This document shows positions 1 through 64,000 of a stretch of DNA of 64,000 nucleotides, in pieces. Where the stretch lies: positions 1 through 64,000 of the IMG/VR virus record IMGVR_UViG_2576861193_000004; one strand, given 5' to 3'. This DNA is from a virus. Taxonomy: Duplodnaviria > Heunggongvirae > Uroviricota > Caudoviricetes. Under the pieces are notes generated by a model. The model had not been told where the DNA came from. It searched no databases and saw only the letters and a program-made list of their open reading frames with translations. Numbering within the stretch: the first letter of the stretch is position 1; each line of letters begins with the position of its first letter. Made by a program: the position numbers and the translations under genes.

Positions 1-53
1 GCCAGTAATGGGTTAAGTGATAACAGGTGTCTGGAAATATAGGGGCGAATCCA

Positions 54-767
54 ATGAAATTTGTTAAAAAAGCTTTAACGTTTATAGCTGTTATTTTAAT
101 CTTTAAAGCTGTATTTTACTTTTTTTACAAAGTCAATCGGTACGACAATAAGAATCTGTTAACAGAGAGTTCGTCTGTACAGACCTCGCACACAGAAAGA
201 ACCACATCCTCTGCACTGCCTGCACCAGGCTATCATAGGTATGTTATAGGATACGATATAAGTGTTGAGTTGCCTGAAAAATGGTCTTTATTGTCTCATA
301 CTGAAATCAGTGAGATAAAGAATAAATCTGCTACTATCGCGGGTTCTCCAAGCTCCACAACACTTGCAGCAAACGCTAACAAAGATGCCAAATTTAATGA
401 TGGCATTTTTAGAGCAAGCATCACTGATGCTAATTTCACTTCTGACGATTTAAAGTCGGCAAGCCCGGCTGAGTTGGACTCTGTTTGCAAGGAGATAAGC
501 AATAATATGAAGGTGTCCTTGCCGAAGATAGGGGCACGTTTAGCAAATGAAGCAAAATGTTCAATCTCAAAAATATCCGGCAAAGATGCTTTTTTGATTA
601 ATTATCAGCGTATAAATGCAGATAGTAATACTGTGTGGGATGTTTCTATCTATCAGGTTCCCATTAATGGGAAGTCGTTTATATTTACAGCATCGCGCAG
701 TACAGATGCACGTAAGGAAACCATAGAAGAACAAGAGCATATCCTTAACAGTATTAAATGGGATTGA
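54..767 (+). CDS. hypothetical membrane-anchored protein (moron-like)
   Basis: ORF 27..767; ATG at 54 preceded by AGGGG Shine-Dalgarno; the track start at 27 is GTG. N-terminal hydrophobic helix (ALTFIAVILIFKAVFYFFY), Ser/Thr-rich remainder, followed by a hairpin terminator. No recognisable family. Confidence 0.5.
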   Translation: MKFVKKALTFIAVILIFKAVFYFFYKVNRYDNKNLLTESSSVQTSHTERTTSSALPAPGYHRYVIGYDISVELPEKWSLLSHTEISEIKNKSATIAGSPSSTTLAANANKDAKFNDGIFRASITDANFTSDDLKSASPAELDSVCKEISNNMKVSLPKIGARLANEAKCSISKISGKDAFLINYQRINADSNTVWDVSIYQVPINGKSFIFTASRSTDARKETIEEQEHILNSIKWD

Positions 768-773
768 TTCTAA

Positions 774-806
774 GGAAAGCCTACTTAACAAGTGGGCTTT
801 TTTATT
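774..806 (+). terminator. rho-independent terminator candidate after the first gene
   Basis: Imperfect GC-containing stem (agcctac / gtgggct) followed by a T-run (tttttatt) immediately downstream of the stop codon. Confidence 0.45.
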
Positions 807-916
807 CTGGTTCCGCTGACTAATAAATTTATCAGCAGTAATGATGCGACTTCATTCTTCCTGAATATGCAGATCATTTTCGATCTTCCACAGATCTATG
901 AATCGCCACGGATAAT

Positions 917-1111
917 TTAGACACTTCCGAGCCGTTGATAATACTGGTTTTCATATTCTGTCGGTGACATCTGATCGCTGGAACCATGCCGACGCTTACT
1001 GTTATAAAACATTTCGATGTAATCAAAAATATCGCTGCGGGCTTCTTCCCGCGTTCCGTAGATCTTTTTCTTTATCCGTTCGCGTTTCAACCAGCAAACA
1101 GTAGATGAAAA
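917..1111 (-). mobile_element. IS3-family transposase (OrfB) C-terminal remnant
   Basis: Minus-strand translation gives ...GTREEARSDIFDYIEMFYNSKRRHGSSDQMSPTEYENQYYQRLGSV*, matching the conserved C-terminal pattern of IS3-family DDE transposases (iFdYIE-FYN-RRHs-SP-E); the frame is closed just upstream, so only about 65 codons remain. Confidence 0.5.
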
Positions 1112-1210
1112 CTACAGATATACCTGTAGCCACTGCCATCAGATAGAGTTTGATCATGTGTTTTCCTATGTGGCTATTGTGTGTAGATGATAAGTAGGTG
1201 CTTATATATT

Positions 1211-1245
1211 TTCAAGGTATAAAGGCGTCCATTCGGACGCCTGAA
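1211..1245 (-). terminator. terminator candidate downstream of the recombinase gene
   Basis: Hairpin aggcgtcc-attc-ggacgcct (1223..1242) just after the minus-strand stop at 1248; only a moderately U-rich tail on the minus strand. Confidence 0.4.
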
Positions 1246-1247
1246 AA

Positions 1248-3587
1248 TTAATCTTCTAATTCATCTGTCGGTGATGTCTTCTCGCGCCTGTCATCTATTG
1301 CCTGTAACGCAGCAATGATTTCAGCTAATGGCTTCTCCCGGTACATCTCGACGATCTGTGATTTGGTGTATTTCTTCTCGCCAATTTCCACACGCCCGCT
1401 GGCGCTCTTGGGCAGGTATCCTTCCTCCAGCATGTATTCGACCAGAGACTCGACGACGTCCAGCCCGCGAGTCGGGTCGAAGTAGAATTTCCATGAGCAT
1501 TTGCCAAACGGAGGCGCGACTTTGTTTTTAATGCACTCGGCGCCAACGTCCTGTCCGATCTTCTCTTTGCCATCCTTCATGACGGATGCACCCAGACGGA
1601 TGCGCACCGACGCGTAGAACTTCGGAGAGTCGCCACCCGGAGACGTAGTCGGATCGCCAAACATCACACCAATTTTGGTACGCACCTGGTTCAAGAAGAT
1701 GATGCACGCGTTGTACTTACGCGCCCAAAGCGCCAGAGTAGGGAAGTTCGCACTTGTCGCGCGCGCCAGCGCCGTGTTGTCGTTCATGTTCAGCTGATCT
1801 TTGTCCTTCGCAGTGCCTTCTGCCATCTTGTCGAACTTCTCAGCCTTCGAGTTCGGAACCATCGACGCCAGAGAGTCGGCTACGATGCAGATAGGGGCTG
1901 TTTCCGGAATAAGCTCTTCGTCGCGCACCAGCTTGAGGATTGTGCCGATCAGCTCTACGGAGTCTTCGAAGGTATCCGGCTGTTTGTAGACCCACTGACC
2001 GTCGTCTTCGTCGGCGTTCAGTCCGTTCGCTACCGCCAGACCAACGTCGAAACTGTTTTCGTGGTCAAGGAATACGGCCAGACCATCCTGTTTTTGTGCT
2101 GACACCATCGCAGCCGTCGCGAGGAATGTGTTGTGGCTGATAATCCCGTTAGACCAGAAAGAGTGTGTTTCCGGCATCGCTACGTCGAACGTTGGTGCTT
2201 CACCTTCCTCAATAGCCACGACTTCGTCGTAGAACAAGTTAGAGTCAATTACCGCTGCCAGTTGTGCAAACAGATGCTCGTTAAAACGATTCTTTCTGCC
2301 AATGAAGGAGACATAGATTTCTCGCAGTTTGTCTATTCCGACACGATCGCCGCGGCCAATAACGTGATCTACCAGAACGTAGTCTTTACGAGAGGTCTTG
2401 GTGAGTGACTCGTAGAGTGATTTCACTAAGCCGCTGATGTGCGGAACGTAGCCTAAATAAGTGCGGTCAAAACTAATGTCCCGTTTGGTTGCCACTGCTA
2501 AACGAGCCGGAGACTCGAACCCAATCGTTGACAGGAAAAGGTCGTAGTTAGAGCCACTGAATGACAGCCGGTAATATATGTTTTTATAACCTGCGACGTG
2601 TTTTTCAGAGATAGTTGACGTAATCCCCAGATTCAGGAGCATGAGGCGAATTTGCTGTAGCAGCAGCCCACTCGCGCTCACAACCTCAATGCAGCGACCA
2701 TCATTGACGTGGCATTCCAGCTCAAAGTAGCCGCGAAGGAATGCAATTTGAGCCTCGCTATTGGCGCGACGCACACTCAACGGAACCTGCTTGCCAGCAG
2801 CTTTCTCATACTCCAGACCATATTCTTTAAAAAGCAGCGAACGCACCTCTTTGCTAAACAGCACATGGTCTTCCGAGCCGTTATGTTTTCTCGTAACTGG
2901 CATCTTGTCTGATACCAGCGAAATGAGGCGGTAGTACTCATCCTTGATGAATGGATCTGTGTTAGAAACATGCACAGAATTTTCAGAGGCCACGTATCCG
3001 TCAGCAATTAAATAGCCCATCAGTTTTGCGATATTGGCATCCAAGTGCTGATCGCCGAATTGATGTGTGCCAACCATTGAAGGAATCGTGTCGCCTACAC
3101 TGATTTTTTCAGCATGTCGCCAGACGACATTACCTAAGTCGTCAACCACACGGATTGGGTGACGGAACGTAGCCTCGATATAACCGCCTGATGCCAGCTT
3201 AATACGCTTGAATTTGCGACGGTTGTTCCATGTCAGGTGTGAGGTCTTCTCTATCACGCCATTTTCATTGATGAGTCCAACGTTATGCTCTACATCGCGA
3301 GTAGTGCATGTCGCTTTGTACCCTTCAATCTCAAACAACTCTTTCACTGTTACCATTCCACGCTCCGTCAGCAGCATGGTGTCTGCGGTAACACATTTCC
3401 CCGCGCTTGGTGGCCCGAATACTTCTACGATACGACCACATGGGAAACCGCCATCGTAACGACCGGAAATAGCTTTGTTTAACGGAGGAAAGCCTGTGTC
3501 AATCCAATGAGTTACTTTCTGAATTTCGTCGTTGCTACCGATTTTCTTTTTCAGAGCAAGTGCCAGTGCGGATTTTCCTTTTGCCAT
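1248..3587 (-). CDS. RecA/UvsX-like recombinase interrupted by an intein
   Basis: N-extein ...GRIVEVFGPPSAGK then C-extein TFLATAAMVSAQKQDGLAVFLDHENSFD... reconstitutes a RecA P-loop and core (compare E. coli RecA [20 protein letters not shown]...). Spliced length about 357 aa. Confidence 0.9.
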   Translation of the reverse strand: MAKGKSALALALKKKIGSNDEIQKVTHWIDTGFPPLNKAISGRYDGGFPCGRIVEVFGPPSAGKCVTADTMLLTERGMVTVKELFEIEGYKATCTTRDVEHNVGLINENGVIEKTSHLTWNNRRKFKRIKLASGGYIEATFRHPIRVVDDLGNVVWRHAEKISVGDTIPSMVGTHQFGDQHLDANIAKLMGYLIADGYVASENSVHVSNTDPFIKDEYYRLISLVSDKMPVTRKHNGSEDHVLFSKEVRSLLFKEYGLEYEKAAGKQVPLSVRRANSEAQIAFLRGYFELECHVNDGRCIEVVSASGLLLQQIRLMLLNLGITSTISEKHVAGYKNIYYRLSFSGSNYDLFLSTIGFESPARLAVATKRDISFDRTYLGYVPHISGLVKSLYESLTKTSRKDYVLVDHVIGRGDRVGIDKLREIYVSFIGRKNRFNEHLFAQLAAVIDSNLFYDEVVAIEEGEAPTFDVAMPETHSFWSNGIISHNTFLATAAMVSAQKQDGLAVFLDHENSFDVGLAVANGLNADEDDGQWVYKQPDTFEDSVELIGTILKLVRDEELIPETAPICIVADSLASMVPNSKAEKFDKMAEGTAKDKDQLNMNDNTALARATSANFPTLALWARKYNACIIFLNQVRTKIGVMFGDPTTSPGGDSPKFYASVRIRLGASVMKDGKEKIGQDVGAECIKNKVAPPFGKCSWKFYFDPTRGLDVVESLVEYMLEEGYLPKSASGRVEIGEKKYTKSQIVEMYREKPLAEIIAALQAIDDRREKTSPTDELED
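2130..3395 (-). mobile_element. intein (about 422 aa) with LAGLIDADG homing-endonuclease domain inserted in the recombinase P-loop
   Basis: Begins with Cys right after GPPSAGK, ends with HN followed by Thr (+1); internal LMGYLIADGYV motif; boundaries computed from residue positions 65 and 486. Confidence 0.8.
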
Positions 3588-3589
3588 GA

Positions 3590-3862
3590 TCAGGCTCCTT
3601 TTGTTTCGTTGATTCGTTTTAAAGCGGCGGATTCGTCGAATACAATCGCATCGTGATTAAGGAGTCTGGATACACGAGCGAGGATTTTTACGACCTGCTC
3701 GCTGACTAATCCAAACTCGCGATCTGTCGCTTTCATTCCGGCAGCGCCTAGAATTGACGGCAGTGCGATGACAGCGTACTCACCGTGATAAAAGACAATC
3801 TCTTTTGCCAGTTGGGTGGGGGTGGTTGTAGCGCCATTAATAATCGATTTAAGCATTAGCAA
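3590..3862 (-). CDS. hypothetical protein
   Basis: 90-aa ORF between the flap endonuclease and recombinase genes on the same strand; no recognisable motif. Confidence 0.4.
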   Translation of the reverse strand: MLMLKSIINGATTTPTQLAKEIVFYHGEYAVIALPSILGAAGMKATDREFGLVSEQVVKILARVSRLLNHDAIVFDESAALKRINETKGA

Positions 3863-4800
3863 TACCTTTCGAATGGAAGAACAAACACTTCAAGGTCTTC
3901 AAGGAACGAACGGAAATTCAGCTCGTAGCACAGTTGCTCGAATGCTTTCACGTCACGATTGCCTTTGATTGTTTCGATTTCGGTAGGCGGAAACTTCGTC
4001 TCAATCAGGTTCATTAGCGTGATGTTTCTCTTGAACGCTTCGAGCATTCGACAGCCTGTTTTCTCGTTGAAGGCATTCTTCGCTAGTTTGTTGAAGGCGG
4101 TCTTATGGCGTCCTTTGTCAACCACGATTGAGCCGTCGTTGATGCCGCGTACCATCGTTGCGACACTTCCCCATTCATGCAGCAGCTCTTTCGCACCGCC
4201 AGCACCAATGCCACCAACACCGCTAATGTTGTCCGATTTATCGCCTTGTAATGCTTTTGCTTCCAAAAATGCGCGAGGAGTAGCGAATCCTGTCAGCTCC
4301 GCAAATTGCTCAAAATTAACCTGCTTGTTTTTGGCGTCTTCGCGCAGGCTTACCCAGCTTACGTTTTCGCGAACTAACTGAAGCCAGTCGCTATCGCCTG
4401 TTAACAGATAGATGTGTTCAACGGTTGGCTGCGGTGCCATGCGGGATACCAGCAGCCCGGCCAGATCATCCGCTTCTGCATCTTTTGCAATGAGTTGGGT
4501 AACTCCAAGCGCGGTCATCATTTTGAGGATGTATGGCTTCTGGATAGCAAAGCCTTCCTTCATCTTTTTCATATCAGGATCGTCGTCGCGATTTGCCTTG
4601 TAGTCCGGGTAAAAGTCGCGACGCTTGTCACTAAATCCATCCCAAAGAATCATAGGTCGGGCATGGAGGATGGAGGCATAACGACGGACGTTCTTAACAA
4701 AGCCGAAAGCAGCCTGTACTTCCATTTCGCCGTTGTGCAATTTGTCAGATTGTTGGTGGTAATAACCCAGGCTATTGCCATCTACGAAGAGATAATTCAC
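3856..4800 (-). CDS. 5'-3' exonuclease / flap endonuclease (FEN, T5 D15 / RNase H-like)
   Basis: VDGNSLGYY N-terminal motif, GDSDWLQL, and H3TH motif GVGGIGAGGAKELL. Start moved to GTG at 4800 (GGAAGG Shine-Dalgarno 9 nt upstream) because the track start at 4851 overlaps the upstream terminator hairpin. Confidence 0.85.
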   Translation of the reverse strand: MNYLFVDGNSLGYYHQQSDKLHNGEMEVQAAFGFVKNVRRYASILHARPMILWDGFSDKRRDFYPDYKANRDDDPDMKKMKEGFAIQKPYILKMMTALGVTQLIAKDAEADDLAGLLVSRMAPQPTVEHIYLLTGDSDWLQLVRENVSWVSLREDAKNKQVNFEQFAELTGFATPRAFLEAKALQGDKSDNISGVGGIGAGGAKELLHEWGSVATMVRGINDGSIVVDKGRHKTAFNKLAKNAFNEKTGCRMLEAFKRNITLMNLIETKFPPTEIETIKGNRDVKAFEQLCYELNFRSFLEDLEVFVLPFERYC

Positions 4801-4815
4801 CGGTACATTCCTTCC

Positions 4816-4850
4816 AAAAAGTAAGGCGTCCGTAGACGCCTTACTGGTCA
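4816..4850 (-). terminator. rho-independent terminator after the SSB gene
   Basis: Perfect 10-bp stem gtaaggcgtc / gacgccttac with a 4-nt loop, followed on the minus strand by TTTTT. Confidence 0.7.
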
Positions 4851-4860
4851 CGTAATGGGA

Positions 4861-5889
4861 TTACAGAGAGTCCAGCTCTCTCAGTAGGTCATCCAGACCT
4901 TCATCTTCCGTCGCAGATGCGGTTGCTACAGATGTCGCTGCGACTGCTTCAGACTCTTTGACTGATACGGCAACGGCAGCGGAACTTGCCTCTGGTTTAA
5001 ATTCAGTTTCAACGGCACGGAGGATTTCTTCATCAACCAGACTGGTTGGTTCAGAAGCCGGTGTGTGCGCGGTTGCTACAGCCGTCGCTCCTTCTGTATG
5101 ACCAGTGACAGAGCCAAATCCAGGTAGTGCCGCAGCCGATGTTTTCGCGGTTGAGGAAATTGCTGGTGCAGATGCTGCGGCAGTTGGTGCAGCGATGCCA
5201 ATCAGACGACCCATAGTGCGAACTGTCGACAGAAGACGAGTTTCATCAGCCTGATTTGCGTATGCGATCAGATCATGCTGGGTGTTCCAGAATTTATCTT
5301 CGATATCGCCTTTGTAGACTTTACGCTTAGGCGAGACGTCATATTTGGTATCGCGACCAGAGCCAGTACGTTTAATCAGGAATGCGTAGCCTTCCTCTTT
5401 GCTCAGTGGATTGCCGATATCATCAGCGATGTCTTCGGTGATTGCTTTGCAGATATCATCGAATACAGTAGACGGCAGCTCGATTAACTGGCATTTCTCA
5501 GCATCTGCGAAATCCTCACGAGCAGAAAGAATGCCGTTGACCAGGTAGCGAGGAGTGGCACGCATTTGACCGATGCGTTCTTCCATTGCTTTGTTACCCT
5601 TGTGACGAGCGCGACCTTCCATCACCATTTCGCATAGCTGACAAGCGCGACCATGAGTATGTTGCTCACAAATATAAGCGATGGTTGCTTCTTTACCTTC
5701 CTCGTTCTGATACTTAACGTAGTGCATACCGAAAGTCTGGAAGAACTTACCGTTTGGGTCGTCCTTATTCGGGAAGATACGGATATAGTTGACGCCATCT
5801 TTTAAGCGAGTCAGATCAACGTTGTTACCACGTTTGGCGGCAATGTCTTCACGAGTTTTGTTAAGCAAATCAAGTAATGTCTTAGACAT
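4861..5889 (-). CDS. single-stranded DNA-binding protein, T4 gp32-like (putative)
   Basis: YIRIFPNK resembles the gp32 IRFLPSK region; Cys/His cluster CEQHTHGRACQLC (possible zinc site); Ala/Ser-rich linker and acidic C-terminus DEGLDDLLRELDSL typical of SSB tails. By-eye similarity only. Confidence 0.5.
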   Translation of the reverse strand: MSKTLLDLLNKTREDIAAKRGNNVDLTRLKDGVNYIRIFPNKDDPNGKFFQTFGMHYVKYQNEEGKEATIAYICEQHTHGRACQLCEMVMEGRARHKGNKAMEERIGQMRATPRYLVNGILSAREDFADAEKCQLIELPSTVFDDICKAITEDIADDIGNPLSKEEGYAFLIKRTGSGRDTKYDVSPKRKVYKGDIEDKFWNTQHDLIAYANQADETRLLSTVRTMGRLIGIAAPTAAASAPAISSTAKTSAAALPGFGSVTGHTEGATAVATAHTPASEPTSLVDEEILRAVETEFKPEASSAAVAVSVKESEAVAATSVATASATEDEGLDDLLRELDSL

Positions 5890-6006
5890 GTGTTTCTCCT
5901 TGTTGTGATTTGGCCGATGGCGCTATGCGCGTTGGGCTTTCGTTCATTCGTGGCTCTTTCGAGCTGTTAAATGATAGATCAGCACTTACTTATTATCTAT
6001 CAAAAA

Positions 6007-6438
6007 TCAACGGGGAGTAATAAAGCGTTCAGAGCCTAATCGCTCTAATTCAACGATGGCCATCTTTGACGCCTGAACGATCATGTCTCGGCGATGCGAA
6101 AAGGCGGCGACAGCATGTTTGTATATGTCTGCGATGTGCCGTGCTTCATCCAACTTCTGCCGTTTAGACAGATACTGTGGGTTTGTTTTAACCTTAGCGT
6201 CCAGTACAGACTCGTTGAACTTAATGCCGTTCATACTCAAGTTCTTACGCTCTGTGTCGTATAGCTTTGCTTCAACAGCTTCAAGGTTAAGTTTTGCCTC
6301 TGCGACATCTCGATCTGCCTGCGCTAGTTTTGACCCATACTCCATTAAAAGCCGTGGCTGTTTACGCCATACTTCCTCAAGGTTGTCGCGGTCGAACTCC
6401 AGATCGGCCATGATTTTAGAAAAAATATCAGTGTTCAC
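6007..6438 (-). CDS. hypothetical protein, possible UvsY-like recombination mediator
   Basis: 143 aa, predicted helical; position next to the recombinase, FEN and SSB genes and weak pattern resemblance to T4 UvsY (137 aa). Not verified. Confidence 0.35.
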   Translation of the reverse strand: MNTDIFSKIMADLEFDRDNLEEVWRKQPRLLMEYGSKLAQADRDVAEAKLNLEAVEAKLYDTERKNLSMNGIKFNESVLDAKVKTNPQYLSKRQKLDEARHIADIYKHAVAAFSHRRDMIVQASKMAIVELERLGSERFITPR

Positions 6439-6645
6439 TCTAATAGGTTCCTACTTATAAAATCTGTATCAATTATATCAAACAGAGAACGGGTTTATGG
6501 CGTCATGTCAACTTTGTTCAGGGGAAGATATTGAGATCACCGAAGATAATTAGTTGTCTTATTTTGGTAAGCTGTGCTGACCATCTTTAGGTCACATACA
6601 TGAGATGGATGGGGTGTGGCATGAACGGATGAAATTCAGTCGCCG

Positions 6646-6674
6646 TTGACAGATGTCAACACTGTGAATAGAAT
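6646..6674 (+). promoter_or_regulatory. sigma70-type promoter with a palindromic overlap (TTGACAgaTGTCAA)
   Basis: TTGACA (6646..6651), 17-nt spacer, TAGAAT (6669..6674), then GGAGG Shine-Dalgarno and ATG at 6692; the -35 lies within a perfect 6-bp inverted repeat that could be an operator. Confidence 0.5.
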
Positions 6675-6691
6675 ACCATTATCGGAGGCGA

Positions 6692-6916
6692 ATGAAGCAA
6701 CATCCGAATAAGCATATTCAAGCAGCCATTGACTATGCATTAAGTAAAGGCTGGATCTGGGTAGCTGCTGGTGGTGCTGCACATTGTTTTTGCAGACTGC
6801 GATGCGGTAATCCAGAAGGTGAACACAAAACTCACCAAATGAGCGTATGGTCGACTCCGGGTAATCCCGAAAACCATGCCAAACAGATCAAACGAATGGT
6901 TGATCGTTGTAAATGA
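6692..6916 (+). CDS. small moron protein, weakly HicA-like (YcfA family?)
   Basis: 74 aa with KGW...GGAAH...P...IKRMV pattern loosely resembling HicA toxins; has its own promoter and terminator. Family assignment is tentative. Confidence 0.3.
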   Translation: MKQHPNKHIQAAIDYALSKGWIWVAAGGAAHCFCRLRCGNPEGEHKTHQMSVWSTPGNPENHAKQIKRMVDRCK

Positions 6917-6920
6917 TTTC

Positions 6921-6945
6921 AAGGCGGCATTAGCCGCCTTTTGCA
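6921..6945 (+). terminator. rho-independent terminator
   Basis: Hairpin aaggcggc-atta-gccgcctt followed by TTTG, 5 nt after the stop of the 74-aa gene. Confidence 0.55.
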
Positions 6946-6976
6946 GAAACTGTCCAACTATCTTCAAAGGAAAACT

Positions 6977-7540
6977 ATGGCGCTTTATAACTTCACTCTG
7001 ACGCTCTCAGGCGTATCGTATGAGACGGAAGGACTGGAAGACGCGCTGTACCAAAACGGCTGTGACGATGCGCTAATTTGCGCATATGGAAACTCCGTCT
7101 ATGTAGAATTTGACCGCGAAGCACAATCACTTGATGCAGCTATCGCATCTGCGGTCGACAATATTGAATCAGCCGGTATCGGTGCAATTGTTGAATCCGT
7201 CGACTCGGCTCTTGTGGGCTTAAGCGATATCGCGGAACTGACAGACCTGTCTCGCCAGGCAGTGGCGTTGCTCAAAGACGGTAAGCGCGGAAGCGGCGAC
7301 TTCCCTTGCCCTGTACAACGCATAAAAGGCCAGTCTCCTCTCTGGGATTGGGCTGATGTGGCTGAATGGCTCATGAATAACGGACGACTTAAAGAGGGCG
7401 ATCAAATTGTCCAAAATGCCCGAACTTTGAGTAAATGGAATCTGGCGCTTCGAAACAGCGTCTCGAAAGATTTCAACGAAATAGAGCAAATTGCGGAGAA
7501 ACTGATTAAACGCCGCAAAGATATTGCGAAATGCGCATAA
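6977..7540 (+). CDS. putative DNA-binding protein with central helix-turn-helix
   Basis: ATG at 6977 with AAGGA Shine-Dalgarno (track start 6941 is TTG); segment GLSDIAELTDLSRQAVALLKDGKRG looks like an HTH; N-terminal domain of unknown fold. Confidence 0.4.
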   Translation: MALYNFTLTLSGVSYETEGLEDALYQNGCDDALICAYGNSVYVEFDREAQSLDAAIASAVDNIESAGIGAIVESVDSALVGLSDIAELTDLSRQAVALLKDGKRGSGDFPCPVQRIKGQSPLWDWADVAEWLMNNGRLKEGDQIVQNARTLSKWNLALRNSVSKDFNEIEQIAEKLIKRRKDIAKCA

Positions 7541-7656
7541 TGATGCCCGCCAATTGGCGGGCATCTGTTCTCTGTAAAGGTGTCTGGCATCGTCTGGTTC
7601 GTTAACGTTTACTAAACCAATGGTGACAAAAATTAGTTATCTTTGAAAAATAAAGG

Positions 7657-7685
7657 TTGCATGAAAAGAAGGGGTATGCGTTAAT
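7657..7685 (+). promoter_or_regulatory. cspA-type promoter
   Basis: TTGCAT -35 and GTTAAT -10 separated by 17 nt, AT-rich upstream element; closely resembles the E. coli cspA promoter (TTGCAT / CTTAAT). Confidence 0.5.
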
Positions 7686-7691
7686 AGCATC

Positions 7692-7869
7692 GTTGGTTTG
7701 CAAGACAGACCTTATGTAAGCAGTTTTAGTAAAGCAGTCTCAGTTCAGTGTTATCTTCTGATTTCCCTTCTTCGTGAGTCTCCTCCTTAAGTGCCTAAGT
7801 AAGTCCCAATCTATACAGATCAAATTCTCGCCGCACTATGTGGCTCACAAAATTAAGAAGGTAATATCT
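7692..7869 (+). promoter_or_regulatory. long cspA-like 5' untranslated leader (candidate RNA thermosensor / cold box)
   Basis: About 178-nt leader with segments resembling the E. coli cspA leader (CAGACC, AAAGCAG, GTAGTAA, AAGGTAATA before the ATG). Compared from memory. Confidence 0.45.
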
Positions 7870-8085
7870 ATGTCTAATAAAATGACTGGTTTAGTAAAAT
7901 GGTTTAACTCTGATAAAGGCTTTGGCTTTATTTCTCCTGCTGATGGCAGTAAAGATGTTTTTGTACATTTTTCGGCAATTCAGAGTAATAATTTCCGCAC
8001 TTTGGAAGAAGGCCAGCAGGTCGAATTCTCTATCGAGAATGGGGCTAAAGGCCCAGCAGCAGCAAATGTCGTTGCTCTAAGCTGA
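7870..8085 (+). CDS. csp: cold-shock protein, CspA family
   Basis: 70 aa [38 protein letters not shown]... with RNP1/RNP2 motifs, near-identical in pattern to E. coli CspA/CspB/CspG; AAGAAGG Shine-Dalgarno 7 nt upstream. Confidence 0.95.
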
Positions 8086-8173
8086 TTCAACGCTGATGAT
8101 CCTCATTTCTACAATAACGAAGACGGTGTAAGCCTGAGTGGATAGATTTGTAGGATTGTACAAGTTGAATAAA

Positions 8174-8203
8174 TTAGCATGGTAAGGCCATGCTAATTAA
8201 ATC
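8174..8203 (+). terminator. hairpin terminator candidate after csp
   Basis: Stem ttagcatgg / ccatgctaa with taag loop, followed by TTAAAT. Confidence 0.4.
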
Positions 8204-8357
8204 GACACAACGGCCAGTTTATTCCATAAAAGTGAATTGCCCATTGTGGCGAAATGCGGGGTTGCCGCATGAATAGTCAAAGGCAGAAGCTAACTGCCGG
8301 CATGGCAAAACAAAGTGCGTAAGAGGAGTGACTTCCTCAACAAGCGCCATAATTCTT

Positions 8358-8390
8358 TATAAACCCGCCAACAGGCGGGTTTTCTTTATT
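8358..8390. terminator. bidirectional rho-independent terminator between csp and the polymerase gene
   Basis: Hairpin cccgcc-aaca-ggcggg flanked by an A-run upstream and ttttctttatt downstream; serves the plus-strand csp unit and the minus-strand polymerase gene ending at 8389. Confidence 0.6.
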
Positions 8391-11300
8391 ACTTATTTAT
8401 TGTCTCCGCGATATCAGCCAGAATGGCCTCCAGTCGCTCTCCTTCTTCCGGTCGGAAGTACAGGATATTCGGGTTAAATCCGTAGAAGACGGTTGCATCA
8501 AGCTCTGGGAAGTACTCCTTACGACCAATCAGATCTGATGGTTTACTCTTATTGTTAAATAGTGCGGTTGAACGACTACCACACGTCAAAATGTAGGTTG
8601 GTCGTACAAGATTAATTTCTTCCCGCATAAAGTCTGTGAACTGGCCTATCTCGTCTTTGGTATAGTCTTTCTCTTTGTCCTTAACCTTCTTACAAACACC
8701 CGTGACATAAAGATCGCCCATGCGCAGATCTCCAACTGTCAGTAGTTTTGCCTTAAAGTCGTCGTATCCGTTCTCCATGAAGTAGCCGGTACGAGCGTCA
8801 TTGCCGTTCGCATTGTCCAGAATGATCATGATTTTGGGTTTAATACCAATAGTCGGGCGTATCAACTCCTCACCCAAGCCCATTTCAGCCGCCATACGTG
8901 TCATGAGTACGTTGATTTCGGCAGAACGCTTAGGATTCATTTCGAACGGACGTGATGCTTTAACAGCGTCAATGATGAGATTGCCCATCAGCTCAGCCTG
9001 GTCGCGCAGTCGTTCAGGATCAGTTGCTGGCAGACTGCCTGGCTCAATTGACGCAAAAGCCCCTACTTTATGAAGCGACTCGCGTACACGACTGTTACAT
9101 GCACGCTTCTCGACCGCTTCATCGAATTGTGCCACTGACTCGAATTTGCCACCAACTTTCTCACGCGCACGCATAATTGCCTGACAACCATTTTCAGAAC
9201 AGCCTTTCACAGCAGAGAATGGCGCATACAGTGCCTGACTGCCGTCTTCGAGTGTGCGGATCTCAATTCGGTTAGATGACACATTAACGTCTGGTGGCAA
9301 TACGCGAATGCCATAGGTCAGCGCATCCTTCACCAGCCCCTGATGCTTATCCTCGCCCAGAATGGTGAGCGCAGCTGCGAAGAACTCAGCAGGGTAGTGC
9401 GTCTTTAGCCACATAGACTGATAACTGATTAAAGAATAAGCAACGGAGTGTGATTTATTGAAGGCATATCCACCGAACTTCTCAAAGGCGTCCCATATTT
9501 CTTGGGCTTTTTCCTTACTGAGACCTTCTTGTTCAGAGACGATCTCCACGTAGTCTATGCCGTCACTAATAGCCTCGCTGTAGCTTCTACGCTTACCGTC
9601 TGAGCAATCCAGTTTTGCGTGTTTGTGAACCTCTACAGTACCTCCATTTTTGAGTGACAGTGTCACCCAGCCTGCTTGTGCTCGTTCTACAAAATCGCTG
9701 CCGATCGCTTTCATCTTATCCATGTTCTTTTTACCGATAGCGGAACGCAGAGCGTCTGCTTCGGCCATAGAGAACCCGGCAAGTACTCGGGAACTTTGCA
9801 TGATTTGTTCCTGATAGAGCAAAACACCATTAGTCTCCCGGGTGACTTCCTCAAGACGCGGATGAATTGAATGTGGAGCCATGAAGCCTTTGGCCACGGA
9901 GACATAGTCGTCCAACATGCCGGATTGGATCGGGCCAGGTCGGAAGAGTGCGGTCGTGGCGACAACGGTTTTAAAGCTCATTGGCTCAATGCCACCGCCT
10001 AGATCTTTAAGCAGCTTGCGCATGGGGCCGGACTCCAGCTGGAATACGCCCTGTGTATACCCTGCAGCAAAACCATCCAGCACCTTGCGATCTTCAAGAG
10101 AAATGGCATCAAGATTGATATCTTCACCTGTGTTCTCTTTTATGTAGCGTTTTGCACTATCGAGCAAATCGAGAGTTGCCAGGCCAAGCACGTCCAGCTT
10201 AATTAGGCCCATAGCCTCGCAGTAACGCTTATCAAATGCGATACAACGCGCGTCACCACGGCGCTCAACCGGTGTACGTTCTGTCAGAGGAACACCTGCT
10301 ACAATCATCCCTGCCGCATGTCTACCAAAGCCACGCATAAGGCTTTGTAACTTGCAGGCTGCATTGAATGCATCAGGATATTTTGTTGCGTATTTGTCGA
10401 GACTTGCCAGTTGTTCGCGCAGCTCTTCCAATGGAAGGCTATCATCCTCGACGTTCTTCAGTTCTTTTGATACCGCCATATCTGCGGACTCCACACCATA
10501 AATACGAGCGGTGTCACGTAGTGCAGAGGCTGCGCCCAGGTAGGTGAAGTTCGGAATGCCTGCAACGTAATCTTCGCCGTAGCGTTCATTCAGATACTCG
10601 ATCACCTCATGGCGACGTGCCTGGCTGAAGTCCAAATCCGCATCTGGCAAGTCGAGACGCTCAGGGTTGATGAAACGTTCAAACAGAAGACCGTGACGGA
10701 TAGGGTCGACGTTGGTTATGCCTATGCACCATGCCACCAAAGAGCCAGCGGAGGAACCACGACCAGGCCCGACAGGAATGCCAGTTTCACGGCTGTGATT
10801 CATCAGATCGCGTACCATCAGGAAGTAACCACAAAATCCCAGGCGAGTAAGCGTGTCCATTTCGTACTTAAGTCGCTCAACATAAACCCTGTTCTCAGAA
10901 GCCGGTGGTGTGTATCCAAACTCTTTTGTGGTAAGACGTTTACGCAGCCCTGCAACAGCCAGTTTCATCAGCGTTGCAGGTTCGTCGTCTGCCATCTTGG
11001 GCAGTGCTGGTGGCAATTCATGCCAGCGCCATGTACAGGCTTCGATAATGGAGTCCTGCGTTGTTGAGGCCATTGCAGCTGTTACCGGCACATCCATGCG
11101 AACGGAGAAGGCTTTAAGCGCCTCAAGGAGATGGCGGCGACCATTGACGGCGTTATCTCGCTGGTGGGGTATACGCAGACGATGCGGCTGGTCGATTTTT
11201 ATGTTGTTCGTAACCATGTGCGCAATGTCTTTAATGTCTGCATCGTCGATCGATTCGTAATAAGCGGGATAGAACGCTACTGGCTCTATTTTCAGTGCGC

Positions 11301-11895
11301 TGGCTACTTTCATCGCTCGGACGTTAATCTGGTCGTAGAATGGGGTAGGGTGCGGATAAACCACGCTATAGAAGTTGTCTTTCCCGCCCGCTGTAATCAG
11401 TGAGCTTATGATTTTTGCAAAATCGTTGCGTTGGAACACGCTACCGATGTCGGAAGTGAGCAGGATGATGTTGCCTTTGGCATATGTAGAAACCAACTGT
11501 TCGAGCGAGAGACGCGGTACAAAGTAGAACTGTTCTCGTGTGTTGGCCACCGTCATTAGTTCGCAGATGTCGCGATATCCTTGCTCATTTTTAATTAGAG
11601 CGGTAAACGAGTAGTTACGTCCCCGCTCTAATGATTCCATACATCTCATAGATTCTTTAGCAAGTTTAGCCCGGTGCTCGTATGTGGGATCATCAACGAT
11701 ATTTAGTTTCACACCACAAATAACCGCCATGTCGTCACCAGCGGCACGTTGTAGTGGAATAACACTCGCAATATTCATGCTATCTGCTGAAATTACAGCG
11801 GTGTAGCCAGCTTCTCTGGCAATCTTCACCGCGTTTTCTGCTTTTAGAGCCGACTCCCCAAGTGAGAAGTCAGTTCGAACCATCAGTGCTTTCAT
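8389..11895 (-). CDS. dnaE: DNA polymerase III alpha subunit (DnaE-type replicative polymerase)
   Basis: 1168 aa; N-terminal PHP-like region, polymerase core motifs (e.g. GYAFNKSHSVAYSLISYQSMWLKTHYPAEFFAA) and a C-terminal OB-fold region aligning by eye with E. coli DnaE. Confidence 0.9.
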   Translation of the reverse strand: MKALMVRTDFSLGESALKAENAVKIAREAGYTAVISADSMNIASVIPLQRAAGDDMAVICGVKLNIVDDPTYEHRAKLAKESMRCMESLERGRNYSFTALIKNEQGYRDICELMTVANTREQFYFVPRLSLEQLVSTYAKGNIILLTSDIGSVFQRNDFAKIISSLITAGGKDNFYSVVYPHPTPFYDQINVRAMKVASALKIEPVAFYPAYYESIDDADIKDIAHMVTNNIKIDQPHRLRIPHQRDNAVNGRRHLLEALKAFSVRMDVPVTAAMASTTQDSIIEACTWRWHELPPALPKMADDEPATLMKLAVAGLRKRLTTKEFGYTPPASENRVYVERLKYEMDTLTRLGFCGYFLMVRDLMNHSRETGIPVGPGRGSSAGSLVAWCIGITNVDPIRHGLLFERFINPERLDLPDADLDFSQARRHEVIEYLNERYGEDYVAGIPNFTYLGAASALRDTARIYGVESADMAVSKELKNVEDDSLPLEELREQLASLDKYATKYPDAFNAACKLQSLMRGFGRHAAGMIVAGVPLTERTPVERRGDARCIAFDKRYCEAMGLIKLDVLGLATLDLLDSAKRYIKENTGEDINLDAISLEDRKVLDGFAAGYTQGVFQLESGPMRKLLKDLGGGIEPMSFKTVVATTALFRPGPIQSGMLDDYVSVAKGFMAPHSIHPRLEEVTRETNGVLLYQEQIMQSSRVLAGFSMAEADALRSAIGKKNMDKMKAIGSDFVERAQAGWVTLSLKNGGTVEVHKHAKLDCSDGKRRSYSEAISDGIDYVEIVSEQEGLSKEKAQEIWDAFEKFGGYAFNKSHSVAYSLISYQSMWLKTHYPAEFFAAALTILGEDKHQGLVKDALTYGIRVLPPDVNVSSNRIEIRTLEDGSQALYAPFSAVKGCSENGCQAIMRAREKVGGKFESVAQFDEAVEKRACNSRVRESLHKVGAFASIEPGSLPATDPERLRDQAELMGNLIIDAVKASRPFEMNPKRSAEINVLMTRMAAEMGLGEELIRPTIGIKPKIMIILDNANGNDARTGYFMENGYDDFKAKLLTVGDLRMGDLYVTGVCKKVKDKEKDYTKDEIGQFTDFMREEINLVRPTYILTCGSRSTALFNNKSKPSDLIGRKEYFPELDATVFYGFNPNILYFRPEEGERLEAILADIAETINK

Positions 11896-12075
11896 GTGTT
11901 TTTACCTTTATGGTTTTTTTGATTTTGTCATTGGGGAAGCCTACGAACTTCCCATACATCGAAATCGCAACTTCTTTTGCTGATTGGTGACAATCGGGCT
12001 TGTCTGGACATACCAGACAAGCCTTACCAGTTTCAGAAGCAGCGATAAGAGAGCCGAAACATCCTTTACGCACGA

Positions 12076-13311
12076 TCAACCAAATATTTTTTGAACAACT
12101 TCACGAGCCGCTTGTGCAGAAGCTGAAGGGAGTTTGTTAATGAAAGAACGCTCAATACCTGTCACAAAGTCGCCTCGCATCATTCCAATCTTGGCCGACA
12201 ACAAAAGTTCACGAGGGCCAATTGGCTGACTGATAAGGTGTTCTTCGTATCCATCGCGAACGATACCGGCAAACTTAACCATCTTTTCTGCGTATTCATC
12301 CACGATACCGGCATTTATCAACATGTTGATCTCTGCCTCTTTGCTCATGTATTTCACATTCGAAACGATGCCAAAACGCGAAAAGTTCGCGGCGTTCTGG
12401 ATGTTTGTACCCTGGTACAAGCCGGTTTCATCACCAGATCCGTTCGTGTTGCCAGTGCCAATGAAAGCAAACCGTTCATGCGGAGTAATGCGACGCCATT
12501 CTGGAGTCGCCTCTTTGATGACCAACGCTTCACCTTCCAGCACTGGCTGATACACGCCAAGAATCTGTGGAAACGCAAAGTCGTATTCATCCGCGAGGTA
12601 AACCCAGCCATGCTTCATTGCGAGCGCAAGCAAGCCAGGCTCGAAATACGTAGAGCCATCACGCGCCAGAATTTGCCCCGTAACATGTGCCTCTTCCATT
12701 GATGCTGTATGTTGGGCACGGATCAACGGACGATTGAGCAAAGCACATAGTTGTGTAGGCAATGACGATTTGCCTGTTCCTGCATGACCCCACAAATAGC
12801 CAGGTATGCCAAGTTCAAGCATCATGAAAATATCTTTGATCAGTTCGAAGTCGCCATATACGTAGCCTTTCTTCACTTCGGGAACGAACTCTGGATACGG
12901 CGTATTGACGTTGACGCTAACCATGAGCGGCGTCCCACGTTTTGTTCCGAGTTCTTCCACCGTTACGTTTAGCAGTTCGTGAGCTGCGACCAGATCTGTC
13001 TTGTACTCAACTGTGCCTGTGTAGCCAGGGCTACTGGTCAAGCCAGAAGATTTGGCCATTTCGCTTTTTTGCTCGGCACGTTTAGCTTGAATTGCATCAA
13101 GTGCCTTTTTCGATAGCGTTGGTTCATCTGGAAACTGCGTTGTGTACATTTTCAGTACGGTGTCAGGATCGGCATCTTTTACTGACTCAGGAATGCCCTC
13201 GCAATTACCATTGGCTACATGGGACTTAAAATAGTGAAATGATTTTCCGCACCACTTGCAAACAAGGTAATCAGAAGGATTTTTTTCATTTTGCAGTGCA
13301 GTAGTAGTCAT
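12076..13311 (-). CDS. CobS-like MoxR-family AAA+ ATPase with N-terminal zinc-ribbon
   Basis: Walker A GHAGTGKS, Walker B VYLADEYD, sensor region FAFIGTGNTNGSGD; N-terminal CKWCGK...C. Confidence 0.8.
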   Translation of the reverse strand: MTTTALQNEKNPSDYLVCKWCGKSFHYFKSHVANGNCEGIPESVKDADPDTVLKMYTTQFPDEPTLSKKALDAIQAKRAEQKSEMAKSSGLTSSPGYTGTVEYKTDLVAAHELLNVTVEELGTKRGTPLMVSVNVNTPYPEFVPEVKKGYVYGDFELIKDIFMMLELGIPGYLWGHAGTGKSSLPTQLCALLNRPLIRAQHTASMEEAHVTGQILARDGSTYFEPGLLALAMKHGWVYLADEYDFAFPQILGVYQPVLEGEALVIKEATPEWRRITPHERFAFIGTGNTNGSGDETGLYQGTNIQNAANFSRFGIVSNVKYMSKEAEINMLINAGIVDEYAEKMVKFAGIVRDGYEEHLISQPIGPRELLLSAKIGMMRGDFVTGIERSFINKLPSASAQAAREVVQKIFG

Positions 13312-13406
13312 GCGTTTTTCCTTTGTTTTCTAATGAGCGTTCAACTTCTTATATAAATATATCATTATCTATCGTAAGTGGTTACTTATCGTTAAGGCTG
13401 TTTTGT

Positions 13407-15515
13407 TCACTTTAAAATGATACGAGATAGTTCAGTAACTACAGATGAACCAAGACTATCAACGCTCGTTACCAGGGCATGATTTGAGTAAAATCTCTCC
13501 GGTGCGTCAGTCATGATGCCAATTGCCATCAAATCAATGTCAGTCTGCGTTTCAATTTGCTTCGCAACCGAACGCAAATGAGCGTCAAAACCTCTCCCAA
13601 CAGCCCACGGCTCGCCATCGCTCAGAACAAGCATGATCTTCCTGTCCTCCATGCGACCGGAAAATAACGATGCAAGGCTGGCTATGCTTTCACCATCCAC
13701 GTTATTAAGAAGTGGGAATGTGTAGCCTACGCACCCCATACGTGAGCGAACTTCGCGAGAATTTACCTTTTCATTCCAATTTTTGATGATAGGTAGCATT
13801 AAAGATTCAAAGCGAGAGAACTCATACTTGACAGCCTTAAGTTCTCCTGCCGCCATATGACTACCAAATGTAGTGAAGCCGGTGATAATGTTGGGAACAT
13901 TTATTCGATCAAGGGCATCGGCGATGGTATATGCACTTGCAAGAGCCAATTGTATCGTTATACCCCTCATTGAACCTGATAAATCAATCACTTGTTGAAC
14001 ACAGGCGTTAACGGCTTTAGATTCTTCTTTTTTACGAAACACGCGATCATCATTCATTGCTAATCTGTAGATACTAGAACCATGAATGCGCCCCCGACGC
14101 TGGCCCGGTATAAACTGAACTCTGTTTCTGCTTGCTATTGCTCGCTCCAGGTCTTTTGCCAGCGTCGACGAAACACCTGACGAAAGATGCTTTTCAATAT
14201 ATTTGTCGAAGAGCTGGTTGCCTTCAGGAACGATGCGATAGCGGCTGATTGGACATCCTCCTAAATCAATATCGGAGAATGTTTTAATAAGCCGTTTGAT
14301 ATGGGCTTCTGCCTGATCAATCGAGCCGATGAAGTCGTATGAGCGATTGTATGGCCTGTATTCGCTTTTCGAGCTTTCTGTTAACTCGCTTTTAATCGTT
14401 TCGGATAGAGCATCTTCTGTCATGCCTCCGACTTCATCTTCTATGCTATCCAGCTCCTCTAAAGCCTCTTCCAGACTCATTTTTGACGGAGTTGGAATAT
14501 CTGAAGAGCCGTCTTCTGTCGTTTTTCTTTTTTCGTGGTCAGCGGTTAATGATTCTGACGCCGCGTTATCAGAAGCATCAGAATCTGATACCTCTTTATC
14601 ATTTTCTGTATCATCGAATATTGTTTCTGATGATTCAGAATTATCTGAATCATCGCTGTCGTTATTATCATGTTTGTGCTTACTGTGTGATTCTGATTTG
14701 ATAGATTTGTGATTATCTAACGCTGAGGGTGTCTCATGATCTTCGTTGTCTTCATTGTTTTCTCCAGAGGCATCCGTCTGGTCAGCGTCTGAAGGATCGG
14801 AAGTTTTTCCCGGAGCTGACTCCTTACCTTTGCTTTCACTTTCAGTGTCTTTGAGGATCTTAGCTATGGTCGCAGCCACCTTTACACAATCCTCGGTGCA
14901 AGACATGTTACGCACGGCCACATCGATACCATGTTCTTTTAATAATGAAATTGGTTTCTCAATGACAGGCCAATATTCATCCATGAAATCTACGAACGGT
15001 GCTTGGCCATCCCAGGCTCTTACAACCGGACAGAGAAAGAAGTTTAGAAAAAGCGCGCGCTGATCTTTGCCACAATAAGCAATAGCCTCTGAAGCCTTTG
15101 GTTTAAAGACTTTTTCGATTATAAGGCGCTGAGTTGCCATCAGATTACGTCTTGTTCCGTTAAAGATCTGACCCATTTTTCGCTCGATGAACACGTCTTC
15201 TAAGGCATTCCATAGCGACCAGGAAGGAACGCGTCCTTTTTCTCTCATTTTGTTGGACACACGAATATCGGTAAACAAAATGTGAGCAACCTCATGATCG
15301 AGAAATCCGCGCACAGCATTCATCAATGCCGGTGTTGCGTTATCCGGGATTGATGGGATGTTTACGAGAATTGGCTCTCCATCATCGTTATAGCGTACAT
15401 AAGCGTCGTCCCCTCGTTCTGCAACAGGGATGTTTTTACCTGAAAGGAGAGCGACTACTCGTTTTACACTGTCACGGAAGTCCTGAACCTCTTTGATGGA
15501 ACGTTTTTTAGACAT
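13407..15515 (-). CDS. CobT-like von Willebrand factor A (VWA) domain protein with long acidic disordered linker
   Basis: C-terminal VWA-like region (VIDLSGSMRG ... LVLSDGEPW); central 150-aa stretch extremely rich in D/E/S; gene immediately downstream of the AAA+ partner. Confidence 0.75.
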   Translation of the reverse strand: MSKKRSIKEVQDFRDSVKRVVALLSGKNIPVAERGDDAYVRYNDDGEPILVNIPSIPDNATPALMNAVRGFLDHEVAHILFTDIRVSNKMREKGRVPSWSLWNALEDVFIERKMGQIFNGTRRNLMATQRLIIEKVFKPKASEAIAYCGKDQRALFLNFFLCPVVRAWDGQAPFVDFMDEYWPVIEKPISLLKEHGIDVAVRNMSCTEDCVKVAATIAKILKDTESESKGKESAPGKTSDPSDADQTDASGENNEDNEDHETPSALDNHKSIKSESHSKHKHDNNDSDDSDNSESSETIFDDTENDKEVSDSDASDNAASESLTADHEKRKTTEDGSSDIPTPSKMSLEEALEELDSIEDEVGGMTEDALSETIKSELTESSKSEYRPYNRSYDFIGSIDQAEAHIKRLIKTFSDIDLGGCPISRYRIVPEGNQLFDKYIEKHLSSGVSSTLAKDLERAIASRNRVQFIPGQRRGRIHGSSIYRLAMNDDRVFRKKEESKAVNACVQQVIDLSGSMRGITIQLALASAYTIADALDRINVPNIITGFTTFGSHMAAGELKAVKYEFSRFESLMLPIIKNWNEKVNSREVRSRMGCVGYTFPLLNNVDGESIASLASLFSGRMEDRKIMLVLSDGEPWAVGRGFDAHLRSVAKQIETQTDIDLMAIGIMTDAPERFYSNHALVTSVDSLGSSVVTELSRIILK

Positions 15516-15613
15516 GGCTAATCCTTTGTTATGAAAACAAATTATTTACTAGTGTGTTTAATGTAGCACTGCGCGAACAGGGAACTAAGCCATTCGCGCA
15601 GGGAGAAGAGGGG

Positions 15614-15826
15614 TTAACAGATTCTGACGGCTAAAGACCCGGAGCCGGTATTGAGAAGCGTGAAGCGTTTGTTGTTAAGTTCGAATATAAATCCAGTTGT
15701 GTCATTCACACCAACCTGAATCTGCTCATTCGGTAGATCGGTGAGGATGTCAGCTACACACTCATCAGCTAATTTCTGTACGTGTCCGATCTCAAGAGCG
15801 ATTAGGCTGGAAATAGTGGTGTTCAT
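15614..15826 (-). CDS. hypothetical protein
   Basis: 70-aa ORF downstream of the VWA gene on the same strand; no motif. Confidence 0.35.
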   Translation of the reverse strand: MNTTISSLIALEIGHVQKLADECVADILTDLPNEQIQVGVNDTTGFIFELNNKRFTLLNTGSGSLAVRIC

Positions 15827-16077
15827 TCAATCAATCCATTCTAACTTATACTATGGTAAGGAATACTACTAAAATTTGTATCAATACTGAATACATTCAT
15901 ATCATATGCAAGTTGATTTTCTTACCTGTTTTGGGCTAATTTTTCTCCGTGCAATGGCCTTTAACCGGTCTTTTAAGTGCCTATCGAAAAAAATGATAAT
16001 AGCTTTACAACCCTAACCTTTGATGTAATATCGGTAAGCACTTACCAGAGAGAATTGAACGCGCAAAGGTTGTAACC

Positions 16078-16464
16078 ATGTCTGATAACAAGATTGAATT
16101 TATAGAAAGTCGCTACGCTGCTTTTATCGCAGGGTTGATTGAATCCTCACCTATGAGCCAGGCCCAGATAGCCAAAACAATTGGGTATAAAAACGCCAAC
16201 AACCTTTCTTTAATTAAAAGCGGCAAAATTCCTTTGCCTATCGATAAGGTTCGTCCGCTGGCGCTGGCACTGGGTATTGAGCCAAGTCGTCTTATGATGA
16301 TGGTGCTGGAAGAACGCCAACCCGAACTCGCAGCATTTTTATACAAAGAAGGCACTGCTCCTCTTAACGAGGACGAAAAACAGGTTCTTGCTGCATATAA
16401 CGAGCGATTCGGTAAAGAGAAAGGCGCATCACAAAAGGTTGTTGAGGCCATAAAGTCTCTATGA
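16078..16464 (+). CDS. XRE-family helix-turn-helix transcriptional regulator
   Basis: HTH segment MSQAQIAKTIGYKNANNLSLIKSGK; 128 aa; convergent with the recombinase gene. Confidence 0.7.
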   Translation: MSDNKIEFIESRYAAFIAGLIESSPMSQAQIAKTIGYKNANNLSLIKSGKIPLPIDKVRPLALALGIEPSRLMMMVLEERQPELAAFLYKEGTAPLNEDEKQVLAAYNERFGKEKGASQKVVEAIKSL

Positions 16465-17562
16465 AAAATTTACACGAATAAGCTCTGTTGATAGACGATC
16501 TCCCTTAAATTTGTGGTCAATTTCGTCTAAATCCGGTTGCTCTACGATTGATGCGATGTACGTCGAGAAACTTTCTAAGGCGTCTCGCATCTCGTCCATA
16601 TAATCGTGCCGGTCGTAGACCCGATCTATCCCCTCAAGACTGTGGTTCATGATTTTACGTGATACCTCCTGGCTTATGCCTAATGCTGGGAAGTAACTAC
16701 GCGCAGTACGGCGCAAATCTCGGGGTGTAAATGGCTCAAGCTCCATCAGTTCTGGTCGTTCCAGAATACGACGTAATGCCTGGGCTATTGCCACTTTAGA
16801 CATAGGAAGGTCTTTCCCGATTTTTTTATTCGAAGGCACGAGCCACTGGCTGTCTTTACCATATTCGAACAACTCTTCAATACAAGTGCGCATTAATGAG
16901 CTTAAAGGCAGAGAATGCTCACGGGCAGATTTGTTCCTCTTGCCTTGATTCCAAACCCCACGCTTAAGATTGAACTCACTTTTTTTAGCCCGCAGTACTT
17001 CGTCAGGTCGTCTTGCGGATACAAGACATAGCCTGGCAGCCCATTTTGTACCAGCACACACATTGAAGTAGTCCCATATATTCCAGAACACCCATACCTC
17101 TGCGTCGGTCAGCTTCCGCTCGCGAGGTGTGGGCTTTGCGCCACCGGCAACTTTGTTAAGTGACATATCGTTTAACGGTGACACGTCTATCATCCCCTGG
17201 AAGGCGCACCAGCTAAGGAACTGCTTCATCAGAGAGAAAACGCGGCGGCCCATAACAATTTTGCCATCCAGTATTAGTGGGTTGACCAGTTGGTTCACCA
17301 TGAACCTATTAATGTCACTTACTTTTACATCGGCAATGTGCGGCAAAACATGTATCAAAATACAATGAACAGCGATCTCTGGCCGACGTCTGGTTATCAG
17401 CAGAGATAAGCGAGTGAATAACATGAATGCGTCCGAGAATCTCATGTCATTGCTAACCTGCGAGATCATAACGGCCTGCATTTGAGATGCTCTTTCGAGA
17501 TACTCTATCGCCTCTTTTGAGGTGTTCTCCGCAGCGCGTGCTCTGTCAAAGCTATTTTTCAT
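16459..17562 (-). CDS. int: tyrosine site-specific recombinase (phage integrase family)
   Basis: Catalytic-domain residues in order: ARRPDEV (Arg), PRDLRRTA, MNHS, RVYDRHDY (Tyr). Could be an integrase or a multimer-resolution recombinase. Confidence 0.8.
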   Translation of the reverse strand: MKNSFDRARAAENTSKEAIEYLERASQMQAVMISQVSNDMRFSDAFMLFTRLSLLITRRRPEIAVHCILIHVLPHIADVKVSDINRFMVNQLVNPLILDGKIVMGRRVFSLMKQFLSWCAFQGMIDVSPLNDMSLNKVAGGAKPTPRERKLTDAEVWVFWNIWDYFNVCAGTKWAARLCLVSARRPDEVLRAKKSEFNLKRGVWNQGKRNKSAREHSLPLSSLMRTCIEELFEYGKDSQWLVPSNKKIGKDLPMSKVAIAQALRRILERPELMELEPFTPRDLRRTARSYFPALGISQEVSRKIMNHSLEGIDRVYDRHDYMDEMRDALESFSTYIASIVEQPDLDEIDHKFKGDRLSTELIRVNFS

Positions 17563-17660
17563 ATGACAATCACCGAGTTACGCCGATGCACTGTATAAGT
17601 AAACAGTATATTAGGCATAGATTCTTATAGGATCAAGAGTAAAAGTAACTCATTTTCAGC

Positions 17661-17693
17661 AATGATTCCATACATAGTAGGTATGGAATCATT
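17661..17693. repeat. perfect 13-bp inverted repeat AATGATTCCATAC / GTATGGAATCATT with 7-bp spacer
   Basis: Read directly; the right arm recurs as single copies at 19434..19446 and 20446..20458. Confidence 0.8.
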
Positions 17694-17772
17694 TTGACGT
17701 TGTTTTTTGAATTTTAAGGGAAATGGGAGTGAGTTTGGTGGGAATAAAAACGGCTCCTGTGAGCCGTTAAAA

Positions 17773-18018
17773 TCAGAGGGTGCTGACGTATGCAGCCAGT
17801 TCTGTGTATCCGCCAATCGGCTGGCCATCGATCAGCACCTGGGGGATAGTCTCTACCGGTTTACCAACAATTTCACTTAGTTTTTCCTTGTCGATACCGG
17901 CAGTGGTGATGTCGATGTACTCATAATCACCGTAGCCATGTCCCTTTAGTTGCTTCGCCAGCTCGACCGCACGTTTGCAGTATGAGCAGTTATCTCGTCC
18001 GTAGATAGTGATCGTCAT
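17773..18018 (-). CDS. glutaredoxin-like protein (NrdH/GrxA type)
   Basis: 81 aa with CSYC active-site motif near the N-terminus and glutaredoxin-length fold. Confidence 0.8.
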   Translation of the reverse strand: MTITIYGRDNCSYCKRAVELAKQLKGHGYGDYEYIDITTAGIDKEKLSEIVGKPVETIPQVLIDGQPIGGYTELAAYVSTL

Positions 18019-18365
18019 TGCTTTGCCTCATGCCACTTTTGCTTCAGGAGATAGCCTTCCAGGGGCCAGATTTGATCGATAGCATCTTTTCGAGCGTACT
18101 CGCGACCAACATCAAAGTTGAAGATTTCTGGTCTTACGCACGCAGATTTTCCCGTTACGGTATATCCATTTTTGAGAACCATAACGCAGAACGTTAAGAG
18201 TTTTAACGACTCATGACCTTTGTCGATATCTGTTTTTGAATTGTAAACAGAGATGAAGTTATCCCCGTGGCTGGCATCATATGCAGTGAAATAATGTTCA
18301 CTTTGAATGAGTTGTTCAATGTGTTCAGGGGTGACTTTTAGTGGTGTGTTATCTTTGCTGGTCAT
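18015..18365 (-). CDS. hypothetical protein
   Basis: 116-aa ORF whose stop overlaps the glutaredoxin start by 4 nt (coupled); no motif. Confidence 0.45.
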   Translation of the reverse strand: MTSKDNTPLKVTPEHIEQLIQSEHYFTAYDASHGDNFISVYNSKTDIDKGHESLKLLTFCVMVLKNGYTVTGKSACVRPEIFNFDVGREYARKDAIDQIWPLEGYLLKQKWHEAKQ

Positions 18366-18406
18366 TATTTCTTCCTACAAAGTTCGTAGACTTGACTCTT
18401 TCAGTT

Positions 18407-18438
18407 GCAAAAAAGGGGCCGAAGCCCCTTTGAATTTT
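18407..18438. terminator. bidirectional hairpin terminator candidate
   Basis: aggggcc-ga-agcccct stem flanked by an A-run upstream and T-rich sequence downstream. Confidence 0.5.
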
Positions 18439-18586
18439 GCGCTGAAAAAAAGTGTTGCTAGGATGTTAGCAAGCTATGGTTAAGAACGTCTGCCGTAATT
18501 GTCTATCACAGCGTTGAGCGGTCTGGTTTATGTTAGCGGAGTCTTAATCTGGGTGATTAAAAGGCCAAACCGCTCAACGCTGTGTC

Positions 18587-18673
18587 TGGCGGAGAGTAAT
18601 GGAATCGAACCATCATCGCTTGCGCAATGGGACGGTTTTCAAGACCGCTTGAGCACCATGCTCCCTACTCTCC
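18587..18673 (-). tRNA. tRNA-Ser: tRNA-Ser (anticodon UGA), type II with long variable arm
   Basis: Manual fold of the reverse complement: 7-bp acceptor stem GGAGAGT/ACTCTCC, discriminator G, encoded CCA, T-loop TTCGATT, anticodon loop CTTGAAA. 87 nt. Confidence 0.8.
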
Positions 18674-18772
18674 AGCTATTGTGATGGTCGGTGCTGAACT
18701 CCGACACAGGGTTGTAGCAAGCCCCGCAAAGCGCGCACTACTGTAGTTGCGGCACATCAGCCTGTGCATTCA

Positions 18773-18862
18773 TCACAACGGTAAGATCACTACCTTTCGA
18801 CCAGTCATTGTGCACATGAACGACGATTAACCGTAATGATCTTATCGTTGTGTTGTGAAGCC
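18773..18862. repeat. long stem-loop 1 in tRNA spacer (arms CACAACGGTAAGATCA / TGATCTTATCGTTGTG)
   Basis: About 17-bp inverted arms with one mismatch, separated by about 50 nt; paralogous to stem-loop 2. Confidence 0.6.
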
Positions 18863-18900
18863 AGATGCTTATCTTCTGGTTGCTTCAAAGAGCTGCACTT

Positions 18901-18996
18901 CCTCACAACGGTAAGAGCACTGGTCTGACTCTATCGATTTACGGGCTTGTGGGTCAGTATCGCCGATTCGCCCAATGCTCTTACCTGTTGTGTTGG
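18901..18996. repeat. long stem-loop 2 in tRNA spacer (arms CACAACGGTAAGAGCA / TGCTCTTACCTGTTGTG)
   Basis: About 17-bp inverted arms separated by about 50 nt; right arm abuts the 3' end of tRNA-Thr. Confidence 0.6.
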
Positions 18997-19069
18997 TGCC
19001 GGTTAACGGGATCGAACCGCTGACATCCTGCTTACAAGGCAGGCGCTCTACCAACTGAGCTAAACCGGC
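18994..19069 (-). tRNA. tRNA-Thr: tRNA-Thr (anticodon UGU)
   Basis: Reverse complement GCCGGTTTAGCTCAGTTGGTAGAGCGCCTGCCTTGTAAGCAGG...GGTTCGATCC...AACCGGCACCA: D-stem GCTC/GAGC, anticodon stem CCTGC/GCAGG, loop CTTGTAA. 76 nt. Confidence 0.85.
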
Positions 19070-19073
19070 AATT

Positions 19074-19160
19074 TGGTGGGGAGTGATGGAGTCGAACCAC
19101 CCGAGTCGCAATGACAGTAGATTTACAGTCTACCCCGCTGCCCCTACGGACTAACTCCCC
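19074..19160 (-). tRNA. tRNA-Tyr: tRNA-Tyr (anticodon GUA), type II
   Basis: Acceptor GGGGAGT/ACTCCCC, anticodon arm GTAGA-CTGTAAA-TCTAC, long variable arm, T-loop TTCGACT, CCA encoded. 87 nt. Confidence 0.8.
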
Positions 19161-19165
19161 TAAAT

Positions 19166-19240
19166 TGGCGATGGTGGGTGGATTCGAACCACCGACCAGT
19201 TGGTTAACAGCCAACTGCTCTACCGCTGAGCTACACCATC
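19166..19240 (-). tRNA. tRNA-Asn: tRNA-Asn (anticodon GUU)
   Basis: Acceptor GATGGTG/CACCATC, D-arm GCTC-AGCGGTA-GAGC, anticodon arm GTTGG-CTGTTAA-CCAAC, T-arm GGTGG-TTCGAAT-CCACC, CCA encoded. 75 nt. Confidence 0.85.
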
Positions 19241-19506
19241 AATTCAGCACTGCCAGTATTTATTACTCAACAGTGCCAATCGCGACGGTTTAGTTTCTGC
19301 CAGGAAACGCACCGCTACTTGCACTTTTCGTTAGTGCCAGACGCTTTCGACTTCGCTCAATAGTAGAAGGCAAAATCTTTAAGTAGATGATGTTTCTGAG
19401 GACAGCACCTACTTTGTAATTTATACAATGTGATGTATGGAATCATTTGTTGTGAAAACAGGCACCAATGGCAACAGTGGTTAAACCTACACAACAATCC
19501 TGTCTT

Positions 19507-19628
19507 CACAACGTTGAGGCCACTACTCCGATTGAATGTTTGCCCAACATGTTACATATCAACGCTCGCCGGTATCTCTGTGAATAGAACCTTAGAATTG
19601 ATAAAAATGTAATGGCCTCAACGTTGTG
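19507..19628. repeat. perfect 15-bp inverted repeat CACAACGTTGAGGCC / GGCCTCAACGTTGTG separated by 92 bp
   Basis: Read directly (arms 19507..19521 and 19614..19628); shares the CACAACG core with the tRNA-spacer stem-loops. Confidence 0.7.
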
Positions 19629-19789
19629 TGCTGGCTAACCATACCAGCCGGGCTACGTCGCCGCTTTTTAACCCAGTATAAACGACATAATTGAACAAAA
19701 TGACGTAACAGGATGGGCGGTCAGTGGCTAAGAATCCGGGAGTCATATGGAGTTGAAAATATACCAACCGCCCATTCTGTTACTTCATC

Positions 19790-19813
19790 GGAGGGAACAT
19801 GAATGTTCCCTCC
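19790..19813. repeat. strong palindromic hairpin GGAGGGAACAT-ga-ATGTTCCCTCC
   Basis: 11-bp perfect arms read directly, in a 780-bp stretch without convincing ORFs. Confidence 0.7.
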
Positions 19814-20018
19814 TGCGTTCTGCAATCACACTCGCTCAGTGTGTCCCATTTCGGTAACGAGGCTGGAAACTGACCTCGCTGGTGTTTGGCTTATTAGGCT
19901 ACTGCCAGATAGACTTCTTCGTTTGCACTTGTATTTAAGTTCAAACAGTCGCGTCTCAACGAAAACAAAGTCATCTTATACATAAAAGATAAGTAAGTAA
20001 ATACTTATCACCATGTTT

Positions 20019-20309
20019 TTATTCGGTTGTGACTTTTTTGATCAAGGCCACTCTACGACTAGGTGTTCTTGTGATGGTGGCAGTGAATCGTTTCGCTTGG
20101 ATAGTAATGGTTTCGTTCTCCTTAAGTTGCCCGTAGCGAGTTTCCACCAGGGTGCCAAGACGCCACAGACCATCATCGATACGTTTATGACTGGCAAATT
20201 TAATCAGCAGCAGTTTTACGACTAACTGACCTACGTAAAAGGCGAATGCGACTCCGGCCGCTAAGAAATAGGTGGCCAACCACCAGTCCCAAGAAGTTAA
20301 ATTGCTCAT
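20019..20309 (-). CDS. hypothetical membrane protein
   Basis: 96 aa with N-terminal hydrophobic segment WWLATYFLAAGVAFAFYVGQLVV; AAGG Shine-Dalgarno before the ATG. Confidence 0.45.
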   Translation of the reverse strand: MSNLTSWDWWLATYFLAAGVAFAFYVGQLVVKLLLIKFASHKRIDDGLWRLGTLVETRYGQLKENETITIQAKRFTATITRTPSRRVALIKKVTTE

Positions 20310-20458
20310 TTTCTAACCTTTGTTTCATGAACTACCCGATACACACGCTTTCCGATGCACAGTGTTTTGGTTTTAAGTTCCTGCTTAATTAAATCACGAC
20401 AGATGCCGAAGCCGATAAGGAAGCCACCCATAAAAGCTAATGAGATGTATGGAATCAT
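20306..20458 (-). CDS. small hydrophobic protein (50 aa), not in the ORF track
   Basis: MIPYISLAFMGGFLIGFGICRDLIKQ...; its stop overlaps the ATG of the downstream gene; its start lies inside a copy of the GTATGGAATCATT motif. Confidence 0.25.
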   Translation of the reverse strand: MIPYISLAFMGGFLIGFGICRDLIKQELKTKTLCIGKRVYRVVHETKVRK

Positions 20459-20670
20459 TTTAACGCTCCTGATTCTACTAATTGCTGTAGCAATACTTTC
20501 CCTTTATCAGTTAACTGGTAGTTGGCCGAACACCACGTTTCAGAAACGTTTGCAACCAACCCTAACCGCTCTAACTTAGCTCGCGTTTTAGGCTTCCAGT
20601 ACTCAGGGAACTCCGGCCACTTACTTATTTCATGAAGCGTTTCTTTCTCCCGTTTACTTAATACGATCAT
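20455..20670 (-). CDS. hypothetical protein
   Basis: 71-aa ORF whose start overlaps the ligase stop by 4 nt (coupled). Confidence 0.45.
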   Translation of the reverse strand: MIVLSKREKETLHEISKWPEFPEYWKPKTRAKLERLGLVANVSETWCSANYQLTDKGKVLLQQLVESGALK

Positions 20671-21989
20671 TCTTTATCTCCGATTCGATCTTCGGTATCG
20701 CGTAAGCAACGCGGCCATTTCAGTCGTGGGTGGCGTAAGCTGCCATCCGGCGTTTTCTCGTGACAATGAACCTCGACAATACGACCACGGTACTTCTCTT
20801 TGTTGTTCCAGATCTCGTCCAGATATTTATGCTTAATGCCGCTCGCACGAACAATCACACCGTTTTCAAGGCGAATAACAATTTTTCCAAGCGTGTTGGC
20901 AAAACCAGAGTCCGGGTCGCCAGGCTCAAAGTCGATAATTTCACCATCTTCTGAATCTTCGTCTTTTAACTTCCACCAGCTGCGGGTACGTTTAAACTCG
21001 TAAACAGAGTTCGGATCTTTGCCCATCTCCCCTTCTTCGTTATCGTCCAGGCGTTTCATGAAGCGTTCGATGAAGTCTTCGTGGCTATGGATGATATAGA
21101 ACGGATGCAGGTGAATGTCTTGTGCGTAGCCTTCACTGCGATCGTTTTTAAACAACGCCACCAGCATAGCCAGGCGCTCTTTCAGCTTCATACCTGTCTT
21201 TGCATACTCTTTGGATTTAGCCTGTGCCCGCCATTCCGGTAGGAAGAAGTCGAAAACATGATAAATAGCGCCAATTGCCTGCACGTTCTTTTTGCGCAAT
21301 GCAGATACGGACTGGTTAAATGAACCGGCTGTTCCTTCACCATCGAAGAAGATGTGTTTGTGGCCTGAAAGTTTGCCTAATTCGAGCATTGCTGGCTTTA
21401 GGTGATCGAGAGACGTGATTGGATTACCAGTACGAGAAAGGAAGTTAACCTCTTCCTCGTCAACAATAACCTCACAAATTACTCGCAAACCATCGAGCTT
21501 AAGGCTGCCAATCATCGGCCATTTGGCTTTAGGATTTGGCTTGAAGGGGTATTTGTCGCCTTTTTCTTTATACGGTGACGCCAGCTGCACCTCGAATTTC
21601 GGAATGGGATTTTCAAAAACCTTGTTGCATAGGCTAATCCCAACACCTGCTTTCGGGTCTTTTAAGAGGAAACGACGGAACACGTCCTGCCCATCGGCGC
21701 ACATTGACGCCACGATAGACTCAACAGCTGCTATTGCTGCGTTCCCCGTCAGCTCGCGAGAGGCCAGCTTATTCAGTATATCAATGGCTTTTTCGTCACT
21801 TGGGACGGACTCACTAAGCGGCTCTGCCACTTTGTATTTCTTTACCCCAAAACGGATGAAAGGGTTGAGCATCAATGAAACCATGCTTTGCTCGAAGTCA
21901 TCCATGTTGGCCAATGCCTCTTTTTTTGCATTGGTTCCCATAGCTTTCATTTCGTCCAGCTTATGCTTAAGTGCGATCAACTTTTTCAT
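20667..21989 (-). CDS. ATP-dependent DNA ligase
   Basis: Adenylation motif I KLDGLR (catalytic lysine), nucleotidyltransferase-superfamily layout, 440 aa. Confidence 0.85.
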   Translation of the reverse strand: MKKLIALKHKLDEMKAMGTNAKKEALANMDDFEQSMVSLMLNPFIRFGVKKYKVAEPLSESVPSDEKAIDILNKLASRELTGNAAIAAVESIVASMCADGQDVFRRFLLKDPKAGVGISLCNKVFENPIPKFEVQLASPYKEKGDKYPFKPNPKAKWPMIGSLKLDGLRVICEVIVDEEEVNFLSRTGNPITSLDHLKPAMLELGKLSGHKHIFFDGEGTAGSFNQSVSALRKKNVQAIGAIYHVFDFFLPEWRAQAKSKEYAKTGMKLKERLAMLVALFKNDRSEGYAQDIHLHPFYIIHSHEDFIERFMKRLDDNEEGEMGKDPNSVYEFKRTRSWWKLKDEDSEDGEIIDFEPGDPDSGFANTLGKIVIRLENGVIVRASGIKHKYLDEIWNNKEKYRGRIVEVHCHEKTPDGSLRHPRLKWPRCLRDTEDRIGDKE

Positions 21990-22468
21990 TGTTGTTTTGC
22001 CTCCATATGTTGATCGATTTGCTCATGTGTTTCTTTTGTTGTTTCTTCAAGCAACGCCGCATACACGTCAGTGATCGCTGTTTGTGATGTGGTGCTCTTC
22101 TTAACCATGCTATTAATCGTTACACTGTCACGTTTTCGTTTTATAGTTCTGGCTTGTTTATTCCGTTCTTCAACCTCCTTAATGAGCGCGGTCATATCTT
22201 CGAAATACAGAGATTCTCCTTTACGAATCTCTTCAACCATCATTTTTAACGCCTTGCATTTGCCTGCTTTAATAGCGGTTGCGCACGACTGGAAAGAAGT
22301 TCGAGGAAGACGGTTTTCTTTGAAGGCAAGAATGGTGTGCTGGCAAACGGAATAGCTGCAATATGCCGACTCACCGTTTATCTTTACTTCCTCACAACGA
22401 AGTGAATAACCGTTATTTCCTGAAATAGAAGGGATTTTTGACAAATCAGCTTTCACAACTACCGCCAT
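21986..22468 (-). CDS. hypothetical protein (Cys-containing)
   Basis: 160 aa with several Cys (possible metal site); stop overlaps the ligase start. Confidence 0.45.
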   Translation of the reverse strand: MAVVVKADLSKIPSISGNNGYSLRCEEVKINGESAYCSYSVCQHTILAFKENRLPRTSFQSCATAIKAGKCKALKMMVEEIRKGESLYFEDMTALIKEVEERNKQARTIKRKRDSVTINSMVKKSTTSQTAITDVYAALLEETTKETHEQIDQHMEAKQQ

Positions 22469-22523
22469 AAATAATCTTGTACTTACCTATCGTTATTTGC
22501 GTAAAAAACGACGCGCGGAGAGA

Positions 22524-23300
22524 TTACCAACTTCCCCAGCTAACCATCTTGCGCTGATTGCTTTCTAAGCGATAGGGGACAAGAAGCTCTGTGACATGAT
22601 TGGTGGCGTATGATTTGGCCTCTTGCTCTATCATCGGTAATTCGTTAGCAATCCTGACCACCTTCCAAGCAAATTCCGCCATTACGCCATCACATGCCTT
22701 CCCAGCATCAATAACGATATGCACCAGATCCAACTGGCTTTTGCACATGTCGCAAAGAGACGCATACTCACTCTCTCTGATTACATTTACGGCATCATTA
22801 GCCCCTTTATTAAGCAAGACTTCCAACAGGTTTTTCGGGGTAACGAAATCTGCTTTCAGAGATAATGTCTTTTCACCACTTATCGAACGCAAGTACTCTT
22901 CGTAGTTATTCTTCATCAAACCGCTGCTGCGCATTGCTAGAACTGCTTCTTGAATGGCCGCTTCAATAGTTTCGTCGTTTGAAAGACAAAAAACGGTATT
23001 TGTGTAGATCACTTTGCCATCCATCCATGCACCAACCTGCACTTTAAGACTGAGCGGGTTTTCTTTGCTAATAAAAACAACTAATGCAGAACGCCGTGCA
23101 CAAGAAGGTTCACCCCATACGTGTAACTCAACTTTCAGATAAGGTAGCCCTGGTAGCGGGATCTCAACCAAACGAGTGGCGATATGATCCATTGCTGTTT
23201 TTACCGCTTTTTCAATGATGTCTAGTCGATTGCTCTCGCTGATTTCTAAACCAGTTTTATCAATGATGTCGCAGGCTAATTTCTGAATTTCGTCTTTCAT
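22524..23300 (-). CDS. hypothetical protein
   Basis: 258-aa ORF in the replication operon; no motif. Confidence 0.45.
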   Translation of the reverse strand: MKDEIQKLACDIIDKTGLEISESNRLDIIEKAVKTAMDHIATRLVEIPLPGLPYLKVELHVWGEPSCARRSALVVFISKENPLSLKVQVGAWMDGKVIYTNTVFCLSNDETIEAAIQEAVLAMRSSGLMKNNYEEYLRSISGEKTLSLKADFVTPKNLLEVLLNKGANDAVNVIRESEYASLCDMCKSQLDLVHIVIDAGKACDGVMAEFAWKVVRIANELPMIEQEAKSYATNHVTELLVPYRLESNQRKMVSWGSW

Positions 23301-23375
23301 ACCAACTCCTAGCTAACAGATGAAAGTATTCTTACAGAAAGATAAGTAATCATCTACTTATTTTAGCGGCACTTG

Positions 23376-24629
23376 TTACGATAGCGCCTTAATGCCCAAA
23401 ACCTTGCTTTGCAACTCCAACTGTTTGGTATACGGTTTTGCCCGATAATAGGCTTTGATAATTTGTTCTGGCGTTGCATCGCCTGGGTCGAGTCCTTCCT
23501 CGCCCAAACATGCTACTTTGACATTAAGACCAATACTGGTCAGTCGCCTGGCTGCGGCCATAGTGTTGCGTATAGCTTGCTTTTCACTATCCCACATCAT
23601 GATCACATTACGTAATCCACGCGCCTTGAGCGTCAGGAACGCGCCCAACTGATCTTCTGCATCCTGAGTGGTGTTACCAGATAGATGCATCCCGAACGTT
23701 CCTATCGGTTCCACGTAATCACGTAATGTTTCTTCATCAAAAATAGCTCGTTTAACTCCCATAACATCGAACGCCCCCTCACAGACAACTACAGTCTGTT
23801 TGCCGACCGCATTATGGCCGTTGTAGAGAAACTTACCTGAAGCTGGAAGCTGCATAGGAAAGAGGTAGCGACGTTCAGCTGTACCGGTAATGTCTCGCCC
23901 CTGAAATGTCTTCATTACCCCATCCAGATCGTAAACCGGTATCAGTATTCGCATATCGAATATCTGTCCTTTAACCTGATCTGTATACGGATCTACATAA
24001 GCGTGCTTGCCTTCGACGCAGTATCGTAGGTCAAAATACTTTGCCATTTCAGGCGATATGTTTCGTTCAACCAGATAGTCTGGAAGACGGCCATCTATAG
24101 GAAGTTCGTAATGACGAGGGAGTGCAAGTGGTCCCTCTAACTCGACTGTGCTTGCAAGCACTATCTCTTCTTTCTTTGGTGCCCACCCCTGGGAAAGAAG
24201 GGCGTTCTGCACATATTCCTCGAACTGTCGTCGTGATTTGCCGCTGTAGTGCTTGAGGAAGACCAGCTTATTGAACTGAATCTCTTCGGGATGATCACCA
24301 GCGAAGCATTTACCGACGCCACTGGTCAGATTGAAATATACCTTCCAGTTGGAGCTGCCACATACCGGACACTCCTTGATATTCACTTCACGACCGCGAG
24401 TACTCACGCCTCCACGTCGATAAACGATACCTTCAGTATCCAACCATTGTTCAAAATCTAATTCGGTAATTAGCTCTTTCAGCTCGCTCACGATAATTCC
24501 ACTTTTAACAGGCAATATTGTGACCAACCTAAATGTTGATATAACATAAAGGCTCATGTGTTTTTCTTTTGTGGTTTGGCAAAAGAAAAGTTGTTTCACC
24601 AATGAATCAAGCGTGGAGGTGTTCTCCAC
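23376..24629 (-). CDS. dnaG: DnaG-type DNA primase (zinc-ribbon + TOPRIM)
   Basis: Zinc ribbon CPVCGSS...C..GDH, TOPRIM-like VVVCEGAFD; located directly downstream of the helicase gene. Confidence 0.8.
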   Translation of the reverse strand: MENTSTLDSLVKQLFFCQTTKEKHMSLYVISTFRLVTILPVKSGIIVSELKELITELDFEQWLDTEGIVYRRGGVSTRGREVNIKECPVCGSSNWKVYFNLTSGVGKCFAGDHPEEIQFNKLVFLKHYSGKSRRQFEEYVQNALLSQGWAPKKEEIVLASTVELEGPLALPRHYELPIDGRLPDYLVERNISPEMAKYFDLRYCVEGKHAYVDPYTDQVKGQIFDMRILIPVYDLDGVMKTFQGRDITGTAERRYLFPMQLPASGKFLYNGHNAVGKQTVVVCEGAFDVMGVKRAIFDEETLRDYVEPIGTFGMHLSGNTTQDAEDQLGAFLTLKARGLRNVIMMWDSEKQAIRNTMAAARRLTSIGLNVKVACLGEEGLDPGDATPEQIIKAYYRAKPYTKQLELQSKVLGIKALS

Positions 24630-24638
24630 GCTTATTTT

Positions 24639-25979
24639 TTAGGTAACGTCTAAGATTCGCTCAATGAAGCGCATTTGTTCGAGGTTTTGTTTAACGCGAA
24701 TGCTGATCCCTCCCTGCTGGTTACGTGAACCAGCAAAGTAGAGACGAGCCTCTCCTTTCGCTTCTTCTTCTTCTGTTTTGTTGATCGTTATTACCAGGTC
24801 AGCAATACGTACTTTTTCGATGTTGTCGGCAGCGTGCATCATTGTGGCAACTTCTGACGCGCCACCTTCACGGTTTGTCTGCGATGCCGTGATCCCAGCA
24901 ACGTTATGCTTGTCATAAAGAGCACGTAAATCGGTGTAGATACTACGAATGTTGGCGCGATCATCACGAAGGTCATAACTGGCACGCATCAAATCTGCGT
25001 AGTCGACAACAACCATGTCAGGTACCATGCCGTTGGCTTTCATGCTGTTAAGCATACGGTCCAGATCTGCCGGTGACATACTTCCTGACGGACGCTCAAC
25101 CACCCACAAACTACCAATCCCCTTCGTGGCTCCCAACTCTGCCAACTTACGATGAACCTCATCGCGCCGTTCCACCAGCTTGGACATTTCTGTCTCCGAC
25201 AATCTTGCATCAAAACGGTCGGATAAAATGGTGGTGTGAACCTCCAGCGAGAGATACAGAACATTGTAGCCAGCAAGCGTTGCGTTTATGGAAAACTCAC
25301 CCATTGCGGTCGATTTACCGGATTTAGCGAACCCCATGAAGAGCACCATTTCACGCTTCGCCCAGCCTTTTTGGTACAGCAACCTATCGAGCAGAGGGAG
25401 TCCAGTTGTAATGCTGTTTGGCACATACTCCTCTGAAGCCTCATATTCACGCGCTTTCAATCGCTCACTTGCGGAGGTGTAGTAGTCATAGATTCCGGTC
25501 GCTTCGTTCGATCCAATCTGCTGAACCTTGGCCATGATTGCCATCGCCCCCTGAAAGTCGCCCTTCTCTTTCAGTTCAGCAGCCTTAATCAGAGCATCAT
25601 CAAACGCTACGCTTTTTGCGAAGGTTGATACCTGGTCAACCATGTACGAGGTATCAGACAATTTTTCTGCAAGGATGCGCTTAAACGCAGCAACAACATC
25701 GGCGAATAGTTCCTCACGGATAGTCTTATCGCGTTTCGCACGCTTAAGCATATCCAGAATCGCAGATGAAGAGGGCGCGCTCTTGTACATACGGTAATAG
25801 CCCGAAACCATATTAACCAATATGGCATTGGCCGCATTGGCAAATTGGCTAGGTACAACCAGATCTCCAGCACGAGTAAGAAACTCGTGATCACGACAAA
25901 AATAGGCCGTCAATCTGTTCTGAAAATCTTCATCAAACTCTTCGGACAGCCCGCGTCCTGTATGGCAAAGTTCGGTCAT
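24639..25979 (-). CDS. dnaB: DnaB-family replicative helicase
   Basis: RecA-like C-terminal domain with Walker A GFAKSGKST and hexameric-helicase motifs; 446 aa. Confidence 0.85.
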   Translation of the reverse strand: MTELCHTGRGLSEEFDEDFQNRLTAYFCRDHEFLTRAGDLVVPSQFANAANAILVNMVSGYYRMYKSAPSSSAILDMLKRAKRDKTIREELFADVVAAFKRILAEKLSDTSYMVDQVSTFAKSVAFDDALIKAAELKEKGDFQGAMAIMAKVQQIGSNEATGIYDYYTSASERLKAREYEASEEYVPNSITTGLPLLDRLLYQKGWAKREMVLFMGFAKSGKSTAMGEFSINATLAGYNVLYLSLEVHTTILSDRFDARLSETEMSKLVERRDEVHRKLAELGATKGIGSLWVVERPSGSMSPADLDRMLNSMKANGMVPDMVVVDYADLMRASYDLRDDRANIRSIYTDLRALYDKHNVAGITASQTNREGGASEVATMMHAADNIEKVRIADLVITINKTEEEEAKGEARLYFAGSRNQQGGISIRVKQNLEQMRFIERILDVT

Positions 25980-26022
25980 GTGCTTTCCTTTGTTTTTTAA
26001 ACAAATTGTTTTCTAGTATTAG

Positions 26023-26772
26023 TTAATTAGATAGGGGATCAATAAACCGCCGTGCTTCTTCCAGTTCTTCTGGAAAGTGGGCGGAAATAAGGCGCTCTGG
26101 AACGATTTCCATTAGCCAGATAGCGGAGAAAATTGCGCGTATGCGCTTGCTGCGGGGGATGGTGCGTAAACGCTCCAGAATCCACTCAAAATAGCTTTCC
26201 TGAATCGGGTTGAACTGCATGTCTCCCATATGCTTAAAGCTAACCAGAGAGTCATCCAGACGGGTTGTTGCGCGTCTGGCTAATTTCTCTTCAAATATCT
26301 CAATCAGTTCTGGCTGCCACAAATGCTGTGGGCGCGGCAGCTTGTCCCACAGCCGTCGTGCAGCTGCGGAAAGAACGGTGGAGATAAAGTAGTCGTATGA
26401 GCAGCAATAGCGATCCGCAAACTGGCGTGCTTTCCATAGCGACGTTTTATTGGCAGTCGACAACTCCTGATAAGGCAGGCGTTTTAACCCGGTGGTGAAC
26501 GGAGCTGTTTCAAAGTGTTCGCGACCGTGCGTCAGCATGATATTTGAGTACTGACGTTTGTATGCCTCCGTAAAAAGACAGGTGGCCATGAGAGGATGCA
26601 TGTCGCGGTAATCAAACCACTTCGTCTCGAAGAGTTCAGCCTCGTCTTTACAGCGCGACAAACCAATGTTATCAGCGACCCACTTGTCCATAACAGCGGT
26701 ATTCCACTCTGTCATGAAGTCGTACTGGTCGTTGTCGATGGTATCGAAAAAGATTTGGCTCATGTGGCTCAC
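26023..26772 (-). CDS. hypothetical protein, first gene of the replication operon
   Basis: 249 aa, no P-loop; position upstream of dnaB suggests a replication accessory role. Inference only. Confidence 0.45.
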   Translation of the reverse strand: MSHMSQIFFDTIDNDQYDFMTEWNTAVMDKWVADNIGLSRCKDEAELFETKWFDYRDMHPLMATCLFTEAYKRQYSNIMLTHGREHFETAPFTTGLKRLPYQELSTANKTSLWKARQFADRYCCSYDYFISTVLSAAARRLWDKLPRPQHLWQPELIEIFEEKLARRATTRLDDSLVSFKHMGDMQFNPIQESYFEWILERLRTIPRSKRIRAIFSAIWLMEIVPERLISAHFPEELEEARRFIDPLSN

Positions 26773-26879
26773 CTGGTAGGTAGTTACTTACTTATCACAA
26801 TGAGCGGATGATAGCGACTGGTGGCAGTTTTTGGAAGTGGAAACGGAAGGGAGTTGTTCTGGTGGTGTCTTTTAAAAGA

Positions 26880-26934
26880 CCTGCTTCCGTATATATTTAA
26901 TAAGTTACTTATTATTTATATATACAGAAGCAGG
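26880..26934. repeat. 55-bp imperfect palindrome, copy A (CCTGCTTCCGTATATATTTAATAAGTTACTTATTATTTATATATACAGAAGCAGG)
   Basis: Identical 55-mer also at 58829..58883; 17-bp arms with one asymmetric position around an AT-rich palindromic core AATAAGTTACTTATT; flanked by perfect palindrome GTCTTTTAAAAGAC. Confidence 0.9.
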
Positions 26935-27045
26935 CATAACTTGTCGTCTTAGACGCCCAGAAGCTCTACACTTTGAGCCTGTTAAATTGATTAAAAACTT
27001 ATGTGTAAAATAGAACGCATTAGTCAGTAGCAAAGAGATGCAATA

Positions 27046-27813
27046 ATGGACGATTTATCGGTATACGCGAGATCATTGGATAAGGCTAAATACTATGTTT
27101 ACTGTCTCTATGATACAGAAGACAAGATGAAAAGACCGTTTTACATAGGAAAAGGCAAATCGACTCGTTGTCTCGATCACATCAAGTATCCCGATGACTC
27201 TCCCAAATCCATGCGGATCAAAGAACTTTTGGCTAATAAAAAATTAGGCATAGATATACTTCGTCATGGTATGGATGAAACCACAGCCAAACTTGTTGAG
27301 GCGACATGCATCGACCTTATGGGGGTCGGAGAGCTTACGAATAAGGTACGAGGAAGTGGTTCCATGATGGGCAGAATATCACTGGACGCCTACCATCACT
27401 TAGTGCTGCAAGAGGAAACTGAAATTGCTCCTGAGCACGCCGGTCTTGCCTTCCTGCTAAACAGCACCTACAAGTCAGGAATGTCCGCTCTGGCATTATA
27501 TGAAGCTACGCGTGGCGTATGGGCAAAGGTTCCAAGAGACGAGAATCTCAAATATGCCTACGCTACATATGGTGGGCTGATAATGGAAGTTTATCAGATT
27601 GAATGCTGGGTCAAAGCCGGTTCTCAGCAGTACTTTACAAGGGATATAGCTCTTGGCCCCGACACAAAACGTTATGAATTTGTTGGCAGAATAGCCGATG
27701 AGCATATTAGAAAACTGTATGTAGGCAAATTAATCAAGAAGCCACCAAGCTACGGTAGCCCTTTTGTGAAGGTTGGGGTGGTTAGGACTGAACATAGTGT
27801 TAGCGCGGCATAA
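27046..27813 (+). CDS. GIY-YIG domain nuclease
   Basis: N-terminal YYVYCLYD...PFYIGKGKSTR (GIY-YIG core); 255 aa with uncharacterised C-terminal half. Confidence 0.7.
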   Translation: MDDLSVYARSLDKAKYYVYCLYDTEDKMKRPFYIGKGKSTRCLDHIKYPDDSPKSMRIKELLANKKLGIDILRHGMDETTAKLVEATCIDLMGVGELTNKVRGSGSMMGRISLDAYHHLVLQEETEIAPEHAGLAFLLNSTYKSGMSALALYEATRGVWAKVPRDENLKYAYATYGGLIMEVYQIECWVKAGSQQYFTRDIALGPDTKRYEFVGRIADEHIRKLYVGKLIKKPPSYGSPFVKVGVVRTEHSVSAA

Positions 27814-27829
27814 AGCTGACACTGTAGTT

Positions 27830-27867
27830 ATGCATTGGCGCAATGTACGCGCCAATGCATGATTTTT
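27830..27867. terminator. bidirectional terminator between convergent genes
   Basis: Perfect 12-bp inverted repeat ATGCATTGGCGC / GCGCCAATGCAT with 7-nt loop, followed by gattttt. Confidence 0.6.
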
Positions 27868-28225
27868 AACCTTTCTTCATCAACTCTCGTTTGATTTCAT
27901 CGGTACGCATCGTGACATCGGCAGCGGTGATCGCCTCATTCAATTTCACGATGTCCTCGATTTCCTGCGGTGACTTCTCTGCCAGATGGAAAATGGCTGC
28001 TCGAATCACGTCAGAACGAGTGAACTTCTCGAAGCGAGGGATGAACTTCATCATCTCCAGCAGTTCGAAGTATTCGTCCTCCAGTGACATTGTGCGGCTT
28101 TTAATTTTCTCTTTGCCACGAGTCGGGCGTCCCTGTGGTCTGACTGGTTGGCGCAAAGGAGTTGTGTTCTTAGCCGGTGCATCAGGCTCTTTGCGCTTTG
28201 CTAGGTCACCCATTTTCATGGACAT
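27866..28225 (-). CDS. small basic partner of ParA (ParG-like, putative centromere-binding protein)
   Basis: 119 aa, basic N-terminus; gene start abuts the parA stop. Role inferred from position. Confidence 0.4.
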   Translation of the reverse strand: MSMKMGDLAKRKEPDAPAKNTTPLRQPVRPQGRPTRGKEKIKSRTMSLEDEYFELLEMMKFIPRFEKFTRSDVIRAAIFHLAEKSPQEIEDIVKLNEAITAADVTMRTDEIKRELMKKG

Positions 28226-28893
28226 TATTCTTCTTCCTCCAGACTCAACAGATAATCTACAAATTCTTCAAACTCGGCTTCCGCCTTTTTGTCGCGCTCG
28301 CTACCGGTCATTTCAAAGATAGAACGACCAGACTCTTCCGCATCATCATAGACGTTGCGGTTATACAGATTGACTGGCGCAGACTCGATTCCAAACGTCT
28401 CAACAATCTCTTTAGCCGCCAGAATGCGAGACACTTGTGATGGCAAAGCCGGACACTGGTTCATGACCGCGCGGACCTTCACTTTATCGTTTACATTGCG
28501 AACATTGTCGATAATAGGATCGATGTCACGTAAAGATTTCAAATCACGACGCTTAGGACGCAGCGGGATAATGATAACGTCAGCCATCAGCATCGCTTGT
28601 CGCTGAATTTCGGAGTCGAAGCCACCAGCATCTACCACTACAAACTCAGCTCTACCCTGAAGCGATTTTAGGTGCTTAATGATGTCATCCTGAACGTATG
28701 CAAAAGGAATCAGCTCAAGGTCTTCGTTCTGTCGACGGTCTTCACACCAGCTCGTTGTCGTGCGCTGAATATCTATATCGGTAATATAAACCTTCTTCTT
28801 CTTTTTGACTTTCAGGCAAACGGCAATTTGCTGGGCAACGGTGGATTTGCCAGGCCCGCCCTTTGTGCCGCCAACCACAAAGATCTTGGTCAT
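28225..28893 (-). CDS. parA: ParA-family partition ATPase (small type Ib)
   Basis: Deviant Walker A KIFVVGGTKGGPGKST at N-terminus, 222 aa. Confidence 0.85.
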   Translation of the reverse strand: MTKIFVVGGTKGGPGKSTVAQQIAVCLKVKKKKKVYITDIDIQRTTTSWCEDRRQNEDLELIPFAYVQDDIIKHLKSLQGRAEFVVVDAGGFDSEIQRQAMLMADVIIIPLRPKRRDLKSLRDIDPIIDNVRNVNDKVKVRAVMNQCPALPSQVSRILAAKEIVETFGIESAPVNLYNRNVYDDAEESGRSIFEMTGSERDKKAEAEFEEFVDYLLSLEEEE

Positions 28894-29211
28894 TGGAGAG
28901 TTCCCTTTGCGTATATAATTATCGTCTGAAACAACTTGTTTTCTTATATGTGATATAGCCTAAATGCCTACGGCTGCGGTGTAAAGGTTAAATGGTAGGT
29001 TGTGATTAACAATTGGCAATCATAGCTTGTATTTGTCTGTTGAAAAAAGTAACAATGACCTCTATATTACAAGTACGGTGATATGCCGTACACAATTTGA
29101 TAATGCACACGTAATGGGCTATAGCCTTTTAAAGTAATTTTTGAGTCGAAAACTCAGTTTGAACAGAGGAGATTGATGGCCTTCCTACATCACGGCCATC
29201 AGGAGGAATAC

Positions 29212-29481
29212 ATGTCAGCACTAAAAAAGCAGCGCATCGATTTGAGATTAACCGATGACGATAAAAGCATCATCGAGGAAGCTGCCGCAATGTCTAACCA
29301 GAGCATTACTCAGTTTATGGTTAGCAGTGCATCTGAACGTGCCGTGAAAGTTATAGAGCAACACCGTAGACTAGTTCTGAATGAAGAATCCTGGAATCTG
29401 GTTATGGACGCTATAAGCAATCCTCCGGCACCGAACGACAAGCTGAAACGAGCTGCTGATCGTCTGAAAAGCATGGAGTAG
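29212..29481 (+). CDS. DUF1778 (TacA/AtaR-family) antitoxin
   Basis: 90 aa MSALKKQRIDLRLTDDDKSIIEEAAA...NPPAPNDKLKRAA; AGGAGG Shine-Dalgarno 6 nt upstream of ATG 29212 (track start 29173 is TTG). Confidence 0.85.
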   Translation: MSALKKQRIDLRLTDDDKSIIEEAAAMSNQSITQFMVSSASERAVKVIEQHRRLVLNEESWNLVMDAISNPPAPNDKLKRAADRLKSME

Positions 29482-29488
29482 TTTACTC

Positions 29489-30010
29489 GTGAGCAATACA
29501 ACGATAGAGATTTTCTCTGGAGAGAAAGATTATGATCTAAACGGTTTTGATTGCGGCGAAGAGTCACTAAACGCCTTTTTAGCCAACCACTTAAAAAGGC
29601 AGCATGAGGGAAAAATTCTTCGTGCTTATGTGCTTTGCACTCAAGAAGAAAGGCCAAAAGTGTTAGGATATTACACTTTGTCAGGTAGTTGTTTTGAAAA
29701 GGAGTCCTTACCTTCAAGAAGCAAACAAAAGAAGGTTCCTTATCGGAATGTTCCAAGTGTTACTTTGGGTAGGCTGGCTTTGGACAAGTCCCTTCAAGGT
29801 CAAGGATTTGGCTCAATGCTTGTAACACATGCAATGCGCGTTGTGTACAATGCATCTCTTGCTGTAGGCATTCATGGACTTTTCGTTGAGGCGTTAAATG
29901 ACAAAGCCAAGGCGTTTTATAAAAGTTTAGGCTTTATCCAGCTGGTTGGTAACAACGAGCGTTCTTTGTTCTATCCTACAAAATCTATCGAAAAATTGTT
30001 CGAAGAATAA
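29489..30010 (+). CDS. GNAT-family acetyltransferase toxin (TacT/AtaT-like)
   Basis: 173 aa, GNAT motif A LQGQGFGSMLV; starts 8 nt after the antitoxin stop. Family members acetylate aminoacyl-tRNA. Confidence 0.85.
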   Translation: MSNTTIEIFSGEKDYDLNGFDCGEESLNAFLANHLKRQHEGKILRAYVLCTQEERPKVLGYYTLSGSCFEKESLPSRSKQKKVPYRNVPSVTLGRLALDKSLQGQGFGSMLVTHAMRVVYNASLAVGIHGLFVEALNDKAKAFYKSLGFIQLVGNNERSLFYPTKSIEKLFEE

Positions 30011-30042
30011 TGTGTTCCCCTCATTTGAGGGGAACTTCGACA

Positions 30043-30258
30043 TCACCAACCACAAACCCTCTCTCCCATCGTATTGTGAAAAAGGATTTGGCGTTCGGTT
30101 TCTTCAGTCATTACATCATTATTGCTGATATAGATAGGCTCAGCCCCATCGCAGAACAACACGCTGGCTGTTTGTGGTTTAATGACGCACCCACTTATCA
30201 TACAACTCACGATGAACGGCAGAAGCATCTTTCTGACGTATTTTACTGCTCGTCTCAT
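30043..30258 (-). CDS. Rz1-like outer-membrane lipoprotein spanin candidate (overlapped in Rz)
   Basis: Signal-peptide-like MLLPFIVSCMISGC with lipobox-like ISGC; overlaps the 3' end of the Rz-like gene in another frame. Confidence 0.35.
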   Translation of the reverse strand: MRRAVKYVRKMLLPFIVSCMISGCVIKPQTASVLFCDGAEPIYISNNDVMTEETERQILFHNTMGERVCGW

Positions 30259-30430
30259 TCACCACTTTCACTGTGTTTTGAAGTCGTTTTCTGTCTTCCT
30301 GTTTTGCCTTCTCTTCCATTGCTCGTCGCGCCGCATTCCCGCCCATCGTGTAAGCGCCGACAAGAACGAAAAGAACGGCAGCCAGCGTAATCAAAGCAAC
30401 TTTTAGCTTTGTCATCAGGCTGCCTAGCAT
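30179..30430 (-). CDS. Rz-like inner-membrane spanin candidate
   Basis: 83 aa: N-terminal TM (VALITLAAVLFVLVGAY) followed by charged helical region; located downstream of the putative lysin. Confidence 0.45.
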   Translation of the reverse strand: MLGSLMTKLKVALITLAAVLFVLVGAYTMGGNAARRAMEEKAKQEDRKRLQNTVKVVNETSSKIRQKDASAVHRELYDKWVRH

Positions 30431-30431
30431 A

Positions 30432-31151
30432 TTAGACCATCCCTTTCTGGTGTTTTCTTACCTGCGACCAGGCAATGAATCCTGCCACAACAATAGTGGC
30501 AATACCGAAGATGATGCGTACTGTATCCCCGCTAGAGATATGACCTTGTGCTTTATCCATAGCAGCGGAAACCTGCGGCATAACATCGGCCAGCTGCGCC
30601 AGACCAATACCTGCTGTAACAGTTGCGCCTGCGGTTTCTTTAGTTACAGGAACAGCCTTCACGGTTTTCACCGGCTTAACAACGCCAGCTCGACGCAGAC
30701 CTTCCTCAATAACTTCTGCCGCATACCAGGTGTTCAGCGTTTTTAGCGGGCCTCGGCCATTCTCGTGGCGAATGATTGCCTCAACCAAAGGTCGAAGGAT
30801 GTCGTAATCATGCAGATCGATGATCATGTCTGCGGTTACACCAACGGCTTTAGACACCTCATTAATGTAGGCGTCAGTATTGTTTTCATTCGGCGGTGCC
30901 CAGCGTTCAATAACTTCACGAATGGTATCGATACTTGTGCCGTCTTTTGCGCGACGTTTATCGTGGTAGGTAATTAGAGTCACCGCCAGCGCACGAATCC
31001 CCCAAACAGGGTCTTTAAACGTGCAAAAGCGCGGTTCGTCTGGATTCGCAACCAGACCTTGCCACGGTGATCCTTTATCAAGATTACCGGGGTTATTATT
31101 ACGAATGCCTCTCGGAGTTTTCATCCTTGATCTCCTGTTATTGCAGTCCAC
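30432..31151 (-). CDS. putative cell-wall hydrolase / endolysin with C-terminal transmembrane helix
   Basis: 239 aa with GIRNNNPGNL motif near the N-terminus and C-terminal hydrophobic segment IIFGIATIVVAGFIAW; assignment rests mainly on position between holin-like and spanin-like genes. Confidence 0.35.
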   Translation of the reverse strand: MDCNNRRSRMKTPRGIRNNNPGNLDKGSPWQGLVANPDEPRFCTFKDPVWGIRALAVTLITYHDKRRAKDGTSIDTIREVIERWAPPNENNTDAYINEVSKAVGVTADMIIDLHDYDILRPLVEAIIRHENGRGPLKTLNTWYAAEVIEEGLRRAGVVKPVKTVKAVPVTKETAGATVTAGIGLAQLADVMPQVSAAMDKAQGHISSGDTVRIIFGIATIVVAGFIAWSQVRKHQKGMV

Positions 31152-31473
31152 TTTTTACGCCATACGCGGCTAACCCCAAAAGCAGTGCGGTAATAATGAA
31201 CGACGTTATTTTAGAAACAATGCCGCCAAAGAACCCACTGGAGATGGTGTCGAGCCGGTTAAGAAGTTTGTCCAGATTGGAGTGCTGAATGCTGTGTTGT
31301 GCGGGCGTCATATCGCCAAAGTAGGTTTTGAGCTGGTCATTGACCTCCTGACCAATTTCCTCGCGTATTTCTTTACCTAATTTGCCTACGACTTCCCGAG
31401 CAACGATTGAGGCGATGCGCTCAACCTGTTCAGTTGTGACTCCCGCCATCTCGTTCGACATGTTTTCCTCCAT
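31138..31473 (-). CDS. tail-anchored membrane protein (holin candidate)
   Basis: 111 aa, hydrophilic N-terminus and single C-terminal TM (ITSFIITALLLGLAAYGV); first gene of the lysis cluster. Confidence 0.3.
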   Translation of the reverse strand: MEENMSNEMAGVTTEQVERIASIVAREVVGKLGKEIREEIGQEVNDQLKTYFGDMTPAQHSIQHSNLDKLLNRLDTISSGFFGGIVSKITSFIITALLLGLAAYGVKSGLQ

Positions 31474-31594
31474 GAAAAGTCAAATCGGGATGGCGTGTTT
31501 ATATCATATTTTAACCATTTGTAGTAGGTATGTACTTACCTACTATATATCTTGCAAACTAATCGTTGTTAATAATGCAGATATAATCTGCCCC

Positions 31595-32176
31595 TTACTC
31601 TGCTGGTATTGTTGGCCACTCAATATCAGGTGCAGTTGATGTATCAACACGGTTCAGCAACACCCGATACTTTTTCCAGGCTTCCAGCAATGAGTTTTCT
31701 TCCTCCGTTGCGATTTCCAGATCTACAGCATCCTGAAGTGGCGCAATATGCTCACTGGCTACCTGCATCAGGTTGTTTTTTGTTTCTTCCGCCTCCCGGA
31801 TCCGGAACAGTTTTTCTGCTTCCGTATCCTTCAACCAGGCTGTGCCGTTCCACTTCTGATATTCCCCTTCCGGCGATAACCAGGTAACATTTTCCGGTAA
31901 CGGACCGAGTTCAGAAATAAATAACGCGTCGCCGGAAGCCACGTCATAAACCGTTTTACCCCGATGATCTTCAACGAGATGCCACGATGACTCATCACTG
32001 TTGAAAACAGCCACGAAGCCAGCCGGAATATCTGGCGGTGCAATATCGGTACTGTTTGCAGGCAGACCTGTATGAGGTGGAATATATGCGTCACCGTCAC
32101 CAATAAATTCATTAGTTCCGGACAACAGATTATAAATTTTTATGGTCCGTGCTTGTTCACTCATTCTGAATGCCAT
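31595..32176 (-). CDS. tfa: tail fiber assembly protein (Tfa, lambda Tfa / T4 gp38-like)
   Basis: 193 aa; start overlaps the stop of the fiber gene; typical Tfa layout and sequence character. Confidence 0.8.
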
Positions 32177-35100
32177 TATGCAAGCCTCACAATATAGTTA
32201 AATGCGATGTTTTTGACGGTGTTTTCCGCGTTACCAGCAGCGTTAACGGTGATGGTGTGTCCATGTGAGCCAATCGCAACCGAGTGCGTATGCGCACCAA
32301 TACCTACAGTATGTGCATGTGCGCCAGAACTTGCTGCAGTACCAGACAGCGAGTGGGTATGAGCACCTGCTGACTGTGTCTGAATACGTTGATAATACGA
32401 TCTACTGGAAGAAGTCCCCGGGCTTACTTGATACTGTGAATCCTGGACATAAGTGAACCCACCGCCATCATAAAATGCTAACGCAGAACCGCCGCCTCCT
32501 GGCCAACGAATACCATTACCATGAGTATGAGCACCGGCAGCCCCCGTAGAGCCACTCAGACTGTGCGTATGCGCCCCGGTGTTATTCGTGGATTTAGTGC
32601 CGTAATCAAACGACGATGTGGTTTTCGTCCCCAAATCCGTACTGGATGCGCTGGCGCTGTGGGTGTGCGATTTAATGCCGTCCTGTTCCTGAGACAATAC
32701 GGCGCGACCACTGGCAGGTTTGCCCTTAATCGTCCAGCCACGCATATCAGGGATCACGCCTGACGGATAAGCGGCTGCAAGTTTCGGGTAAGCAGATTTG
32801 TCAAAAGTCTGCCCCTGCATCAGGGCATAGCCAGACGGAACGGTATCTGATGGCCACGGGATTGGTGCACCGACTGGATAAAACTCTGCAGGAGGATGAG
32901 CCGAGGTGTAAAGCTGCGCCCACGGCGACCAGTTTGCGTCGGTCGTATCCCGTCGTGAACGAATAAATGCCGGAGCATGAGCACCGCTTGTACCACTCCA
33001 GCCAATTAGCAACTCTCCCTCACCAGCAACTCTCGCACCTTTCATGTGCAATACGTTGCCATACGTGGTCGGGTAGCTATTGTTGTACGCCTCGTACATT
33101 TGAATGCCAGCAGTGCCTTGAGTAGAGCCGCTTAACGCCGTAACTTGGCCACGAGATACCAATGTATTAATGTTGATATCGCCTGAGCCATCAAACTTAA
33201 CACCATTGATGTTTCTCGCTGTTTGCAACTTCGTAGCTGTTGAAGCATTACCGTTCAAACTACCATTTACGCCACCAGTCACATTTAGTCCATTACCGAT
33301 CGTAACAGCACCATTGGCATTGTTAATGATAAGCGGCCTTAAACTATTCCATGATCCAAGATTGTCACCCGAGGCGGTCAACATGAAGTATGTGTTTGAA
33401 CCATCGTTTCGGATAAAGAATCCGTAGTTTCCGCAGACAATGCGCAGACCATTCGCCGATTTTGAAATGATCTCACCAGAAGATGTCAAACCTCCAGATA
33501 ATGTACCACCGGTAAGAGGTAATGCACCGACATCAGAGGCTGTTGGTTTGTTTTTCGTGTTATATACTCTTCGCCATCCTGGAGAATAATCTGTGCCATT
33601 AAATACATAGATAAACTCCGCATTAGTGAGAGCACCAGAGACACTCGTCGTTGTGGCCGTTGTTATACGGATCGTATAATTGTTTGAGCTACTACCGTTA
33701 TTAAATACCTCTATAACAGCTCCTGCCAATGGAATAACGCCACAACCAGTTTCACTATTTGGTATGGTTGCACTATTGGCATAGGCCCACGCACATCGAG
33801 CAATCCATGACCTTGTGGTAAACGCGCCGTTATTTTGCAATAACGTCACTAACTGTGCTGTTGTTATTGCTCCGCCATTACTTCCTGTAGTTAACCAACC
33901 AGTAGGAGATGCCGGGCAACCTATATCGGCAGGCCCCAACGATATATTTCTTGTGCCATCAAACGCAATACCGTTGATGGTTCTTGCGGTTTGCAACTTC
34001 GTAGCAGTAGCCGCGTTGCCCGTTGTATTCTGATTACCAGTCGTATTAACACCTGGCAAATTAATATTCGCAGTACCATCAAAGCTCACGCCGCCGATAG
34101 TTCTTGCCGTCTGAAGTTTTGTAGCAGTTGCAGCATTACCAGTGGTGTTCTGATTACCCGTAGTATTTACACCTGGAAGGTTGATATTTGCAGAACCGTC
34201 GAAACCAACTCCACCGATAGATCTTGCCGTCTGCAATTTCGTTGCTGTACTTGCATTACCATTTAATGTTCCGGTGATCCCACCAGTAACAGACAACGGA
34301 CCTGAAACTGTTCCTCCGGTTGTTGGCAGTGCACCAATATCTAACGGCGTCGGTTTCTTATGTGTGCTATACATCGTATAAACAACACCATCGGTAACGC
34401 TGGAAGGCTTACTCGCTGAATATGTTGGCGATGTATAAATAGAAACTGTCGCATTTGCAGTACAATCCCAATGGATATTTACACTAGTCGCATAATTGCC
34501 AATCTCAACGTAAATATCATATGTATCGCCGGATGTGTTGATCCAGGCGAAATTCGTTAATCCGACGGCTGTACGCTTCCACAAAGCCCCGGTAATTCCT
34601 TTGGGCATTCCATTGCCTGCTCGTAGAACCAGTTCTGAAATGCCTGCCTGTTGAGGTGACCCCACGTTAAATCCCGCGCCACCAATCAATGCGATGTAAA
34701 CGATGGAACTATTTTGTGGCATGGTAACCGTAGCCAGTTTGAACCACCCAGCCCCGCCAGAGAAAGACATCGTTATTGAATTTAAAGTACCAATATCTTT
34801 CGGCGTTAATGTGATATCCGCAGTCAGTGCTTTCCCGTTAATTTTTCGGTTAGATGGCACCCTGCTGTTCGCATTGTCATTGACTACTTTAACTGCTTTT
34901 GGCGTTGCGGCCAGCGATTCACTGGTGCTGTCGACAGCACTGCTAAGTTTCACAACACCTTTAGTTGTAAGGCTTGCGTCTTCCATCGCAACTGCACCGG
35001 CAATCTCTTCAGCACGATCAGCAGCAGCTTCCGCACGGGTCGCAGCGGATTCAGCAGCAGTTTTGCTCTGAGATGCTGCCGTCGCACTGCCAGCTGCCTC

Positions 35101-36348
35101 TGTCGCCTTCGTGGATGCCGTCGTGGCGCTGCTCTTCGCTGCTGACGCCTGTCTGGTCGCCTCATCTTTTGAAGCAGACGCCGATGATGCCGATGACGCC
35201 GCCGAACTGGCGGACGATGCGGCTGCCGTTTTTGAGGATTCTGCACGGGTTTCCGACGCTTTCGCGTTCGTTTCGGATGTCTTCGCTGCGGAAGCAGACC
35301 TCGCTGCTGCGCTGGCCTGTTCAGTGGCTTGGCCAGCCTTCGTTGTGGCAGTTGAAGCAGACGATGCGGCACTTTCTGCCGATTTTCCGGCGGCGGTGGC
35401 ACTGGCTGAGGCCTGCCCGGCACTTGTTGACGCGGCACTGGCAGACGACGCAGCCGCTGTTTTTGAGCCTGCCGCAGCCGAGGCGCTCTGTCCCGCTGCC
35501 GTTTCAGAAGACCTGGCGTTCGTCTCGGACGTTTTTGCCGCCTTCGCGGAATTTCCTGCCGCCGTTGCCGAGGAAGCGGCATTACTGGCGCTCGAGGCTG
35601 CGCTCGTTTCTGATGATTTCGCTGCCTCTTTTGAGGCCGCCGCATCCCGGGCTGAGGTGGCAGCTTCTGACGCCTTCGTGGTCGCGGTGGATGCAGAAGT
35701 GGCTGCAGATTTTTGTGACGCTGCAGCATTCGTTTCAGATTTTTTCGCATCAGTTGCACTCGCACTTGCGGCACTTTGTGAGGATGCCGCAGCGGATGCA
35801 CTTTGAGACGCTTGAGAGGCTTTTTCTCCAGCGGCATTGGCGCTTTTTGCTGCTGCGGCAGCACTGGCCGCCGCCTCACGAGCTTTGTCGCCAGCAGCAT
35901 CAATCGCGTCAGTGTTATTTTTATACCACTCAACGTTTTCGTTGTGCTCGTTGACGATCTGCATTAGCGGCTTAACGGTCACTTCTGTACCGTCTTCACG
36001 CTCGATTGTCACCTCATCCAGCGCAGTCAACCAACTGCGTATGGACTTGGAATCAGCCGACATACGCGACATTAGCGCAGTAAAGCGCGCGCTAAACTGT
36101 GTTAAGTCGCCTTCATAGGTCGTAATGATTCGGCACGGAACTTCAGACTGAGTTTCGCCGGTATAAGGTTCTGAGAGAACAATGTTCGTATCACTGGTTA
36201 CGCGCTTGATCTCATACAGCTTATTGTCGGGGCCAATGACGATCATCCCCGGCAACACACCATTAGCTGTTACGTTCCAGGCTGTCCCTGCCCCAACCAG
36301 AGTATTGCTGCCCTGTGTAAATGTGATAGTACCTTCCCTGTACCACAT
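32176..36348 (-). CDS. stf: side tail fiber protein (Stf-like) with Ala/Ser-rich rod and Phage_fiber_2-type repeats
   Basis: 1390 aa; repeated units [40 protein letters not shown]; C-terminal His-rich GAHTHS repeats typical of T4 gp37 / lambda Stf distal regions. Confidence 0.85.
33930..34330. repeat. tandem DNA repeats (about 111 bp units) encoding fiber repeat motifs
   Basis: Three near-identical consecutive units visible in the DNA within the fiber gene. Confidence 0.7.
34990..35900. repeat. low-complexity GC-rich region encoding the Ala/Ser/Thr-rich fiber segment
   Basis: All six frames are open here (spurious ORFs 34950..35933, 34974..35954, 35111..35806) because of biased GCN/TCN codon composition. 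Confidence 0.8.
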
Positions 36349-36440
36349 GTTGAATATGCTCCTTGATTTGGCGGGCTATCCTTGCCCGCCATTAAGTATA
36401 TACTTACCTATTTTTACCGATATAAAATTTTTTTCCACCA

Positions 36441-39400
36441 TCACAGACGGCCAATTCTTACTCGTAAGACGTTGTTATCGTCATAAACGTCAATCCGCTG
36501 ACCATTTATAACCAATCGCCCATTGCCGCCGCTATTACCGTTGATCTCCAGCGTTCCATTTTTGCCGAACCGCCATCCAGATCTACCGCTAACAAAATTG
36601 GTAGATTGCAGATCGCCTACTTTTGCATTGGTGATTGTGCCATCCTTGATATACGCTCCATTCATATAGGCGATACTGTTTTCGATAACAAATGGCGTTG
36701 TGATCTTCCCGTTAACAGAGTTGACCAAACCAAACCTGTCCGCCTGAACCAAAAACTGAGATAGCCCAGTGGTGTCAATACCAAGCGCAATACCGGCAAC
36801 ATACTTCTGCCCTCCGCTCGTTGAAGTCTCCATTTTCAACGTCCACGCGGTTGATACTTTTTTGTTGGTATCAGCAATAGCTGTTGCCTGCTGTTGAATT
36901 GTCGCGGTATTTCCATCCACCTCTGCTTTCAGAGTATCGATTCGCCCACTCAGAGCATTATCTGCCTGCGTTCTCGCTGTCGTTTCAGTTGTTACCGCCG
37001 CGGAAATGTTGGCTGCCGTTTGAGACTCTAAGTTTGTGATTTGAGTCGCCAATGCAGCATCTTGCTCTGTACGCGTTTTCGTTTCGGTTGCTACAGCCGC
37101 TTTAATATCCTCTTTGTATTGAGAGGTCAGCTTGGTGATCTGAGACGACAACGCCGAGTCAGCATCAGTTCGAGCCTGCGTTTCAACTGCAACGGCCGCA
37201 CTAATATCTTTCGCTGTCTGTGCTTTTAAACTTGAAACCTCTTTTGTTAAAGCGGTATCACCATCTGCACGAGCCGTTGTTTCTCTGGCAAGAGACGCCT
37301 CGAGATCATTAGCTTTTGCTGTAAGAGACGTAATCTGGGTAGACAATGCACTATCGGCATCAGTCCTTGCTTTTGTCTCTACAGCAACCGCTGCGGCAAT
37401 ATCAGTTCCGGTTTGTGCTCGCAGGCTGTTAATTTCTCGTGAGAGCGCCTGGTCAGCACTTGCCCTGGCCTCCTGCTCCTGAGTGATGGCAGCGGATATA
37501 TCACCGTCAACCTTTGACTGAAGCTGGTTTATTTGTTTGGCTAACGCAGAGTCCCCGCTTGCTCGAGCCTCCTGCTCACTACGTATTGCAGCAGAAATAT
37601 CATCATCAACCTTTGCCTGAAGTTGGGTGATCTGGCTTGCCAGAGCCGAATCTTCCGTTGCTCGGGCTTCTTGCTCTTCCTTAATAGCTGCGACGATATC
37701 GTTGCTTACTTTCGACTCAAGCTGAGTGATCTGTGTCGTCAGAGCTTCATCGGCAGATGTACGAGCCTCCTGCTCTGTACTAATCGCCGCGCTGATATCT
37801 CCTTCAAACTTAGATTGCAGCTGAGTGACACGCTTTGCCAACGCTTCATCGCCATCGGCACGAGCGGTGGACTCTTCCAGAATACTGGCCTTAATGTCTT
37901 CGCCAATTTCTACGCGAATTTCCTCAACCTTCGTGGCCATTGCAGACATATCATCAGCAAAGGTTTTCTGTGTTGTTGCGATCTTCGCGTTATTGACCAT
38001 CTGCTTGTGCTGGTCTTCATCTTGACGAAGAGCCAGGTCAATATTTGTTTTGGCTAACGCCTCAATGTTCGTAGTCAGTTCTGCACTGGCACGATCGACC
38101 TCTGCAACCGTCTTTTTCATTTCTTCAACGGCAGCGGAGCTTTCCTCTACCGTTGACTGCAACACTTCCAGTTGTTTAGCGTTTGCAGCATCGCCTTCAA
38201 CACGAGCCTCGCTTTCCTTAGCAATAAGAGCCGCCGCTTCATCTCTTGCAGCCTTTATTGCCTCGACTGTATTAGCGAGAGCTTTATCGTGTTCAGATAC
38301 GGTGTTTTCGATTTCAACAATTGCAGCATCAGTAGCATCAATTTTTTCAAACGCTTCATTGACCTTGTCGATCGTTGCCGAAACCTCACCTTTAAGCTCG
38401 GTTTGTGCGTTCTCCAAAGCATCGCTACGCTCGTTGAATTTTATTTCAAAATCCGCGAGGTTATCGCTGAACTGCTTATCTAATTCAGCTATATCTTCCT
38501 TAACGTCGTTTACCGACCCCTCCAAAGATTCGACGCTCTGGTTGATATGCTCATTTAACTCGTCAACTGCTTCTTGAGAGGCTTTGCTGTTGATGTCCTC
38601 AAGCAGAGCCTGACCAAGCTCGGAAGATGTAATTTTGCCAGTCAGGAACGACAGTACATCGCGAGTTGTCGCCTCTGTACCCAAGTTTGAGTTCGGAGGA
38701 CTTAACATACCTCGCTTGTTCGATGCTCGAACCCAGTAATACCACGTTTCGCTATCCCCAAGACCAGCATGTGTAAAGGTGGTGCTTGCAGACTCTGCGA
38801 TCAGTTTCGCCGTATCCAGATTGTTGGTCTGGGATGCGTAAACATTAATGTGATCAAGGTCTACCGAATCTGGATTAACCCAATTCAGTATCACATTACG
38901 ATAGTCTCCAACGGCCGTTAATGACGTTGGGGAATCCGGCGGTGTCATTGTGCCCAACACCTGATAAACGGTACTGATAATCTCTGTTTTTTTACCGTTG
39001 AATGAAACCGCATACAGCTGGAAGTCGTAGCGTCCATTCTCCGCGACATTAACGATTTCGTATTGCTCTTCGGTTACACGCGCCGATTGCCAGTTCGATA
39101 CATTGTTTTCATCAGAACGTCGCCAACTGATCCAATACTCTGGAGATTTCCCTTCCCATGTTGCAGTCAGTTTTACTGACAGGTTGCCAGGGCTTGAGAG
39201 ATAAGTCCCTTCGGTGATTTGCAAATTAGACGGCTTGGAGTAAGTCGGGTCCAATACCGTCGTATTCTGCGGGATAAGCGTTGCACCATTGTCGATTGCC
39301 TCATATTTAGACGGATTGTTCTCAACAGCGGTGATGTCAAAGCTACCCGGCGTTTCCCCCTGCGCGATGTTAACGATGCGAACGCGCATAGGTTCGAGAT

Positions 39401-41174
39401 CTGGTTCTGTAATAGTCCAGACGCCGTTCAAAACAGGCGTTTCAGCCGAAGACAGGGATTTTGAAAACGTAACTTTTGTTATATTTTCGCCAGTTTCAAG
39501 AACATCGCGTTCAACGATTTTGCCTTCATGATTCAGTATTCGAATAAAGCAGCCGCCTTTGGCTAACGACACCGGCGCATCGAGTGTGACGCTGTTTTTG
39601 GTAAACGCCACAATTCGACCTGAGTTACGTTTGCCTGCGCGATATTTGTTCTGAATCAGAACGGTTTCACCAGGCATCAGAAATGACGCGTCTAAGCCGG
39701 CAGTAAATGTAATTACATCCGACTCCATTCTGGCGGTATATAAAAGCCACAAACCAACTCGGTGAGCCTGCCCTCGGCTTGTACAGCCAAATGCTACGAC
39801 TTCTGTCTTACGCTCACCATAACGGCGCATTGCGTCCTGATCTTCAACGTACTCGATGTTTTGCTTATAACCGTCCTCCTTGTTGTTGTAGGTTACGAGC
39901 GCAACGGATGGGCGATCTTTACGCGCAGAACCTTTATAGGTAAACAATCCATCTTTGACGTTAGAGTTGGTAAACATCATTACCGGATCTGATGGGCTAT
40001 CCTGCATGATGTTAACCATGCCACCAGCCCAAAACACCATACCGCGGAATGCACCGGCAATATCCTGAATTAGTCGGTATGCGTCCTGTCGACTGGTGAT
40101 CTGCGTATTGATTGCAAAGCGTTTCTCTTTGCCACCAAAGCCATCATCGACCTCTTCGTCACAATATCGACCAATCTGGTACAACTGGCCAAGGTCAATC
40201 ATAGATTCCGACACATACTGACCAAGGCCATATCGAGCATTGGTCAGCAAATCAAAGAGAATCCACGCGGGGTTCGAAGAAGACAACAGCTTAAAAGTGC
40301 CATCCCATACCCCAGCGTAAGTGTTACTGGACTCGTTATAGTTTGAAGGTACTCGAATTTTTAGGCCACGCACCAGATAAGAGCGAGATGGCATGGTGCT
40401 GCCGAATTGCTCAGAGTTTACCTTCAATCCAACTAAAACAGAGTTTGGATAGTTCATCGGTGTATCGACAATTTCCCCGATTGAATCCACCCATGTATCG
40501 TTATAGAGATACTGGCTACTGTTATCATCGGTAATACGGACTACACGAACCTTGTATGCGCGTCCAGGCTTAGGCAGCTTCAGCTCGTAGCTACGGTAAT
40601 AAACGCCGGTCTTCTTTGCTGTTAGCTTAATGCCAACGCTTTTTTCACCTTCCGCGACCACATCTACAAATGTTGAGTCGCCATTTGCTATCTGGAACTT
40701 GTACTCAACAGTCGTACCGTTCGTGTCACCAGTTTTTTTATCTATGCTTCGCAAAGAAGGAAACTTCATGATGACACGAACCCGATCAGCTTCATCGTTA
40801 TCGATTGAAACCGTTACATAATGTGTTTTTTTTAACTGGATATTGACGGATTTAGGCGTTTCAACGAAATCAAAGCCAGACATTGGAGTCTGGTCTTGTG
40901 AACCGTCGCGAAAATCCCATGTGATTCCGCTGAAGTTGGAGGAACCGTCTTCATTTACAATCGGCAGATCGTCGATAAAAATAGATCTTGCGCCATTTAC
41001 TAAGCCGCCAATTACCCCTTCCCCAAGAAGATCGAGGATAGCGGCCATTGCACGAGAATTTACGGTATCGTCGGCTTCAACCGGTGTACGGCTGGAGCTT
41101 TTGCTGCTTTTTTTACCACCCGCACCGGCAATAAACAGCGGTAGCTTTTTCTTCTTGAACTGTTCCATGTTCAA
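36441..41174 (-). CDS. central tail fiber / host specificity protein (lambda gpJ-like) with embedded coiled-coil repeat rod
   Basis: 1577 aa; N-terminus resembles lambda J; about 13 tandem 32-aa repeats (ISAAI..EQEAR...D.AL..QI.QL.SKV). Confidence 0.85.
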   Translation of the reverse strand: MNMEQFKKKKLPLFIAGAGGKKSSKSSSRTPVEADDTVNSRAMAAILDLLGEGVIGGLVNGARSIFIDDLPIVNEDGSSNFSGITWDFRDGSQDQTPMSGFDFVETPKSVNIQLKKTHYVTVSIDNDEADRVRVIMKFPSLRSIDKKTGDTNGTTVEYKFQIANGDSTFVDVVAEGEKSVGIKLTAKKTGVYYRSYELKLPKPGRAYKVRVVRITDDNSSQYLYNDTWVDSIGEIVDTPMNYPNSVLVGLKVNSEQFGSTMPSRSYLVRGLKIRVPSNYNESSNTYAGVWDGTFKLLSSSNPAWILFDLLTNARYGLGQYVSESMIDLGQLYQIGRYCDEEVDDGFGGKEKRFAINTQITSRQDAYRLIQDIAGAFRGMVFWAGGMVNIMQDSPSDPVMMFTNSNVKDGLFTYKGSARKDRPSVALVTYNNKEDGYKQNIEYVEDQDAMRRYGERKTEVVAFGCTSRGQAHRVGLWLLYTARMESDVITFTAGLDASFLMPGETVLIQNKYRAGKRNSGRIVAFTKNSVTLDAPVSLAKGGCFIRILNHEGKIVERDVLETGENITKVTFSKSLSSAETPVLNGVWTITEPDLEPMRVRIVNIAQGETPGSFDITAVENNPSKYEAIDNGATLIPQNTTVLDPTYSKPSNLQITEGTYLSSPGNLSVKLTATWEGKSPEYWISWRRSDENNVSNWQSARVTEEQYEIVNVAENGRYDFQLYAVSFNGKKTEIISTVYQVLGTMTPPDSPTSLTAVGDYRNVILNWVNPDSVDLDHINVYASQTNNLDTAKLIAESASTTFTHAGLGDSETWYYWVRASNKRGMLSPPNSNLGTEATTRDVLSFLTGKITSSELGQALLEDINSKASQEAVDELNEHINQSVESLEGSVNDVKEDIAELDKQFSDNLADFEIKFNERSDALENAQTELKGEVSATIDKVNEAFEKIDATDAAIVEIENTVSEHDKALANTVEAIKAARDEAAALIAKESEARVEGDAANAKQLEVLQSTVEESSAAVEEMKKTVAEVDRASAELTTNIEALAKTNIDLALRQDEDQHKQMVNNAKIATTQKTFADDMSAMATKVEEIRVEIGEDIKASILEESTARADGDEALAKRVTQLQSKFEGDISAAISTEQEARTSADEALTTQITQLESKVSNDIVAAIKEEQEARATEDSALASQITQLQAKVDDDISAAIRSEQEARASGDSALAKQINQLQSKVDGDISAAITQEQEARASADQALSREINSLRAQTGTDIAAAVAVETKARTDADSALSTQITSLTAKANDLEASLARETTARADGDTALTKEVSSLKAQTAKDISAAVAVETQARTDADSALSSQITKLTSQYKEDIKAAVATETKTRTEQDAALATQITNLESQTAANISAAVTTETTARTQADNALSGRIDTLKAEVDGNTATIQQQATAIADTNKKVSTAWTLKMETSTSGGQKYVAGIALGIDTTGLSQFLVQADRFGLVNSVNGKITTPFVIENSIAYMNGAYIKDGTITNAKVGDLQSTNFVSGRSGWRFGKNGTLEINGNSGGNGRLVINGQRIDVYDDNNVLRVRIGRL
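36950..37900. repeat. tandem about 96-bp repeats encoding the coiled-coil heptad repeats of the J-like protein
   Basis: Periodic recurrence of near-identical DNA segments; generates spurious antisense ORFs (37041.., 37623.., 38050..). Confidence 0.7.
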
Positions 41175-41185
41175 AAAATCCTTGT

Positions 41186-41779
41186 TTACATTAGCTGGTC
41201 AATCGTGATTGAAGAACTCACAACCTGTGAGCCAACCAGAATTTCCTCGCCATAGATAAGTTGTACTGGGTTGCCCTGGTTTTCTGTATTTTGAGGGCCG
41301 TCGAAATAATAAGAGTTCGAGTTATCTGCCTGTCTCACACTTTCGTTAGTGGCTTGCGGCGATATGATTTGTGATATGCCGCCCATCATCAGTGACAAAC
41401 CGAGAGGTGCTAAAGCAGGCATCACTACCGCCGATACAACCAACAAAGCGGCCCCTACTACCGTCTGAAACCACCCAAAAGCAGATCCACCGCTTCCTCG
41501 CGGAACAGGTGTAATGCGGATTTTGGCAATGTTGTCAGACTGCCCCATCATCTGATATTCACTTTCGTCAACAGACCACTTGTGGCCCTGTTTATTGGTG
41601 ATCTGGATGTGGTAACGGTCATAGGTTTTGATATTGCGCTTCATCCATGCTTTAAACCCAGGCTTGTTGGCCTCAATTAAATCCAGAGCCTGTTTTGTAT
41701 TGCGCACCTTTAGATGCCAGTGGCGGCCAAAATGTTTGGCCATAGGGCCGCCAAGCTGCACATGAACTAACTCAGACAC
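41186..41779 (-). CDS. tail assembly protein (lambda gpI-like)
   Basis: 197 aa with C-terminal hydrophobic/Gly-rich region; position between K-like and J-like genes. Confidence 0.75.
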   Translation of the reverse strand: MSELVHVQLGGPMAKHFGRHWHLKVRNTKQALDLIEANKPGFKAWMKRNIKTYDRYHIQITNKQGHKWSVDESEYQMMGQSDNIAKIRITPVPRGSGGSAFGWFQTVVGAALLVVSAVVMPALAPLGLSLMMGGISQIISPQATNESVRQADNSNSYYFDGPQNTENQGNPVQLIYGEEILVGSQVVSSSITIDQLM

Positions 41780-42591
41780 GTCTCATCTCCCTTGAGCAAG
41801 TCTCTGTGACGCAAGTGATGCGTCGTATGTTTCTGATACATTCCGCCGTAATAAGCACGACAACTAAGACGGTCGATCTGGTGATGAAGAATCATTCCAT
41901 CGCCGATATAAACCGCGCAGTGATCTGGCATTTTCCCGTATTGAATAAAGAAGACGTCCCCACGTTGAGGCTCTGTTCCAGGCGCAAGCCGTACCAATCC
42001 TTCGTTTCGGTAGTTCTGGTCGAGAATGTCGTTATCGCCGGTGTACCACGATGGAATATGCAGGTGTGCGTTCGGGTTTAGTTCGACGTTAAACTCACGC
42101 TTCAAATAGTCCCGACACAACATCCAGCAATCAAATACGCCAAATACATACGGTCTGCCCAGGTATGGCATTTCGAAACCATCAGGTGTGATCACATTCA
42201 TCTCGCTAAAATGGAAAGGGGCATCTCCCTCAACATTCTTGCGAATAGCCAGAATCATCCACGGAACTTCCGTCGTTTCGCAGCCTGCACGATCGGCATA
42301 AGATGCTTCTGCTGATTCATCAGTATGTGAATGCCAGATTGCGATAACATCACCCGCATCCTCTGCCGCCATAATGTCGTCAACGTGCATTACAAAAGTG
42401 TTCTGCGGGTTCTCCGAAACATTCCGCGCTTCCATAAAGCGATATTTGTCGCCATTAGTTCTAACCAGAAAGCCACACGCTTCATTAGGGTAGCGATTTA
42501 TGGCGCAGAGATAGATTTGCTGCATAACGTCAGAGCCAAGCTCAGGGATTGCTTTATTACCCATACCGCGTAGCTCCAATAAATCCGCCAA
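41767..42591 (-). CDS. tail assembly protein (lambda gpK-like; JAB/MPN + NlpC/P60 domains)
   Basis: JAMM-type motif HSHTDESAEASYAD and a Cys/His peptidase-like region (DCWMLCRDY). Confidence 0.85.
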   Translation of the reverse strand: MADLLELRGMGNKAIPELGSDVMQQIYLCAINRYPNEACGFLVRTNGDKYRFMEARNVSENPQNTFVMHVDDIMAAEDAGDVIAIWHSHTDESAEASYADRAGCETTEVPWMILAIRKNVEGDAPFHFSEMNVITPDGFEMPYLGRPYVFGVFDCWMLCRDYLKREFNVELNPNAHLHIPSWYTGDNDILDQNYRNEGLVRLAPGTEPQRGDVFFIQYGKMPDHCAVYIGDGMILHHQIDRLSCRAYYGGMYQKHTTHHLRHRDLLKGDETCLS

Positions 42592-43255
42592 AATGGATCA
42601 CACCGTCGGCAAAATAATTCCGACGCGCATTACAGGCGTCATAACGTTTTGTGCAGTAATCCGCACCAGACATAGACGTCTGCTGGTTATTTTTGTCGAA
42701 ATATGGACCGGTATAGCCGCATTCTGGCCCTCGGTATTTCCACGGGCAGGTGTTTTTAATGATCTGACGATACGGCAGTTGCACCCCCATCAAATCGAAC
42801 ACACTGGACAATTCAAACTCGACAACCTGATGAGTTTCGAGAGTTTTCTGTTCGATAAACCACATTTCATCCGGGAAATGTTGGTTTGGATCTGCTGTTG
42901 GGTTGCCGTCTTTAAAATTAACGGCATCGAGGAAGCGAGCCAGCGTCATCTTGCGAATAATGCGGCAGCCAACAAGATCGTCGTTCGCCTGAACTTCCGC
43001 AGAGACGGTTCCGGCAAAGTTCGATACCTGAATTTTTGGACGTGGCAACGTTCCCTGGCCAGTTTTGTCAAAGCCTGATGCTTTGATTGGCCACGGCTCG
43101 TATGTCACTCCTTGCCAGACGACCGGTTGCATCAGTTCGTTTGTTCCGGCGTGGAAGAATAGCTTCCCCCCTGAAGTTGTGTTCGACATATCCAATACGA
43201 ACAACTCAATGAGTGCAGAGGGAGATAAGCTCTGAATATCAGCTTTAATTCCCAT
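42557..43255 (-). CDS. minor tail protein (lambda gpL-like)
   Basis: Start set to ATG 43255 (AAGGA Shine-Dalgarno 7 nt upstream); conserved Cys cluster CPWKYRGPECGY...C..C as in lambda gpL. Confidence 0.85.
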   Translation of the reverse strand: MGIKADIQSLSPSALIELFVLDMSNTTSGGKLFFHAGTNELMQPVVWQGVTYEPWPIKASGFDKTGQGTLPRPKIQVSNFAGTVSAEVQANDDLVGCRIIRKMTLARFLDAVNFKDGNPTADPNQHFPDEMWFIEQKTLETHQVVEFELSSVFDLMGVQLPYRQIIKNTCPWKYRGPECGYTGPYFDKNNQQTSMSGADYCTKRYDACNARRNYFADGVIHFGGFIGATRYG

Positions 43256-43337
43256 TGTTTCATCCTTGAAATAAGTAGGCGCTAACATCCTGTCAGCGCC
43301 ACAATGATAGTAAATTAGTACTTACTTATCCAGATGC

Positions 43338-43673
43338 TTAAGCCTCAAATACTTGTCTGAATGTAGCAGTTAAGACACAGTACCCCTGATATCGCTTGAC
43401 CGTATGACTGTCACATACAACTACAATCTGCTTGCCTCTTGGATTAACCCAATAGAACGATTCAACACCTGATCGCTCAGTCAGGAAGTCATCGATTGCA
43501 TTAATTTCGTTGTATGATCTGGTAAAGGTTAACGACCATTCTTCTTTAATACGATTAAGACCTTGAGCCTGTCGCTGCTCGTAGTCATCACCAAAATTAA
43601 GTACCGTTACATTCGGTTTTACGCTCTTTTCAGATTCGTAATCTGGATACCAATTAAACGTTTGTCTTTCCAT
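43338..43673 (-). CDS. minor tail protein (lambda gpM-like)
   Basis: 111 aa; position between tape measure and L-like genes. Confidence 0.75.
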   Translation of the reverse strand: MERQTFNWYPDYESEKSVKPNVTVLNFGDDYEQRQAQGLNRIKEEWSLTFTRSYNEINAIDDFLTERSGVESFYWVNPRGKQIVVVCDSHTVKRYQGYCVLTATFRQVFEA

Positions 43674-43715
43674 CTCACATCCTTGTGAGACTGCCCCGGT
43701 CGGGGCAGTCGATAG

Positions 43716-46700
43716 TTAGTTACGTTGAGTGTTTGGGTTGAGTGATCCGCCAGGGCGTTTCTCTTGAGCGATAGTCTCAAGCGCGATTGCTTTCATCCGT
43801 TGAGCGGCATTGTTCCATATGCTTTCTGTATCGCCGGATTCTGTCGTGCTACCGTCACTATGGACGTTGATCTCAATTGATACAGGAGAAAGAACATTTC
43901 CGCCTCCACTCATACCATCGGTACTGAGCGTTACAGGGATTGTTCGGCCATCAGGCAATGGAACATACGCCTCATTCATAGAACCTTCCCCAAACAACGC
44001 TAATTGAGGCGAGTTAGCAATACCGCCTTTCTGGTATGCCCGGAGCGGGATCACGCCGTCTTTTCCGAATATTCCTCCATTTGCAAACTTCGGGATTGCA
44101 GGAATGCCTTTAGTTCCGTCAGCCACACTGCTGGTTGCGGTTTTAGCAGAGCTTGATGTCACGCTGTCGAAACCACCGCCAGCCCAAGCTGAAACAAGAC
44201 CAGATGCAACCGTTGCTCCAAAACTCAACCACTTATTACCAGAGCCGGAAGCATTAGCTCCAAGCATTGCAAACGCGGCAGACAGCGCGCCGGTAACAGA
44301 GCTTAGGTTCTGCATCGAGAAGATGGAGTCCTTCACTGCTTTTGTCTCAGCATCTTTGGCTTCAGTGCTATCAAATAGCCCTGATACCCAGCTACCAATC
44401 GCATTTGTTGCTGTGCCAATTGCGCTGGTGGTCTGCTGTGTTGTTTGCCCCAATCCAGTTACCGAACTGGACGTCTCCTTCGTGGCTTCTCCTACTGACT
44501 TGTCGCCGTTAACAGTGTTACCCATTCGTACACCTTGATTGGCAACTGCGGAAGCAACCCCGGTGAGCAAATTACCACTCTGTAAACTACCAGCTGCGGT
44601 GGTTCCCATCCCCAACATGTTCATTAGAGGCAGCGTGATCTGCGACTTCACGACCATATTGGTGATATCTTTCAAAATGGACTGAGATAGGCTGGAGAAG
44701 CTCATCTTCCCGTTAATAACGAAATCAGTCAGGACATCAGTTAAGCCACTAAACAAATCAGTCCAGGTGCTTTCGATCTGCTCTGCCAGGTTTTCGTATT
44801 CCAGTGCCAACTTCTGCGTCGCAGTCCCCGTCTCTTTAATAAGCGCGGTATTGCCAGCAGCAATCAGTTGATTGATTTTCTTTGTATAAAGCGCCACAAC
44901 TTTAGGATCAGACGCCTTATCACGAAGTTCTATCAACGCTTTGAGATTGCGGTTGTAGGTGTCTTCGAAATCAGCAACTTTCTCTTCACGAGACGGCGTA
45001 TAGCCAGCACTAATAATGGAATCCGACTCCGGTGCCCAGGTGGAGATCATTTGCTCAACATTGCGGCGATTAAACATCTCGCGATATTCAGGTGTCGCAT
45101 TTTTGAGGTCTTCAAGACGTTTTTTCGCCTTGTCGATCATCTCTTGAGTGATGAACTCGTTAGGAACCGCATTAGCCAAATCAGTCAGCGATTTCGTTGT
45201 ATCGCGAAGAGACTGATCAAACGATACCGTAGCCTTAGAGCTTTCACCCATTTGCCCCATAAGCTGATCGGCTTTGTCCAGAGCCTTCTGGTATCCGGCT
45301 GCCAGTTTCTGTTGCGCTGCCTGTTCCTTCTTGGCCGCACGCTGCGAGGCGTTAGCTGATCGTTGGGCTGCTTTCTCGGCTGCTGCTGCATCCTGTTCAC
45401 GAGCTTTAGTCAGTGCGGCAATGGCTGCGGCACGCTCTTCATCGCTCATTTTCTCCAGAGAGCTGGCACTGGATGCTTTCTGCAAATTAAGCTGCGTCTT
45501 GAGTTGTTTAGGCCCAATAATCGGCTTACCTTCGAAGTCCATCATCGGAGTGCCGTCAGGCAAAGTACGTTGATAAGTCGCAGAATCCATCTGGTTTCGC
45601 ATATATTGCGCCAGCGCCTTCTGAGCTGCTTTATCAGTTGTACCTAACCCCAGAACAGTCCCCTGGTTTGACATTACGCCCTTACCAGTTTTGGCCGCGT
45701 TATCTCTCTCGAACTCTGCCTGAGTCAGTTCCTGAGCGACGACTTCCAAATTCTCCTGATAACCACGAATACTGCCTTGCAGTTTCTTGATCTGCTCGGT
45801 GTTTCCTTCCTTTTTCGCTTTTTCAAGCTGATCATTAAGAGTGGCTATTTGCCCCTCGACAGCATTCTTACGAGAAGAAAGTGAATCAACCAGTTTTTGC
45901 GCAGGCTCCAGATAGCTTTTGTTTACCGTTTCACGTAACGGTGCCAATAGTTTGTTCTTTTCGTCATCAGAAAGTGAATCGTCATCATTGATTTTTTGGA
46001 TCTTCTCCAGAGCCTCTTGACGAGCTTTAGCGAATGTTGCCGCAAAGTCTCTATTCTCTTCCCGTATTTTCTCTATCTGTGATTCTGCCGCATCTTTTGC
46101 AAGACGTTTGGCTACAGCAATGTCTCCGCGTTCAATTGCCCCAGTAGTTTTATCGCGTTTCTTACGAAGGTCATTTAGCTCATTTTCTATACGCTTACGT
46201 TCATCCTGATTAATCTTTACTGTAGTTCCGGCCATACCCGGCCCATAAACCACCTTTTCGCCAGATTTTAACTCTTGTTCCTTTTGCGTGATTTGTTGCT
46301 CAAGACGCGCTTTATACTCCGCCATTTGTGCACGTTTGGCCGCTGTCATCGCTTCTGGTATTTTCCTAATCTCGTCAACGACCTTTGAAGTTTCGCTGCG
46401 GAGCATGGTCATGTACGTGATTAGGCCAGCAACAGCTACAGTGGCAACTGTAAATGCTGCCCCTATAGGGTTTGCTGCAATGAACGCCGTTAATCCAGCA
46501 AAAGCGCCTTTAAGCCCCGTAATCGCCCCACGGATGGCGAAAATAAGAGAGGGGATCGGAGCCAGCCCCATACGTGCCGCACGATTGAATCGAGTTACTG
46601 CTGTAGCGCCGAGGTTAAATGGAGTCTGTATGGCGGTCGCCATCGTGGCAAAGGTGCTAACCATCTGGCTGCCTGCGCCAACTACCCCCATGATCCCTGC

Positions 46701-48296
46701 TCGCATCAGTTTGAACGCAACCATCGCGGCCACGACCTTACCGAGATTAATTACCAGCTCTTGGTTCTTTGCTAACCATTGAGCAAGCTGACGCAACCCA
46801 TCGATTGCCGTCGTTAACCCCGAACCTAAAGAATTGGCAAACGAAATCCCTTCGGCGCTATTCATGATTGAAGCCAGTTCTTTCATCCCCTTCGATAGAG
46901 AATCCAGATATCCGGCCTGACCAACCCGATCAGCAAATAACGTGAATGACGTCTGAAGTTGCGCCAGCGCACCTGTGTAGGTTTGCATCATGTCTTTCGC
47001 TGCGTTCTCATTCTCCGCACGCAGACCAACAAACATCAGAGACAACGCCTGTTTTGCCTCAACCGTACCGCTGGCAACGGCTTTAGTCAGTTCCCCCATA
47101 GTGATGCCTGCGGCGTCTGCCATTGCCTGCATCGCGTTAGGAACGGCTTCACCTAATTGCTGACGTAGCTCTTCCATTGACACAACGCCCTTACCGGACA
47201 TCTGCTGAACGGCCACAGCCGCACGTTTCAACAGCTCACTATCACCACCAAAACGAGCAACGGAGTCCACCAGCGCCTTCAGAGAACCATCGGTTGGATC
47301 TAAGCCAGCAGAACGAAACTTCACGAAGGAGTCTGTTAACGCCTGCATCGCGAACGGCGCATTTTGAGCCATGTCTACGATGTACTTCATATCATCAGCG
47401 GCAGCCTGGCCCGGGTTGGACTTCTCCTTATTCAACCCTCGAAGCATCACCCGCATACGTTCCATTTCGGCCGCAGCTTCAACAATAGGCTTCTGCCACC
47501 CAAACATGATGTCAGTAACCGTTCTGGCTGCATCTCCGATCTCGCCAAGCAGGAAAATGTTGCCACGAAGGCCAGAGAACATACCTCCTTCGTTACTTTT
47601 ACCGCTATGGCCAGAAGCGCCGCTACGCCGCCCGCTACCACCATCGCCACTTCCAGATGTACGAACGCGTACCGGCTTGCTAATCAGTTGCTGACGTCCG
47701 ATAACTTCGTCCATCTGCTCACGAACCTTTTTCAGTCCCTCGGCAGCCTGACTCGTTGTGACACCCCAATTACTGAGTCGCTTCGTCGTGGTATTAAGGC
47801 GCGTATTCATGCCACTCACGGACGCAGAGGCTTCTTTGACCTCCGTACCAAAGCGGCTTGCGCTTTTGCTTGCATAGGTCGCCCAATCAGAGAAATCATT
47901 TAGCTCTGATTGCACTTTACGTAATGACGCGGTGAGTTTATCTACTGAAGAAGTTGTCGTATCGACGCGCTCAATCAGGGCTTTAAGACCAGAATTGAGG
48001 CTGGTGATGTTGCCACGCATTTTACGCGTAGCATCTGAAGCAAGCTCAAAACCGGCAGCTACATCCTGTAGTTTATCTGCCGTAGAATCGAGCTTGCTTT
48101 CCAGAACGCCAATGATACGGGCGACCGAACCCAAAGAGCGTTCAAAGGTTTGGATTTTTTGAGCAGGCTTTGTTACCTGCTCACCAAATCGAGTAAGCAG
48201 TTTCCCCGCACGATCGATTGACGCTGTAAACTGTTTGTCTTCCAGCGACAGGATAAACTCTACGTTTTGTGACATTCCCTTGTCATCCTCTGCCAA
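43716..48296 (-). CDS. tail tape measure protein
   Basis: 1526 aa, long helical regions, internal hydrophobic segments and Gly/Ala-rich stretches; directly downstream of the G/T chaperone genes. Confidence 0.85.
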   Translation of the reverse strand: MAEDDKGMSQNVEFILSLEDKQFTASIDRAGKLLTRFGEQVTKPAQKIQTFERSLGSVARIIGVLESKLDSTADKLQDVAAGFELASDATRKMRGNITSLNSGLKALIERVDTTTSSVDKLTASLRKVQSELNDFSDWATYASKSASRFGTEVKEASASVSGMNTRLNTTTKRLSNWGVTTSQAAEGLKKVREQMDEVIGRQQLISKPVRVRTSGSGDGGSGRRSGASGHSGKSNEGGMFSGLRGNIFLLGEIGDAARTVTDIMFGWQKPIVEAAAEMERMRVMLRGLNKEKSNPGQAAADDMKYIVDMAQNAPFAMQALTDSFVKFRSAGLDPTDGSLKALVDSVARFGGDSELLKRAAVAVQQMSGKGVVSMEELRQQLGEAVPNAMQAMADAAGITMGELTKAVASGTVEAKQALSLMFVGLRAENENAAKDMMQTYTGALAQLQTSFTLFADRVGQAGYLDSLSKGMKELASIMNSAEGISFANSLGSGLTTAIDGLRQLAQWLAKNQELVINLGKVVAAMVAFKLMRAGIMGVVGAGSQMVSTFATMATAIQTPFNLGATAVTRFNRAARMGLAPIPSLIFAIRGAITGLKGAFAGLTAFIAANPIGAAFTVATVAVAGLITYMTMLRSETSKVVDEIRKIPEAMTAAKRAQMAEYKARLEQQITQKEQELKSGEKVVYGPGMAGTTVKINQDERKRIENELNDLRKKRDKTTGAIERGDIAVAKRLAKDAAESQIEKIREENRDFAATFAKARQEALEKIQKINDDDSLSDDEKNKLLAPLRETVNKSYLEPAQKLVDSLSSRKNAVEGQIATLNDQLEKAKKEGNTEQIKKLQGSIRGYQENLEVVAQELTQAEFERDNAAKTGKGVMSNQGTVLGLGTTDKAAQKALAQYMRNQMDSATYQRTLPDGTPMMDFEGKPIIGPKQLKTQLNLQKASSASSLEKMSDEERAAAIAALTKAREQDAAAAEKAAQRSANASQRAAKKEQAAQQKLAAGYQKALDKADQLMGQMGESSKATVSFDQSLRDTTKSLTDLANAVPNEFITQEMIDKAKKRLEDLKNATPEYREMFNRRNVEQMISTWAPESDSIISAGYTPSREEKVADFEDTYNRNLKALIELRDKASDPKVVALYTKKINQLIAAGNTALIKETGTATQKLALEYENLAEQIESTWTDLFSGLTDVLTDFVINGKMSFSSLSQSILKDITNMVVKSQITLPLMNMLGMGTTAAGSLQSGNLLTGVASAVANQGVRMGNTVNGDKSVGEATKETSSSVTGLGQTTQQTTSAIGTATNAIGSWVSGLFDSTEAKDAETKAVKDSIFSMQNLSSVTGALSAAFAMLGANASGSGNKWLSFGATVASGLVSAWAGGGFDSVTSSSAKTATSSVADGTKGIPAIPKFANGGIFGKDGVIPLRAYQKGGIANSPQLALFGEGSMNEAYVPLPDGRTIPVTLSTDGMSGGGNVLSPVSIEINVHSDGSTTESGDTESIWNNAAQRMKAIALETIAQEKRPGGSLNPNTQRN

Positions 48297-48665
48297 ATAT
48301 TTGCATCAGTTGCTCTTTGGCGTCAGGGTCTGCCTTATCCTGGCTTGGATCGTAGACTTTATCTGTTACGACTGGTCTTCCAATCCTGAGTTGCAAACCC
48401 TCCATGAACGCCTTCACAGCCTCGCCATCCGCCTGGGACGCACGAGCGACTTGTAAGTTGCGGACATCCTCTTCCGCACGCAGACGGTCTATATTGCGAC
48501 TGAGCATCCAGAACATCGTGAGAGGAACGTTCAGTAGCTCTAATGGCGACACGGCGTAGTGAGCAACTACACGACTGAAATAGAATCCGAGATCTATTGA
48601 GACGGTCCTTGTCCCGGATTCATCGCGGGAAATTACTTTGCCCCTTCGCCAGCCGCTTTTTCGTT
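48283..48665 (-). CDS. tail assembly chaperone T-frame segment (expressed as G-T fusion by -1 frameshift, putative)
   Basis: Open frame overlapping the last 12 codons of the G-like gene in the -1 frame and continuing to 48283; synteny with lambda G/T. Confidence 0.55.
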
Positions 48666-48950
48666 TTCTTCATCAATCACTTCCATAGCGAAGGTGAAGA
48701 TCTGCTGGAGTTGCGGAACAGTCAGTTTTTCAAGAACTTCGTCAGGTACTGAAGGGATAACCTTACGAACCAGATCTGCATAAGCTGTCACTTGCTCAAC
48801 AGGAGACATGTTCTTGAGATCTTTGCCTTCCATCTGCTTGATGGAAACAAAGAGGCCGACGGTCATTTCAACGATGGGATATTCTTTGCCACCAAATTTG
48901 ATGCTTTTTTTCGGCGGCAGAATGGAGTCGAGATCGAGTAATTTGGTCAT
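48633..48950 (-). CDS. tail assembly chaperone (lambda gpG-like)
   Basis: 105 aa acidic protein immediately downstream of the major tail gene, followed by the overlapping T-frame. Confidence 0.75.
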   Translation of the reverse strand: MTKLLDLDSILPPKKSIKFGGKEYPIVEMTVGLFVSIKQMEGKDLKNMSPVEQVTAYADLVRKVIPSVPDEVLEKLTVPQLQQIFTFAMEVIDEENEKAAGEGAK

Positions 48951-48960
48951 GGTTTAAATC

Positions 48961-48997
48961 CTTTTAAACTCATACAGAGGCCCATCCATGGGCCTCT
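48961..48997 (-). terminator. hairpin (attenuator/terminator candidate) between major tail and chaperone genes
   Basis: Perfect 10-bp stem agaggcccat / atgggcctct; weakly U-rich tail on the minus strand. Confidence 0.4.
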
Positions 48998-49011
48998 TGG
49001 GTTATCACAAT

Positions 49012-49758
49012 TTAGCTTGCGGCAGTTACAGAGACGGCTTTGGTCGCCTTCTTGGCACCGTCATTAGTTGTGAAGGTGATATTGGCTGAACCGACAGCTT
49101 TACCAGTTACCAGTCCGTTCTGATCTACGGTCGCTTTATCAGTCGCATCAGAGCTCCACACGCCAGTCTTATTGGTTGCATCGGCCGGGGTGAAGGTTGC
49201 GCTCAATTGAACTTTAGTGCCCACTTTTACGGTCGGTGAAGACGGGGTCAGCGTGACGCTCTCAACCGGCTTTGGGAGGCTCATTTTCCCCAACACGCCA
49301 GCGTCGTCCGGGTAAGCGGAAAACTCAACTGAGAACACGCGAACGTCGTCAGACTGGTAGGTCATGGTGAAGTTACCCGCGGTTGCTGCTTTAGGGATGG
49401 TCAGAACATAATCCGTCGCATCCTGCGGGGTCAGCACCAACTCTTTCGCAACGTCGATCAGGTTCACTCCCTGCGCAGACGTGATGGTTACGGTATCTTC
49501 GCCAGAACTCAGCGTGGAACCTGGCATCAGATCGACCATGTTTTTCAACACGGATTCAGCCAGCGGCGCAGTAATGGTGATGTTGCGGCCCTGGATCAGC
49601 TCGGAGATCGTGGTCTGGCCCAGCTGGTCTACGGTCACTTTCAGCGTTTCGGTTGCGATTTCAACCTGAACACCACCTTTGGTGTAACCCAAATCCACAC
49701 CACCAAACGACACCTTACAGGCACCAAGTTTGATGTTTTTTACATGGGTATTAGACAT
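49012..49758 (-). CDS. major tail protein (lambda gpV-like) with C-terminal Ig-like (Big_2) domain
   Basis: Start at ATG 49758 with AAGGAG Shine-Dalgarno 9 nt upstream; C-terminal region shows the Big_2-type pattern (TVKVGTKVQLSATFTPADATNKTGVWSS...). Confidence 0.85.
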   Translation of the reverse strand: MSNTHVKNIKLGACKVSFGGVDLGYTKGGVQVEIATETLKVTVDQLGQTTISELIQGRNITITAPLAESVLKNMVDLMPGSTLSSGEDTVTITSAQGVNLIDVAKELVLTPQDATDYVLTIPKAATAGNFTMTYQSDDVRVFSVEFSAYPDDAGVLGKMSLPKPVESVTLTPSSPTVKVGTKVQLSATFTPADATNKTGVWSSDATDKATVDQNGLVTGKAVGSANITFTTNDGAKKATKAVSVTAAS

Positions 49759-49832
49759 TGATGGAAAACTCCTTTTTCCGTTAATTCTACGCATTCATTG
49801 CGCTAATAGTAAGTATATACTTACCAATTGAG

Positions 49833-50216
49833 TTAATTCAATAAATAGCCAGCAAATTCAACAGGAATGCCTGCTTCTATTAATGCCCCATCATTTTTGG
49901 GATAAATGATTGGCATCGCCATCGGTCGTACAAGTCGAAAATACACACCACCAGATTCCGTTTCCTCTACTGGAAACATCTCAATGATTTTATTGGCTTT
50001 CTCAACCGTCGTAGTAATTGACGAACCACGCACAATGATTGTGAATGATTCGTGATAAAAGCCCTGTAGCTCATGATCGATGCTGATGCCGGTATTTGGA
50101 TTAATAAGCAGGACGCCAGATTTCACATTGGCAGGCAAGTAGTGACAGAAAATGTCAGTCCCGACCGTGCCAATCTTTGCCTTCTGCATCAAACTTGCAA
50201 ACGCTTCAATAAACAC
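49833..50216 (-). CDS. tail terminator candidate (gpU-like by position)
   Basis: Start placed at GTG 50216 (GAGAGG Shine-Dalgarno) because the track start overlaps the upstream gene; about 128 aa. Confidence 0.4.
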   Translation of the reverse strand: MFIEAFASLMQKAKIGTVGTDIFCHYLPANVKSGVLLINPNTGISIDHELQGFYHESFTIIVRGSSITTTVEKANKIIEMFPVEETESGGVYFRLVRPMAMPIIYPKNDGALIEAGIPVEFAGYLLN

Positions 50217-50217
50217 A

Positions 50218-50691
50218 TTAACCTCTCGTAAATCCGGCTTTTCTGGCAGCCTCAAGAATCGCTTCTGAGAACTGCTTCTCGCTAATTTCCACCGCTCTTT
50301 CCAGAAAGTGTGGCCCAACACGGGGTTTAACACCGGCAATTGGTGGGTTTGTCACGTTCTTCATTCGAGAAAGATAACCGAGTCGGTATTTACCCAGCTC
50401 CATGTACTTAGCATAGTCACCTACTTCTACACCCGGATGCCCCTGACGTGGTTTTGCTCCAGACACAGAAAGCTCAATGCGCAGCCCTGAATAACCTTCT
50501 TTAATCACCCTGGCAAAGATAGCTGTCTCCAGAGATCCGGTTTCCAGCGGGGCCATTGCACGGCTGAGGCGCTCAACCAAACGCGCCAGCTTTTCCATGT
50601 CCCGAATAAGATATCGCTTAAATGCTTTCTGGCTGTTATTGAGTCTATTCCCCGCACGTTTGAACTGATGCGCATCGTATTTCAGACCCAT
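50218..50691 (-). CDS. head-tail joining / tail completion protein candidate (gpZ-like by position)
   Basis: 157-aa ORF in the neck gene block; assignment by synteny only. Confidence 0.4.
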   Translation of the reverse strand: MGLKYDAHQFKRAGNRLNNSQKAFKRYLIRDMEKLARLVERLSRAMAPLETGSLETAIFARVIKEGYSGLRIELSVSGAKPRQGHPGVEVGDYAKYMELGKYRLGYLSRMKNVTNPPIAGVKPRVGPHFLERAVEISEKQFSEAILEAARKAGFTRG

Positions 50692-51026
50692 ATATTCGCC
50701 CCTACTTCAAGATGCCCAGGTCTTCCTCGTAGCCCCCAGCGGCGATGAACACTGGACACCTTTAATTTTTGACCTTCAAGGATCAGTACATCATCAAGTT
50801 GTACAGCCGCTTCTAAAGGGACAACTAACACAGCATCAAACAGCTCCAGACTCGCCTTACCACGACTACCAGAGCTATCAGCACGAACTGACGATTTCTC
50901 ATTACTCTGTTCGAACTTAACCACGCCGACATTCGTCTTCCTGACGAATTGTAATTGCGCCTCACCGTAAACGTTCTTTGCGCCAAAGCGGTAGATCGCA
51001 ATTTCTGTTTGCCATGAAATATTCAT
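50682..51026 (-). CDS. head-tail adaptor candidate (gpFII-like by position)
   Basis: Start at ATG 51026 with GGGAGAGAG Shine-Dalgarno; about 114 aa. Confidence 0.4.
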   Translation of the reverse strand: MNISWQTEIAIYRFGAKNVYGEAQLQFVRKTNVGVVKFEQSNEKSSVRADSSGSRGKASLELFDAVLVVPLEAAVQLDDVLILEGQKLKVSSVHRRWGLRGRPGHLEVGANIWV

Positions 51027-51105
51027 GCTCTCTCCCTGTTGTTGTCGGTCGCTCTCATTACTGGCCAAAAACCCTTTAGACCAAAAGTAAATAATGCGAC
51101 TGGCG

Positions 51106-51939
51106 TTACGCACGGCGAACAATCATACGGTTGTTGATGTAACTGACCAGCAAGCGCCAGGTGCTACGAGCCACATGCACGTTTGCAGCTTTACCGGTAC
51201 GGTACATGTTGGTTGTTTCACCGATGGACTCTGACAAAATGCCATCCTCTCGTGCTGCGGCTACATCATTGCCATTTGCGATCTCACACGCTTCGTTGAC
51301 AACGGCAAGCATCAACGCTTCTTTGAAGTAGTCAGGGAACTCTTCAAACTTCTCCTGCGTCATCTTTTCCCAATCGACTAAATCATGCCGGTACGCTCCA
51401 TCTGCTCCCCACGGAATATCATACACATTCAGCATATTTTGAGGGCGATCGTATCGGTCAAAGTCGATACGTAGAATTTTGCGGATTGAGAACGGTAAAG
51501 TTTTAATTCGTCTGGTAGCCTCAATGAGACGCTTGCGCATTAAGCCTTCACCATCCGACAGCAAAGTGTCCCCATTCAGCATATCGATCGCCTGCATTTG
51601 AGCATCAGCGACAGTTGCAAACGACTGTTCTGGTATCGACAGTTCAAAACTATTCAGCAGAACATACATTTGCCGCTCTTCATGCGTCAGACCCGATGCA
51701 ACAGCCTTCACAATGACGTACCGCAGATCTCGCTCTTTCTCAGAGAGCTGGTTATATTCAGCCGACACGACAACCGGAATCGACATTTGACCGTTGGTAA
51801 TTTCTAGCGGCTCGCCATCAACGAGAATAGCCCCGGTGCTGTCCTTTACTGTGTAGGTGGCAGATTCGATATCCAGCACGTTGAAGGCAAATGAAAGAGA
51901 AACAGCTTCACCGCTACGATACGAGTCGATCTGCGCCAT
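51106..51939 (-). CDS. structural protein of unknown role (head completion / connector candidate)
   Basis: 277-aa ORF between capsid and neck genes; no motif. Confidence 0.4.
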   Translation of the reverse strand: MAQIDSYRSGEAVSLSFAFNVLDIESATYTVKDSTGAILVDGEPLEITNGQMSIPVVVSAEYNQLSEKERDLRYVIVKAVASGLTHEERQMYVLLNSFELSIPEQSFATVADAQMQAIDMLNGDTLLSDGEGLMRKRLIEATRRIKTLPFSIRKILRIDFDRYDRPQNMLNVYDIPWGADGAYRHDLVDWEKMTQEKFEEFPDYFKEALMLAVVNEACEIANGNDVAAAREDGILSESIGETTNMYRTGKAANVHVARSTWRLLVSYINNRMIVRRA

Positions 51940-52373
51940 TACTCACCACCTTGTGCTTTCAGGATGCCGTCAATCATTTCGACAATTCCTTTCGCTTTGA
52001 CACCAACCTGATTACCAATAACTCGTAGACCGGCAATACCTTCGTTGTCTGCAATTGACTCCAGTTCTTCTCGTGTGAAAGTCTGGATCTGTTTGGCCGG
52101 TTCATCTGGTGTCCCACGTTTCATTGGCACAATGTCAGGCGCTGCTGGCTCGGTAATCAGGTCTGCTGTCAATTCACCACGATCACTGTATGCGGCAGAC
52201 GGAGAAACATTTTTGCCCTCTACTGTTGACGCTCGCATTGAAGCACAAATCCTCTGCTGATCGATAAAAGGCAACTCCGCTACGGATACCCCGTTCTCGA
52301 ACTGAACGCCACACAGCATTCCCGAATAACCGGAAAATTGCGGTTCTAATAAAACAATTTTTGCTGGTTTCAT
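51939..52373 (-). CDS. hypothetical structural-module protein
   Basis: 144-aa ORF whose stop overlaps the downstream start. Confidence 0.4.
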   Translation of the reverse strand: MKPAKIVLLEPQFSGYSGMLCGVQFENGVSVAELPFIDQQRICASMRASTVEGKNVSPSAAYSDRGELTADLITEPAAPDIVPMKRGTPDEPAKQIQTFTREELESIADNEGIAGLRVIGNQVGVKAKGIVEMIDGILKAQGGE

Positions 52374-52417
52374 AACGCTTTCTCTCCACTTGGGCGGCGA
52401 AAGCCGCCCAATATCGG

Positions 52418-53338
52418 TTATTCCTGTGCGGCAGTAACTTCTACAGTTGCTGTCGCTTTGTGGCTACCATCTTGGGTAGTAACCTCGATTGTGGCAGTAC
52501 CAGCCGCAACGCCAGTTACAACACCGGTTTCGCTATCCACCGTTGCAAACTCGGTATTTTTGGATTCCCAAGTAACGGTTTTATTTGTGGCTCCTGCCGG
52601 CTCGACATTTGCGGTCAGCTGAACAGTTTTGTTTGCCTCAACGGTTGTGCTATTTGGGTCGATTTCGACGGCGGTAACAGCCACAACAGGCGCAGTTACT
52701 TCCACCGTTGCAGTTGCCTTTTTGCTGCCATCTTGGGAAACGATCTCAATCGTCGCAGTGCCAACTTCTACACCAGTAACGTTCCCGCTCTGGTCTACCG
52801 TTGCCTTATCTTCATTTTTGGAAGACCAGGTAACAGCCTTATTCGTCGCATTTGACGGCTGAACATTCGCTTTCAGACTGACTGATTTCCCTTTCTCAAC
52901 AGACGTTGATTCTGGCGTTACCGTTACGGATTGAACGGCTACCGGATTTACGGTGACTTCCACTGAAGCGGAAAGCTGGGTTTCCTGATCAGTTGCAGTA
53001 ATTTTTACTTTGCCTGGTGCTACGCCAGTTACTAATCCAGTGCCGTTAACGGTTGCAATTTGGTCATTTGCTGACTTCCAGGTGAATGAACTGGCACTCT
53101 TACCCATACTAATACCTGCACTAAGTTGAACAGTTTTCCCAACCAAAACTGACGGTGAAGCCGGGGTTATGTTTACGGATTGGGAGAGGGGAACCGCCTG
53201 CAAACAAGCAGATAGCTGACTTTGTTGCCGCTCGGTTAAAGGTTCATCGGAGATAGAATTGGTAAATCCGGCACGGCACATATGCCCCGTAAAATCCGAA
53301 AATGCCTCTTCCGTAATCTTCATCTTTTGTTCTGGCAT
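52418..53338 (-). CDS. capsid decoration candidate with three Ig-like (Big_2) repeats
   Basis: Three tandem about 80-aa units with the pattern V..V.V.P......G..V.L.A.V.P..ATNK.VTW.S......ATVD..G.VTGV..G.A.I. Confidence 0.65.
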   Translation of the reverse strand: MPEQKMKITEEAFSDFTGHMCRAGFTNSISDEPLTERQQSQLSACLQAVPLSQSVNITPASPSVLVGKTVQLSAGISMGKSASSFTWKSANDQIATVNGTGLVTGVAPGKVKITATDQETQLSASVEVTVNPVAVQSVTVTPESTSVEKGKSVSLKANVQPSNATNKAVTWSSKNEDKATVDQSGNVTGVEVGTATIEIVSQDGSKKATATVEVTAPVVAVTAVEIDPNSTTVEANKTVQLTANVEPAGATNKTVTWESKNTEFATVDSETGVVTGVAAGTATIEVTTQDGSHKATATVEVTAAQE

Positions 53339-53349
53339 TTCTCGCTCCT

Positions 53350-53380
53350 ACAAAAAGGGTGGGCGTATAGCCCACCCTTT
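53350..53380 (-). terminator. rho-independent terminator after the major capsid gene
   Basis: GC-rich stem gggtgggc / gcccaccc followed on the minus strand by TTTTT; the next gene's AGGAG Shine-Dalgarno follows immediately. Confidence 0.6.
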
Positions 53381-53411
53381 AACATAGATAACTACTTATC
53401 TACTACACTGA

Positions 53412-54287
53412 TTAAATTTTTACATTGGTCAGTGCAGCGATAGCCTTATCGTGCTTATTCGCCAGAGAGCAGTACCACTTCACACGGGTACGTACTGCGT
53501 CTTTGTTCTGTACAGTACCAATGTTTTCAACAACGATACCTGCGTTGTCGCCGCCATACAGACCAGTAACGCCGTTCTCTTCTGACAGATGCAGGCAGTA
53601 GATGCTTGCTTTGCCAGAATCGGTCGGGATGAAGTCGTTGATGATGAACGGAACGCCGTTATGACACAGCATCGGACGACCGAAGTTCTCCATCATGATT
53701 TCAGACGGACCTACGTTTACTGTACGCAGCAGCGCACGGTAAGCACGCAGGTGCTCTGAACGCATCATGATGCAGTCAGCACCAAGATCTTTCACCGCAT
53801 CGACCAGTTCGTCGAACATAGAGAAAGTCATAGATGCACCGGCGATATCGATCTTCTGATCTGCGTGCATCAGGCGTGGAATGCCGTCAAACGCCTTGTT
53901 GTTGGAGCTGGAGTCACCCAAAATCAGGTTGCGACGGAACGCACGAGCCAGACCTTTAACTTTCTGACGAACCTGAATAGCCAACTGGTTGTTGGTGTCG
54001 GCCATAGTGGTCGCCAGGAATTTATCAACGTCTACGTCACCAGCCAGAATACGCAGTTTCGCAACGCATTCTTCGAAGGTTGCTGCACCTTCAGGGATGG
54101 TGTCGTTAACGTCGATGAAGGTAGCTTCACTCAGCGTTTTTTCACGGTTGTACAGATATGCCTTTGAATTAATTTTCATAAAAGGCAGGATGGCAAACAG
54201 GTCATCGCGATCGATGATAGTTTCGATCACACCCTGTTCAAGTTCGTTGTTAGACAGCTTTTCAGCTTCTTCACGCAGTAATGGCAT
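53412..54287 (-). CDS. major capsid protein (putative)
   Basis: 291 aa; follows the scaffold-like gene and precedes a strong terminator, as is typical for major capsid genes. Fold not verified. Confidence 0.55.
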   Translation of the reverse strand: MPLLREEAEKLSNNELEQGVIETIIDRDDLFAILPFMKINSKAYLYNREKTLSEATFIDVNDTIPEGAATFEECVAKLRILAGDVDVDKFLATTMADTNNQLAIQVRQKVKGLARAFRRNLILGDSSSNNKAFDGIPRLMHADQKIDIAGASMTFSMFDELVDAVKDLGADCIMMRSEHLRAYRALLRTVNVGPSEIMMENFGRPMLCHNGVPFIINDFIPTDSGKASIYCLHLSEENGVTGLYGGDNAGIVVENIGTVQNKDAVRTRVKWYCSLANKHDKAIAALTNVKI

Positions 54288-54312
54288 CTATCAATTCCCT
54301 TTGATTTAGATG

Positions 54313-55200
54313 TTACTTAAGTCCAATTTTCCCCAGACCGGAGGCCAACTTATCCATAGTCGACTTGTTCTTCGGTTGGGATATTGTGTAGGTCGATTTG
54401 GAATGTGAGCCTACACCCTGCTTGGCTTCGCTACGCATCAATGCGTCAGCTTCCGGATCTGCCCGCACAATGCGTTCAATCGCGGATTCAAACGGCAACG
54501 GCTTACCTTCACCGTCAACCAGAACAGCTCGTTCTTTGTGACCTGCCGGTTTGTCATAACCCACTACGCTACCGTCTTCACCCACTTCAAAATGAGAACC
54601 GTAGATCACGCGGGCTTTTGCCGGGGTCATCAGAACTTTGTCACGTAGGAAGAGAGAGTTACTGAAGGAAGCGCCCACGGTCATCTCGACTAATTGAGAT
54701 TTCAGTGATGCGTTTTCACTTTCCAGTGCTGCATAACGTTCGTCACGCTGTGCCAGCTCTGCCTGGTGTGCTTCGATCATCTGTTTTTTAACAGCATCGA
54801 ACTCACCACGACGCTCCAGTTCAGCTTGCTCCGCCTCACGACGTGCGTTTTCTGCGGCCTGTTCAGCTTCTAAAAGCTGGCGAGCACGAGCCGGATCGAT
54901 ATCACCGTACTGAGCAAGCTGATCGGCCAATGTGCGCTCTTTCTCTTTGCGCTTCATGTTCTCCTTCAGCAGTTCAGCACCAGCTTTCTTGGTTTTACGA
55001 AGTTCGGCCAGTAACTCTTCCTGAGTCATGCCAGCGTATTCGTCATCGCCCTTCGGCTGCTCTTTTTGTTCACCCTGTTTGTCAGGATCTTGTGTACTCT
55101 GCTCATTATCAGCAGCTACACCGCCAGCGCCTCCACGCTCATGCGCTTCAGCAACATCCATCAGACCACGACGGGCCAAAAGCATTTGCCACAGATTCAT
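54313..55200 (-). CDS. scaffolding protein (putative)
   Basis: 295 aa, highly charged Glu/Ala/Lys/Arg-rich predicted coiled coil; between portal and capsid genes. Confidence 0.5.
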   Translation of the reverse strand: MNLWQMLLARRGLMDVAEAHERGGAGGVAADNEQSTQDPDKQGEQKEQPKGDDEYAGMTQEELLAELRKTKKAGAELLKENMKRKEKERTLADQLAQYGDIDPARARQLLEAEQAAENARREAEQAELERRGEFDAVKKQMIEAHQAELAQRDERYAALESENASLKSQLVEMTVGASFSNSLFLRDKVLMTPAKARVIYGSHFEVGEDGSVVGYDKPAGHKERAVLVDGEGKPLPFESAIERIVRADPEADALMRSEAKQGVGSHSKSTYTISQPKNKSTMDKLASGLGKIGLK

Positions 55201-55221
55201 AAAAATTCCTTTTGTTACTTA

Positions 55222-56796
55222 TCACTCGTTCTCTTGAGTAGATGAGTCCCCATTCCCTCGGGGTTGATCTTGCCCGCTTTCTTGGGCCGCACCACGATCA
55301 TAAGTAAGTACTGACTTATTTTCAAGGGTATTTAGATCATTTTTTGGAGGAAAATTCAAGAGATCTTTATCAAATTCCTTTTTCATCGCCTCAGTAATGT
55401 TCGGGAAAATCTTCTCAATAAGCATTTCCATCTGGTGACGACGTACAGAGTCCGGTGCCTGAAGTAATGACAGTTTCTCGGCAACAGAAAATTCATCAGT
55501 AAGGCCACGAATATCGAAACTTTCTGGATACGCAATTAAAGAGTGGTCTTCGTCCAGATCTACCCCCATCCATTTCGCAACCAGTAGCATGATTTGGCGT
55601 TCAGCCCTTTCCAGACGCTCTGCTTTTGTGACAAGCAAGCTATTTACACGCTGGAAGTCATACATTTTTGCGGCACCAGATGAATTATCGATTCCCTGTG
55701 CGTTGTCCTGCTTCGTTCGCTCACCAGCTACACCAACTGAATGGTAGATTTCGTTAATCACCGTCTTAATCGTAGTGATGATCATCTGAGCTTGTTTCGG
55801 GTCTGGTGACAGATAAAACGGCTGGTTTCCACCTTCAGAATCGTAGGTGAAGACTCGCTTTGTGCCCATTTCAAGCACTTTAGTGTGGTTTTCATCACCA
55901 GGTAAAAGCGACTGTACCGGTATAGCCAACTGGCTAAATGTCTGATCCTGAATAATGGCATCAAGGTTTGACAGATAGTTTGCAACCGCACGATCAAGAT
56001 AAGCAATATCATCGATCAACGATGGGCTGAAATACGGTGATTCACTTTCTCCAATACAATCAACAGGAAACACAGGAACTACGCCGAGATTATGCGCGCC
56101 GCTGTCCTCTAAAATAACTTTTGCCTGACGACGACCTGCTCCACCAGCCCCCTTCTTCACTTCCTCACGGAACAGATACCACTCGTTTTGTGTCCACAGA
56201 CGATAACGTTGGTATTCCTGACCTGTAGAAGTAAAAGGATCTGCGTCATCGCGAGCGACTTCCACAATTAACGCCCATAACATATTCCCGTCGTCGTCCC
56301 ATGCCACATCCAGCATTTGCTGAGGTGAAATCCAGTAGGCGTAGGCGCGAGCATCTTTCTTTTTCTCGTCAGCTACTGACTCAACATCACCACTCATCGT
56401 GCTATCGACAACAACCCATATGCGACCGTAAATAGACGACTGCAAATCAATAGCGGCCATAAATGAGTCAATAGAGGCATTCTGGCGAGTCGCACGTTTC
56501 CAGAAATTGCGGATCTGCTCTGGTGCCTCTTCGATATTTCTATGAATGTCTTCTTTAAAGAGATATTTGTTGATGAGGTTTACCACCTCACGAGTGTGGT
56601 TGAAGCGATAAGCACGCTCAACTCGCTCCTTAAACTCCTGATCTCCCTCTTTAAAGTAACGAAAGATATTGTCTGTAAACCAACCACGCCCGCCAGCGTA
56701 AGTGCTGGCGAGGAAGTCCCAATGTTCTTTTTTCTTTTCGTATTCCGGGTGGCGTCGCGCCACCAGATCCTTAATTTGTTTGTCGTTCAATTCCAT
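55222..56796 (-). CDS. portal protein
   Basis: 524 aa immediately downstream of the large terminase gene; acidic C-terminus. Confidence 0.7.
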   Translation of the reverse strand: MELNDKQIKDLVARRHPEYEKKKEHWDFLASTYAGGRGWFTDNIFRYFKEGDQEFKERVERAYRFNHTREVVNLINKYLFKEDIHRNIEEAPEQIRNFWKRATRQNASIDSFMAAIDLQSSIYGRIWVVVDSTMSGDVESVADEKKKDARAYAYWISPQQMLDVAWDDDGNMLWALIVEVARDDADPFTSTGQEYQRYRLWTQNEWYLFREEVKKGAGGAGRRQAKVILEDSGAHNLGVVPVFPVDCIGESESPYFSPSLIDDIAYLDRAVANYLSNLDAIIQDQTFSQLAIPVQSLLPGDENHTKVLEMGTKRVFTYDSEGGNQPFYLSPDPKQAQMIITTIKTVINEIYHSVGVAGERTKQDNAQGIDNSSGAAKMYDFQRVNSLLVTKAERLERAERQIMLLVAKWMGVDLDEDHSLIAYPESFDIRGLTDEFSVAEKLSLLQAPDSVRRHQMEMLIEKIFPNITEAMKKEFDKDLLNFPPKNDLNTLENKSVLTYDRGAAQESGQDQPRGNGDSSTQENE

Positions 56797-56822
56797 TTGA
56801 ATAACCTTAGATAATTACTTAC

Positions 56823-58079
56823 CTATCTAGAACCACCAAGAATAACACGGTTTTTGACTGGATACCTACGATGTACTGGATAGCCCAATGCGTCTGCACT
56901 ATGCTCAATGCCACCTGTCTTATCCATATCTCGTGTTCCAGGCTTGTAGATGACTTTTTCCAATGAATCAATCAAATGCTTGCACTTCGGATCGATATAC
57001 AGCCGGATATCTCCAGATGCGGTCATCAGCATTCGGTTAACAGCATTAACACGATCCGCAATTGGCGGGTGCTTTTTCGAATAATCGACACGTAAGAATC
57101 CCTTCTCTTTGAATATGTCGACGTCAGACTCCCCGCGAGCATGTTGGCGATAAGCACCTGCCGGATCTGGAAATACCGTTATCTGTGATTTCCAGCGCCA
57201 GAAGCGTCTCTCAAGCTCATCACAAACCTCTGCCGTGTTAGAGGAAAAGAGCACCAATTCATCAATTGCCCATAGCTCACCATTTGGCTGAGGTTGCAAA
57301 ATTACTGAAGACATCGGGTCAATGTTGAAGTCCTGCCCTACCCATATAGGCAACCGAGGGTTGAACTGAAGCGGTTTTACATGCACGTTACGATCGAACG
57401 GGTAGTAAACGCGCCCGGACATGTTCTCAAAGCTCGCCAGGTACTCCTGAGCGAACGATTTCGGGTCCATATCGTTCTTAGCAGCTTCAATTTCCGCCGT
57501 AGGCACAAACGGAGAATCGGCAGTTACAAACTGCCAGCTCTTCCACTGTCCCTTTCTTTGCAGCTCTACGTTCTGGCCTATAGTCCACAGTTTGTGAAAT
57601 TCCGAGAAGCCTTTTGGCGTACCAATGATCAGTGCACCGCCGCGTGTCGATGAAAGAGTAGGTCGTAACACCTTGTACCAGGTGTCAGCCTTCATATCCT
57701 GAAATTCATCAAGCACTACAAAATGCAACGCTACGCCGCGCAGAGTGTCAGGCTTATCAGCACCTTTGAGGGCGATCTCCGAACCGTTCTTCAACACGAT
57801 TGTCATCGTGGTGTCGTTCTTTTTCCTAACCCACTTACGAGGCAGAACTTCCTGTAGATCGTCCCACAAAATCTGGCGAGCCATCTGGTAAGTAGGAGCG
57901 ACATACCAGACCCTTTGCTTTTTTTCCTTTGCCGCCGCACGAATAATAGTGGAGATCGACAACCGGGATTTTCCCCAGCGTCGACCAGCACAAACAACTT
58001 TAAATCGATGCGGAGACTGGAAGACTTTCATCTGTCCAGAATGCAGTTGCACAAGACTGAGCGAGGACGGGATTGCCAT
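56823..58079 (-). CDS. terL: terminase large subunit
   Basis: Walker A VCAGRRWGKS, Walker B VVLDEFQ, C-terminal nuclease-like region with conserved acidic residues; 418 aa. Confidence 0.9.
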   Translation of the reverse strand: MAIPSSLSLVQLHSGQMKVFQSPHRFKVVCAGRRWGKSRLSISTIIRAAAKEKKQRVWYVAPTYQMARQILWDDLQEVLPRKWVRKKNDTTMTIVLKNGSEIALKGADKPDTLRGVALHFVVLDEFQDMKADTWYKVLRPTLSSTRGGALIIGTPKGFSEFHKLWTIGQNVELQRKGQWKSWQFVTADSPFVPTAEIEAAKNDMDPKSFAQEYLASFENMSGRVYYPFDRNVHVKPLQFNPRLPIWVGQDFNIDPMSSVILQPQPNGELWAIDELVLFSSNTAEVCDELERRFWRWKSQITVFPDPAGAYRQHARGESDVDIFKEKGFLRVDYSKKHPPIADRVNAVNRMLMTASGDIRLYIDPKCKHLIDSLEKVIYKPGTRDMDKTGGIEHSADALGYPVHRRYPVKNRVILGGSR

Positions 58080-58711
58080 TATTCGTCCTCCCCTTCACTT
58101 CCATCATCTGTCGCATCAAATTCGCTTAGAGCTTCTTCTTCCAACGTCTCAAGCAATTCGTCATCGATGATTTCAGGCTCGTCGTCTTCCTGACGTAATT
58201 TCGCCACCTGGGAAGGCGTAAGCTCACCAAATACCAGGTTCGGAATTTCTTCCTCGTCATTTTCCGCATGATCCATGCCCAATGCTTTGGACGAAACTTC
58301 AAAGCATTTTGCAAGGGTATTACTGGCTCTCTGTAAGCTCTTGAGAGAATCCTCAATCGCCCCTAAAGGCCTACCCTCACGTTTGGCCGTAGTGACTTCG
58401 ACCATCACCATCTGCCCCAACGCATACGCCCAGCCGTCATAACGTGTACGACGTTCTTCTATCTTTTCCGCACGGGCTTTAGCGCGAAGCTCTGCGTCAG
58501 ATTTAAGAGACTCACGAACCATCTTCCCAACAGAGTCCGCGCCTTTCTCTAATCCTCGCTTTTTGAAATGTCTGGAGAGTGTTTCACGACGAATGCCGTA
58601 CTCTTCCTCCAGCTTTGAGAGTGTATATTCGCCTGACGTCCATTTGGCTTCAGCTTCGGCCCACTCCGCTGGTGTCAGGCGAGTTTTTACCTCGTCTTTT
58701 TCGACCGTCAT
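58079..58711 (-). CDS. terS: terminase small subunit (putative)
   Basis: 210 aa, N-terminal HTH-like region and very acidic C-terminus; stop overlaps the terL start. Confidence 0.6.
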   Translation of the reverse strand: MTVEKDEVKTRLTPAEWAEAEAKWTSGEYTLSKLEEEYGIRRETLSRHFKKRGLEKGADSVGKMVRESLKSDAELRAKARAEKIEERRTRYDGWAYALGQMVMVEVTTAKREGRPLGAIEDSLKSLQRASNTLAKCFEVSSKALGMDHAENDEEEIPNLVFGELTPSQVAKLRQEDDEPEIIDDELLETLEEEALSEFDATDDGSEGEDE

Positions 58712-58828
58712 AGATCCCTCTAAAACACACAGAGCGCGTCCATGCGCTCTAAAACAACTTGTTTACTGCATCTGCTAACCAACTTGTTTTCTGGGGTGTT
58801 TAATTAGGTCTGGGCATGTCTTATTAAG

Positions 58829-58883
58829 CCTGCTTCCGTATATATTTAATAAGTTACTTATTATTTATATATACAGAAGCAGG
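58829..58883. repeat. 55-bp imperfect palindrome, copy B (identical to 26880..26934)
   Basis: Exact 55/55 match on the same strand; nested inside a larger inverted repeat (GGTCTGGG ... CCCAGACC); 118..172 nt upstream of the terS start. Confidence 0.9.
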
Positions 58884-58907
58884 TCTTTAAATAAGCTCCC
58901 AGACCGA

Positions 58908-59174
58908 TTACATCACCAGTAACTTCGCTTTGGCTCGACCTAAAGTGGTTAACCCAAGAGTTCGGCGGTGATAGCGATTGTCACTGCGTTGGCGCGTATG
59001 CCCTTTCTCCACCAGCCCCTTTTTTATCAGAGCGCGAATTGAGAACTGGATACTTTGCTTGGTTGTCTTGTACGGCAAAACTTCAAGCAATTCGTCCAGA
59101 TCAAGTAAATGACCTCGCTCATAACCGAGATTGAGCGTTTTGATGATGTCCTTTTGTTTATCGGTTAACGTCAT
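58908..59174 (-). CDS. winged-helix DNA-binding protein
   Basis: 88 aa with segment KQSIQFSIRALIKKGLVEK; AAGGA Shine-Dalgarno overlapping the upstream stop (coupled). Confidence 0.5.
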   Translation of the reverse strand: MTLTDKQKDIIKTLNLGYERGHLLDLDELLEVLPYKTTKQSIQFSIRALIKKGLVEKGHTRQRSDNRYHRRTLGLTTLGRAKAKLLVM

Positions 59175-59183
59175 GGCAAATCC

Positions 59184-60074
59184 TTATGCCGGTAAAGCAA
59201 TTTCTAACGGTTTATCCAAAGGTTGTTTGTCGAATGCCAGCAGTGGCAGCGTGTCAGGCAGTCGACGACCAAAGTCAGGGTTTCGGTACACACCATACAA
59301 CGGAGACGTAAAGCTCAGGTTGTGAATGTCCTTGAGCAGCTTCACAATGCTGGCCTCGTCCACCAGACTGTCGGCAATGTCCTGAATCGTCGTGCCACGA
59401 TTCCGCCCAGCTTTTGCCAGGGAACTGTTCTTGTGGTAGTCCGCCACCAGATCACGCAGTGCACGGCGACGACGAGACTCGCTCATTGCGAACAACTCTT
59501 TGACGATCGCCTCGTTATCACCAGGGTCGGAACGGAAATGGCGCTGGAATACACGCAGTGCACTTTCATAGCTCTTCGGTCGCTCAGGGCGGATGAACTT
59601 AAACCCTGCTTTCATGGCGAAGGGATTGTATTTGCTCATCGAGGACTGGATCTCAATGATTGGCCGGTCATGCATCCTGCTAACCAGGTTAATCATTCGA
59701 TAAGAGACGCCTACGCCACGATACTGAGTATCCACAACTGAGCGACTGATCACCGCAAAGTTGTTATTCACGTACCGACCCCAGTACTGGTTAGCCACGG
59801 TGGTATTAGTGGTTGGTTTCAACTTAGGAAACATGCGGTGGCGAGGTGCCAGCAGTAGTTTCGGGTAAGCCATAACCACGACGCCCACCAGACGGTCATC
59901 AAGTTCGCAGCGATAGTAAGTTGGCGCGAAAGGTTTGCCGTCTGTTTTGTAGTGAAGCGACTTAAGAGCGTGCCAGTCCTCTACAGTTCCCTTTGTGACA
60001 GTCATTCGCTCCAGAAAGTCCAGATGACGCGGAAACTCTTCAGGGCGGTAGCGTTTAATGATGATGTCCGTCAT
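59184..60074 (-). CDS. GNAT-fold acetyltransferase domain protein with C-terminal extension
   Basis: GNAT motif A-like VVDTQYRGVGVSYRMINLV and YNPFAMKAGFKF; 296 aa; start overlaps the ABC ATPase stop by 4 nt. Confidence 0.6.
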   Translation of the reverse strand: MTDIIIKRYRPEEFPRHLDFLERMTVTKGTVEDWHALKSLHYKTDGKPFAPTYYRCELDDRLVGVVVMAYPKLLLAPRHRMFPKLKPTTNTTVANQYWGRYVNNNFAVISRSVVDTQYRGVGVSYRMINLVSRMHDRPIIEIQSSMSKYNPFAMKAGFKFIRPERPKSYESALRVFQRHFRSDPGDNEAIVKELFAMSESRRRRALRDLVADYHKNSSLAKAGRNRGTTIQDIADSLVDEASIVKLLKDIHNLSFTSPLYGVYRNPDFGRRLPDTLPLLAFDKQPLDKPLEIALPA

Positions 60075-60736
60075 AAATGAACCTCATCATGACTACCATT
60101 GTGATATTCCACCTTCACGCGTTCTTTGTAGTGCTTGGTGATCTGCATATCCGGGCGCAGCGCGTTCTTCAGGTCTTCGTGAGTCGTCGCCACCATTACC
60201 GTCGCACCAACCTTTCGAGCGGCACGCTGGAGGTTAGATGCCACAACCTGAGCGGTTACACGGTCTAGAACAGCACCGAACTCGTCAGCAGCCCACACTT
60301 TAGCGCCTGACTCAATCAGTTTGGCAATCTTGAGACGATATTTCTGACCGTCTGACATTTCAGAAGGCTTGCGAACAAACAGATATGCATCGTTCAGACC
60401 AGCCATAGATAACAACCCAAGCGCATCGCTGGTCGTTTTGCCCAACTGATCGATGACGTTAACCTCATTATCGAAGGTAAAATCATCGATGGAGGCTACA
60501 GACAGCCCTTCATCCTTCATCTGTCGTTGCAACTCGCGCAGCACAACGGATTTGCCGGAACCGGATTGGCCGGTGATGTACACCACATCGCCCTGCTTCA
60601 CTTCCAGCTCCAGATTGTCGTAAAGCGTCCACTCTTTTTCGTCCAGGCCAAGCCCGAACGACTCAGCGATTTCCAACGTGCGCGTGGTTTTATTTACGCG
60701 TGTCTGAAACGATACGTTGATGATGTATTTGCTCAT
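60071..60736 (-). CDS. single-cassette ABC-type ATPase (no transmembrane partner)
   Basis: Walker A GQSGSGKS, signature-like MSDGQKYRLKIAKL, Walker B VWAADEF, H-loop ATTHED; 221 aa. Confidence 0.75.
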   Translation of the reverse strand: MSKYIINVSFQTRVNKTTRTLEIAESFGLGLDEKEWTLYDNLELEVKQGDVVYITGQSGSGKSVVLRELQRQMKDEGLSVASIDDFTFDNEVNVIDQLGKTTSDALGLLSMAGLNDAYLFVRKPSEMSDGQKYRLKIAKLIESGAKVWAADEFGAVLDRVTAQVVASNLQRAARKVGATVMVATTHEDLKNALRPDMQITKHYKERVKVEYHNGSHDEVHL

Positions 60737-61401
60737 GCAGCCATCTCCCCGGAAGAGATCTTCTCCGCATATGCCACAAATGCGTCTACACCGCTTTCTC
60801 CCGTCATTTCTTCCATATGGGCAAGCAAATCACCAACAACAATGGCAGAGCCAGCAGGGAGCGTTTTAAAGCCCAATACGTCGACAACACGTACTTCTTC
60901 CGCTGCAACTTCATGACTGATCTCGGTGTGTTCATCCTTCTGTCGTTTAGTTTCTTCGCCAAGATCGATAACTAGCGAGTCGGTGTCCATTTCTTCTGTC
61001 ATGCTGCCAACGAGAACATTCAACTCACGCTCTTCAAAGCCGAAAACCTCGATATCGTCCAGAACAAGCGACTCAAGCTCTTTCTGTAGCTTAATTGCAT
61101 CGTAATCAATGCTGGCAAGTCGGTTATCTTCAAGACGCTTCGCACGAACCTCGTCATCACTGAGATCATCGCGAACAATAACCGGTACGCGCTCAAGTCC
61201 AGCAAAAATTGCAGCCTCACGGCGGCCGTGGCCAGTAATAATTACGTCGTTCTTATCGACCGTAATTGGCTGGTCAAATCCGCGCTTTTTAATGGCTGCG
61301 GCCAGATCTCGGATCTGCTGTTCATCATGCTTTTTGGCATTCATCTCATAGGGAATAAGATCTGCCGGGTCGCGATATACGATTTCAAACTTTTTGGTCA
61401 T
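60733..61401 (-). CDS. ParB/Srx-fold N-terminal domain protein (ParB-like nuclease domain) 1
   Basis: Pattern LIPYEMNAKKHDEQQIRDLAAAIKKRGFDQPITVDKNDVIITGHGRREAAIFAGLERVPV; start ATG overlaps the upstream stop (TAATG). Confidence 0.75.
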   Translation of the reverse strand: MTKKFEIVYRDPADLIPYEMNAKKHDEQQIRDLAAAIKKRGFDQPITVDKNDVIITGHGRREAAIFAGLERVPVIVRDDLSDDEVRAKRLEDNRLASIDYDAIKLQKELESLVLDDIEVFGFEERELNVLVGSMTEEMDTDSLVIDLGEETKRQKDEHTEISHEVAAEEVRVVDVLGFKTLPAGSAIVVGDLLAHMEEMTGESGVDAFVAYAEKISSGEMAA

Positions 61402-62081
61402 TACATACGCTCCTTGTAGTAGTCGACCAGCCACACCAGAGCCTCACCAGCGTTTTCCATTTCATTGCCAGTATTAATTGCCTGGTCTTTGATGATGTTT
61501 TTTATGGTTTCTGCAACGCGATCTGACGCATCGAAAGTTACTTTGAAGCGCATGGTCTGATGTTCCGCACCGACACGTTCGGTTTTCTCTCGTTTGTCGG
61601 TATCGACAGGCTCATCACTACCACGAGACAACGCCTCCAGTGCTTCAAGGTCGATTGCCGCCTCTTTTGCTAAAACCATCGAGATTTCGTCGTCATACGG
61701 GGCGATTTCAGACAGTTGATAGTCAAGTTCTGACTGAATTTCTTCAATGAAGCGCTGCAATGCGATTTGGTCGTCTTCACCGTATCGCTCGTTGTCCACC
61801 AGTGACATCTGTTTAGCTACGACATCGCTAATTTTGCCCACAGAAAGCACCGGAACCGTTGAAATTCCTTGCTCAATAGCAGCACGCCAGCGATGTTCGC
61901 CGCCGAGGATTTCAAAAAATCCATCTTCAAGTTCACGAGCCAAAATTGGCTTAAAAAAGCCCAATTTTTCGATAGAACCTTTCAGTTTTTCAAAATTCTG
62001 CGCACCAACCGAATTGGTGTTCCAGGTATTCGGGCGAAGGTTGGCAACATCAACCTGCAAAATCGTGATTTTTACATCCAT
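61401..62081 (-). CDS. ParB/Srx-fold N-terminal domain protein (ParB-like nuclease domain) 2
   Basis: Pattern LRPNTWNTN...KLKGSIEKLGFFKPILAREL..GFFEILGGEHRWRAAIEQGISTVPV; start set to ATG 62081 (track start 62099 is GTG). Confidence 0.7.
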   Translation of the reverse strand: MDVKITILQVDVANLRPNTWNTNSVGAQNFEKLKGSIEKLGFFKPILARELEDGFFEILGGEHRWRAAIEQGISTVPVLSVGKISDVVAKQMSLVDNERYGEDDQIALQRFIEEIQSELDYQLSEIAPYDDEISMVLAKEAAIDLEALEALSRGSDEPVDTDKREKTERVGAEHQTMRFKVTFDASDRVAETIKNIIKDQAINTGNEMENAGEALVWLVDYYKERM

Positions 62082-62163
62082 TTTATTGCTACAATCCACT
62101 ATGTAATCACTTACTTATTATAATAGCCAAATAACATACAAAAGGCACTAAGGAAAGAGGTTT

Positions 62164-63723
62164 ATGACTGTTCGGATTGTATCTAACGCAGTAAATGCAC
62201 TTATTTCTGGCGCAGATGACAAGGTAAAGCAACTGGTGCAACAGATGTTGAGCTACGAAGTCGAGACTGGCGACTGGAAGGGCACAAGCACGATGTTCAA
62301 CTGGAGTAAAAACTCGTTCCCTGCTGGCTTTGCCAAGCCTGTAGCGGCGAACTTGAACAAGGCGGGCATCAAATGTGTTCATATCCGCAAAGACAAAGCC
62401 CCGGCGCTTGGAAAGCCAAATCCGGCGGTCAACCCATTCCCATACAATCCTGATTATGCATATCAGGATCAGACTGTGGAAACACTGGTTCGAGAGGGAA
62501 TGATGATTGCGCAGATCGCTACTGGTGGCGGGAAATCTAATGTTGCCTGCAAAGCAGCTGCACGTATCGGTCGAATGACATTATTTTTAACAACCCGCTC
62601 TGTTCTGATGTTTCAGATGGCCGAAAACTTCCAGAGATCCATCGACTACCGCGCCGAAAATGGCGAACCGTGGTTAAAAGACCAAAAGGTTGGAGTCATT
62701 GGCTCGGGTGAGTTCCAGGTATCACGACATATCAACGTCGCTACAGTTCAAACTCTGGCAAGTTTCCTTGAAGAACCACCACGCGATGCAACTCCAGATA
62801 AGAAGAGCTACCACCTCAAACGTCGGGACTTGGTGAAACGCTTCCTTTCAAGTGTGTCTCTTCTTATTCTGGAAGAGGCGCATGAGTCTTCAGGCTCTAA
62901 TTTCTATGACATCGCCAGATTATGTGCGAACGCAGACTATCGCCTGGCGCTTACGGCAACGCCGTTCATGAAGGATTCTACGGAAGCCAACATGCGTCTG
63001 ATGGCAGTGGCCGGGCGAATTGAAATAAAAGTCACGGAAAAGTATCTGATTGATAGAGGCATTCTGGCAAAGCCATACTTCCTTTATCATAAAGTTGCCT
63101 ACAAGCCGGACGAGGCCAGAATCAAGGCAGAACTTGCCAACAAACACCTCAATTTTAGAGTAGGTATGAGCACTGCCTACCAAAAGGCTTATCAGTTGGG
63201 GATCGTGTATAATTTGGGACGTAATGAGGCCATTGTTCGCGAAGCATTGCTCTATAAGCAACATTCTCTCAATTGTATGACTCTGGTTCGTCTTAAACGC
63301 CACGGGCAAATCCTGATGGAAATGATGAAAGAGTCCGGCCTTAGAGTTGACTTCATTTATGGGGAATCGAACCAGTCGACAAGGCAAGCAAAGCTGAACA
63401 GTTTAGCGTCTGGCGACATAGATGTTTTAATAGGCTCGACTATTCTGGATGTCGGTGTTGATGTGCCAAACGTTGGTGCGGTCATTCTTGCTGGTGGTGG
63501 GAAAGCAGAAGTTGAAATGAGACAACGTGTCGGTCGTGGCTTACGAGCCAAGAAGAATCAGGCAAACGTGTGTTTTGTCACTGATTTCATTGACATTAGC
63601 AACAAATACCTGTTGTCTCACTCTTATGAGCGAAAACACATCATCGACACCACACCTGGCTTTGCAGAAGGTGTATTGCCTGTTGATGGCGCATTCGATT
63701 TTGGAGTTCTGAAACGAGATTAG
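62164..63723 (+). CDS. SF2 DEAD/DEAH-box DNA helicase (UvsW-like candidate)
   Basis: Motif I ATGGGKS, motif II LEEAHE, motif III TATP, motif VI RQRVGRGLR; 519 aa; transcribed divergently from the ParB operon. Confidence 0.85.
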   Translation: MTVRIVSNAVNALISGADDKVKQLVQQMLSYEVETGDWKGTSTMFNWSKNSFPAGFAKPVAANLNKAGIKCVHIRKDKAPALGKPNPAVNPFPYNPDYAYQDQTVETLVREGMMIAQIATGGGKSNVACKAAARIGRMTLFLTTRSVLMFQMAENFQRSIDYRAENGEPWLKDQKVGVIGSGEFQVSRHINVATVQTLASFLEEPPRDATPDKKSYHLKRRDLVKRFLSSVSLLILEEAHESSGSNFYDIARLCANADYRLALTATPFMKDSTEANMRLMAVAGRIEIKVTEKYLIDRGILAKPYFLYHKVAYKPDEARIKAELANKHLNFRVGMSTAYQKAYQLGIVYNLGRNEAIVREALLYKQHSLNCMTLVRLKRHGQILMEMMKESGLRVDFIYGESNQSTRQAKLNSLASGDIDVLIGSTILDVGVDVPNVGAVILAGGGKAEVEMRQRVGRGLRAKKNQANVCFVTDFIDISNKYLLSHSYERKHIIDTTPGFAEGVLPVDGAFDFGVLKRD

Positions 63724-63725
63724 TT

Positions 63726-64000
63726 ATGAGCGAAAAGAAAACAACTTATTGCCAAGTGGCATTGTCTGATAAGGCCAATGAAAAACTTGGAAAATTTCAA
63801 ATAAAACTCAAAGAGAAAAAAATCAAGATGTCTAAGGCTGAAGTTATCAATGCCATTCTGGAGACGATGACTATGGCTGAATTTGACAAAGTCACATCTG
63901 CCGTTGGGGTTTCCGCTAAGACGCGTGAGAAAATCATGCGCATCTATGAGAACTCCAATATGACAAAAAAAGATCTAGAGGAAATACTGAGCAGGTTGCC
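63726..64000 (+). CDS. hypothetical protein, 3' truncated by window end
   Basis: ATG at 63726 three nt after the helicase stop; open to the end of the window (MSEKKTTYCQVALSDKANEKLGKFQ...). Confidence 0.4.
   Translation, partial: MSEKKTTYCQVALSDKANEKLGKFQIKLKEKKIKMSKAEVINAILETMTMAEFDKVTSAVGVSAKTREKIMRIYENSNMTKKDLEEILSRL

Follow-up and report, generated by a model that had tools for sequence, protein, structure and literature searches.

Whether an element that encodes both a tyrosine recombinase and a ParA-based partition system persists in its host by integration, as a plasmid or by alternating between the two is the question raised by the locus at positions 16078–17562 of a 64,000-nucleotide caudoviral sequence (positions 1 to 64,000 of IMG/VR record IMGVR_UViG_2576861193_000004, hereafter the window). 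The initial annotation regarded the lifestyle as ambiguous, proposing either a phage-plasmid whose recombinase resolves multimers or an element that switches between integrated and episomal states. All the genes that it named (the XRE regulator, the recombinase, the tRNAs, the ParA pair and the toxin-antitoxin module) are present at the positions it gave.

An SSU5-type phage-plasmid found outside the chromosome

The window belongs to an SSU5/pHCM2-type phage-plasmid closely related to Escherichia phage Cyrano (pLF82), with ~98% nucleotide identity to it over the int region. SSU5 itself shows 79% identity to the window across the part they share; the closest record, a circular E. coli plasmid of 116 kb, is collinear with the window. 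Gene order is shared with Cyrano from the RecA-like, exonuclease, gp32-like, DnaE, AAA/CobT, XRE, int, grx, tRNA and ligase genes through to the primase, helicase, ParA, TacAT, lysis and tail genes. The differences between the two are of cargo only: the window is without CYRAN_43, which Cyrano carries beside the candidate recombination site described below, it has an extra tRNA-Tyr and a GIY-YIG nuclease gene that Cyrano does not have, and the tail-fibre segments differ. In the annotation of collinear records, tail, tape-measure and lysis genes share one replicon with the ParA and toxin-antitoxin genes, and RepA of Cyrano lies just beyond the extent of the window.

The int locus (2.5-kb query) was found in 252 of 5,426 complete E. 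coli genomes, where all 262 of its places were on plasmids and none (0/262) was chromosomal; the element thus exists as a plasmid in nature. The plasmid lifestyle of this phage-plasmid family is already established by experiment and genome surveys: Cyrano/pLF82 is present at 5.5 copies per cell and gives ciprofloxacin-inducible virions (PMC9928086), and the SSU5 type has been described as 'exclusively extrachromosomal' (PMC9600943). With the family documented in this way and no chromosomal place among the 262, the lifestyle is not the ambiguous one first suggested. The plasmid state, together with partition and toxin-antitoxin genes, is common to the window and the Cyrano/SSU5/pHCM2/pMT1 group. 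Homologs of the recombinase occur on 933 PLSDB plasmids, almost always as one copy per plasmid, and 900 of the 933 are non-mobilizable. A scan of species-representative genomes with one protein query retrieved close relatives only.

The maintenance genes were largely as first described. A small Walker-type ParA partition ATPase of 222 aa (28225–28893, minus strand; Pfam MipZ, AAA_31 and CbiA; PHROG ParA-like, 4e-51) lies 10.7 kb from the recombinase, in agreement with the ~11 kb initially reported; it matches the NCBIfam model ParA_partition at 1.9e-33, below the equivalog cut-off of that model. Directly downstream of parA, a 119-aa partner (27866–28225, minus strand) has a basic N-terminal tail and an RHH-like sequence pattern. 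It has no Pfam match, its one RHH-family match, to aCcr1, is weak (E = 2.3e-4, under the cut-off), and judging from its position and sequence it is probably a ParG-like ribbon-helix-helix centromere-binding protein. The 'RelE/ParE toxin' label that this protein bears in Cyrano is unsupported by Pfam, NCBIfam or sequence pattern. We found no convincing iterated repeats that might form a centromere near parA (27700–29300). The toxin-antitoxin module, also correctly recognised at the outset, comprises a TacA-family antitoxin (Pfam TacA1, PF08681, 8.6e-26) and a GNAT acetyltransferase toxin (GNAT domains in Pfam at ~1e-8) of the KacA/KacT-like kind (29173–30010, plus strand), and the PGAP annotation of a homologous plasmid agrees with this assignment.

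A tyrosine recombinase without an arm-binding domain

The tyrosine recombinase, Int (367 aa; 16459–17562, minus strand), has core-binding and catalytic domains (Pfam Phage_integrase, PF00589, 2.9e-10) and converges on the XRE gene, overlapping its 3' end by 6 nt. Pfam returned a weak match to PF22022 and no match to the arm-binding domains PF13356 or PF09003; likewise, the NCBIfam P4-type model matches Int only from model position 137 of 413. All Int homologs at >=44% identity are without PF13356, whereas the next tier (<=34% identity) has it. In the AF2 model (pLDDT 84), the N-terminus (residues 1–70) is predicted to be all-helical, and the best fold match is to residues 75–356 of lambda Int (Foldseek, TM ~0.7). 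Int belongs to the lambda/P4 lineage of tyrosine recombinases, and the arm-binding domain found in true integrases is missing from it. Its nearest sequence outgroup is formed by P4/CP4-57-type integrases (PF13356 + PF22022 + PF00589; 26–34% identity), with which it has the central and catalytic domains and the 'DLRRT ... Y-x-R-x-x-Y' motifs in common. Unlike these integrases, Int has no arm-binding domain, is ~40–90 aa shorter, carries Arg for His in the HxxR box, is without a tRNA-derived att site and was never chromosomal in the complete E. coli genomes surveyed here.

Residues R185, K211, R281, R284 and Y316 are invariant among the 25 Int homologs compared (down to 43% identity), >=90% of which also keep H307. 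We take the spacing of R185-K211-R281-R284-H307-Y316 to parallel that of R212-K235-H308-R311-H333-Y342 in lambda Int. Throughout the Int family, R281 stands in place of the usual catalytic His, which is atypical and counts against a role in recombination-based resolution. This change, together with the view that phage-plasmids need no integrases (PMC7969092, PMC12977533), would suit a recombinase gene that is an inactive relic of an integrative ancestor. Such a relic is, however, extremely improbable: in 933 plasmids from >20 genera the gene occurs as one full-length copy, and the SSU5 supergroup retains the tyrosine recombinase as a persistent gene (PMC7969092). Conservation of the catalytic positions extends to homologs of 43% identity, and the cognate site described below co-evolves with the gene.

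No second site-specific recombinase was found in the 88 kb of Cyrano annotation examined, and no excisionase adjoins int among the window genes or in the Cyrano annotation. A 199-aa HTH protein 9 kb away (6941–7540) is assigned to a PHROG labelled 'excisionase and transcriptional regulator'; its gene forms a pair with a HicA-like gene and bears the annotation HicB or HTH regulator.

A conserved inverted repeat upstream of int

The repeated sites mentioned in the initial annotation are real. At 17661–17693, starting 98 nt ahead of int, lies a candidate recombination site, AATGATTCCATAC-ATAGTAG-GTATGGAATCATT, a perfect inverted repeat of 13-7-13 geometry whose 13-bp arms flank an asymmetric, AT-rich spacer of 7 bp. 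Of 89 related loci, 88 have perfect arms separated by 7 bp, as islands of perfect conservation amid a variable intergenic region. The spacer is always 7 bp long while its sequence drifts (20 variants). In distant clades (Klebsiella, Xenorhabdus-type) both arms co-vary with the geometry unchanged, giving clade-specific variants such as GATTCCATAC versus GACTCCAGAC. Each of the 252 E. coli plasmids carries exactly one full site, and a search with the 56-bp site region found no chromosomal copy in complete E. coli genomes (E <= 10). The same site also stands upstream of a lone int on two non-phage plasmids, of 507 kb in Pantoea vagans and 723 kb in Rahnella victoriana. Because the site and int form a pair at these megaplasmid loci, which have neither XRE nor phage genes, the site belongs to the recombinase. 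Arms of 13 bp around a 7-bp spacer are the canonical core-site geometry of tyrosine recombinases, as in the lambda attP core, loxP and FRT. The site sequence was not found in the searchable literature, where a 10-mer matched primers only, and a literature search on multimer resolution in SSU5/pHCM2 gave nothing relevant; the candidate site thus appears to be undescribed in the searchable literature.

Between the site and int we noted, by eye and with approximate coordinates, a putative int promoter (TTGATC-17 nt-TAATAT; 17590–17625, minus strand) followed by a short inverted repeat, ACTGTTTACTTATACAGT. It scores under the threshold of a consensus promoter scanner; it is conserved in relatives, with the ~22 nt between promoter and site varying. 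On this placement, ~30 nt separate the site from the downstream -35 box of the putative int promoter, a position that suits a repeat acting solely as an operator, with the recombinase as autorepressor or some other regulator binding it, and recombination not being the selected function. The spacer, free to vary as in many operators, points the same way, and the geometry and conservation of the site would equally fit an autoregulatory operator bound by the recombinase.

The half-site motif also bears on this reading. Its 15-mer occurs five times, against 0.16 expected by chance, with all copies within 9 kb; none turned up in the window's other 43 kb, nor in 48 kb of Cyrano. Single half-sites lie inside a dnaE-like ORF (ATGTATGGAATCATT; 11630–11644, minus strand; conserved in relatives, with flanks that vary), in an intergenic position ~195 nt upstream of tRNA-Asn (19433–19447, plus strand) and at the junction of genes for 71 and 50 aa (20445–20459, plus strand). 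These three conserved single half-sites are within 6 kb of the full site. Inspection by eye found no degenerate second arms beside them, and no deletion products between full site and half-sites were seen among relatives. Identical half-sites at conserved nearby positions suggest DNA binding without recombination, and they have no role in simple resolution. A genome-wide operator like that of P1 C1 is ruled out for this motif by the confinement of all five copies to 9 kb.

The other candidate binder is the XRE-type HTH regulator (128 aa; 16078–16464, plus strand; Pfam HTH_19, E = 7.8e-4; PHROG transcriptional regulator, 1.3e-11), which is annotated as a putative repressor in Cyrano (CYRAN_45). 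In every phage-plasmid clade its gene runs towards the 3' end of int, and in the LF82 lysogen its expression is 10-fold over background (PMC9928086). A promoter scan placed its promoter (TTTACA-16-TAATAT) at 16004–16046 (plus strand), directly followed by the palindrome GGTAAGCACTTACC; this is a candidate XRE operator and is not the same sequence as the Int site. The palindrome is conserved in relatives, a related motif, TTACTTAC, occurs in distant clades, and the motif is counted 6 times in the window versus 1.3 expected. The 13-7-13 motif is unlikely to be the XRE operator, given the megaplasmid loci without XRE and the separate conserved palindrome at the XRE promoter. It should be noted that XRE always accompanies int in phage-plasmids, so that only the two megaplasmid loci part the candidate binders.

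Overall, we consider it unlikely that the inverted repeat is an operator only. Conservation of the catalytic residues across the family, including the Tyr nucleophile, is unexpected for a mere DNA binder, and the arms and strict 7-bp spacer have the core-site geometry noted above. Moreover, a different palindrome stands at the XRE promoter, int retains the site at loci that have no XRE gene, and the copies of the motif are clustered within 9 kb rather than spread genome-wide.

The tRNA cluster and the case for integration

Four tRNA genes (Ser-UGA, Thr-UGU, Tyr-GUA and Asn-GUU; 18587–19240, minus strand; ARAGORN and Rfam) lie ~1 kb from the int start, in line with the tRNA cluster first reported beside the recombinase. 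The cluster is phage-borne and is also found in related plasmids and in P1, P7 and D6. Its tRNAs are complete, element-borne genes with only partial similarity (~79–85%) to host tRNAs, which does not support the label of a classic integrative arrangement. We therefore ruled out the cluster as an att site.

A true integrase would allow the element to switch between a chromosomal and an episomal prophage. Int does belong to the lambda/P4 integrase lineage by sequence and fold, and int is near tRNA genes. In addition, a few identical or 86%-identical recombinases occur on contigs of 0.2–0.9 Mb, and a few chromosomal regions resembling phage-plasmids have been reported, although the same study puts these rare chromosomal copies down to recombination that is not integrase-directed (PMC12977533). 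Against these observations stand the 0 of 262 chromosomal places in 5,426 complete E. coli genomes, the 56-bp site region without a chromosomal match at E <= 10, the intact phage tRNA genes in place of host tRNA 3' ends, the missing arm-binding domain, the lack of an excisionase beside int and the presence of the same int and site module on non-phage megaplasmids. Such switching is very unlikely, and for E. coli the integration reading is largely refuted. Of the two readings offered at the outset, integrated/episomal switching is thus unsupported, in view of the survey, the missing chromosomal site copy and the missing arm-binding domain. A phage-plasmid that uses its recombinase for multimer resolution, a function that we infer, fits all the evidence.

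Variable cargo beside the site

Comparison with related elements delimits a region of variable cargo ('morons') that adjoins the site on the side away from int (17694–20000). The window holds a minimal version consisting of grx, a gp49-like gene and the tRNAs. Elsewhere the region contains CYRAN_43 (Cyrano), a YafO cassette (locus L007), PhoH with Ail/Lom (locus L008) or, in NZ_CP139126, a Tn3/IS26 multidrug-resistance region. SSU5-like elements have been reported to possess a single ARG insertion locus, with PhoH and DNA ligase among the listed neighbour genes (PMC9600943); judging by these neighbours, that locus would be the cargo region beside the site.

These observations raise the possibility that the recombinase takes up or exchanges gene cassettes at the site, much as in integrons or IMEX, and thereby creates the variable region. 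The homology of close relatives stops at the int-distal arm or <=~25 nt from it, and the same YafO cassette abuts sites with differing spacers and int-proximal flanks (L007 versus L004, L058 and L052); the apparent identity of the adjoining region with the ARG locus (PhoH and DNA ligase neighbours, PMC9600943) would also suit such exchange. However, one full site per replicon means that cassettes are not flanked by sites, and the far boundary falls within the 3' end of grx and the tRNA region, ordinary conserved genes, as homologous recombination between conserved flanks predicts; the elements encode their own homologous-recombination genes. Tn3, IS26 and IS91 carry the large cargo that we inspected, and its insertion point is not the site. 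Cargo exchange at the site is accordingly quite improbable. A 218-kb plasmid was considered as a recombinase-mediated cointegrate and rejected: the portion of its additional ~100 kb that we inspected, next to the site, is a Tn3/IS26/IS91 resistance region, and it is not joined at the site.

A proposed role in multimer resolution

We infer that the recombinase binds and recombines the 13-7-13 site, and that its role is multimer resolution. In our main reading, to which we give a probability of roughly 60%, the recombinase and site of this non-integrating phage-plasmid would form a Cre/loxP-like module that resolves plasmid multimers. The prophage would be kept as a low-copy circular plasmid, without integration, by its ParA-based partition and toxin-antitoxin modules. 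In a plasmid dimer, four recombinase monomers would bind the two directly repeated copies of the site, and strand exchange across the 7-bp spacer would return the dimer to monomers, which the partition system could then segregate; this is the job done by Cre/loxP in P1. Cyclisation of terminally redundant infecting DNA may be a second role of the recombinase. No recombination product (dimer, resolved pair or hybrid site) was seen, and this observation counts against the model.

Cre of P1, like Int, is a tyrosine recombinase without an arm-binding domain that is encoded beside one simple site with 13-bp inverted repeats flanking a short asymmetric spacer, and P1, like the window element, is a low-copy plasmid prophage with ParA-type partition and a toxin-antitoxin module. 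By analogy, the expected role would be the same, namely dimer resolution and perhaps cyclisation. In contrast, Int has no sequence match to Cre (phmmer against all PDB chains, E <= 0.01), and the fold similarity between the two is low (Foldseek E ~0.1, 10–11% identity). The spacer is 7 bp in the candidate site versus 8 in loxP, the lineage of Int is lambda/P4-type, and the candidate site is ~100 nt from int, whereas loxP is roughly 400 nt from cre. Other plasmids encode tyrosine resolvases with an adjacent site, among them ResD/rfsF of F and Rsd/crs of Salmonella virulence plasmids. With these systems the Int module may be compared in organisation only: a lone recombinase gene has its target site upstream on a large low-copy plasmid, as is also the case for the Int module on the non-phage megaplasmids.

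More broadly, we lean slightly towards the view that Int and the 13-7-13 site constitute a Cre/loxP-like system, undescribed in the searchable literature, that descends from P4/lambda-type integrases whose arm-binding domain was lost and is common to the whole SSU5 supergroup and to enterobacterial megaplasmids (Pantoea LPP-1-type, Rahnella). If so, the GATTCCATAC and GACTCCAGAC arm variants could be ready-made orthogonal recombinase/site pairs with possible use in genome engineering, and the conserved, polarity-ordered half-sites around the full site might be an extra layer of control. The pairing of Int with a lox-like site offers an explanation of why a tyrosine recombinase is kept in elements said to 'lack integrases', and it leads to a testable stability function for a plasmid type that is clinically common and often met in E. 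coli, Klebsiella, Salmonella Typhi (pHCM2) and Yersinia pestis (pMT1).

Genomic identity and plasmid state of the element

Nucleotide comparison showed that the region shares ~98% identity with Escherichia phage Cyrano (OV696614), with Salmonella phage SSU5 as a further relative, and the gene order throughout is that of Cyrano. A circular 116-kb E. coli plasmid is also collinear with the window at 97-99.8% identity. Given this collinearity, and since the remainder of the window encodes lysis, tail-fibre, tail and tape-measure functions, the window consists of phage-plasmid DNA throughout and includes no host flank. Cyrano is the same element as pLF82, a plasmid kept at 5.5 copies per cell in E. 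coli LF82, and ciprofloxacin treatment of LF82 yields Cyrano siphovirus particles (PMC9928086). SSU5-type elements form a recognised supergroup of phage-plasmids whose persistent genes include tyrosine recombinases (PMC7969092), and across thousands of complete genomes they were reported to be exclusively extrachromosomal (PMC9600943).

The initial annotation had called the lifestyle ambiguous, pointing to an integrase-type recombinase beside tRNA genes together with plasmid maintenance functions. All of these genes were confirmed: an XRE-type HTH protein (128 aa, 16078-16464, +), the convergent tyrosine recombinase gene int (367 aa, 16459-17562, -) overlapping it by 6 nt, four tRNA genes (Ser, Thr, Tyr and Asn, 18587-19240), a ParA ATPase (222 aa, 28225-28893) and a TacA antitoxin-GNAT toxin pair (29173-30010). 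The proposed switching between integrated and episomal states was not supported, as the 2.5-kb int locus, present in 252 of 5,426 complete E. coli genomes, was plasmid-borne at 262 of 262 places. In PLSDB, an int homolog occurs on 933 plasmids from >20 genera, almost always in single copy, and 900 of these plasmids are non-mobilizable; among species-representative genomes, int matches fell on plasmid-sized contigs only. The element is thus a known phage-plasmid living as a plasmid, and the lifestyle question is already answered.

The tRNA cluster consists of intact genes shared with related plasmids and with P1, P7 and D6, and host tRNA genes match it only partially (~79-85%). An integrase next to a tRNA is therefore not an attachment-site arrangement here. 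Three related hairpin-like inverted repeats flank the tRNA genes (18507-18584, 18771-18855 and 19507-19628), with arms of 20-23 nt sharing CACAACGTTGAG, loops of 38-82 nt and no Rfam match. Relative to Cyrano, the window carries an additional tRNA-Tyr and a ~300-bp insert.

A recombinase of simple architecture with conserved catalytic residues

Homologs of Int down to 43-44% identity are ~365 aa long and carry a central PF22022 and a catalytic PF00589 domain, and the arm-binding domain PF13356 is absent from all of them. The next tier (≤34% identity) comprises P4-type integrases with PF13356 present, and the NCBIfam P4-type model aligns to Int only from model position 137. In the AlphaFold model (pLDDT 84) the N-terminus is entirely helical; the model's best structural match is lambda Int residues 75-356, covering the core-binding and catalytic domains (TM ~0.7), whereas Cre is a much weaker match (E ~0.1). 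Int is thus built like a "simple" recombinase rather than an integrase.

The catalytic positions R185, K211, R281, R284, H307 and Y316 are spaced as in lambda Int (R212, K235, H308, R311, H333 and Y342). Across 25 diverse homologs, R185, K211, R281, R284 and Y316 are invariant, H307 is kept in at least 90%, and the first catalytic His is Arg throughout. Int looks active and under selection; this conservation, with the 933 PLSDB plasmids, makes a relic gene very unlikely. No other site-specific recombinase was found in the 88 kb of Cyrano annotation examined.

A conserved candidate recombination site upstream of int

We identified a perfect inverted repeat, AATGATTCCATAC-ATAGTAG-GTATGGAATCATT (17661-17693), 98 nt upstream of the int start; its 15-mer arm has five occurrences in the window, where 0.16 are expected by chance. 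Perfect arms and the exact 7-bp spacing are retained in 88 of 89 related loci, and the arms form islands of identity, since variation affects the spacer, the ~22 nt toward int and the flank distal to int. In distant clades geometry and position are unchanged and both arms are altered together, giving TGTGATTCCATAC in Klebsiella-type loci (Int 59% identical) and TGTGACTCCAGAC in Xenorhabdus-type loci (47%). The AT-rich spacers (17674-17680 in the window) comprise 20 variants, most with CTA or TAG adjoining one arm only. Four pairs of related loci (L002/L005, L094/L095, L163/L164 and L092/L169) have exactly reverse-complementary spacers with both flanks retained (null P<5e-5), which indicates that site polarity relative to int flipped repeatedly.

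Because int in phage-plasmids is always accompanied by the XRE gene, linkage there cannot decide which protein owns the site. Two complete non-phage megaplasmids, of Pantoea vagans (CP028350, 507 kb) and Rahnella victoriana (CP089920, 723 kb), carry int homologs alone among metabolic and fimbrial genes, without XRE, and retain TGACTCCAGAC-N7-GTCTGGAGTCA 48 or 100 nt upstream. XRE has a candidate operator of its own, the palindrome GGTAAGCACTTACC (16033-16046), which immediately follows the XRE promoter's -10 box and is conserved in relatives, with one-mismatch copies at 13374, 31528, 55304 and 62103 and a related motif, TTACTTAC, in distant clades. Taken together, the 13-7-13 site belongs to the recombinase. 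It may still serve as a purely regulatory operator, but this would leave the conserved catalytic residues unexplained.

Within 6 kb of the full site, the arm also occurs three times as a single copy, gatGTATGGAATCATT, at 11630-11644 (-, inside a dnaE-like ORF), 19433-19447 (+) and 20445-20459 (+); the shorter form gatGTATGGAATCAT spans 11631-42 (-), 19435-46 (+) and 20447-58 (+). No further half-sites were found in the rest of the window, nor in 48 kb of Cyrano. The three positions are kept in relatives while the flanks vary. Positions differ between clades, yet in every clade with half-sites the strand on each side is that of the full site's nearer arm.

Exactly one full site is present on each of the 252 E. 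coli plasmids, and none was found on chromosomes of complete E. coli genomes. Combined with the absence of any chromosomal place among the 262 of the int locus and the partial match of host tRNAs, this argues strongly against true integration by the recombinase. Cassette capture at the full site is suggested by two observations: homology between relatives stops at the int-distal arm or close to it, and one cassette abuts sites with different spacers. However, cassettes lack flanking sites, their far boundaries fall in ordinary conserved genes, and the large cargo inspected is carried by transposons, without a junction at the site.

On its int-distal side the site borders a cargo hot spot, empty in the window (17694-17794). 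In Cyrano the hot spot is occupied by CYRAN_43, which is expressed at a very high level (L001, 19695-20591), in a second E. coli element (L007) by a cassette for the YafO toxin, and in Citrobacter (L008) by PhoH with Ail/Lom. It appears to coincide with the one locus at which antibiotic-resistance insertions have been reported in SSU5-like elements.

Partition genes and other neighbours

The "ParG-like" assignment of the ParA partner is plausible rather than established. This 119-aa protein (27866-28225, -), encoded after ParA, has a basic tail, an RHH-like pattern and one weak family match only, features compatible with a ParG-like RHH protein. [quoted passage not shown] No centromere repeats were recognised near the par operon. 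A LEM-3-like GIY-YIG nuclease gene (27046-27813, +) adjoins the operon on the opposite strand; since Cyrano has a different ORF there, on the other strand, the gene product is probably a mobile nuclease of the homing type. A probable bidirectional terminator, the perfect 12-bp inverted repeat ATGCATTGGCGC-7 nt-GCGCCAATGCAT (27830-27860), separates the convergent GIY-YIG and parG-like genes.

In all phage-plasmid clades, the XRE-int module is adjoined by a gene pair encoding an AAA_5 (MoxR-like) ATPase (12076-13311, -) and a CobT-like protein (13407-15515, -) whose long low-complexity insert is acidic and rich in Ser, Asp and Glu. A 779-aa ORF (1248-3587, -) is annotated as RecA in Cyrano, whereas PGAP labels its counterpart in the homologous plasmid "LAGLIDADG family homing endonuclease"; it may represent a RecA/UvsX-like gene into which an intein or homing endonuclease has inserted. 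Genes for 74-aa and 199-aa proteins (6692-7540, +) are HicA/HicB in the Cyrano annotation; neither protein matched the Pfam HicA or HicB models, and the PHROG of the 199-aa protein is labelled "excisionase and transcriptional regulator".

Proposed function of the recombinase-site pair

Each replicon has one simple site, and the recombinase has no arm-binding domain; both reside exclusively on low-copy plasmids and phage-plasmids, in the company of ParA partition and toxin-antitoxin modules. These features amount to a Cre/loxP-like organisation, resembling that of P1 and also matching plasmid resolvase-site modules. We infer binding, strand exchange and a biological role of the recombinase at the site. 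Most likely, the recombinase and its single site would resolve plasmid multimers, which was the better of the two options initially raised and fits this organisation; cyclisation of infecting DNA is possible as well. No description of the full site was found in the literature searched. Our analysis adds a conserved lox-like site for the recombinase of this phage-plasmid family.

Follow-up and report, generated by a model that had tools for sequence, protein, structure and literature searches.

The 13-base word GTATGGAATCATT, repeated around the tyrosine recombinase gene of an SSU5-like phage-plasmid, most plausibly represents the recognition element of that recombinase, combined into a lox-like palindrome beside the gene and dispersed elsewhere as half-sites, with the gene itself under predicted SOS control; we assign this reading a probability of roughly 0.6. 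The stretch of DNA analyzed is 64,000 nucleotides long (hereafter, the window) and matches phage Cyrano of E. coli LF82 at 98%. It carries five exact copies of the word, which is its most repeated 13-mer, against an expectation of about zero (no match in 100 dinucleotide-preserving shuffles); the repetition is real and not due to chance. The whole 108-kb Cyrano genome contains only five copies of the 13-mer, all inside 9.2 kb. An earlier note on this DNA had counted four copies in the window; the fifth lies in the DNA polymerase III (PolIII) alpha gene, on the minus strand at 11630..11642. The perfect 13-bp inverted repeat that it described between the recombinase and glutaredoxin genes was confirmed exactly, and its two single copies exist, albeit one base further to the right than noted, at 19435..19447 and 20447..20459. 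The features discussed are collected in Table 1.

Table 1. Coordinates of the recombinase locus, the motif copies, and neighboring features in the window
Feature	Position	Strand	Remarks
PolIII alpha gene	8389..11895	minus	
Single site E	11630..11645	minus	GATGTATGGAATCATT; inside PolIII alpha gene, codons 84-89 (R-C-M-E-S-L)
XRE-type HTH gene	16078..16464	plus	'putative repressor' in Cyrano; convergent with recombinase gene, 6-bp overlap
Tyrosine recombinase ('integrase') gene	16459..17562	minus	367 aa; core-binding and catalytic domains
Degenerate near-copy F	16946..16959	minus	GGGGTTTGGAATCA; inside recombinase gene, codons G-V-W-N-Q
Recombinase promoter with LexA (SOS) box	17589..17636	minus	read from sequence
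Promoter -35 element	17636..17631	minus	TTGATC
Promoter -10 element	17613..17608	minus	TAATAT
LexA box	17590-17607		ACTGT-N8-ACAGT, ACTGTATAAGTAAACAGT; overlaps end of -10
Palindrome (13-7-13)	17661..17693	none	AATGATTCCATAC-ATAGTAG-GTATGGAATCATT; exact in window
Palindrome arms	17661-17673, 17681-17693		
Palindrome spacer	17674-17680		ATAGTAG
Variable cargo slot	17694..17795	none	adjoins outer arm; 100 bp here, 0.9-2.4 kb of unrelated genes in relatives
Glutaredoxin terminator	17768..17749	minus	
Glutaredoxin gene	17773..18018	minus	
Single site C	19432..19447	plus	GATGTATGGAATCATT; intergenic, about 190 bp from tRNA-Asn, 2 nt from hairpin
50-aa ORF	20306..20458	minus	conserved gene, PHROG 6302
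Single site D	20444..20459	plus	GATGTATGGAATCATT; at gene junction
71-aa ORF	20455..20670	minus	

Several lines of evidence point to the palindrome as a crossover site of the loxP/FRT/dif type: (i) it consists of two inverted arms within the length range of such sites (about 11 to 14 bp), here 13 bp and perfect; (ii) its spacer is fixed in length within the range of 6 to 8 bp and free in sequence, being 7 bp in each of 36 distinct sites, which between them show 18 different sequences there; and (iii) a recombinase gene lies nearby and changes together with the site. The palindrome is found about 100 bp upstream of this gene in the window. In the 48 loci of the family retrieved from bacterial genomes it lies 50 to 250 bp upstream without exception, and the architecture recurs in each of the complete SSU5-like viral loci that were examined. 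Across the 36 sites, arm positions are complementary in 96.8% of cases and 4 of the 13 positions are altered on both arms; columns 6 and 28 show CG in 24 cases and TA in 12, with zero mismatches, and columns 11 and 23 show GC in 22 cases and TA in 12. The arm word switches between recombinase protein clades (GTATGGAATCA versus GTCTGGAGTCA), a difference of two inner positions (A/C and A/G) for which both arms have always changed jointly. There is one site per replicon, and a census of 5,426 complete E. coli genomes gave 255 palindrome copies, every one of them on a plasmid, with no palindrome-like site on the chromosomes of these genomes. We read the palindrome as the putative lox-like crossover site of the adjacent recombinase, with multimer resolution and recombination between relatives as its probable job. 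This comparative evidence supports, for the palindrome, the previous suggestion of a recombinase-linked DNA site; the anatomy is that of a core site (two inverted arms and a 7-bp spacer), not of a lambda-type arm site, and the protein family has no arm-binding domain.

The recombinase matches Pfam PF00589 and, weakly, PF22022, and the arm-binding domain PF13356, carried by its remote P4-type homologues, is missing from the family members. R185, D282-L283-R284-R285, and Y316 are invariant in the family, and K211 and H307 nearly so; by the motifs of the family, R185, K211, R284/R285, H307, and Y316 are assigned to the canonical catalytic boxes (R-K-H-R-H/W-Y). The position of the first catalytic histidine (HxxR) is occupied by Arg281 throughout the family, and because of this replacement the catalytic competence of the enzyme is not guaranteed. 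The best PDB folds for an AF2 model of the protein (pLDDT, 84.9), as listed by Foldseek, are lambda Int (core-binding plus catalytic domains), Xer, and Tn1549 Int, Cre appearing at rank 35 or lower (E = 0.02 or worse), and no PDB chain was matched in sequence at E ≤ 1. Membership in the Cre-type family was rejected on these grounds and on the spacer of 7 rather than 8 bp. The family occurs on more than a thousand sequenced plasmids (1,081 in PLSDB), its carriers including plasmids of Yersinia pestis, large plasmids of Pantoea, Erwinia, and Rahnella, and the SSU5-like phage-plasmids known from E. coli, Klebsiella, and Salmonella, and no description of its target site was found in the literature searched.

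Apart from the palindrome, three to four conserved single sites lie about 0.7 to 6 kb from the core, all within 9 kb. Their extended consensus is GATGTATGGAATCAT, of which 13 nucleotides are identical to the palindrome arms; all of them point towards the palindrome, with the spacer side facing it, and three of the four (the degenerate near-copy F counted) are inside genes and not at promoters. Site C is kept in the SSU5, Klebsiella, Kluyvera, and Nissabacter lineages, between which its tRNA-side flank is unrelated. Its counterpart in the pCRKP18622-1 lineage, GATGTATGGAATCACA, agrees with that lineage's own palindrome arms, arms and single site both ending in CACA and not CATT, a covariation seen in this one lineage. 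Site D takes in the stop codon of the 71-aa ORF together with the start codon and codons 2 to 5 (MIPYI) of the 50-aa ORF; it varies at 1 of 15 motif positions compared with 49 of 75 flank positions (p = 3e-5), and at 1 of 5 third codon positions compared with 15 of 19 outside the motif. At site E, third codon positions vary at 1 of 5 inside the motif and at 35 of 39 in its flanks (p = 0.002), and in the codon preceding it the amino acid switches between R and G with the bases GA retained; the encoded segment forms a loop that more distant PolIII homologues do not conserve. Near-copy F, with the core GTTTGGAATCA at 16946..16956 (minus strand) and read as GATGTATGGAATCA in other lineages, may partly be a by-product of the conserved peptide VWNQG.

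The refuting result named before, absence of the motif from relatives, did not materialize: the motif recurs at syntenic positions even where the lineage's recombinase shares only 59 to 60% identity. In sister clades using GTCTGGAGTCA arms, no single sites were found in the roughly 10 kb flanking the recombinase gene on each side. SSU5 and locus L254 have no recombinase yet carry single sites (with one base changed in SSU5), losses that look recent, since the flanks are 95 to 98% identical to recombinase-bearing genomes. The single copies are most likely extra, putative half-sites of the recombinase.

The motif ACTGTN8ACAGT occurs once in the 64-kb window, against 0.03 occurrences expected, is conserved across SSU5-like lineages, and at the recombinase promoter constitutes one of two strong LexA boxes in the whole Cyrano genome. 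Since it covers the promoter, the recombinase gene is predicted to be SOS controlled, and the gene looks to be repressed by LexA in the lysogen. Cyrano is inducible by ciprofloxacin, and its lysogen expresses the XRE gene, the recombinase gene not being among the genes expressed (PMC9928086). Transcription of the recombinase gene runs towards the XRE repressor gene. On the other side of the palindrome, homology between relatives stops at the outer edge of the arm at 17681-17693, where at least five unrelated flanks begin exactly among near-identical genomes, an indirect sign of strand exchange at the palindrome; the gene in the Cyrano slot, CYRAN_43, is expressed in the lysogen at 723-fold above background (PMC9928086).

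We propose that one recombinase monomer would bind each arm and that strands would be exchanged inside the 7-bp spacer, the palindrome most likely resolving multimers of a low-copy plasmid prophage, as Cre/loxP does for P1, and, as a by-product, serving as a hot spot where related plasmids swap DNA beyond the site. The copies at 11630, 19435, and 20447 and the decayed one in the recombinase gene would be isolated half-sites, apparently maintained by selection on the DNA sequence itself, each of which most likely binds a recombinase monomer. As single half-sites have no second arm, they cannot recombine; their role is likely to be regulatory or architectural, for example through a roadblock or repression acting on transcripts of replication genes or through looping to the core site. 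Several considerations count against this proposal: a housekeeping resolution system would not usually be under SOS control; we know of no mechanistic precedent for half-sites located 1.7 to 6 kb from the core of an active tyrosine recombinase; most single sites lie in genes and not at promoters; SSU5 and locus L254 keep single sites without the recombinase; the first catalytic histidine is replaced; and the covariation of arms and single sites comes from one lineage. A precedent for a dispersed 15-bp element bound by an integrase-fold protein is MrpR with SPBRE (PMC10516654). If the proposal is correct, the 33-bp site with its 7-bp spacer, served by an enzyme not of the Cre type, could extend the set of orthogonal recombination tools, the palindrome would explain where these plasmids swap cargo, including very highly expressed morons in a Crohn's-disease-associated E. 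coli, and the in-gene half-sites, together with the LexA box, would provide handles on the lysis-lysogeny control of this large phage-plasmid group.

The 13-bp inverted arms and the short spacer of fixed length are shared with Cre/loxP of P1, FRT, rox, vox, and dif. The likeness to Cre/loxP extends to the location by the recombinase gene on a low-copy plasmid prophage, the single site per replicon, the enzyme without an arm-binding domain, and the likely job in multimer resolution, whereas the spacer of loxP is 8 bp and not 7, the recombinase here is not of the Cre type but has P4-type integrases as remote homologues, and the SOS-controlled promoter and the isolated half-sites are features of the present system. 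Published Cre-type screens searched only 8-bp spacers and do not list the present site. TnpI/IRS of Tn4430, IntI1/attI1, and FRT also have additional recombinase-binding motifs beside the core, the same word being found both in an inverted core pair and in single copies of fixed orientation relative to it, as here; there, however, the extra copies are within about 100 bp and form part of one nucleoprotein complex, while here they are 0.7 to 6 kb away and three are in genes.

Integrons likewise have a LexA-controlled recombinase gene, intI, with attI beside it and variable cassettes following, and the resemblance includes the LexA box found at the promoter, the site immediately upstream, and variable cargo that starts at the site and contains a very highly expressed gene. 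The present locus differs in several respects: its cargo is not bounded by attC-like elements, there is just the one site, IntI matches the fold only weakly, and the cargo differs as whole blocks, not cassettes. An integron was rejected on the attC comparison, as neither motif copies nor other shared repeats bound the cargo blocks beside the palindrome in the compared relatives. MrpR (YopR)/SroF of SPbeta-like phages, with SPBRE, offers a tyrosine-recombinase fold, a link to SOS, and an asymmetric word of roughly 15 bp repeated in a temperate phage genome. MrpR, in contrast, has lost most catalytic residues, acts as a lysogeny repressor, and has its sites in intergenic promoter regions; the present system keeps most catalytic residues and has a palindromic crossover site, and its single copies are mostly inside genes. 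A pure repressor of the MrpR/SroF type was rejected on the largely kept catalytic residues, the LexA box, and the Cyrano lysogen, among whose expressed genes the recombinase gene does not figure.

A more far-reaching version, which we put forward tentatively and consider doubtful, is that the SSU5/pHCM2/pMT1-type 'integrase' is a catalytically intact, SOS-induced recombinase with two jobs, lox-like recombination and half-site control at the lysogeny-to-lysis switch, which would place it as an evolutionary intermediate between true recombinases and the integrase-fold master repressors MrpR/SroF. Half-sites would then have been written into tolerant positions of replication genes (PolIII alpha, the start of a small membrane-protein gene, the tRNA region, and the recombinase's own gene), where they would control replication-module expression or DNA architecture, and the induction switch would include the convergent, LexA-controlled transcription that runs into the XRE repressor gene.

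Neutral scars, that is, outer arms left behind by site-specific insertion of DNA at an older palindrome and later deprived of the inner arm, are an unlikely origin of the single copies. Their polarity fits, the spacer side of each being turned towards the present palindrome, site C divides a conserved flank from a lineage-specific one, and the slot beside the palindrome is a cargo hot spot. Scars would nevertheless decay, whereas sites D and E are kept at synonymous positions amid varying third codon positions (15/19 and 35/39) and the sites persist at 59 to 60% recombinase identity; sites E and F, moreover, are not insertion junctions, since they lie within a contiguous PolIII gene and the recombinase gene, respectively.

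We give little credence to an action at the RNA level, in which sense copies (AAUGAUUCCAUACAUC; at the start of the 50-aa ORF and ahead of the tRNAs) would base-pair with their complements in the palindrome hairpin and in the PolIII mRNA and so control translation or processing. Although sites D and E match as perfect complements along 20 nt in the window, D covers a start codon, and all genes concerned are on one strand, the extended D/E complementarity is lost in other lineages, the arm mismatches are A-C or G-A rather than G-U wobble, on megaplasmids the palindrome formed by the same word accompanies the recombinase gene in transcription contexts unrelated to one another, and no Rfam family matched. 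An operator of the adjacent XRE-type repressor or of another phage regulator, with the palindrome as a double operator, has a similarly low probability. The XRE gene is adjacent to the recombinase gene, expressed in the lysogen, and present in all single-site lineages, but at about 40 megaplasmid loci the palindrome and the recombinase are retained without any XRE gene; as judged from such sequence comparisons, the palindrome tracks the recombinase and not the XRE gene, and the operator suggested earlier finds no support. Single sites are absent from distant phage-plasmids that have an XRE homologue and GTCTGGAGTCA arms, and a distance of 20 bp between arm centers, combined with a spacer that is free to vary, suits a tyrosine recombinase and not an HTH dimer.

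It is very unlikely that the palindrome is an attP core for chromosomal integration and the single copies its arm-type sites. The annotation 'integrase', the nearest folds, which are those of lambda Int, and the overlap of 7 bp, which is the lambda value for the core site (C-O-C'), speak for it; lambda Int gives the best structural match to the core-binding and catalytic domains, and P4-type integrases are the remote sequence homologues. The recombinase here, however, lacks an arm-binding domain at its N terminus, arm-type sites distinct from the core are absent, as is an integrated form, and the arms are perfectly symmetrical. A lambda/P4-type integrase with attP was rejected on the missing PF13356, on extra copies that are identical to the core arms and kilobases distant, and on the E. 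coli census (0 of 255 copies chromosomal; no palindrome-like attB on any chromosome of the 5,426 complete genomes).

A duplicated translation-initiation cassette (Met-Ile-Pro-Tyr), from which the copies would start small proteins, is scarcely credible: ATGATTCCATAC is indeed present on one strand of every motif copy, as the earlier note had seen, but the only true gene start is that at 20459, so the cassette is unsupported, and the other frames, of 6 to 29 codons, are unconserved in length and sequence and have no Shine-Dalgarno sequence. The frame at 19447, for instance, encodes 29 aa here and has 6 to 7 codons in other lineages, the ATG at 11630 is antisense to the PolIII gene, and the two palindrome frames run through the variable spacer.

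Inspection of the recombinase neighbourhood in related elements revealed that the palindrome and the recombinase gene occur together. An alignment of the recombinase gave 49 loci from bacterial genomes, 48 of them clear members of the family, and each of these 48 has an inverted repeat of the form 13-7-13 at a distance of 50-250 bp upstream of its recombinase gene; among the 51 SSU5-like viral loci fetched via the CobT-like protein, a repeat of this form is present in every locus covering that place. Pooling gave 36 distinct sites, all with a spacer of 7 bp, comprising 18 spacer sequences with the loose pattern C-T-n-n-n-A-A. The arms read GTATGGAATCA plus two variable outer bases in the SSU5-like clade and GTCTGGAGTCA plus two bases in the Pantoea/Erwinia/Rahnella/Xenorhabdus clade, where the recombinase is 45-52% identical. 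Both inner differences between the clades always occur on both arms (24 CG vs 12 TA; 22 GC vs 12 TA), the outer two positions covary as well, and arm positions are complementary in 96.8% of cases overall across the distinct sites. Because the rare arm asymmetries are A-C or G-A, not G-T, the palindrome is better regarded as a double-stranded protein site than as an RNA hairpin. The XRE gene, whose product was one of the earlier note's candidates for binding here, is missing from about 40 family loci in which the palindrome is kept; the site therefore follows the recombinase, which speaks against an XRE operator at the palindrome and, equally, at the single copies of the motif. From these sequence comparisons, we estimate a probability of about 85% that this widespread recombinase of plasmids and phage-plasmids has the palindrome as its cognate crossover site.

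The behaviour of the spacer and of the flanks is relevant to the kind of site. The spacer is seen pointing either way with respect to the recombinase gene, also across loci L060-L107, and even relatives with 97-100% identical recombinases and unchanged flanks differ in this (TCTATAG vs CTATAGA; CTATTAA vs TTAATAG), indicating recurrent flipping of the spacer or of the symmetric site as a whole. Its orientation relative to the gene is therefore unimportant, as expected if all the site needs is to match a second copy. The homology that the window shares with its relatives stops precisely at the arm's outer edge (17693-17695), past which at least five unrelated sequences are found among near-identical genomes, all from the first base after the arm, and many E. 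coli plasmid matches stop at the same base. We infer that such flank switching is the pattern expected of a crossover hot spot with identical arms in all partners. The slot between the outer arm and the glutaredoxin terminator measures 100 bp in the window vs 0.9-2.4 kb of unrelated genes in relatives; it holds a GNAT toxin-antitoxin pair in locus L052 and CYRAN_43 in Cyrano, the latter at 723-fold above background in the LF82 lysogen (PMC9928086). Two other readings were set aside: (i) the palindrome as a terminator, since it was not scored so in the terminator scan and the actual glutaredoxin terminator is 55 bp off, and (ii) mimicry of a tRNA 3' end, typical of P4-type att sites, the only resemblance being 8 nt, GATTCCAT, to the T-arm of the tRNA-Ser in the window.

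The recombinase itself carries a Phage_integrase catalytic domain and a weak Phage_int_M match, while the arm-binding domain PF13356 of remote P4-type homologues (24-34% identity) is missing from all family members. By sequence, no solved structure in the PDB was matched; the AlphaFold model (pLDDT 84.9) finds its best match in the core-binding and catalytic part of lambda Int, followed by Xer, Tn1549 Int, XerH and IntI, with Cre distant. R185, R284/R285 and Y316 are invariant in the family and K211 and H307 nearly so, and in the HxxR box arginine replaces the first histidine. A tblastn search placed the family on 1,081 PLSDB plasmids, 989 of them typed non-mobilizable, with Klebsiella (385), Escherichia (252), Enterobacter (96), Pantoea (75), Yersinia (63) and Salmonella (54) as hosts. 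The recombinase-palindrome segment occurs in 252 of 5,426 complete E. coli genomes; because all 255 places are on plasmids and these genomes contain no chromosomal look-alike of the 33-bp palindrome, integration of the phage-plasmid into the chromosome appears unlikely. The arrangement is that of Cre/loxP, with a low-copy plasmid carrying one symmetric site beside the gene for a tyrosine recombinase of two domains, and there is perhaps an even chance that the palindrome serves multimer resolution; the system differs from Cre/lox, however, in its 7-bp spacer, an enzyme not of the Cre type, probable control by the SOS response and conserved remote copies that are putative half-sites. The palindrome is not among the sequences published for Cre-type systems (Panto/pox, YR series), nor did the literature searched on pHCM2/pMT1 and multimer resolution describe the site, and we found no earlier description of it in the searchable literature; the system is lox-like, of a known kind with new features.

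The promoter region of the recombinase gene (17589-17636) contains the sole LexA box of its kind in the window (0.03 expected), which is kept in SSU5-like lineages and missing from the megaplasmid clade. The whole Cyrano genome has two strong LexA boxes, including this one; the other, TACTGTATGTGTATACAGTA, is outside the window at position 89277 and lies just ahead of CYRAN_98, which encodes a LexA-like S24 peptidase. A word at the -35 region, TTGATCCTATA, was considered as a third degenerate copy of the motif and discarded in favour of a plain -35, as it matches at only 8/13 positions and other lineages have not retained it. Cyrano is induced 39-fold by ciprofloxacin, and in its lysogen the XRE gene is expressed and the recombinase is not among the expressed genes (PMC9928086). 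Taken together with the LexA box, these observations suggest that the recombinase is probably made mainly after DNA damage, which fits a role in induction at least as well as one in housekeeping resolution. Since the recombinase and XRE genes converge and overlap, SOS-induced transcription of the former would run antisense into the latter, making LexA-controlled transcription into the XRE gene a candidate induction switch. Integron integrases are likewise LexA-controlled. The recombinase also recalls MrpR/SroF, the integrase-fold repressors of SPbeta-like phages, whose target is a dispersed 15-bp element (PMC10516654), but unlike MrpR it retains most catalytic residues.

Features of the recombinase neighbourhood and of the motif copies (window positions unless a locus is named)
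Feature	Position	Strand	Remark
GTATGGAATCATT copy	11630-11642	minus	single site E, PolIII alpha gene
XRE gene	16078..16464	plus	convergent with recombinase gene, 6-bp overlap
Tyrosine recombinase gene	16459..17562	minus	
Near-copy F	16946-16959	minus	codons D-V-W-N-Q-G; also L005 8483, L060 10607, L109 20118
LexA box ACTGTATAAGTAAACAGT	17590-17607	minus	directly after -10; between palindrome and recombinase start codon
-10 TAATAT	17613..17608	minus	recombinase promoter; 17-nt spacer from -35, both kept in SSU5-like lineages
-35 TTGATC	17636..17631	minus	recombinase promoter, kept in SSU5-like lineages
GTATGGAATCATT copy	17661-17673	minus	palindrome arm
GTATGGAATCATT copy	17681-17693	plus	palindrome arm (outer)
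Cargo slot	17694-17795		also L001 7695-8590, L002, L003, L005
Related-stem long hairpins	18771-18855, 18910-18985, 19449-19512, 19507-19628		CACAACG(G/T)T.AG... / ...GTTGTG
tRNA-Tyr	19074-19160		between tRNA-Thr and tRNA-Asn
GTATGGAATCATT copy	19435-19447	plus	single site C
Stretch without convincing ORF	19448-20018		~570 bp, between 96-aa ORF and site C
GTATGGAATCATT copy	20447-20459	plus	single site D
Spacer-orientation groups	about 9886-9918 (relatives)		L110, L111, L115, L120 vs L112, L113, L114, L117

The arm sequence, GTATGGAATCATT, is the most repeated 13-mer in the window, with five exact copies vs 0 expected in shuffled sequence; the complete Cyrano genome (108 kb) has the same five copies only, all inside 9.2 kb, and the single copies have the longer word GATGTATGGAATCAT(T) in common. 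The earlier observation of this repeat is real and richer than reported: the palindrome had been placed correctly, the number of copies is five rather than four, the one in the PolIII alpha gene having been missed, and the last two single-copy coordinates were one base off. Of the potential Met-Ile-Pro-Tyr (MIPY) starts that it assigned to every copy, only that at site D opens a conserved gene (PHROG 6302); the single copies are not small MIPY genes, the frame at site C having just 6-7 codons in other lineages and that at site E being antisense. Absence of the motif from relatives had been named as evidence against a function; relatives conserve the single copies at syntenic places, among them SSU5 itself and elements of Klebsiella, Kluyvera, Yersinia, Buttiauxella and Nissabacter type, with recombinases as little as 59-60% identical.

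Conservation of the single sites was evaluated against their surroundings. Site E occupies codons 84-89 of PolIII alpha, where third positions vary at 1/5 in the motif vs 35/39 in the flanks (21 distinct sequences, p=0.002); the preceding codon alternates AGA/GGA/AGG, so that the amino acid changes and the bases GA mostly remain, and the peptide, CMESL, lies in a loop whose sequence differs in more distant PolIII homologues. Site D, which takes in the stop codon of the 71-aa ORF and the first five codons of the 50-aa ORF, has 1/15 variable positions in the motif vs 49/75 nearby (p=3e-5), and at the intergenic site C the motif is kept though the tRNA-side flank is unrelated between deep lineages. 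Since the motif is conserved while the flanks vary, the comparisons indicate that the single sites are under selection as nucleotide sequence. In the lineage of K. pneumoniae pCRKP18622-1 (recombinase 59% identical), the palindrome arms end CACA, not CATT, and the single site, 16 nt after tRNA-Gln, reads GATGTATGGAATCACA, having therefore changed together with the arms. Single copies of GTCTGGAGTCA did not exceed chance within about 10 kb of the gene at 42 megaplasmid and distant phage-plasmid loci, and the Chimaeribacter plasmids, which have SSU5-type arms, show neither the SSU5 backbone nor single copies in their 10-kb flanks. Inside the recombinase gene, most lineages have a near-copy, GATGTATGGAATCA(A/G)GG (word GATGTATGGAATCAAGG), which is decayed in the E. 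coli lineage, reading GGGGTTTGGAATCAAGG there; it may partly reflect the conserved peptide VWNQG.

We consider it more likely than not that the recombinase also binds the single copies, as extra sites. By eye, no degenerate second arm was found 7 bp from any of them (<=4/13 matches), so they are not full crossover sites. Other explanations were weighed: (i) action of D and E by RNA pairing keeps a small share of the probability and would leave their identity with the recombinase arms unexplained; (ii) neutral scars of old insertions would account for the polarity of the sites, the GAT side of every one facing the palindrome (chance about 1 in 8 from polarity alone, four sites), but not for their conservation; (iii) a shufflon-like inversion between the inverted D and E is dismissed, as its products would truncate PolIII and leave a 6-codon ORF, and the 7 bases adjoining the two sites differ in other lineages; (iv) host-factor sites (IHF, Fur, DnaA, sigma-54/sigma-E promoter) gave no convincing match on comparison with their consensus sequences. 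A sigma-70 consensus promoter scan found no site at the single copies, and an Rfam scan of 11000-21000 at a permissive threshold returned four tRNAs and noise only, with no match at any motif copy.

Two relatives, SSU5 (L004 8625-8690) and L254 (14190-14675), have no recombinase-XRE module: SSU5 has nothing corresponding to window 15613-19165, and in L254 a 164-aa ORF replaces cargo, palindrome, recombinase and XRE. Both keep the single sites, with one base altered in site C of SSU5. Their flanks are 95-98% identical to module-bearing genomes, so the losses look recent and carry little weight either way. SSU5, a phage used in cocktails, had been isolated in free form; stable lysogeny may therefore be lost along with the module.

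Over 16000-21500 the window shares 98% identity with Escherichia phage Cyrano (the SSU5-like phage-plasmid pLF82 of E. coli LF82) and with other SSU5-like elements, and the genes around the motif copies belong to the replication module, almost all on the minus strand, in the order ligase, 71-aa, 50-aa and 96-aa ORFs, four tRNAs, gp49-like, glutaredoxin, tyrosine recombinase, CobT-like and AAA, and PolIII alpha. The tRNA set varies among close relatives: tRNA-Tyr is not present in Cyrano, SSU5 has tRNA-Asn only and L109 has tRNA-Gln. Long hairpins with related stems lie between and upstream of the tRNA genes, one of them 2 nt from the end of site C. Klebsiella keeps the stretch of about 570 bp without a convincing ORF from about 19613 on, and SSU5 relatives keep most of it; the stretch gives a weak tmRNA-like Rfam match (19843-19945, E=0.04) and may be an unannotated structured RNA; at the matching place, L109 has a fragment resembling a tRNA 3' end, GGTTCGATTCCGC...GCGCCA (14828-14861). 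Another palindromic word, (G)TAAGTATATACTTA(C), occurs twice in the window, far apart, at about 36393-36408 and 49809-49824.

Follow-up and report, generated by a model that had tools for sequence, protein, structure and literature searches.

A family of structured RNA hairpins in the tRNA operon of a P1-related phage-plasmid and in other enterobacterial phages

Organization of the tRNA operon and its hairpins

The window analyzed here, a stretch of 64,000 nucleotides, belongs to a P1-related E. coli phage-plasmid, for which Escherichia phage CMS-2020a and Cyrano are the nearest records. It carries four tRNA genes on the minus strand, which is also the strand of the adjoining protein genes, together with four hairpins (SL1 to SL4) and two tRNA-shaped elements (X and mini-X), the coordinates of which are collected in Table 1. 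Read along the minus strand, the order of the modules is SL4, tRNA-Asn, tRNA-Tyr, tRNA-Thr, SL2, mini-X, SL1, X, tRNA-Ser, SL3, and finally a pair of intrinsic-terminator-like hairpins, which are predicted from their sequence to end the RNA operon. Neither of the latter was listed by a consensus terminator scan, though both are obvious by eye. ARAGORN and the Rfam tRNA model call only the four tRNAs, leaving the hairpins and X uncalled. Among 5426 complete E. coli genomes, 81 contain near-identical copies of a 596-nt stretch from this region (18480-19075); these copies reside on plasmids of ~100-120 kb, and RefSeq/PGAP annotates nothing but tRNAs there.

Table 1. Features of the tRNA operon, listed by position in the window.
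Feature	Position	Strand	Description	Basis
Terminator-like hairpin	18409-18428	-	GGGGC-UUCG-GCCCC, then U6	Sequence inspection
Terminator-like hairpin	18445-18472	-	UUGCUA-ACAUCC-UAGCAA, then CAC and U7	Sequence inspection
SL3	18507-18584	-	Family hairpin, stem CACAGCGUUGAGCGGUUUGG/CCAGACCGCUCAACGCUGUG	Repeat search; folding z = -9.7
tRNA-Ser(UGA)	18587-18673	-		ARAGORN; Rfam
Module X	18681-18776	-	tRNA-shaped RNA	Covariation alignment; family comparison
SL1	18774-18852	-	Family hairpin, 20-bp stem, 39-nt conserved head	Inverted repeat; folding z = -5.0
Mini-X	18856-18903	-	Putative shortened tRNA-shaped element	Resemblance to 3' part of X
SL2	18904-18992	-	Family hairpin, 20 pairs plus one bulged A, 48-nt head	Inverted repeat; folding z = -5.9
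tRNA-Thr(UGU)	18994-19069	-		ARAGORN; Rfam
tRNA-Tyr(GUA)	19074-19160	-		ARAGORN; Rfam
tRNA-Asn(GUU)	19166-19240	-		ARAGORN; Rfam
SL4	19507-19628	-	Family hairpin, 122 nt, stem CACAACGUUGAGGCCAUUAC/GUAGUGGCCUCAACGUUGUG	Structural scan; folding z = -6.7

The initial annotation of this DNA had described two paralogous inverted repeats in the spacer between tRNA-Ser and tRNA-Thr, and both are indeed present there as SL1 and SL2, which have in common the direct repeat TTCMTCACAACGGTAAGAKCACT (91% identical). The dimensions originally given, arms of about 17 bp and loops of about 50 nt, were slightly off, as the stems measure 19-21 bp (with an additional bulged A in SL2) and the heads 39 and 48 nt. 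The arms of SL1 (18771-18793 and 18833-18855) are 23 nt long, 87% complementary, and separated by 39 nt. Those of SL2 lie at about 18904-18924 and 18972-18992, such that its RNA sense reads 5' CACAAC-A(bulge)-GGUAAGAGCAUUGG, the 48-nt head, and CCAGUGCUCUUACCGUUGUG 3', beginning just 1 nt past the CCA of tRNA-Thr. RNA folding, which had been proposed as a check, agrees with both structures: with the tRNA strand folded as RNA, SL1 reaches -30.2 kcal/mol (z = -5.0) and SL2 -36.2 kcal/mol (z = -5.9), and none of 200 dinucleotide shuffles was as good in either case. The 323-nt Thr-Ser spacer as a whole, folded as the minus strand, has a z-score of -4.6. The two paralogous repeats are confirmed. 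They are not merely a local pair: two more hairpins, SL3 and SL4, exist in the same operon, and the family spans unrelated enterobacterial phages. SL3 starts 2 nt past the CCA of tRNA-Ser, is followed by the operon terminators, and is retained in Cyrano and in both CMS-2020a records, while SL4 is positioned upstream of tRNA-Asn in the same direction of transcription. All four hairpins fold much better than shuffled sequence, with z-scores of -5.0 to -9.7.

The Thr-Ser spacer is highly variable among four close relatives, measuring 8 nt in Cyrano, 320 nt in the window, and 224 and 490 nt in the remaining two. The different versions are distinguished by whole modules, their junctions falling within repeated CACAA(C) motifs, and homologous blocks occur in a shuffled order from one relative to another. 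As Cyrano lacks the entire 320-nt spacer and has its tRNA-Thr and tRNA-Ser genes 8 nt apart, these modules must be dispensable for the phage.

Distribution of the family and covariation of its stem

SL1 and SL2 turn out to be two members of a family of structured RNA modules that is common among enterobacterial phages, has no annotation, and occurs within their tRNA clusters and late transcripts. When viral contigs were scanned for both arms with a free gap of 40-70 nt between them, at least 119 loci matched, and among the matches listed these comprise 49 unique hairpins sharing the same ~20-bp stem, with heads of 68-94 nt that fall into at least 12 unrelated classes. A structural scan detected additional stem types as well. 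Parts of the spacer are found again, with 75-97% identity, in P1, P7, D6, SJ46, Sashavirus/Nonanavirus, and Phapecoctavirus. The genomic settings of the members are diverse: in rV5-like Phapecoctavirus (e.g., DE16) they are found within tRNA arrays, whereas the 9NA-like Sashavirus and Nonanavirus phages (e.g., Sasha and PJ16) carry them without having any tRNAs. The commonest class is a 77-nt hairpin of lambdoid prophages located between the Q antiterminator and holin genes, 3' of a terminator and 5' of a tRNA-like element, and 666 of the 5426 complete E. coli genomes contain this copy together with its flanks. In E. coli K-12 itself, a divergent copy is located in prophage Qin, 3' of cspB. 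When one genome per species was scanned, members were confined to the Enterobacterales (Escherichia, Pantoea, Erwinia, Rahnella, Ewingella, and Mixta), apart from a few chance-like matches elsewhere.

No Rfam 15 family was identified for the hairpins of the window, P1, or the lambdoid relatives, even with permissive filters and a cutoff of E <= 10; the matches that did overlap them were to miRNA precursors and snoRNAs at a chance level of 13-18 bits. Y RNA/YrlA, 4.5S RNA, tmRNA, ribozymes, ROOL, and GOLLD were likewise considered and dismissed, as none gave an Rfam signal. Literature searches by conserved arm sequence and by topic returned nothing on these hairpins. Our own covariance model, R1, was built from loop-trimmed arms and is weak for discovery because the real heads behave as long insertions; it scores SL1 and SL3 at ~21 bits and SL2 at 12 bits and misses SL4. 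A further R1 match in the window, at 8206-8248, looks like chance.

In P1, the homologue of the spacer lies beneath two annotated ORFs of the opposite strand, upl and plp, so this annotation provides an argument for the conserved sequence being a protein-coding region. Equivalent ORFs are missing from the window: on the plus strand, its spacer has a single ORF, which encodes 52 aa and runs into tRNA-Thr, and the spacer ORFs have no Pfam or PHROG match. For the P1 products there is no Pfam match either, Upl finds by PHROG only P1-like annotations of unknown function, and Plp finds none. The shuffling of homologous blocks between relatives also speaks against a coding function. Opposite-strand coding, which we considered jointly with the boxA-type site discussed below, ranks as the least probable of all explanations, and upl and plp are flagged as a likely mis-annotation.

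To examine pairing across the family, we aligned 27 distinct arm pairs with their heads trimmed. Of the aligned cells, 96.7% are paired, and 12 of 21 pairs exhibit compensatory double changes, values that were reached by none of 500 shuffles, while sliding the 3' partners reduced pairing to 33-54%. A lack of conserved pairing in relatives, which the initial annotation had listed among the outcomes that would refute it, is not what is seen. The hallmark of the family is the lower 13 bp of the stem, CACAAC(A)GNURAG / CUYANC-GUUGUG, which is conserved in sequence; above it come four or five pairs that are free to covary, and near the top of the stem a U.G, C-G, or U-A pair precedes an invariant U-A. 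Any single bulge is an A at offset 6 of the 5' arm (11 of 11 cases). As a side observation, the sequence of the lower stem is conserved more strongly than stability alone explains.

The strand upon which this conservation acts can also be judged. Among the matches listed, every neighboring tRNA is co-oriented with its hairpin, and 41 hairpins begin 2 nt past the CCA of a tRNA-Thr(UGU). These include hairpins of rV5-like phages, whose tRNA-Thr sequence differs greatly from that of the window. Where tRNAs are lacking, the hairpins point the same way as the late genes and terminators around them, and at least 6 independent contexts in all show a fixed orientation relative to transcription. Across 40 unique tRNA-adjoining hairpins, G.U pairs outnumber A.C mismatches 31:10 when read in the tRNA sense, and the ratio is reversed on the other strand. 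The covariance model favors the minus strand as well (21.7 versus 13.5 bits and 21.2 versus 14.1 bits). Because orientation follows transcription and G.U pairs favor the tRNA strand, selection appears to act on the RNA of that strand. The initial suggestion of structured RNAs cotranscribed with tRNAs, serving as stable RNAs, RNase processing sites, or protein-binding sites, is partly supported: conserved pairing, orientation, and G.U bias favor structured RNA elements, the proposed roles of which are weighed below.

The same data bear upon whether the hairpins might be DNA-level elements, i.e., recombination linkers or selfish palindromes of a MITE- or attC-like kind that shuffle tRNA and sRNA modules and whose RNA structure is incidental. 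Such elements would readily account for spacers of relatives that differ by entire modules, and indel junctions at the repeated CACAA fit a recombination-driven spread equally well. The same head occurs in different stems and the same stem in combination with different heads, and conserved inverted ends around a variable center are reminiscent of attC sites. However, the compensatory changes preserve intramolecular pairing, for which identity-based linkers have no need, and neither the fixed orientation relative to transcription nor the bias of G.U pairs toward the transcribed sense is expected of them. The attC core GTTRRRY/RYYYAAC is not matched by the hairpin ends GTTGTGT/TCACAAC, in which only AAC/GTT fit, and the module junctions have no target-site duplications. 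There is also no recombinase common to the P1-like, rV5-like, 9NA-like, and lambdoid contexts; the recombinase neighboring the operon in the window, ~1 kb away, is a generic Phage_integrase family protein that is absent from the other three contexts. We therefore consider a DNA-level role improbable. As specific candidates, attC, MITE, REP, and dif-like DNA sites were set aside because core consensus and orientation do not fit, G.U pairs are biased, and no recombinase is shared.

In the commonest 3' arm, the octamer UGCUCUUA resembles both the lambda boxA CGCUCUUA and the rrn boxA UGCUCUUUA, and it is this similarity that would suggest a boxA-type site for NusB/NusE antitermination. The octamer is absent from the other stem types (GUUCUCAA and CGCUCAAC) and, where it does occur, would be sequestered in the helix, both of which place this possibility on the same very low footing as opposite-strand coding. 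The single-stranded GCUCUUUA-type core of boxA was also looked for directly and not found, as UGCUCUUA belongs to one stem subtype in which it is base-paired and covaries freely.

Class-specific heads and tRNA-shaped modules

The head of SL1 has an apical 4-bp stem, UCAU/AUGA, that closes the loop GUGCACA, placing the palindrome GTGCAC at 18810-18815. Across P1-like, rV5-like, and 9NA-like phages this head is better conserved than the stem beneath it: the SL1 class has nine compensated stem pairs among these three groups, yet its head remains ~75-80% identical. A scan with the SL1 head yielded 52 loci representing 34 unique variants, all of which possess an apical stem of 3-4 bp and a 7-nt loop formed by a hexamer and an A. 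Nineteen variants have GGGCCC as this hexamer, 7 (the window among them) have GUGCAC, 6 have GCGCGC, and the remaining 2 have the non-palindromic intermediate GUGCCC. Hence, the loop is a perfect palindrome in 32 of 34 variants, and the exchange among GGGCCC, GUGCAC, and GCGCGC indicates that loop positions 2 and 5 covary in a manner that keeps self-complementarity. Since a 7-nt loop is unable to pair with itself, a kissing-loop homodimer is the simplest reading, and the palindrome of the SL1 class suggests that these RNAs may form such dimers. The head of SL2 was found at 16 loci in two versions, and its inner stem CUGAC/GUCAG is replaced by CAGCC/GGCUG in locus L014, where it resides within a different enclosing stem. 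A search of the 64-kb window for antisense targets of the heads produced chance matches only (8-12 nt).

T-arm-like motifs are present in a number of heads (for example, GGGUUCGAAUCCC for P1 and GAGUUCGACUC for CMS-2020a), and the elements occupy tRNA-sized slots in tRNA arrays, which raises the question of whether they are decayed tRNA genes or simply nonfunctional spacer debris. The dispensability of the spacer in Cyrano is compatible with this idea. On the other hand, neutral debris would not hold 20-bp stems through 12 compensated positions, nor would a palindromic loop be maintained through three alternative hexamers, and the elements have persisted in unrelated phage lineages and in five other genera. 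We regard decay as very improbable.

Module X combines a stem resembling that of a tRNA acceptor (GUGAUG/CAUCAC) with two hairpins, one D-like (GCAC-AGGCUGAU-GUGC) and one T-like (GUCGG-AGUUCAGCA-CCGAC), whose loops are mutually complementary (GCUGA/UCAGC). On its 3' side, AAUAGCU leads into tRNA-Ser with no terminator. In the X family as a whole, the acceptor-like stem takes the form GUGRUG/CAYCAC, followed by the D-like loop AGGCUGAU, a variable middle, and the T-like loop AGAUCAGCA. An alignment of 10 distinct members has 94% of its cells paired and double changes at 11 of 21 pairs, which supports four helices. The loop-loop pairing has double changes at 3 of its 6 pairs, GCUGAU/AUCAGC being replaced by ACUGAU/AUCAGU or GUCGA/UCGAC. 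The GUG at the 3' end of SL1 is the 5' GUG of X, and more generally the final GUG of the hairpins doubles as the first GUG of the X or mini-X that follows. The mini-X has a closing GAAGC/GCUUC, a T-arm-like hairpin (CCAGA-AGAUAAGCA-UCUGG), and the end CUUCAC-AA. Its region (positions 175-248 of the spacer query) is kept in P1, P7, D6, SJ46, and Sashavirus, and its folding z-score is not significant; we infer that 18856-18903 is probably a shortened X.

Module X is a distant relative of the prophage sRNA STnc100 (RF02076). Both STnc100/PasD and X combine an acceptor-like closing stem (GUGGUGAAU...CACCAC in the former) with D-like and T-like internal hairpins in a late-gene or tRNA context of phages and prophages, and in lambdoid prophages, genuine copies of STnc100 are located immediately 3' of a family hairpin. 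The P1 homologue of X scores 33.4 bits against RF02076, for which the threshold is 47 and true members reach 130-139 bits, whereas X of the window gave no match to RF02076 even at E <= 10. X also lacks the terminator and poly-U that form the Hfq-binding 3' end of STnc100 and, unlike STnc100, it has the covarying loop-loop pairing GCUGAU/AUCAGC. The hairpins themselves fall outside the STnc100 model. Both STnc100 and PasD are prophage sRNAs that are expressed and associate with Hfq (preprint 10.64898/2026.05.13.724894; PMC12370729).

Proposed origin of the RNAs and comparison with known systems

The most likely reading of these observations, in which we place somewhat better than even confidence, is that the hairpins are RNA modules of a polycistronic tRNA/sRNA operon from which they would be excised by tRNA processing. 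The operon would be read from the minus strand as one unit, with each module folding during transcription into a ~20-bp rod that bears a class-specific head on top. The rods begin 0-2 nt past the 3' end of a tRNA or tRNA-like element and form flush junctions with both the tRNAs and the X elements. It is because the rods are flush with tRNA 3' ends and share a GUG with the downstream tRNA-shaped element that we infer excision in the course of tRNA maturation. At the downstream X or tRNA, RNase P would make the 5' cut, and 3' trimming would complete the upstream tRNA, such that ordinary tRNA maturation would release each rod as an RNA of ~80-120 nt. Ends buried in a helix protect RNA from 5'-end-dependent attack by RNase E and from 3' exonucleases, and because both of its ends are buried in this way, the released RNA should be long-lived. 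The shared lower stem is a candidate determinant for processing, protection, or protein binding, while the heads would carry class-specific functions; for SL1, the most likely of these would be homodimerization via the palindromic apical loop.

The hairpins could instead be purely cis-acting punctuation, functioning as sites for RNase III or other double-strand-specific activities or as folding insulators that, within lengthy untranslated transcripts, separate tRNAs, sRNAs, and downstream mRNAs, with the excised fragment having no function of its own. The nearly uninterrupted stems of 19-24 bp are close to the length of an RNase III substrate, the enzyme accommodating a duplex of roughly 22 bp (PMC6212723). 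Sequence conservation is centered on the lower stem by the tRNA junctions, the heads are wholly different between classes, and the hairpins are located at tRNA 3' ends, before terminators, and in the leaders of late operons, all of which would be sensible for punctuation. A cleavage site would have no need, however, of heads that are kept within a class across unrelated phages, above their stems, and with covarying features of their own, and the tightly packed tRNAs of the same operon do without any such element. This explanation is consequently unlikely in our estimation, albeit the most credible of the competing ones.

A bolder extension of the excised-module reading is that the hairpin and X modules together constitute an unrecognized modular RNA system with a common handle and interchangeable heads, in which one class self-associates and the excised RNAs act in trans. 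Examples of such action could be RNA-only assemblies like ROOL and GOLLD or decoys for host factors or defenses directed against tRNA or double-stranded RNA. We advance this proposal only tentatively and consider it unlikely as it stands; were it true, upl and plp of P1 would not be genes but the antisense of these RNAs.

Irrespective of the function, P1 and the lambdoid prophages of E. coli are among the best-studied genetic systems and carry a conserved, covarying RNA family for which there is no Rfam model, no annotation, and no description that we could find. The functions of the few phage RNAs associated with tRNA islands (T4 species 1 and 2, ROOL, and GOLLD) are a long-standing puzzle, and if the modules were to act in trans as stable RNAs, they would represent a new class beside these in a genetically tractable host. 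Comparison of the modules additionally reveals that tRNA/sRNA modules are shuffled between unrelated phages, and the palindromic loop of the SL1 class renders dimerization specifically and cheaply testable.

Several known systems offer points of comparison, of which the T4 stable RNAs and ROOL and GOLLD come nearest in function and context. Species 1 and 2 of the T4 tRNA cluster (rnaC/rnaD) are structured RNAs of unknown function that are cotranscribed with tRNAs and freed by tRNA-processing enzymes. The hairpins of the window similarly sit in a phage tRNA cluster on the tRNA strand, an analogy already drawn in the initial annotation. They differ from the T4 RNAs in being ~20-bp rods with interchangeable heads, arranged as hairpin-plus-tRNA-like units, and in being spread over unrelated enterobacterial phages and the late regions of prophages. 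In the TMERs of murine gammaherpesvirus 68, one or two long hairpins are joined directly to a viral tRNA or tRNA-like element and are freed by tRNA 3'-processing. Here the likeness is in the manner of working and not one of homology, as TMERs are eukaryotic and made via pol III, tRNase Z, and Dicer. The HIV-1 DIS hairpin comprises a short stem and a loop containing a purine-flanked 6-nt palindrome, with GUGCAC and GCGCGC as its natural hexamers. The SL1 class uses these same hexamers and keeps the self-complementarity by covariation, its dimerization being a prediction; the biological context is unrelated, and the loop is 7 nt in SL1 versus 9 nt in DIS. With attC sites and MITEs, the hairpins share imperfect inverted repeats of 60-140 nt, conserved ends, a variable center, an extrahelical base, and modular gain and loss, but they lack the core consensus, an integron integrase, and target duplications, and their orientation is tied to transcription and accompanied by the G.U bias.

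ROOL and GOLLD are structured RNAs of phages and prophages that often occur by tRNA islands, have no known function, and contain quaternary kissing loops conserved by covariation (PMC12286853). A self-complementary loop that covaries is also a feature of the SL1 class, though its oligomerization is suggested by a 6-nt palindrome only, and the family is otherwise distinct from ROOL and GOLLD in having no Rfam match and in being composed of modules of 80-120 nt, as opposed to ornate RNAs of 580-800 nt. Overall, we rate the hairpins as a new family of a known kind, namely the structured RNAs embedded in phage tRNA clusters.

Family hairpins in the tRNA operon

The two family hairpins of the tRNA-Thr/tRNA-Ser spacer, SL1 and SL2, share their operon with two further copies, SL3 and SL4 (see the table), the latter of which is followed by a GUGAAGACAGG...CCUGUUUUCAC-AAC element. 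A weak match to R1, the covariance model of the family stem, was also obtained at 8206-8248 (15 bits, E about 0.05; CACAACGGCCAG...CCCATTGTG), but it is probably a chance match, because it is short and poorly paired. In nearly every case, the apical-loop hexamer of the SL1 class forms a perfect palindrome (GGGCCC, GUGCAC, or GCGCGC), as judged from the window copy (18810-18815) and 34 variants in L143-L189. The strands flanking it, AUCGUCGU and CUGYUCGAA, are invariant across the same set. Such consistent palindromy points to the SL1-class loops as candidates for forming kissing RNA-RNA dimers.

Structured RNA elements in the window and in other phage and prophage loci (L-numbers)
Feature	Location	Strand	Context
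SL3, family hairpin	window 18507-18584	minus	starts right after tRNA-Ser; same operon as SL1 and SL2
SL4, family hairpin, 122 nt	window 19507-19628	minus	upstream of tRNA-Asn; same operon
X, tRNA-shaped element	window 18681-18776	minus	D-like and T-like loops complementary (GCUGA/UCAGC)
Fourth P1 family hairpin	L004 2273-2353		between dicF-like region and tRNA-Asn
Divergent family hairpin, prophage Qin of E. coli K-12 MG1655	L129 about 5200-5330		downstream of cspB
tRNA-like element, lambdoid prophages	L018 1429-1555; L028 3034-3160		just downstream of 77-nt hairpin
Long hairpin, stem GUUUUACAUAACUGGU..., unrelated to family stem	L006 (Salmonella phage Sasha) 2327-2406		

tRNA neighbors and loss of the spacer

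The window encodes tRNAs Asn(GUU), Tyr(GUA), Thr(UGU), and Ser(UGA) (18994-19240 and 18587-18673), and P1 encodes Asn, Thr, and Ile. In the rV5-like phage DE16, a family hairpin lies directly 3' of tRNA-Thr only, one of its ten tRNAs, and the sequence of this tRNA-Thr is highly divergent from that of the window. Phage Cyrano, which also lacks tRNA-Tyr, has a tRNA-Thr to tRNA-Ser gap of only 8 nt (ACACAAUU; L001 3375-3384), whereas the corresponding interval of the window spans 18674-18993. This comparison indicates that the whole 320-nt block is dispensable and that its gain or loss occurs through recombination between CACAA repeats.

The upl/plp region of P1

In P1, upl and plp are annotated as ORFs (NC_005856; L004 1330-1917) that lie antisense to three family hairpins, one X, and one STnc100-like element. 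Since the order of the homologous blocks is shuffled among relatives and no ORF is conserved across them, both genes are probably annotation artefacts overlying RNA modules.

Prophage and Salmonella phage contexts, and the relationships of X

The Qin hairpin (CACAAUGGUUAGCAUA.../...UAUGCUAGCCAUUGUU, + strand as read), a site at which RefSeq has no annotation in K-12 MG1655, is followed in the RNA sense by a GUGGUGAAGUGCAGG...GCACCAC element and then a terminator. In the lambdoid tRNA-like element, the D-arm (AGCUCAAUGGCGAGCU) and the T-arm (GCCGGUUCGAUUCCGGC) are both canonical, but a long insertion occupies the expected position of the anticodon arm; the element's Rfam tRNA score of 26.5 bits falls below the threshold of 29. 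In Sasha, two structural genes are separated by some 400 nt of untranslated sequence, which holds the unrelated-stem hairpin, a family hairpin, and an element resembling mini-X (the putative shortened X of the window) and has an annotated terminator at its end. X itself received no call from either ARAGORN or Rfam. Its complementary loop pair covaries among relatives, and X is a distant relative of the prophage sRNA STnc100 (RF02076).
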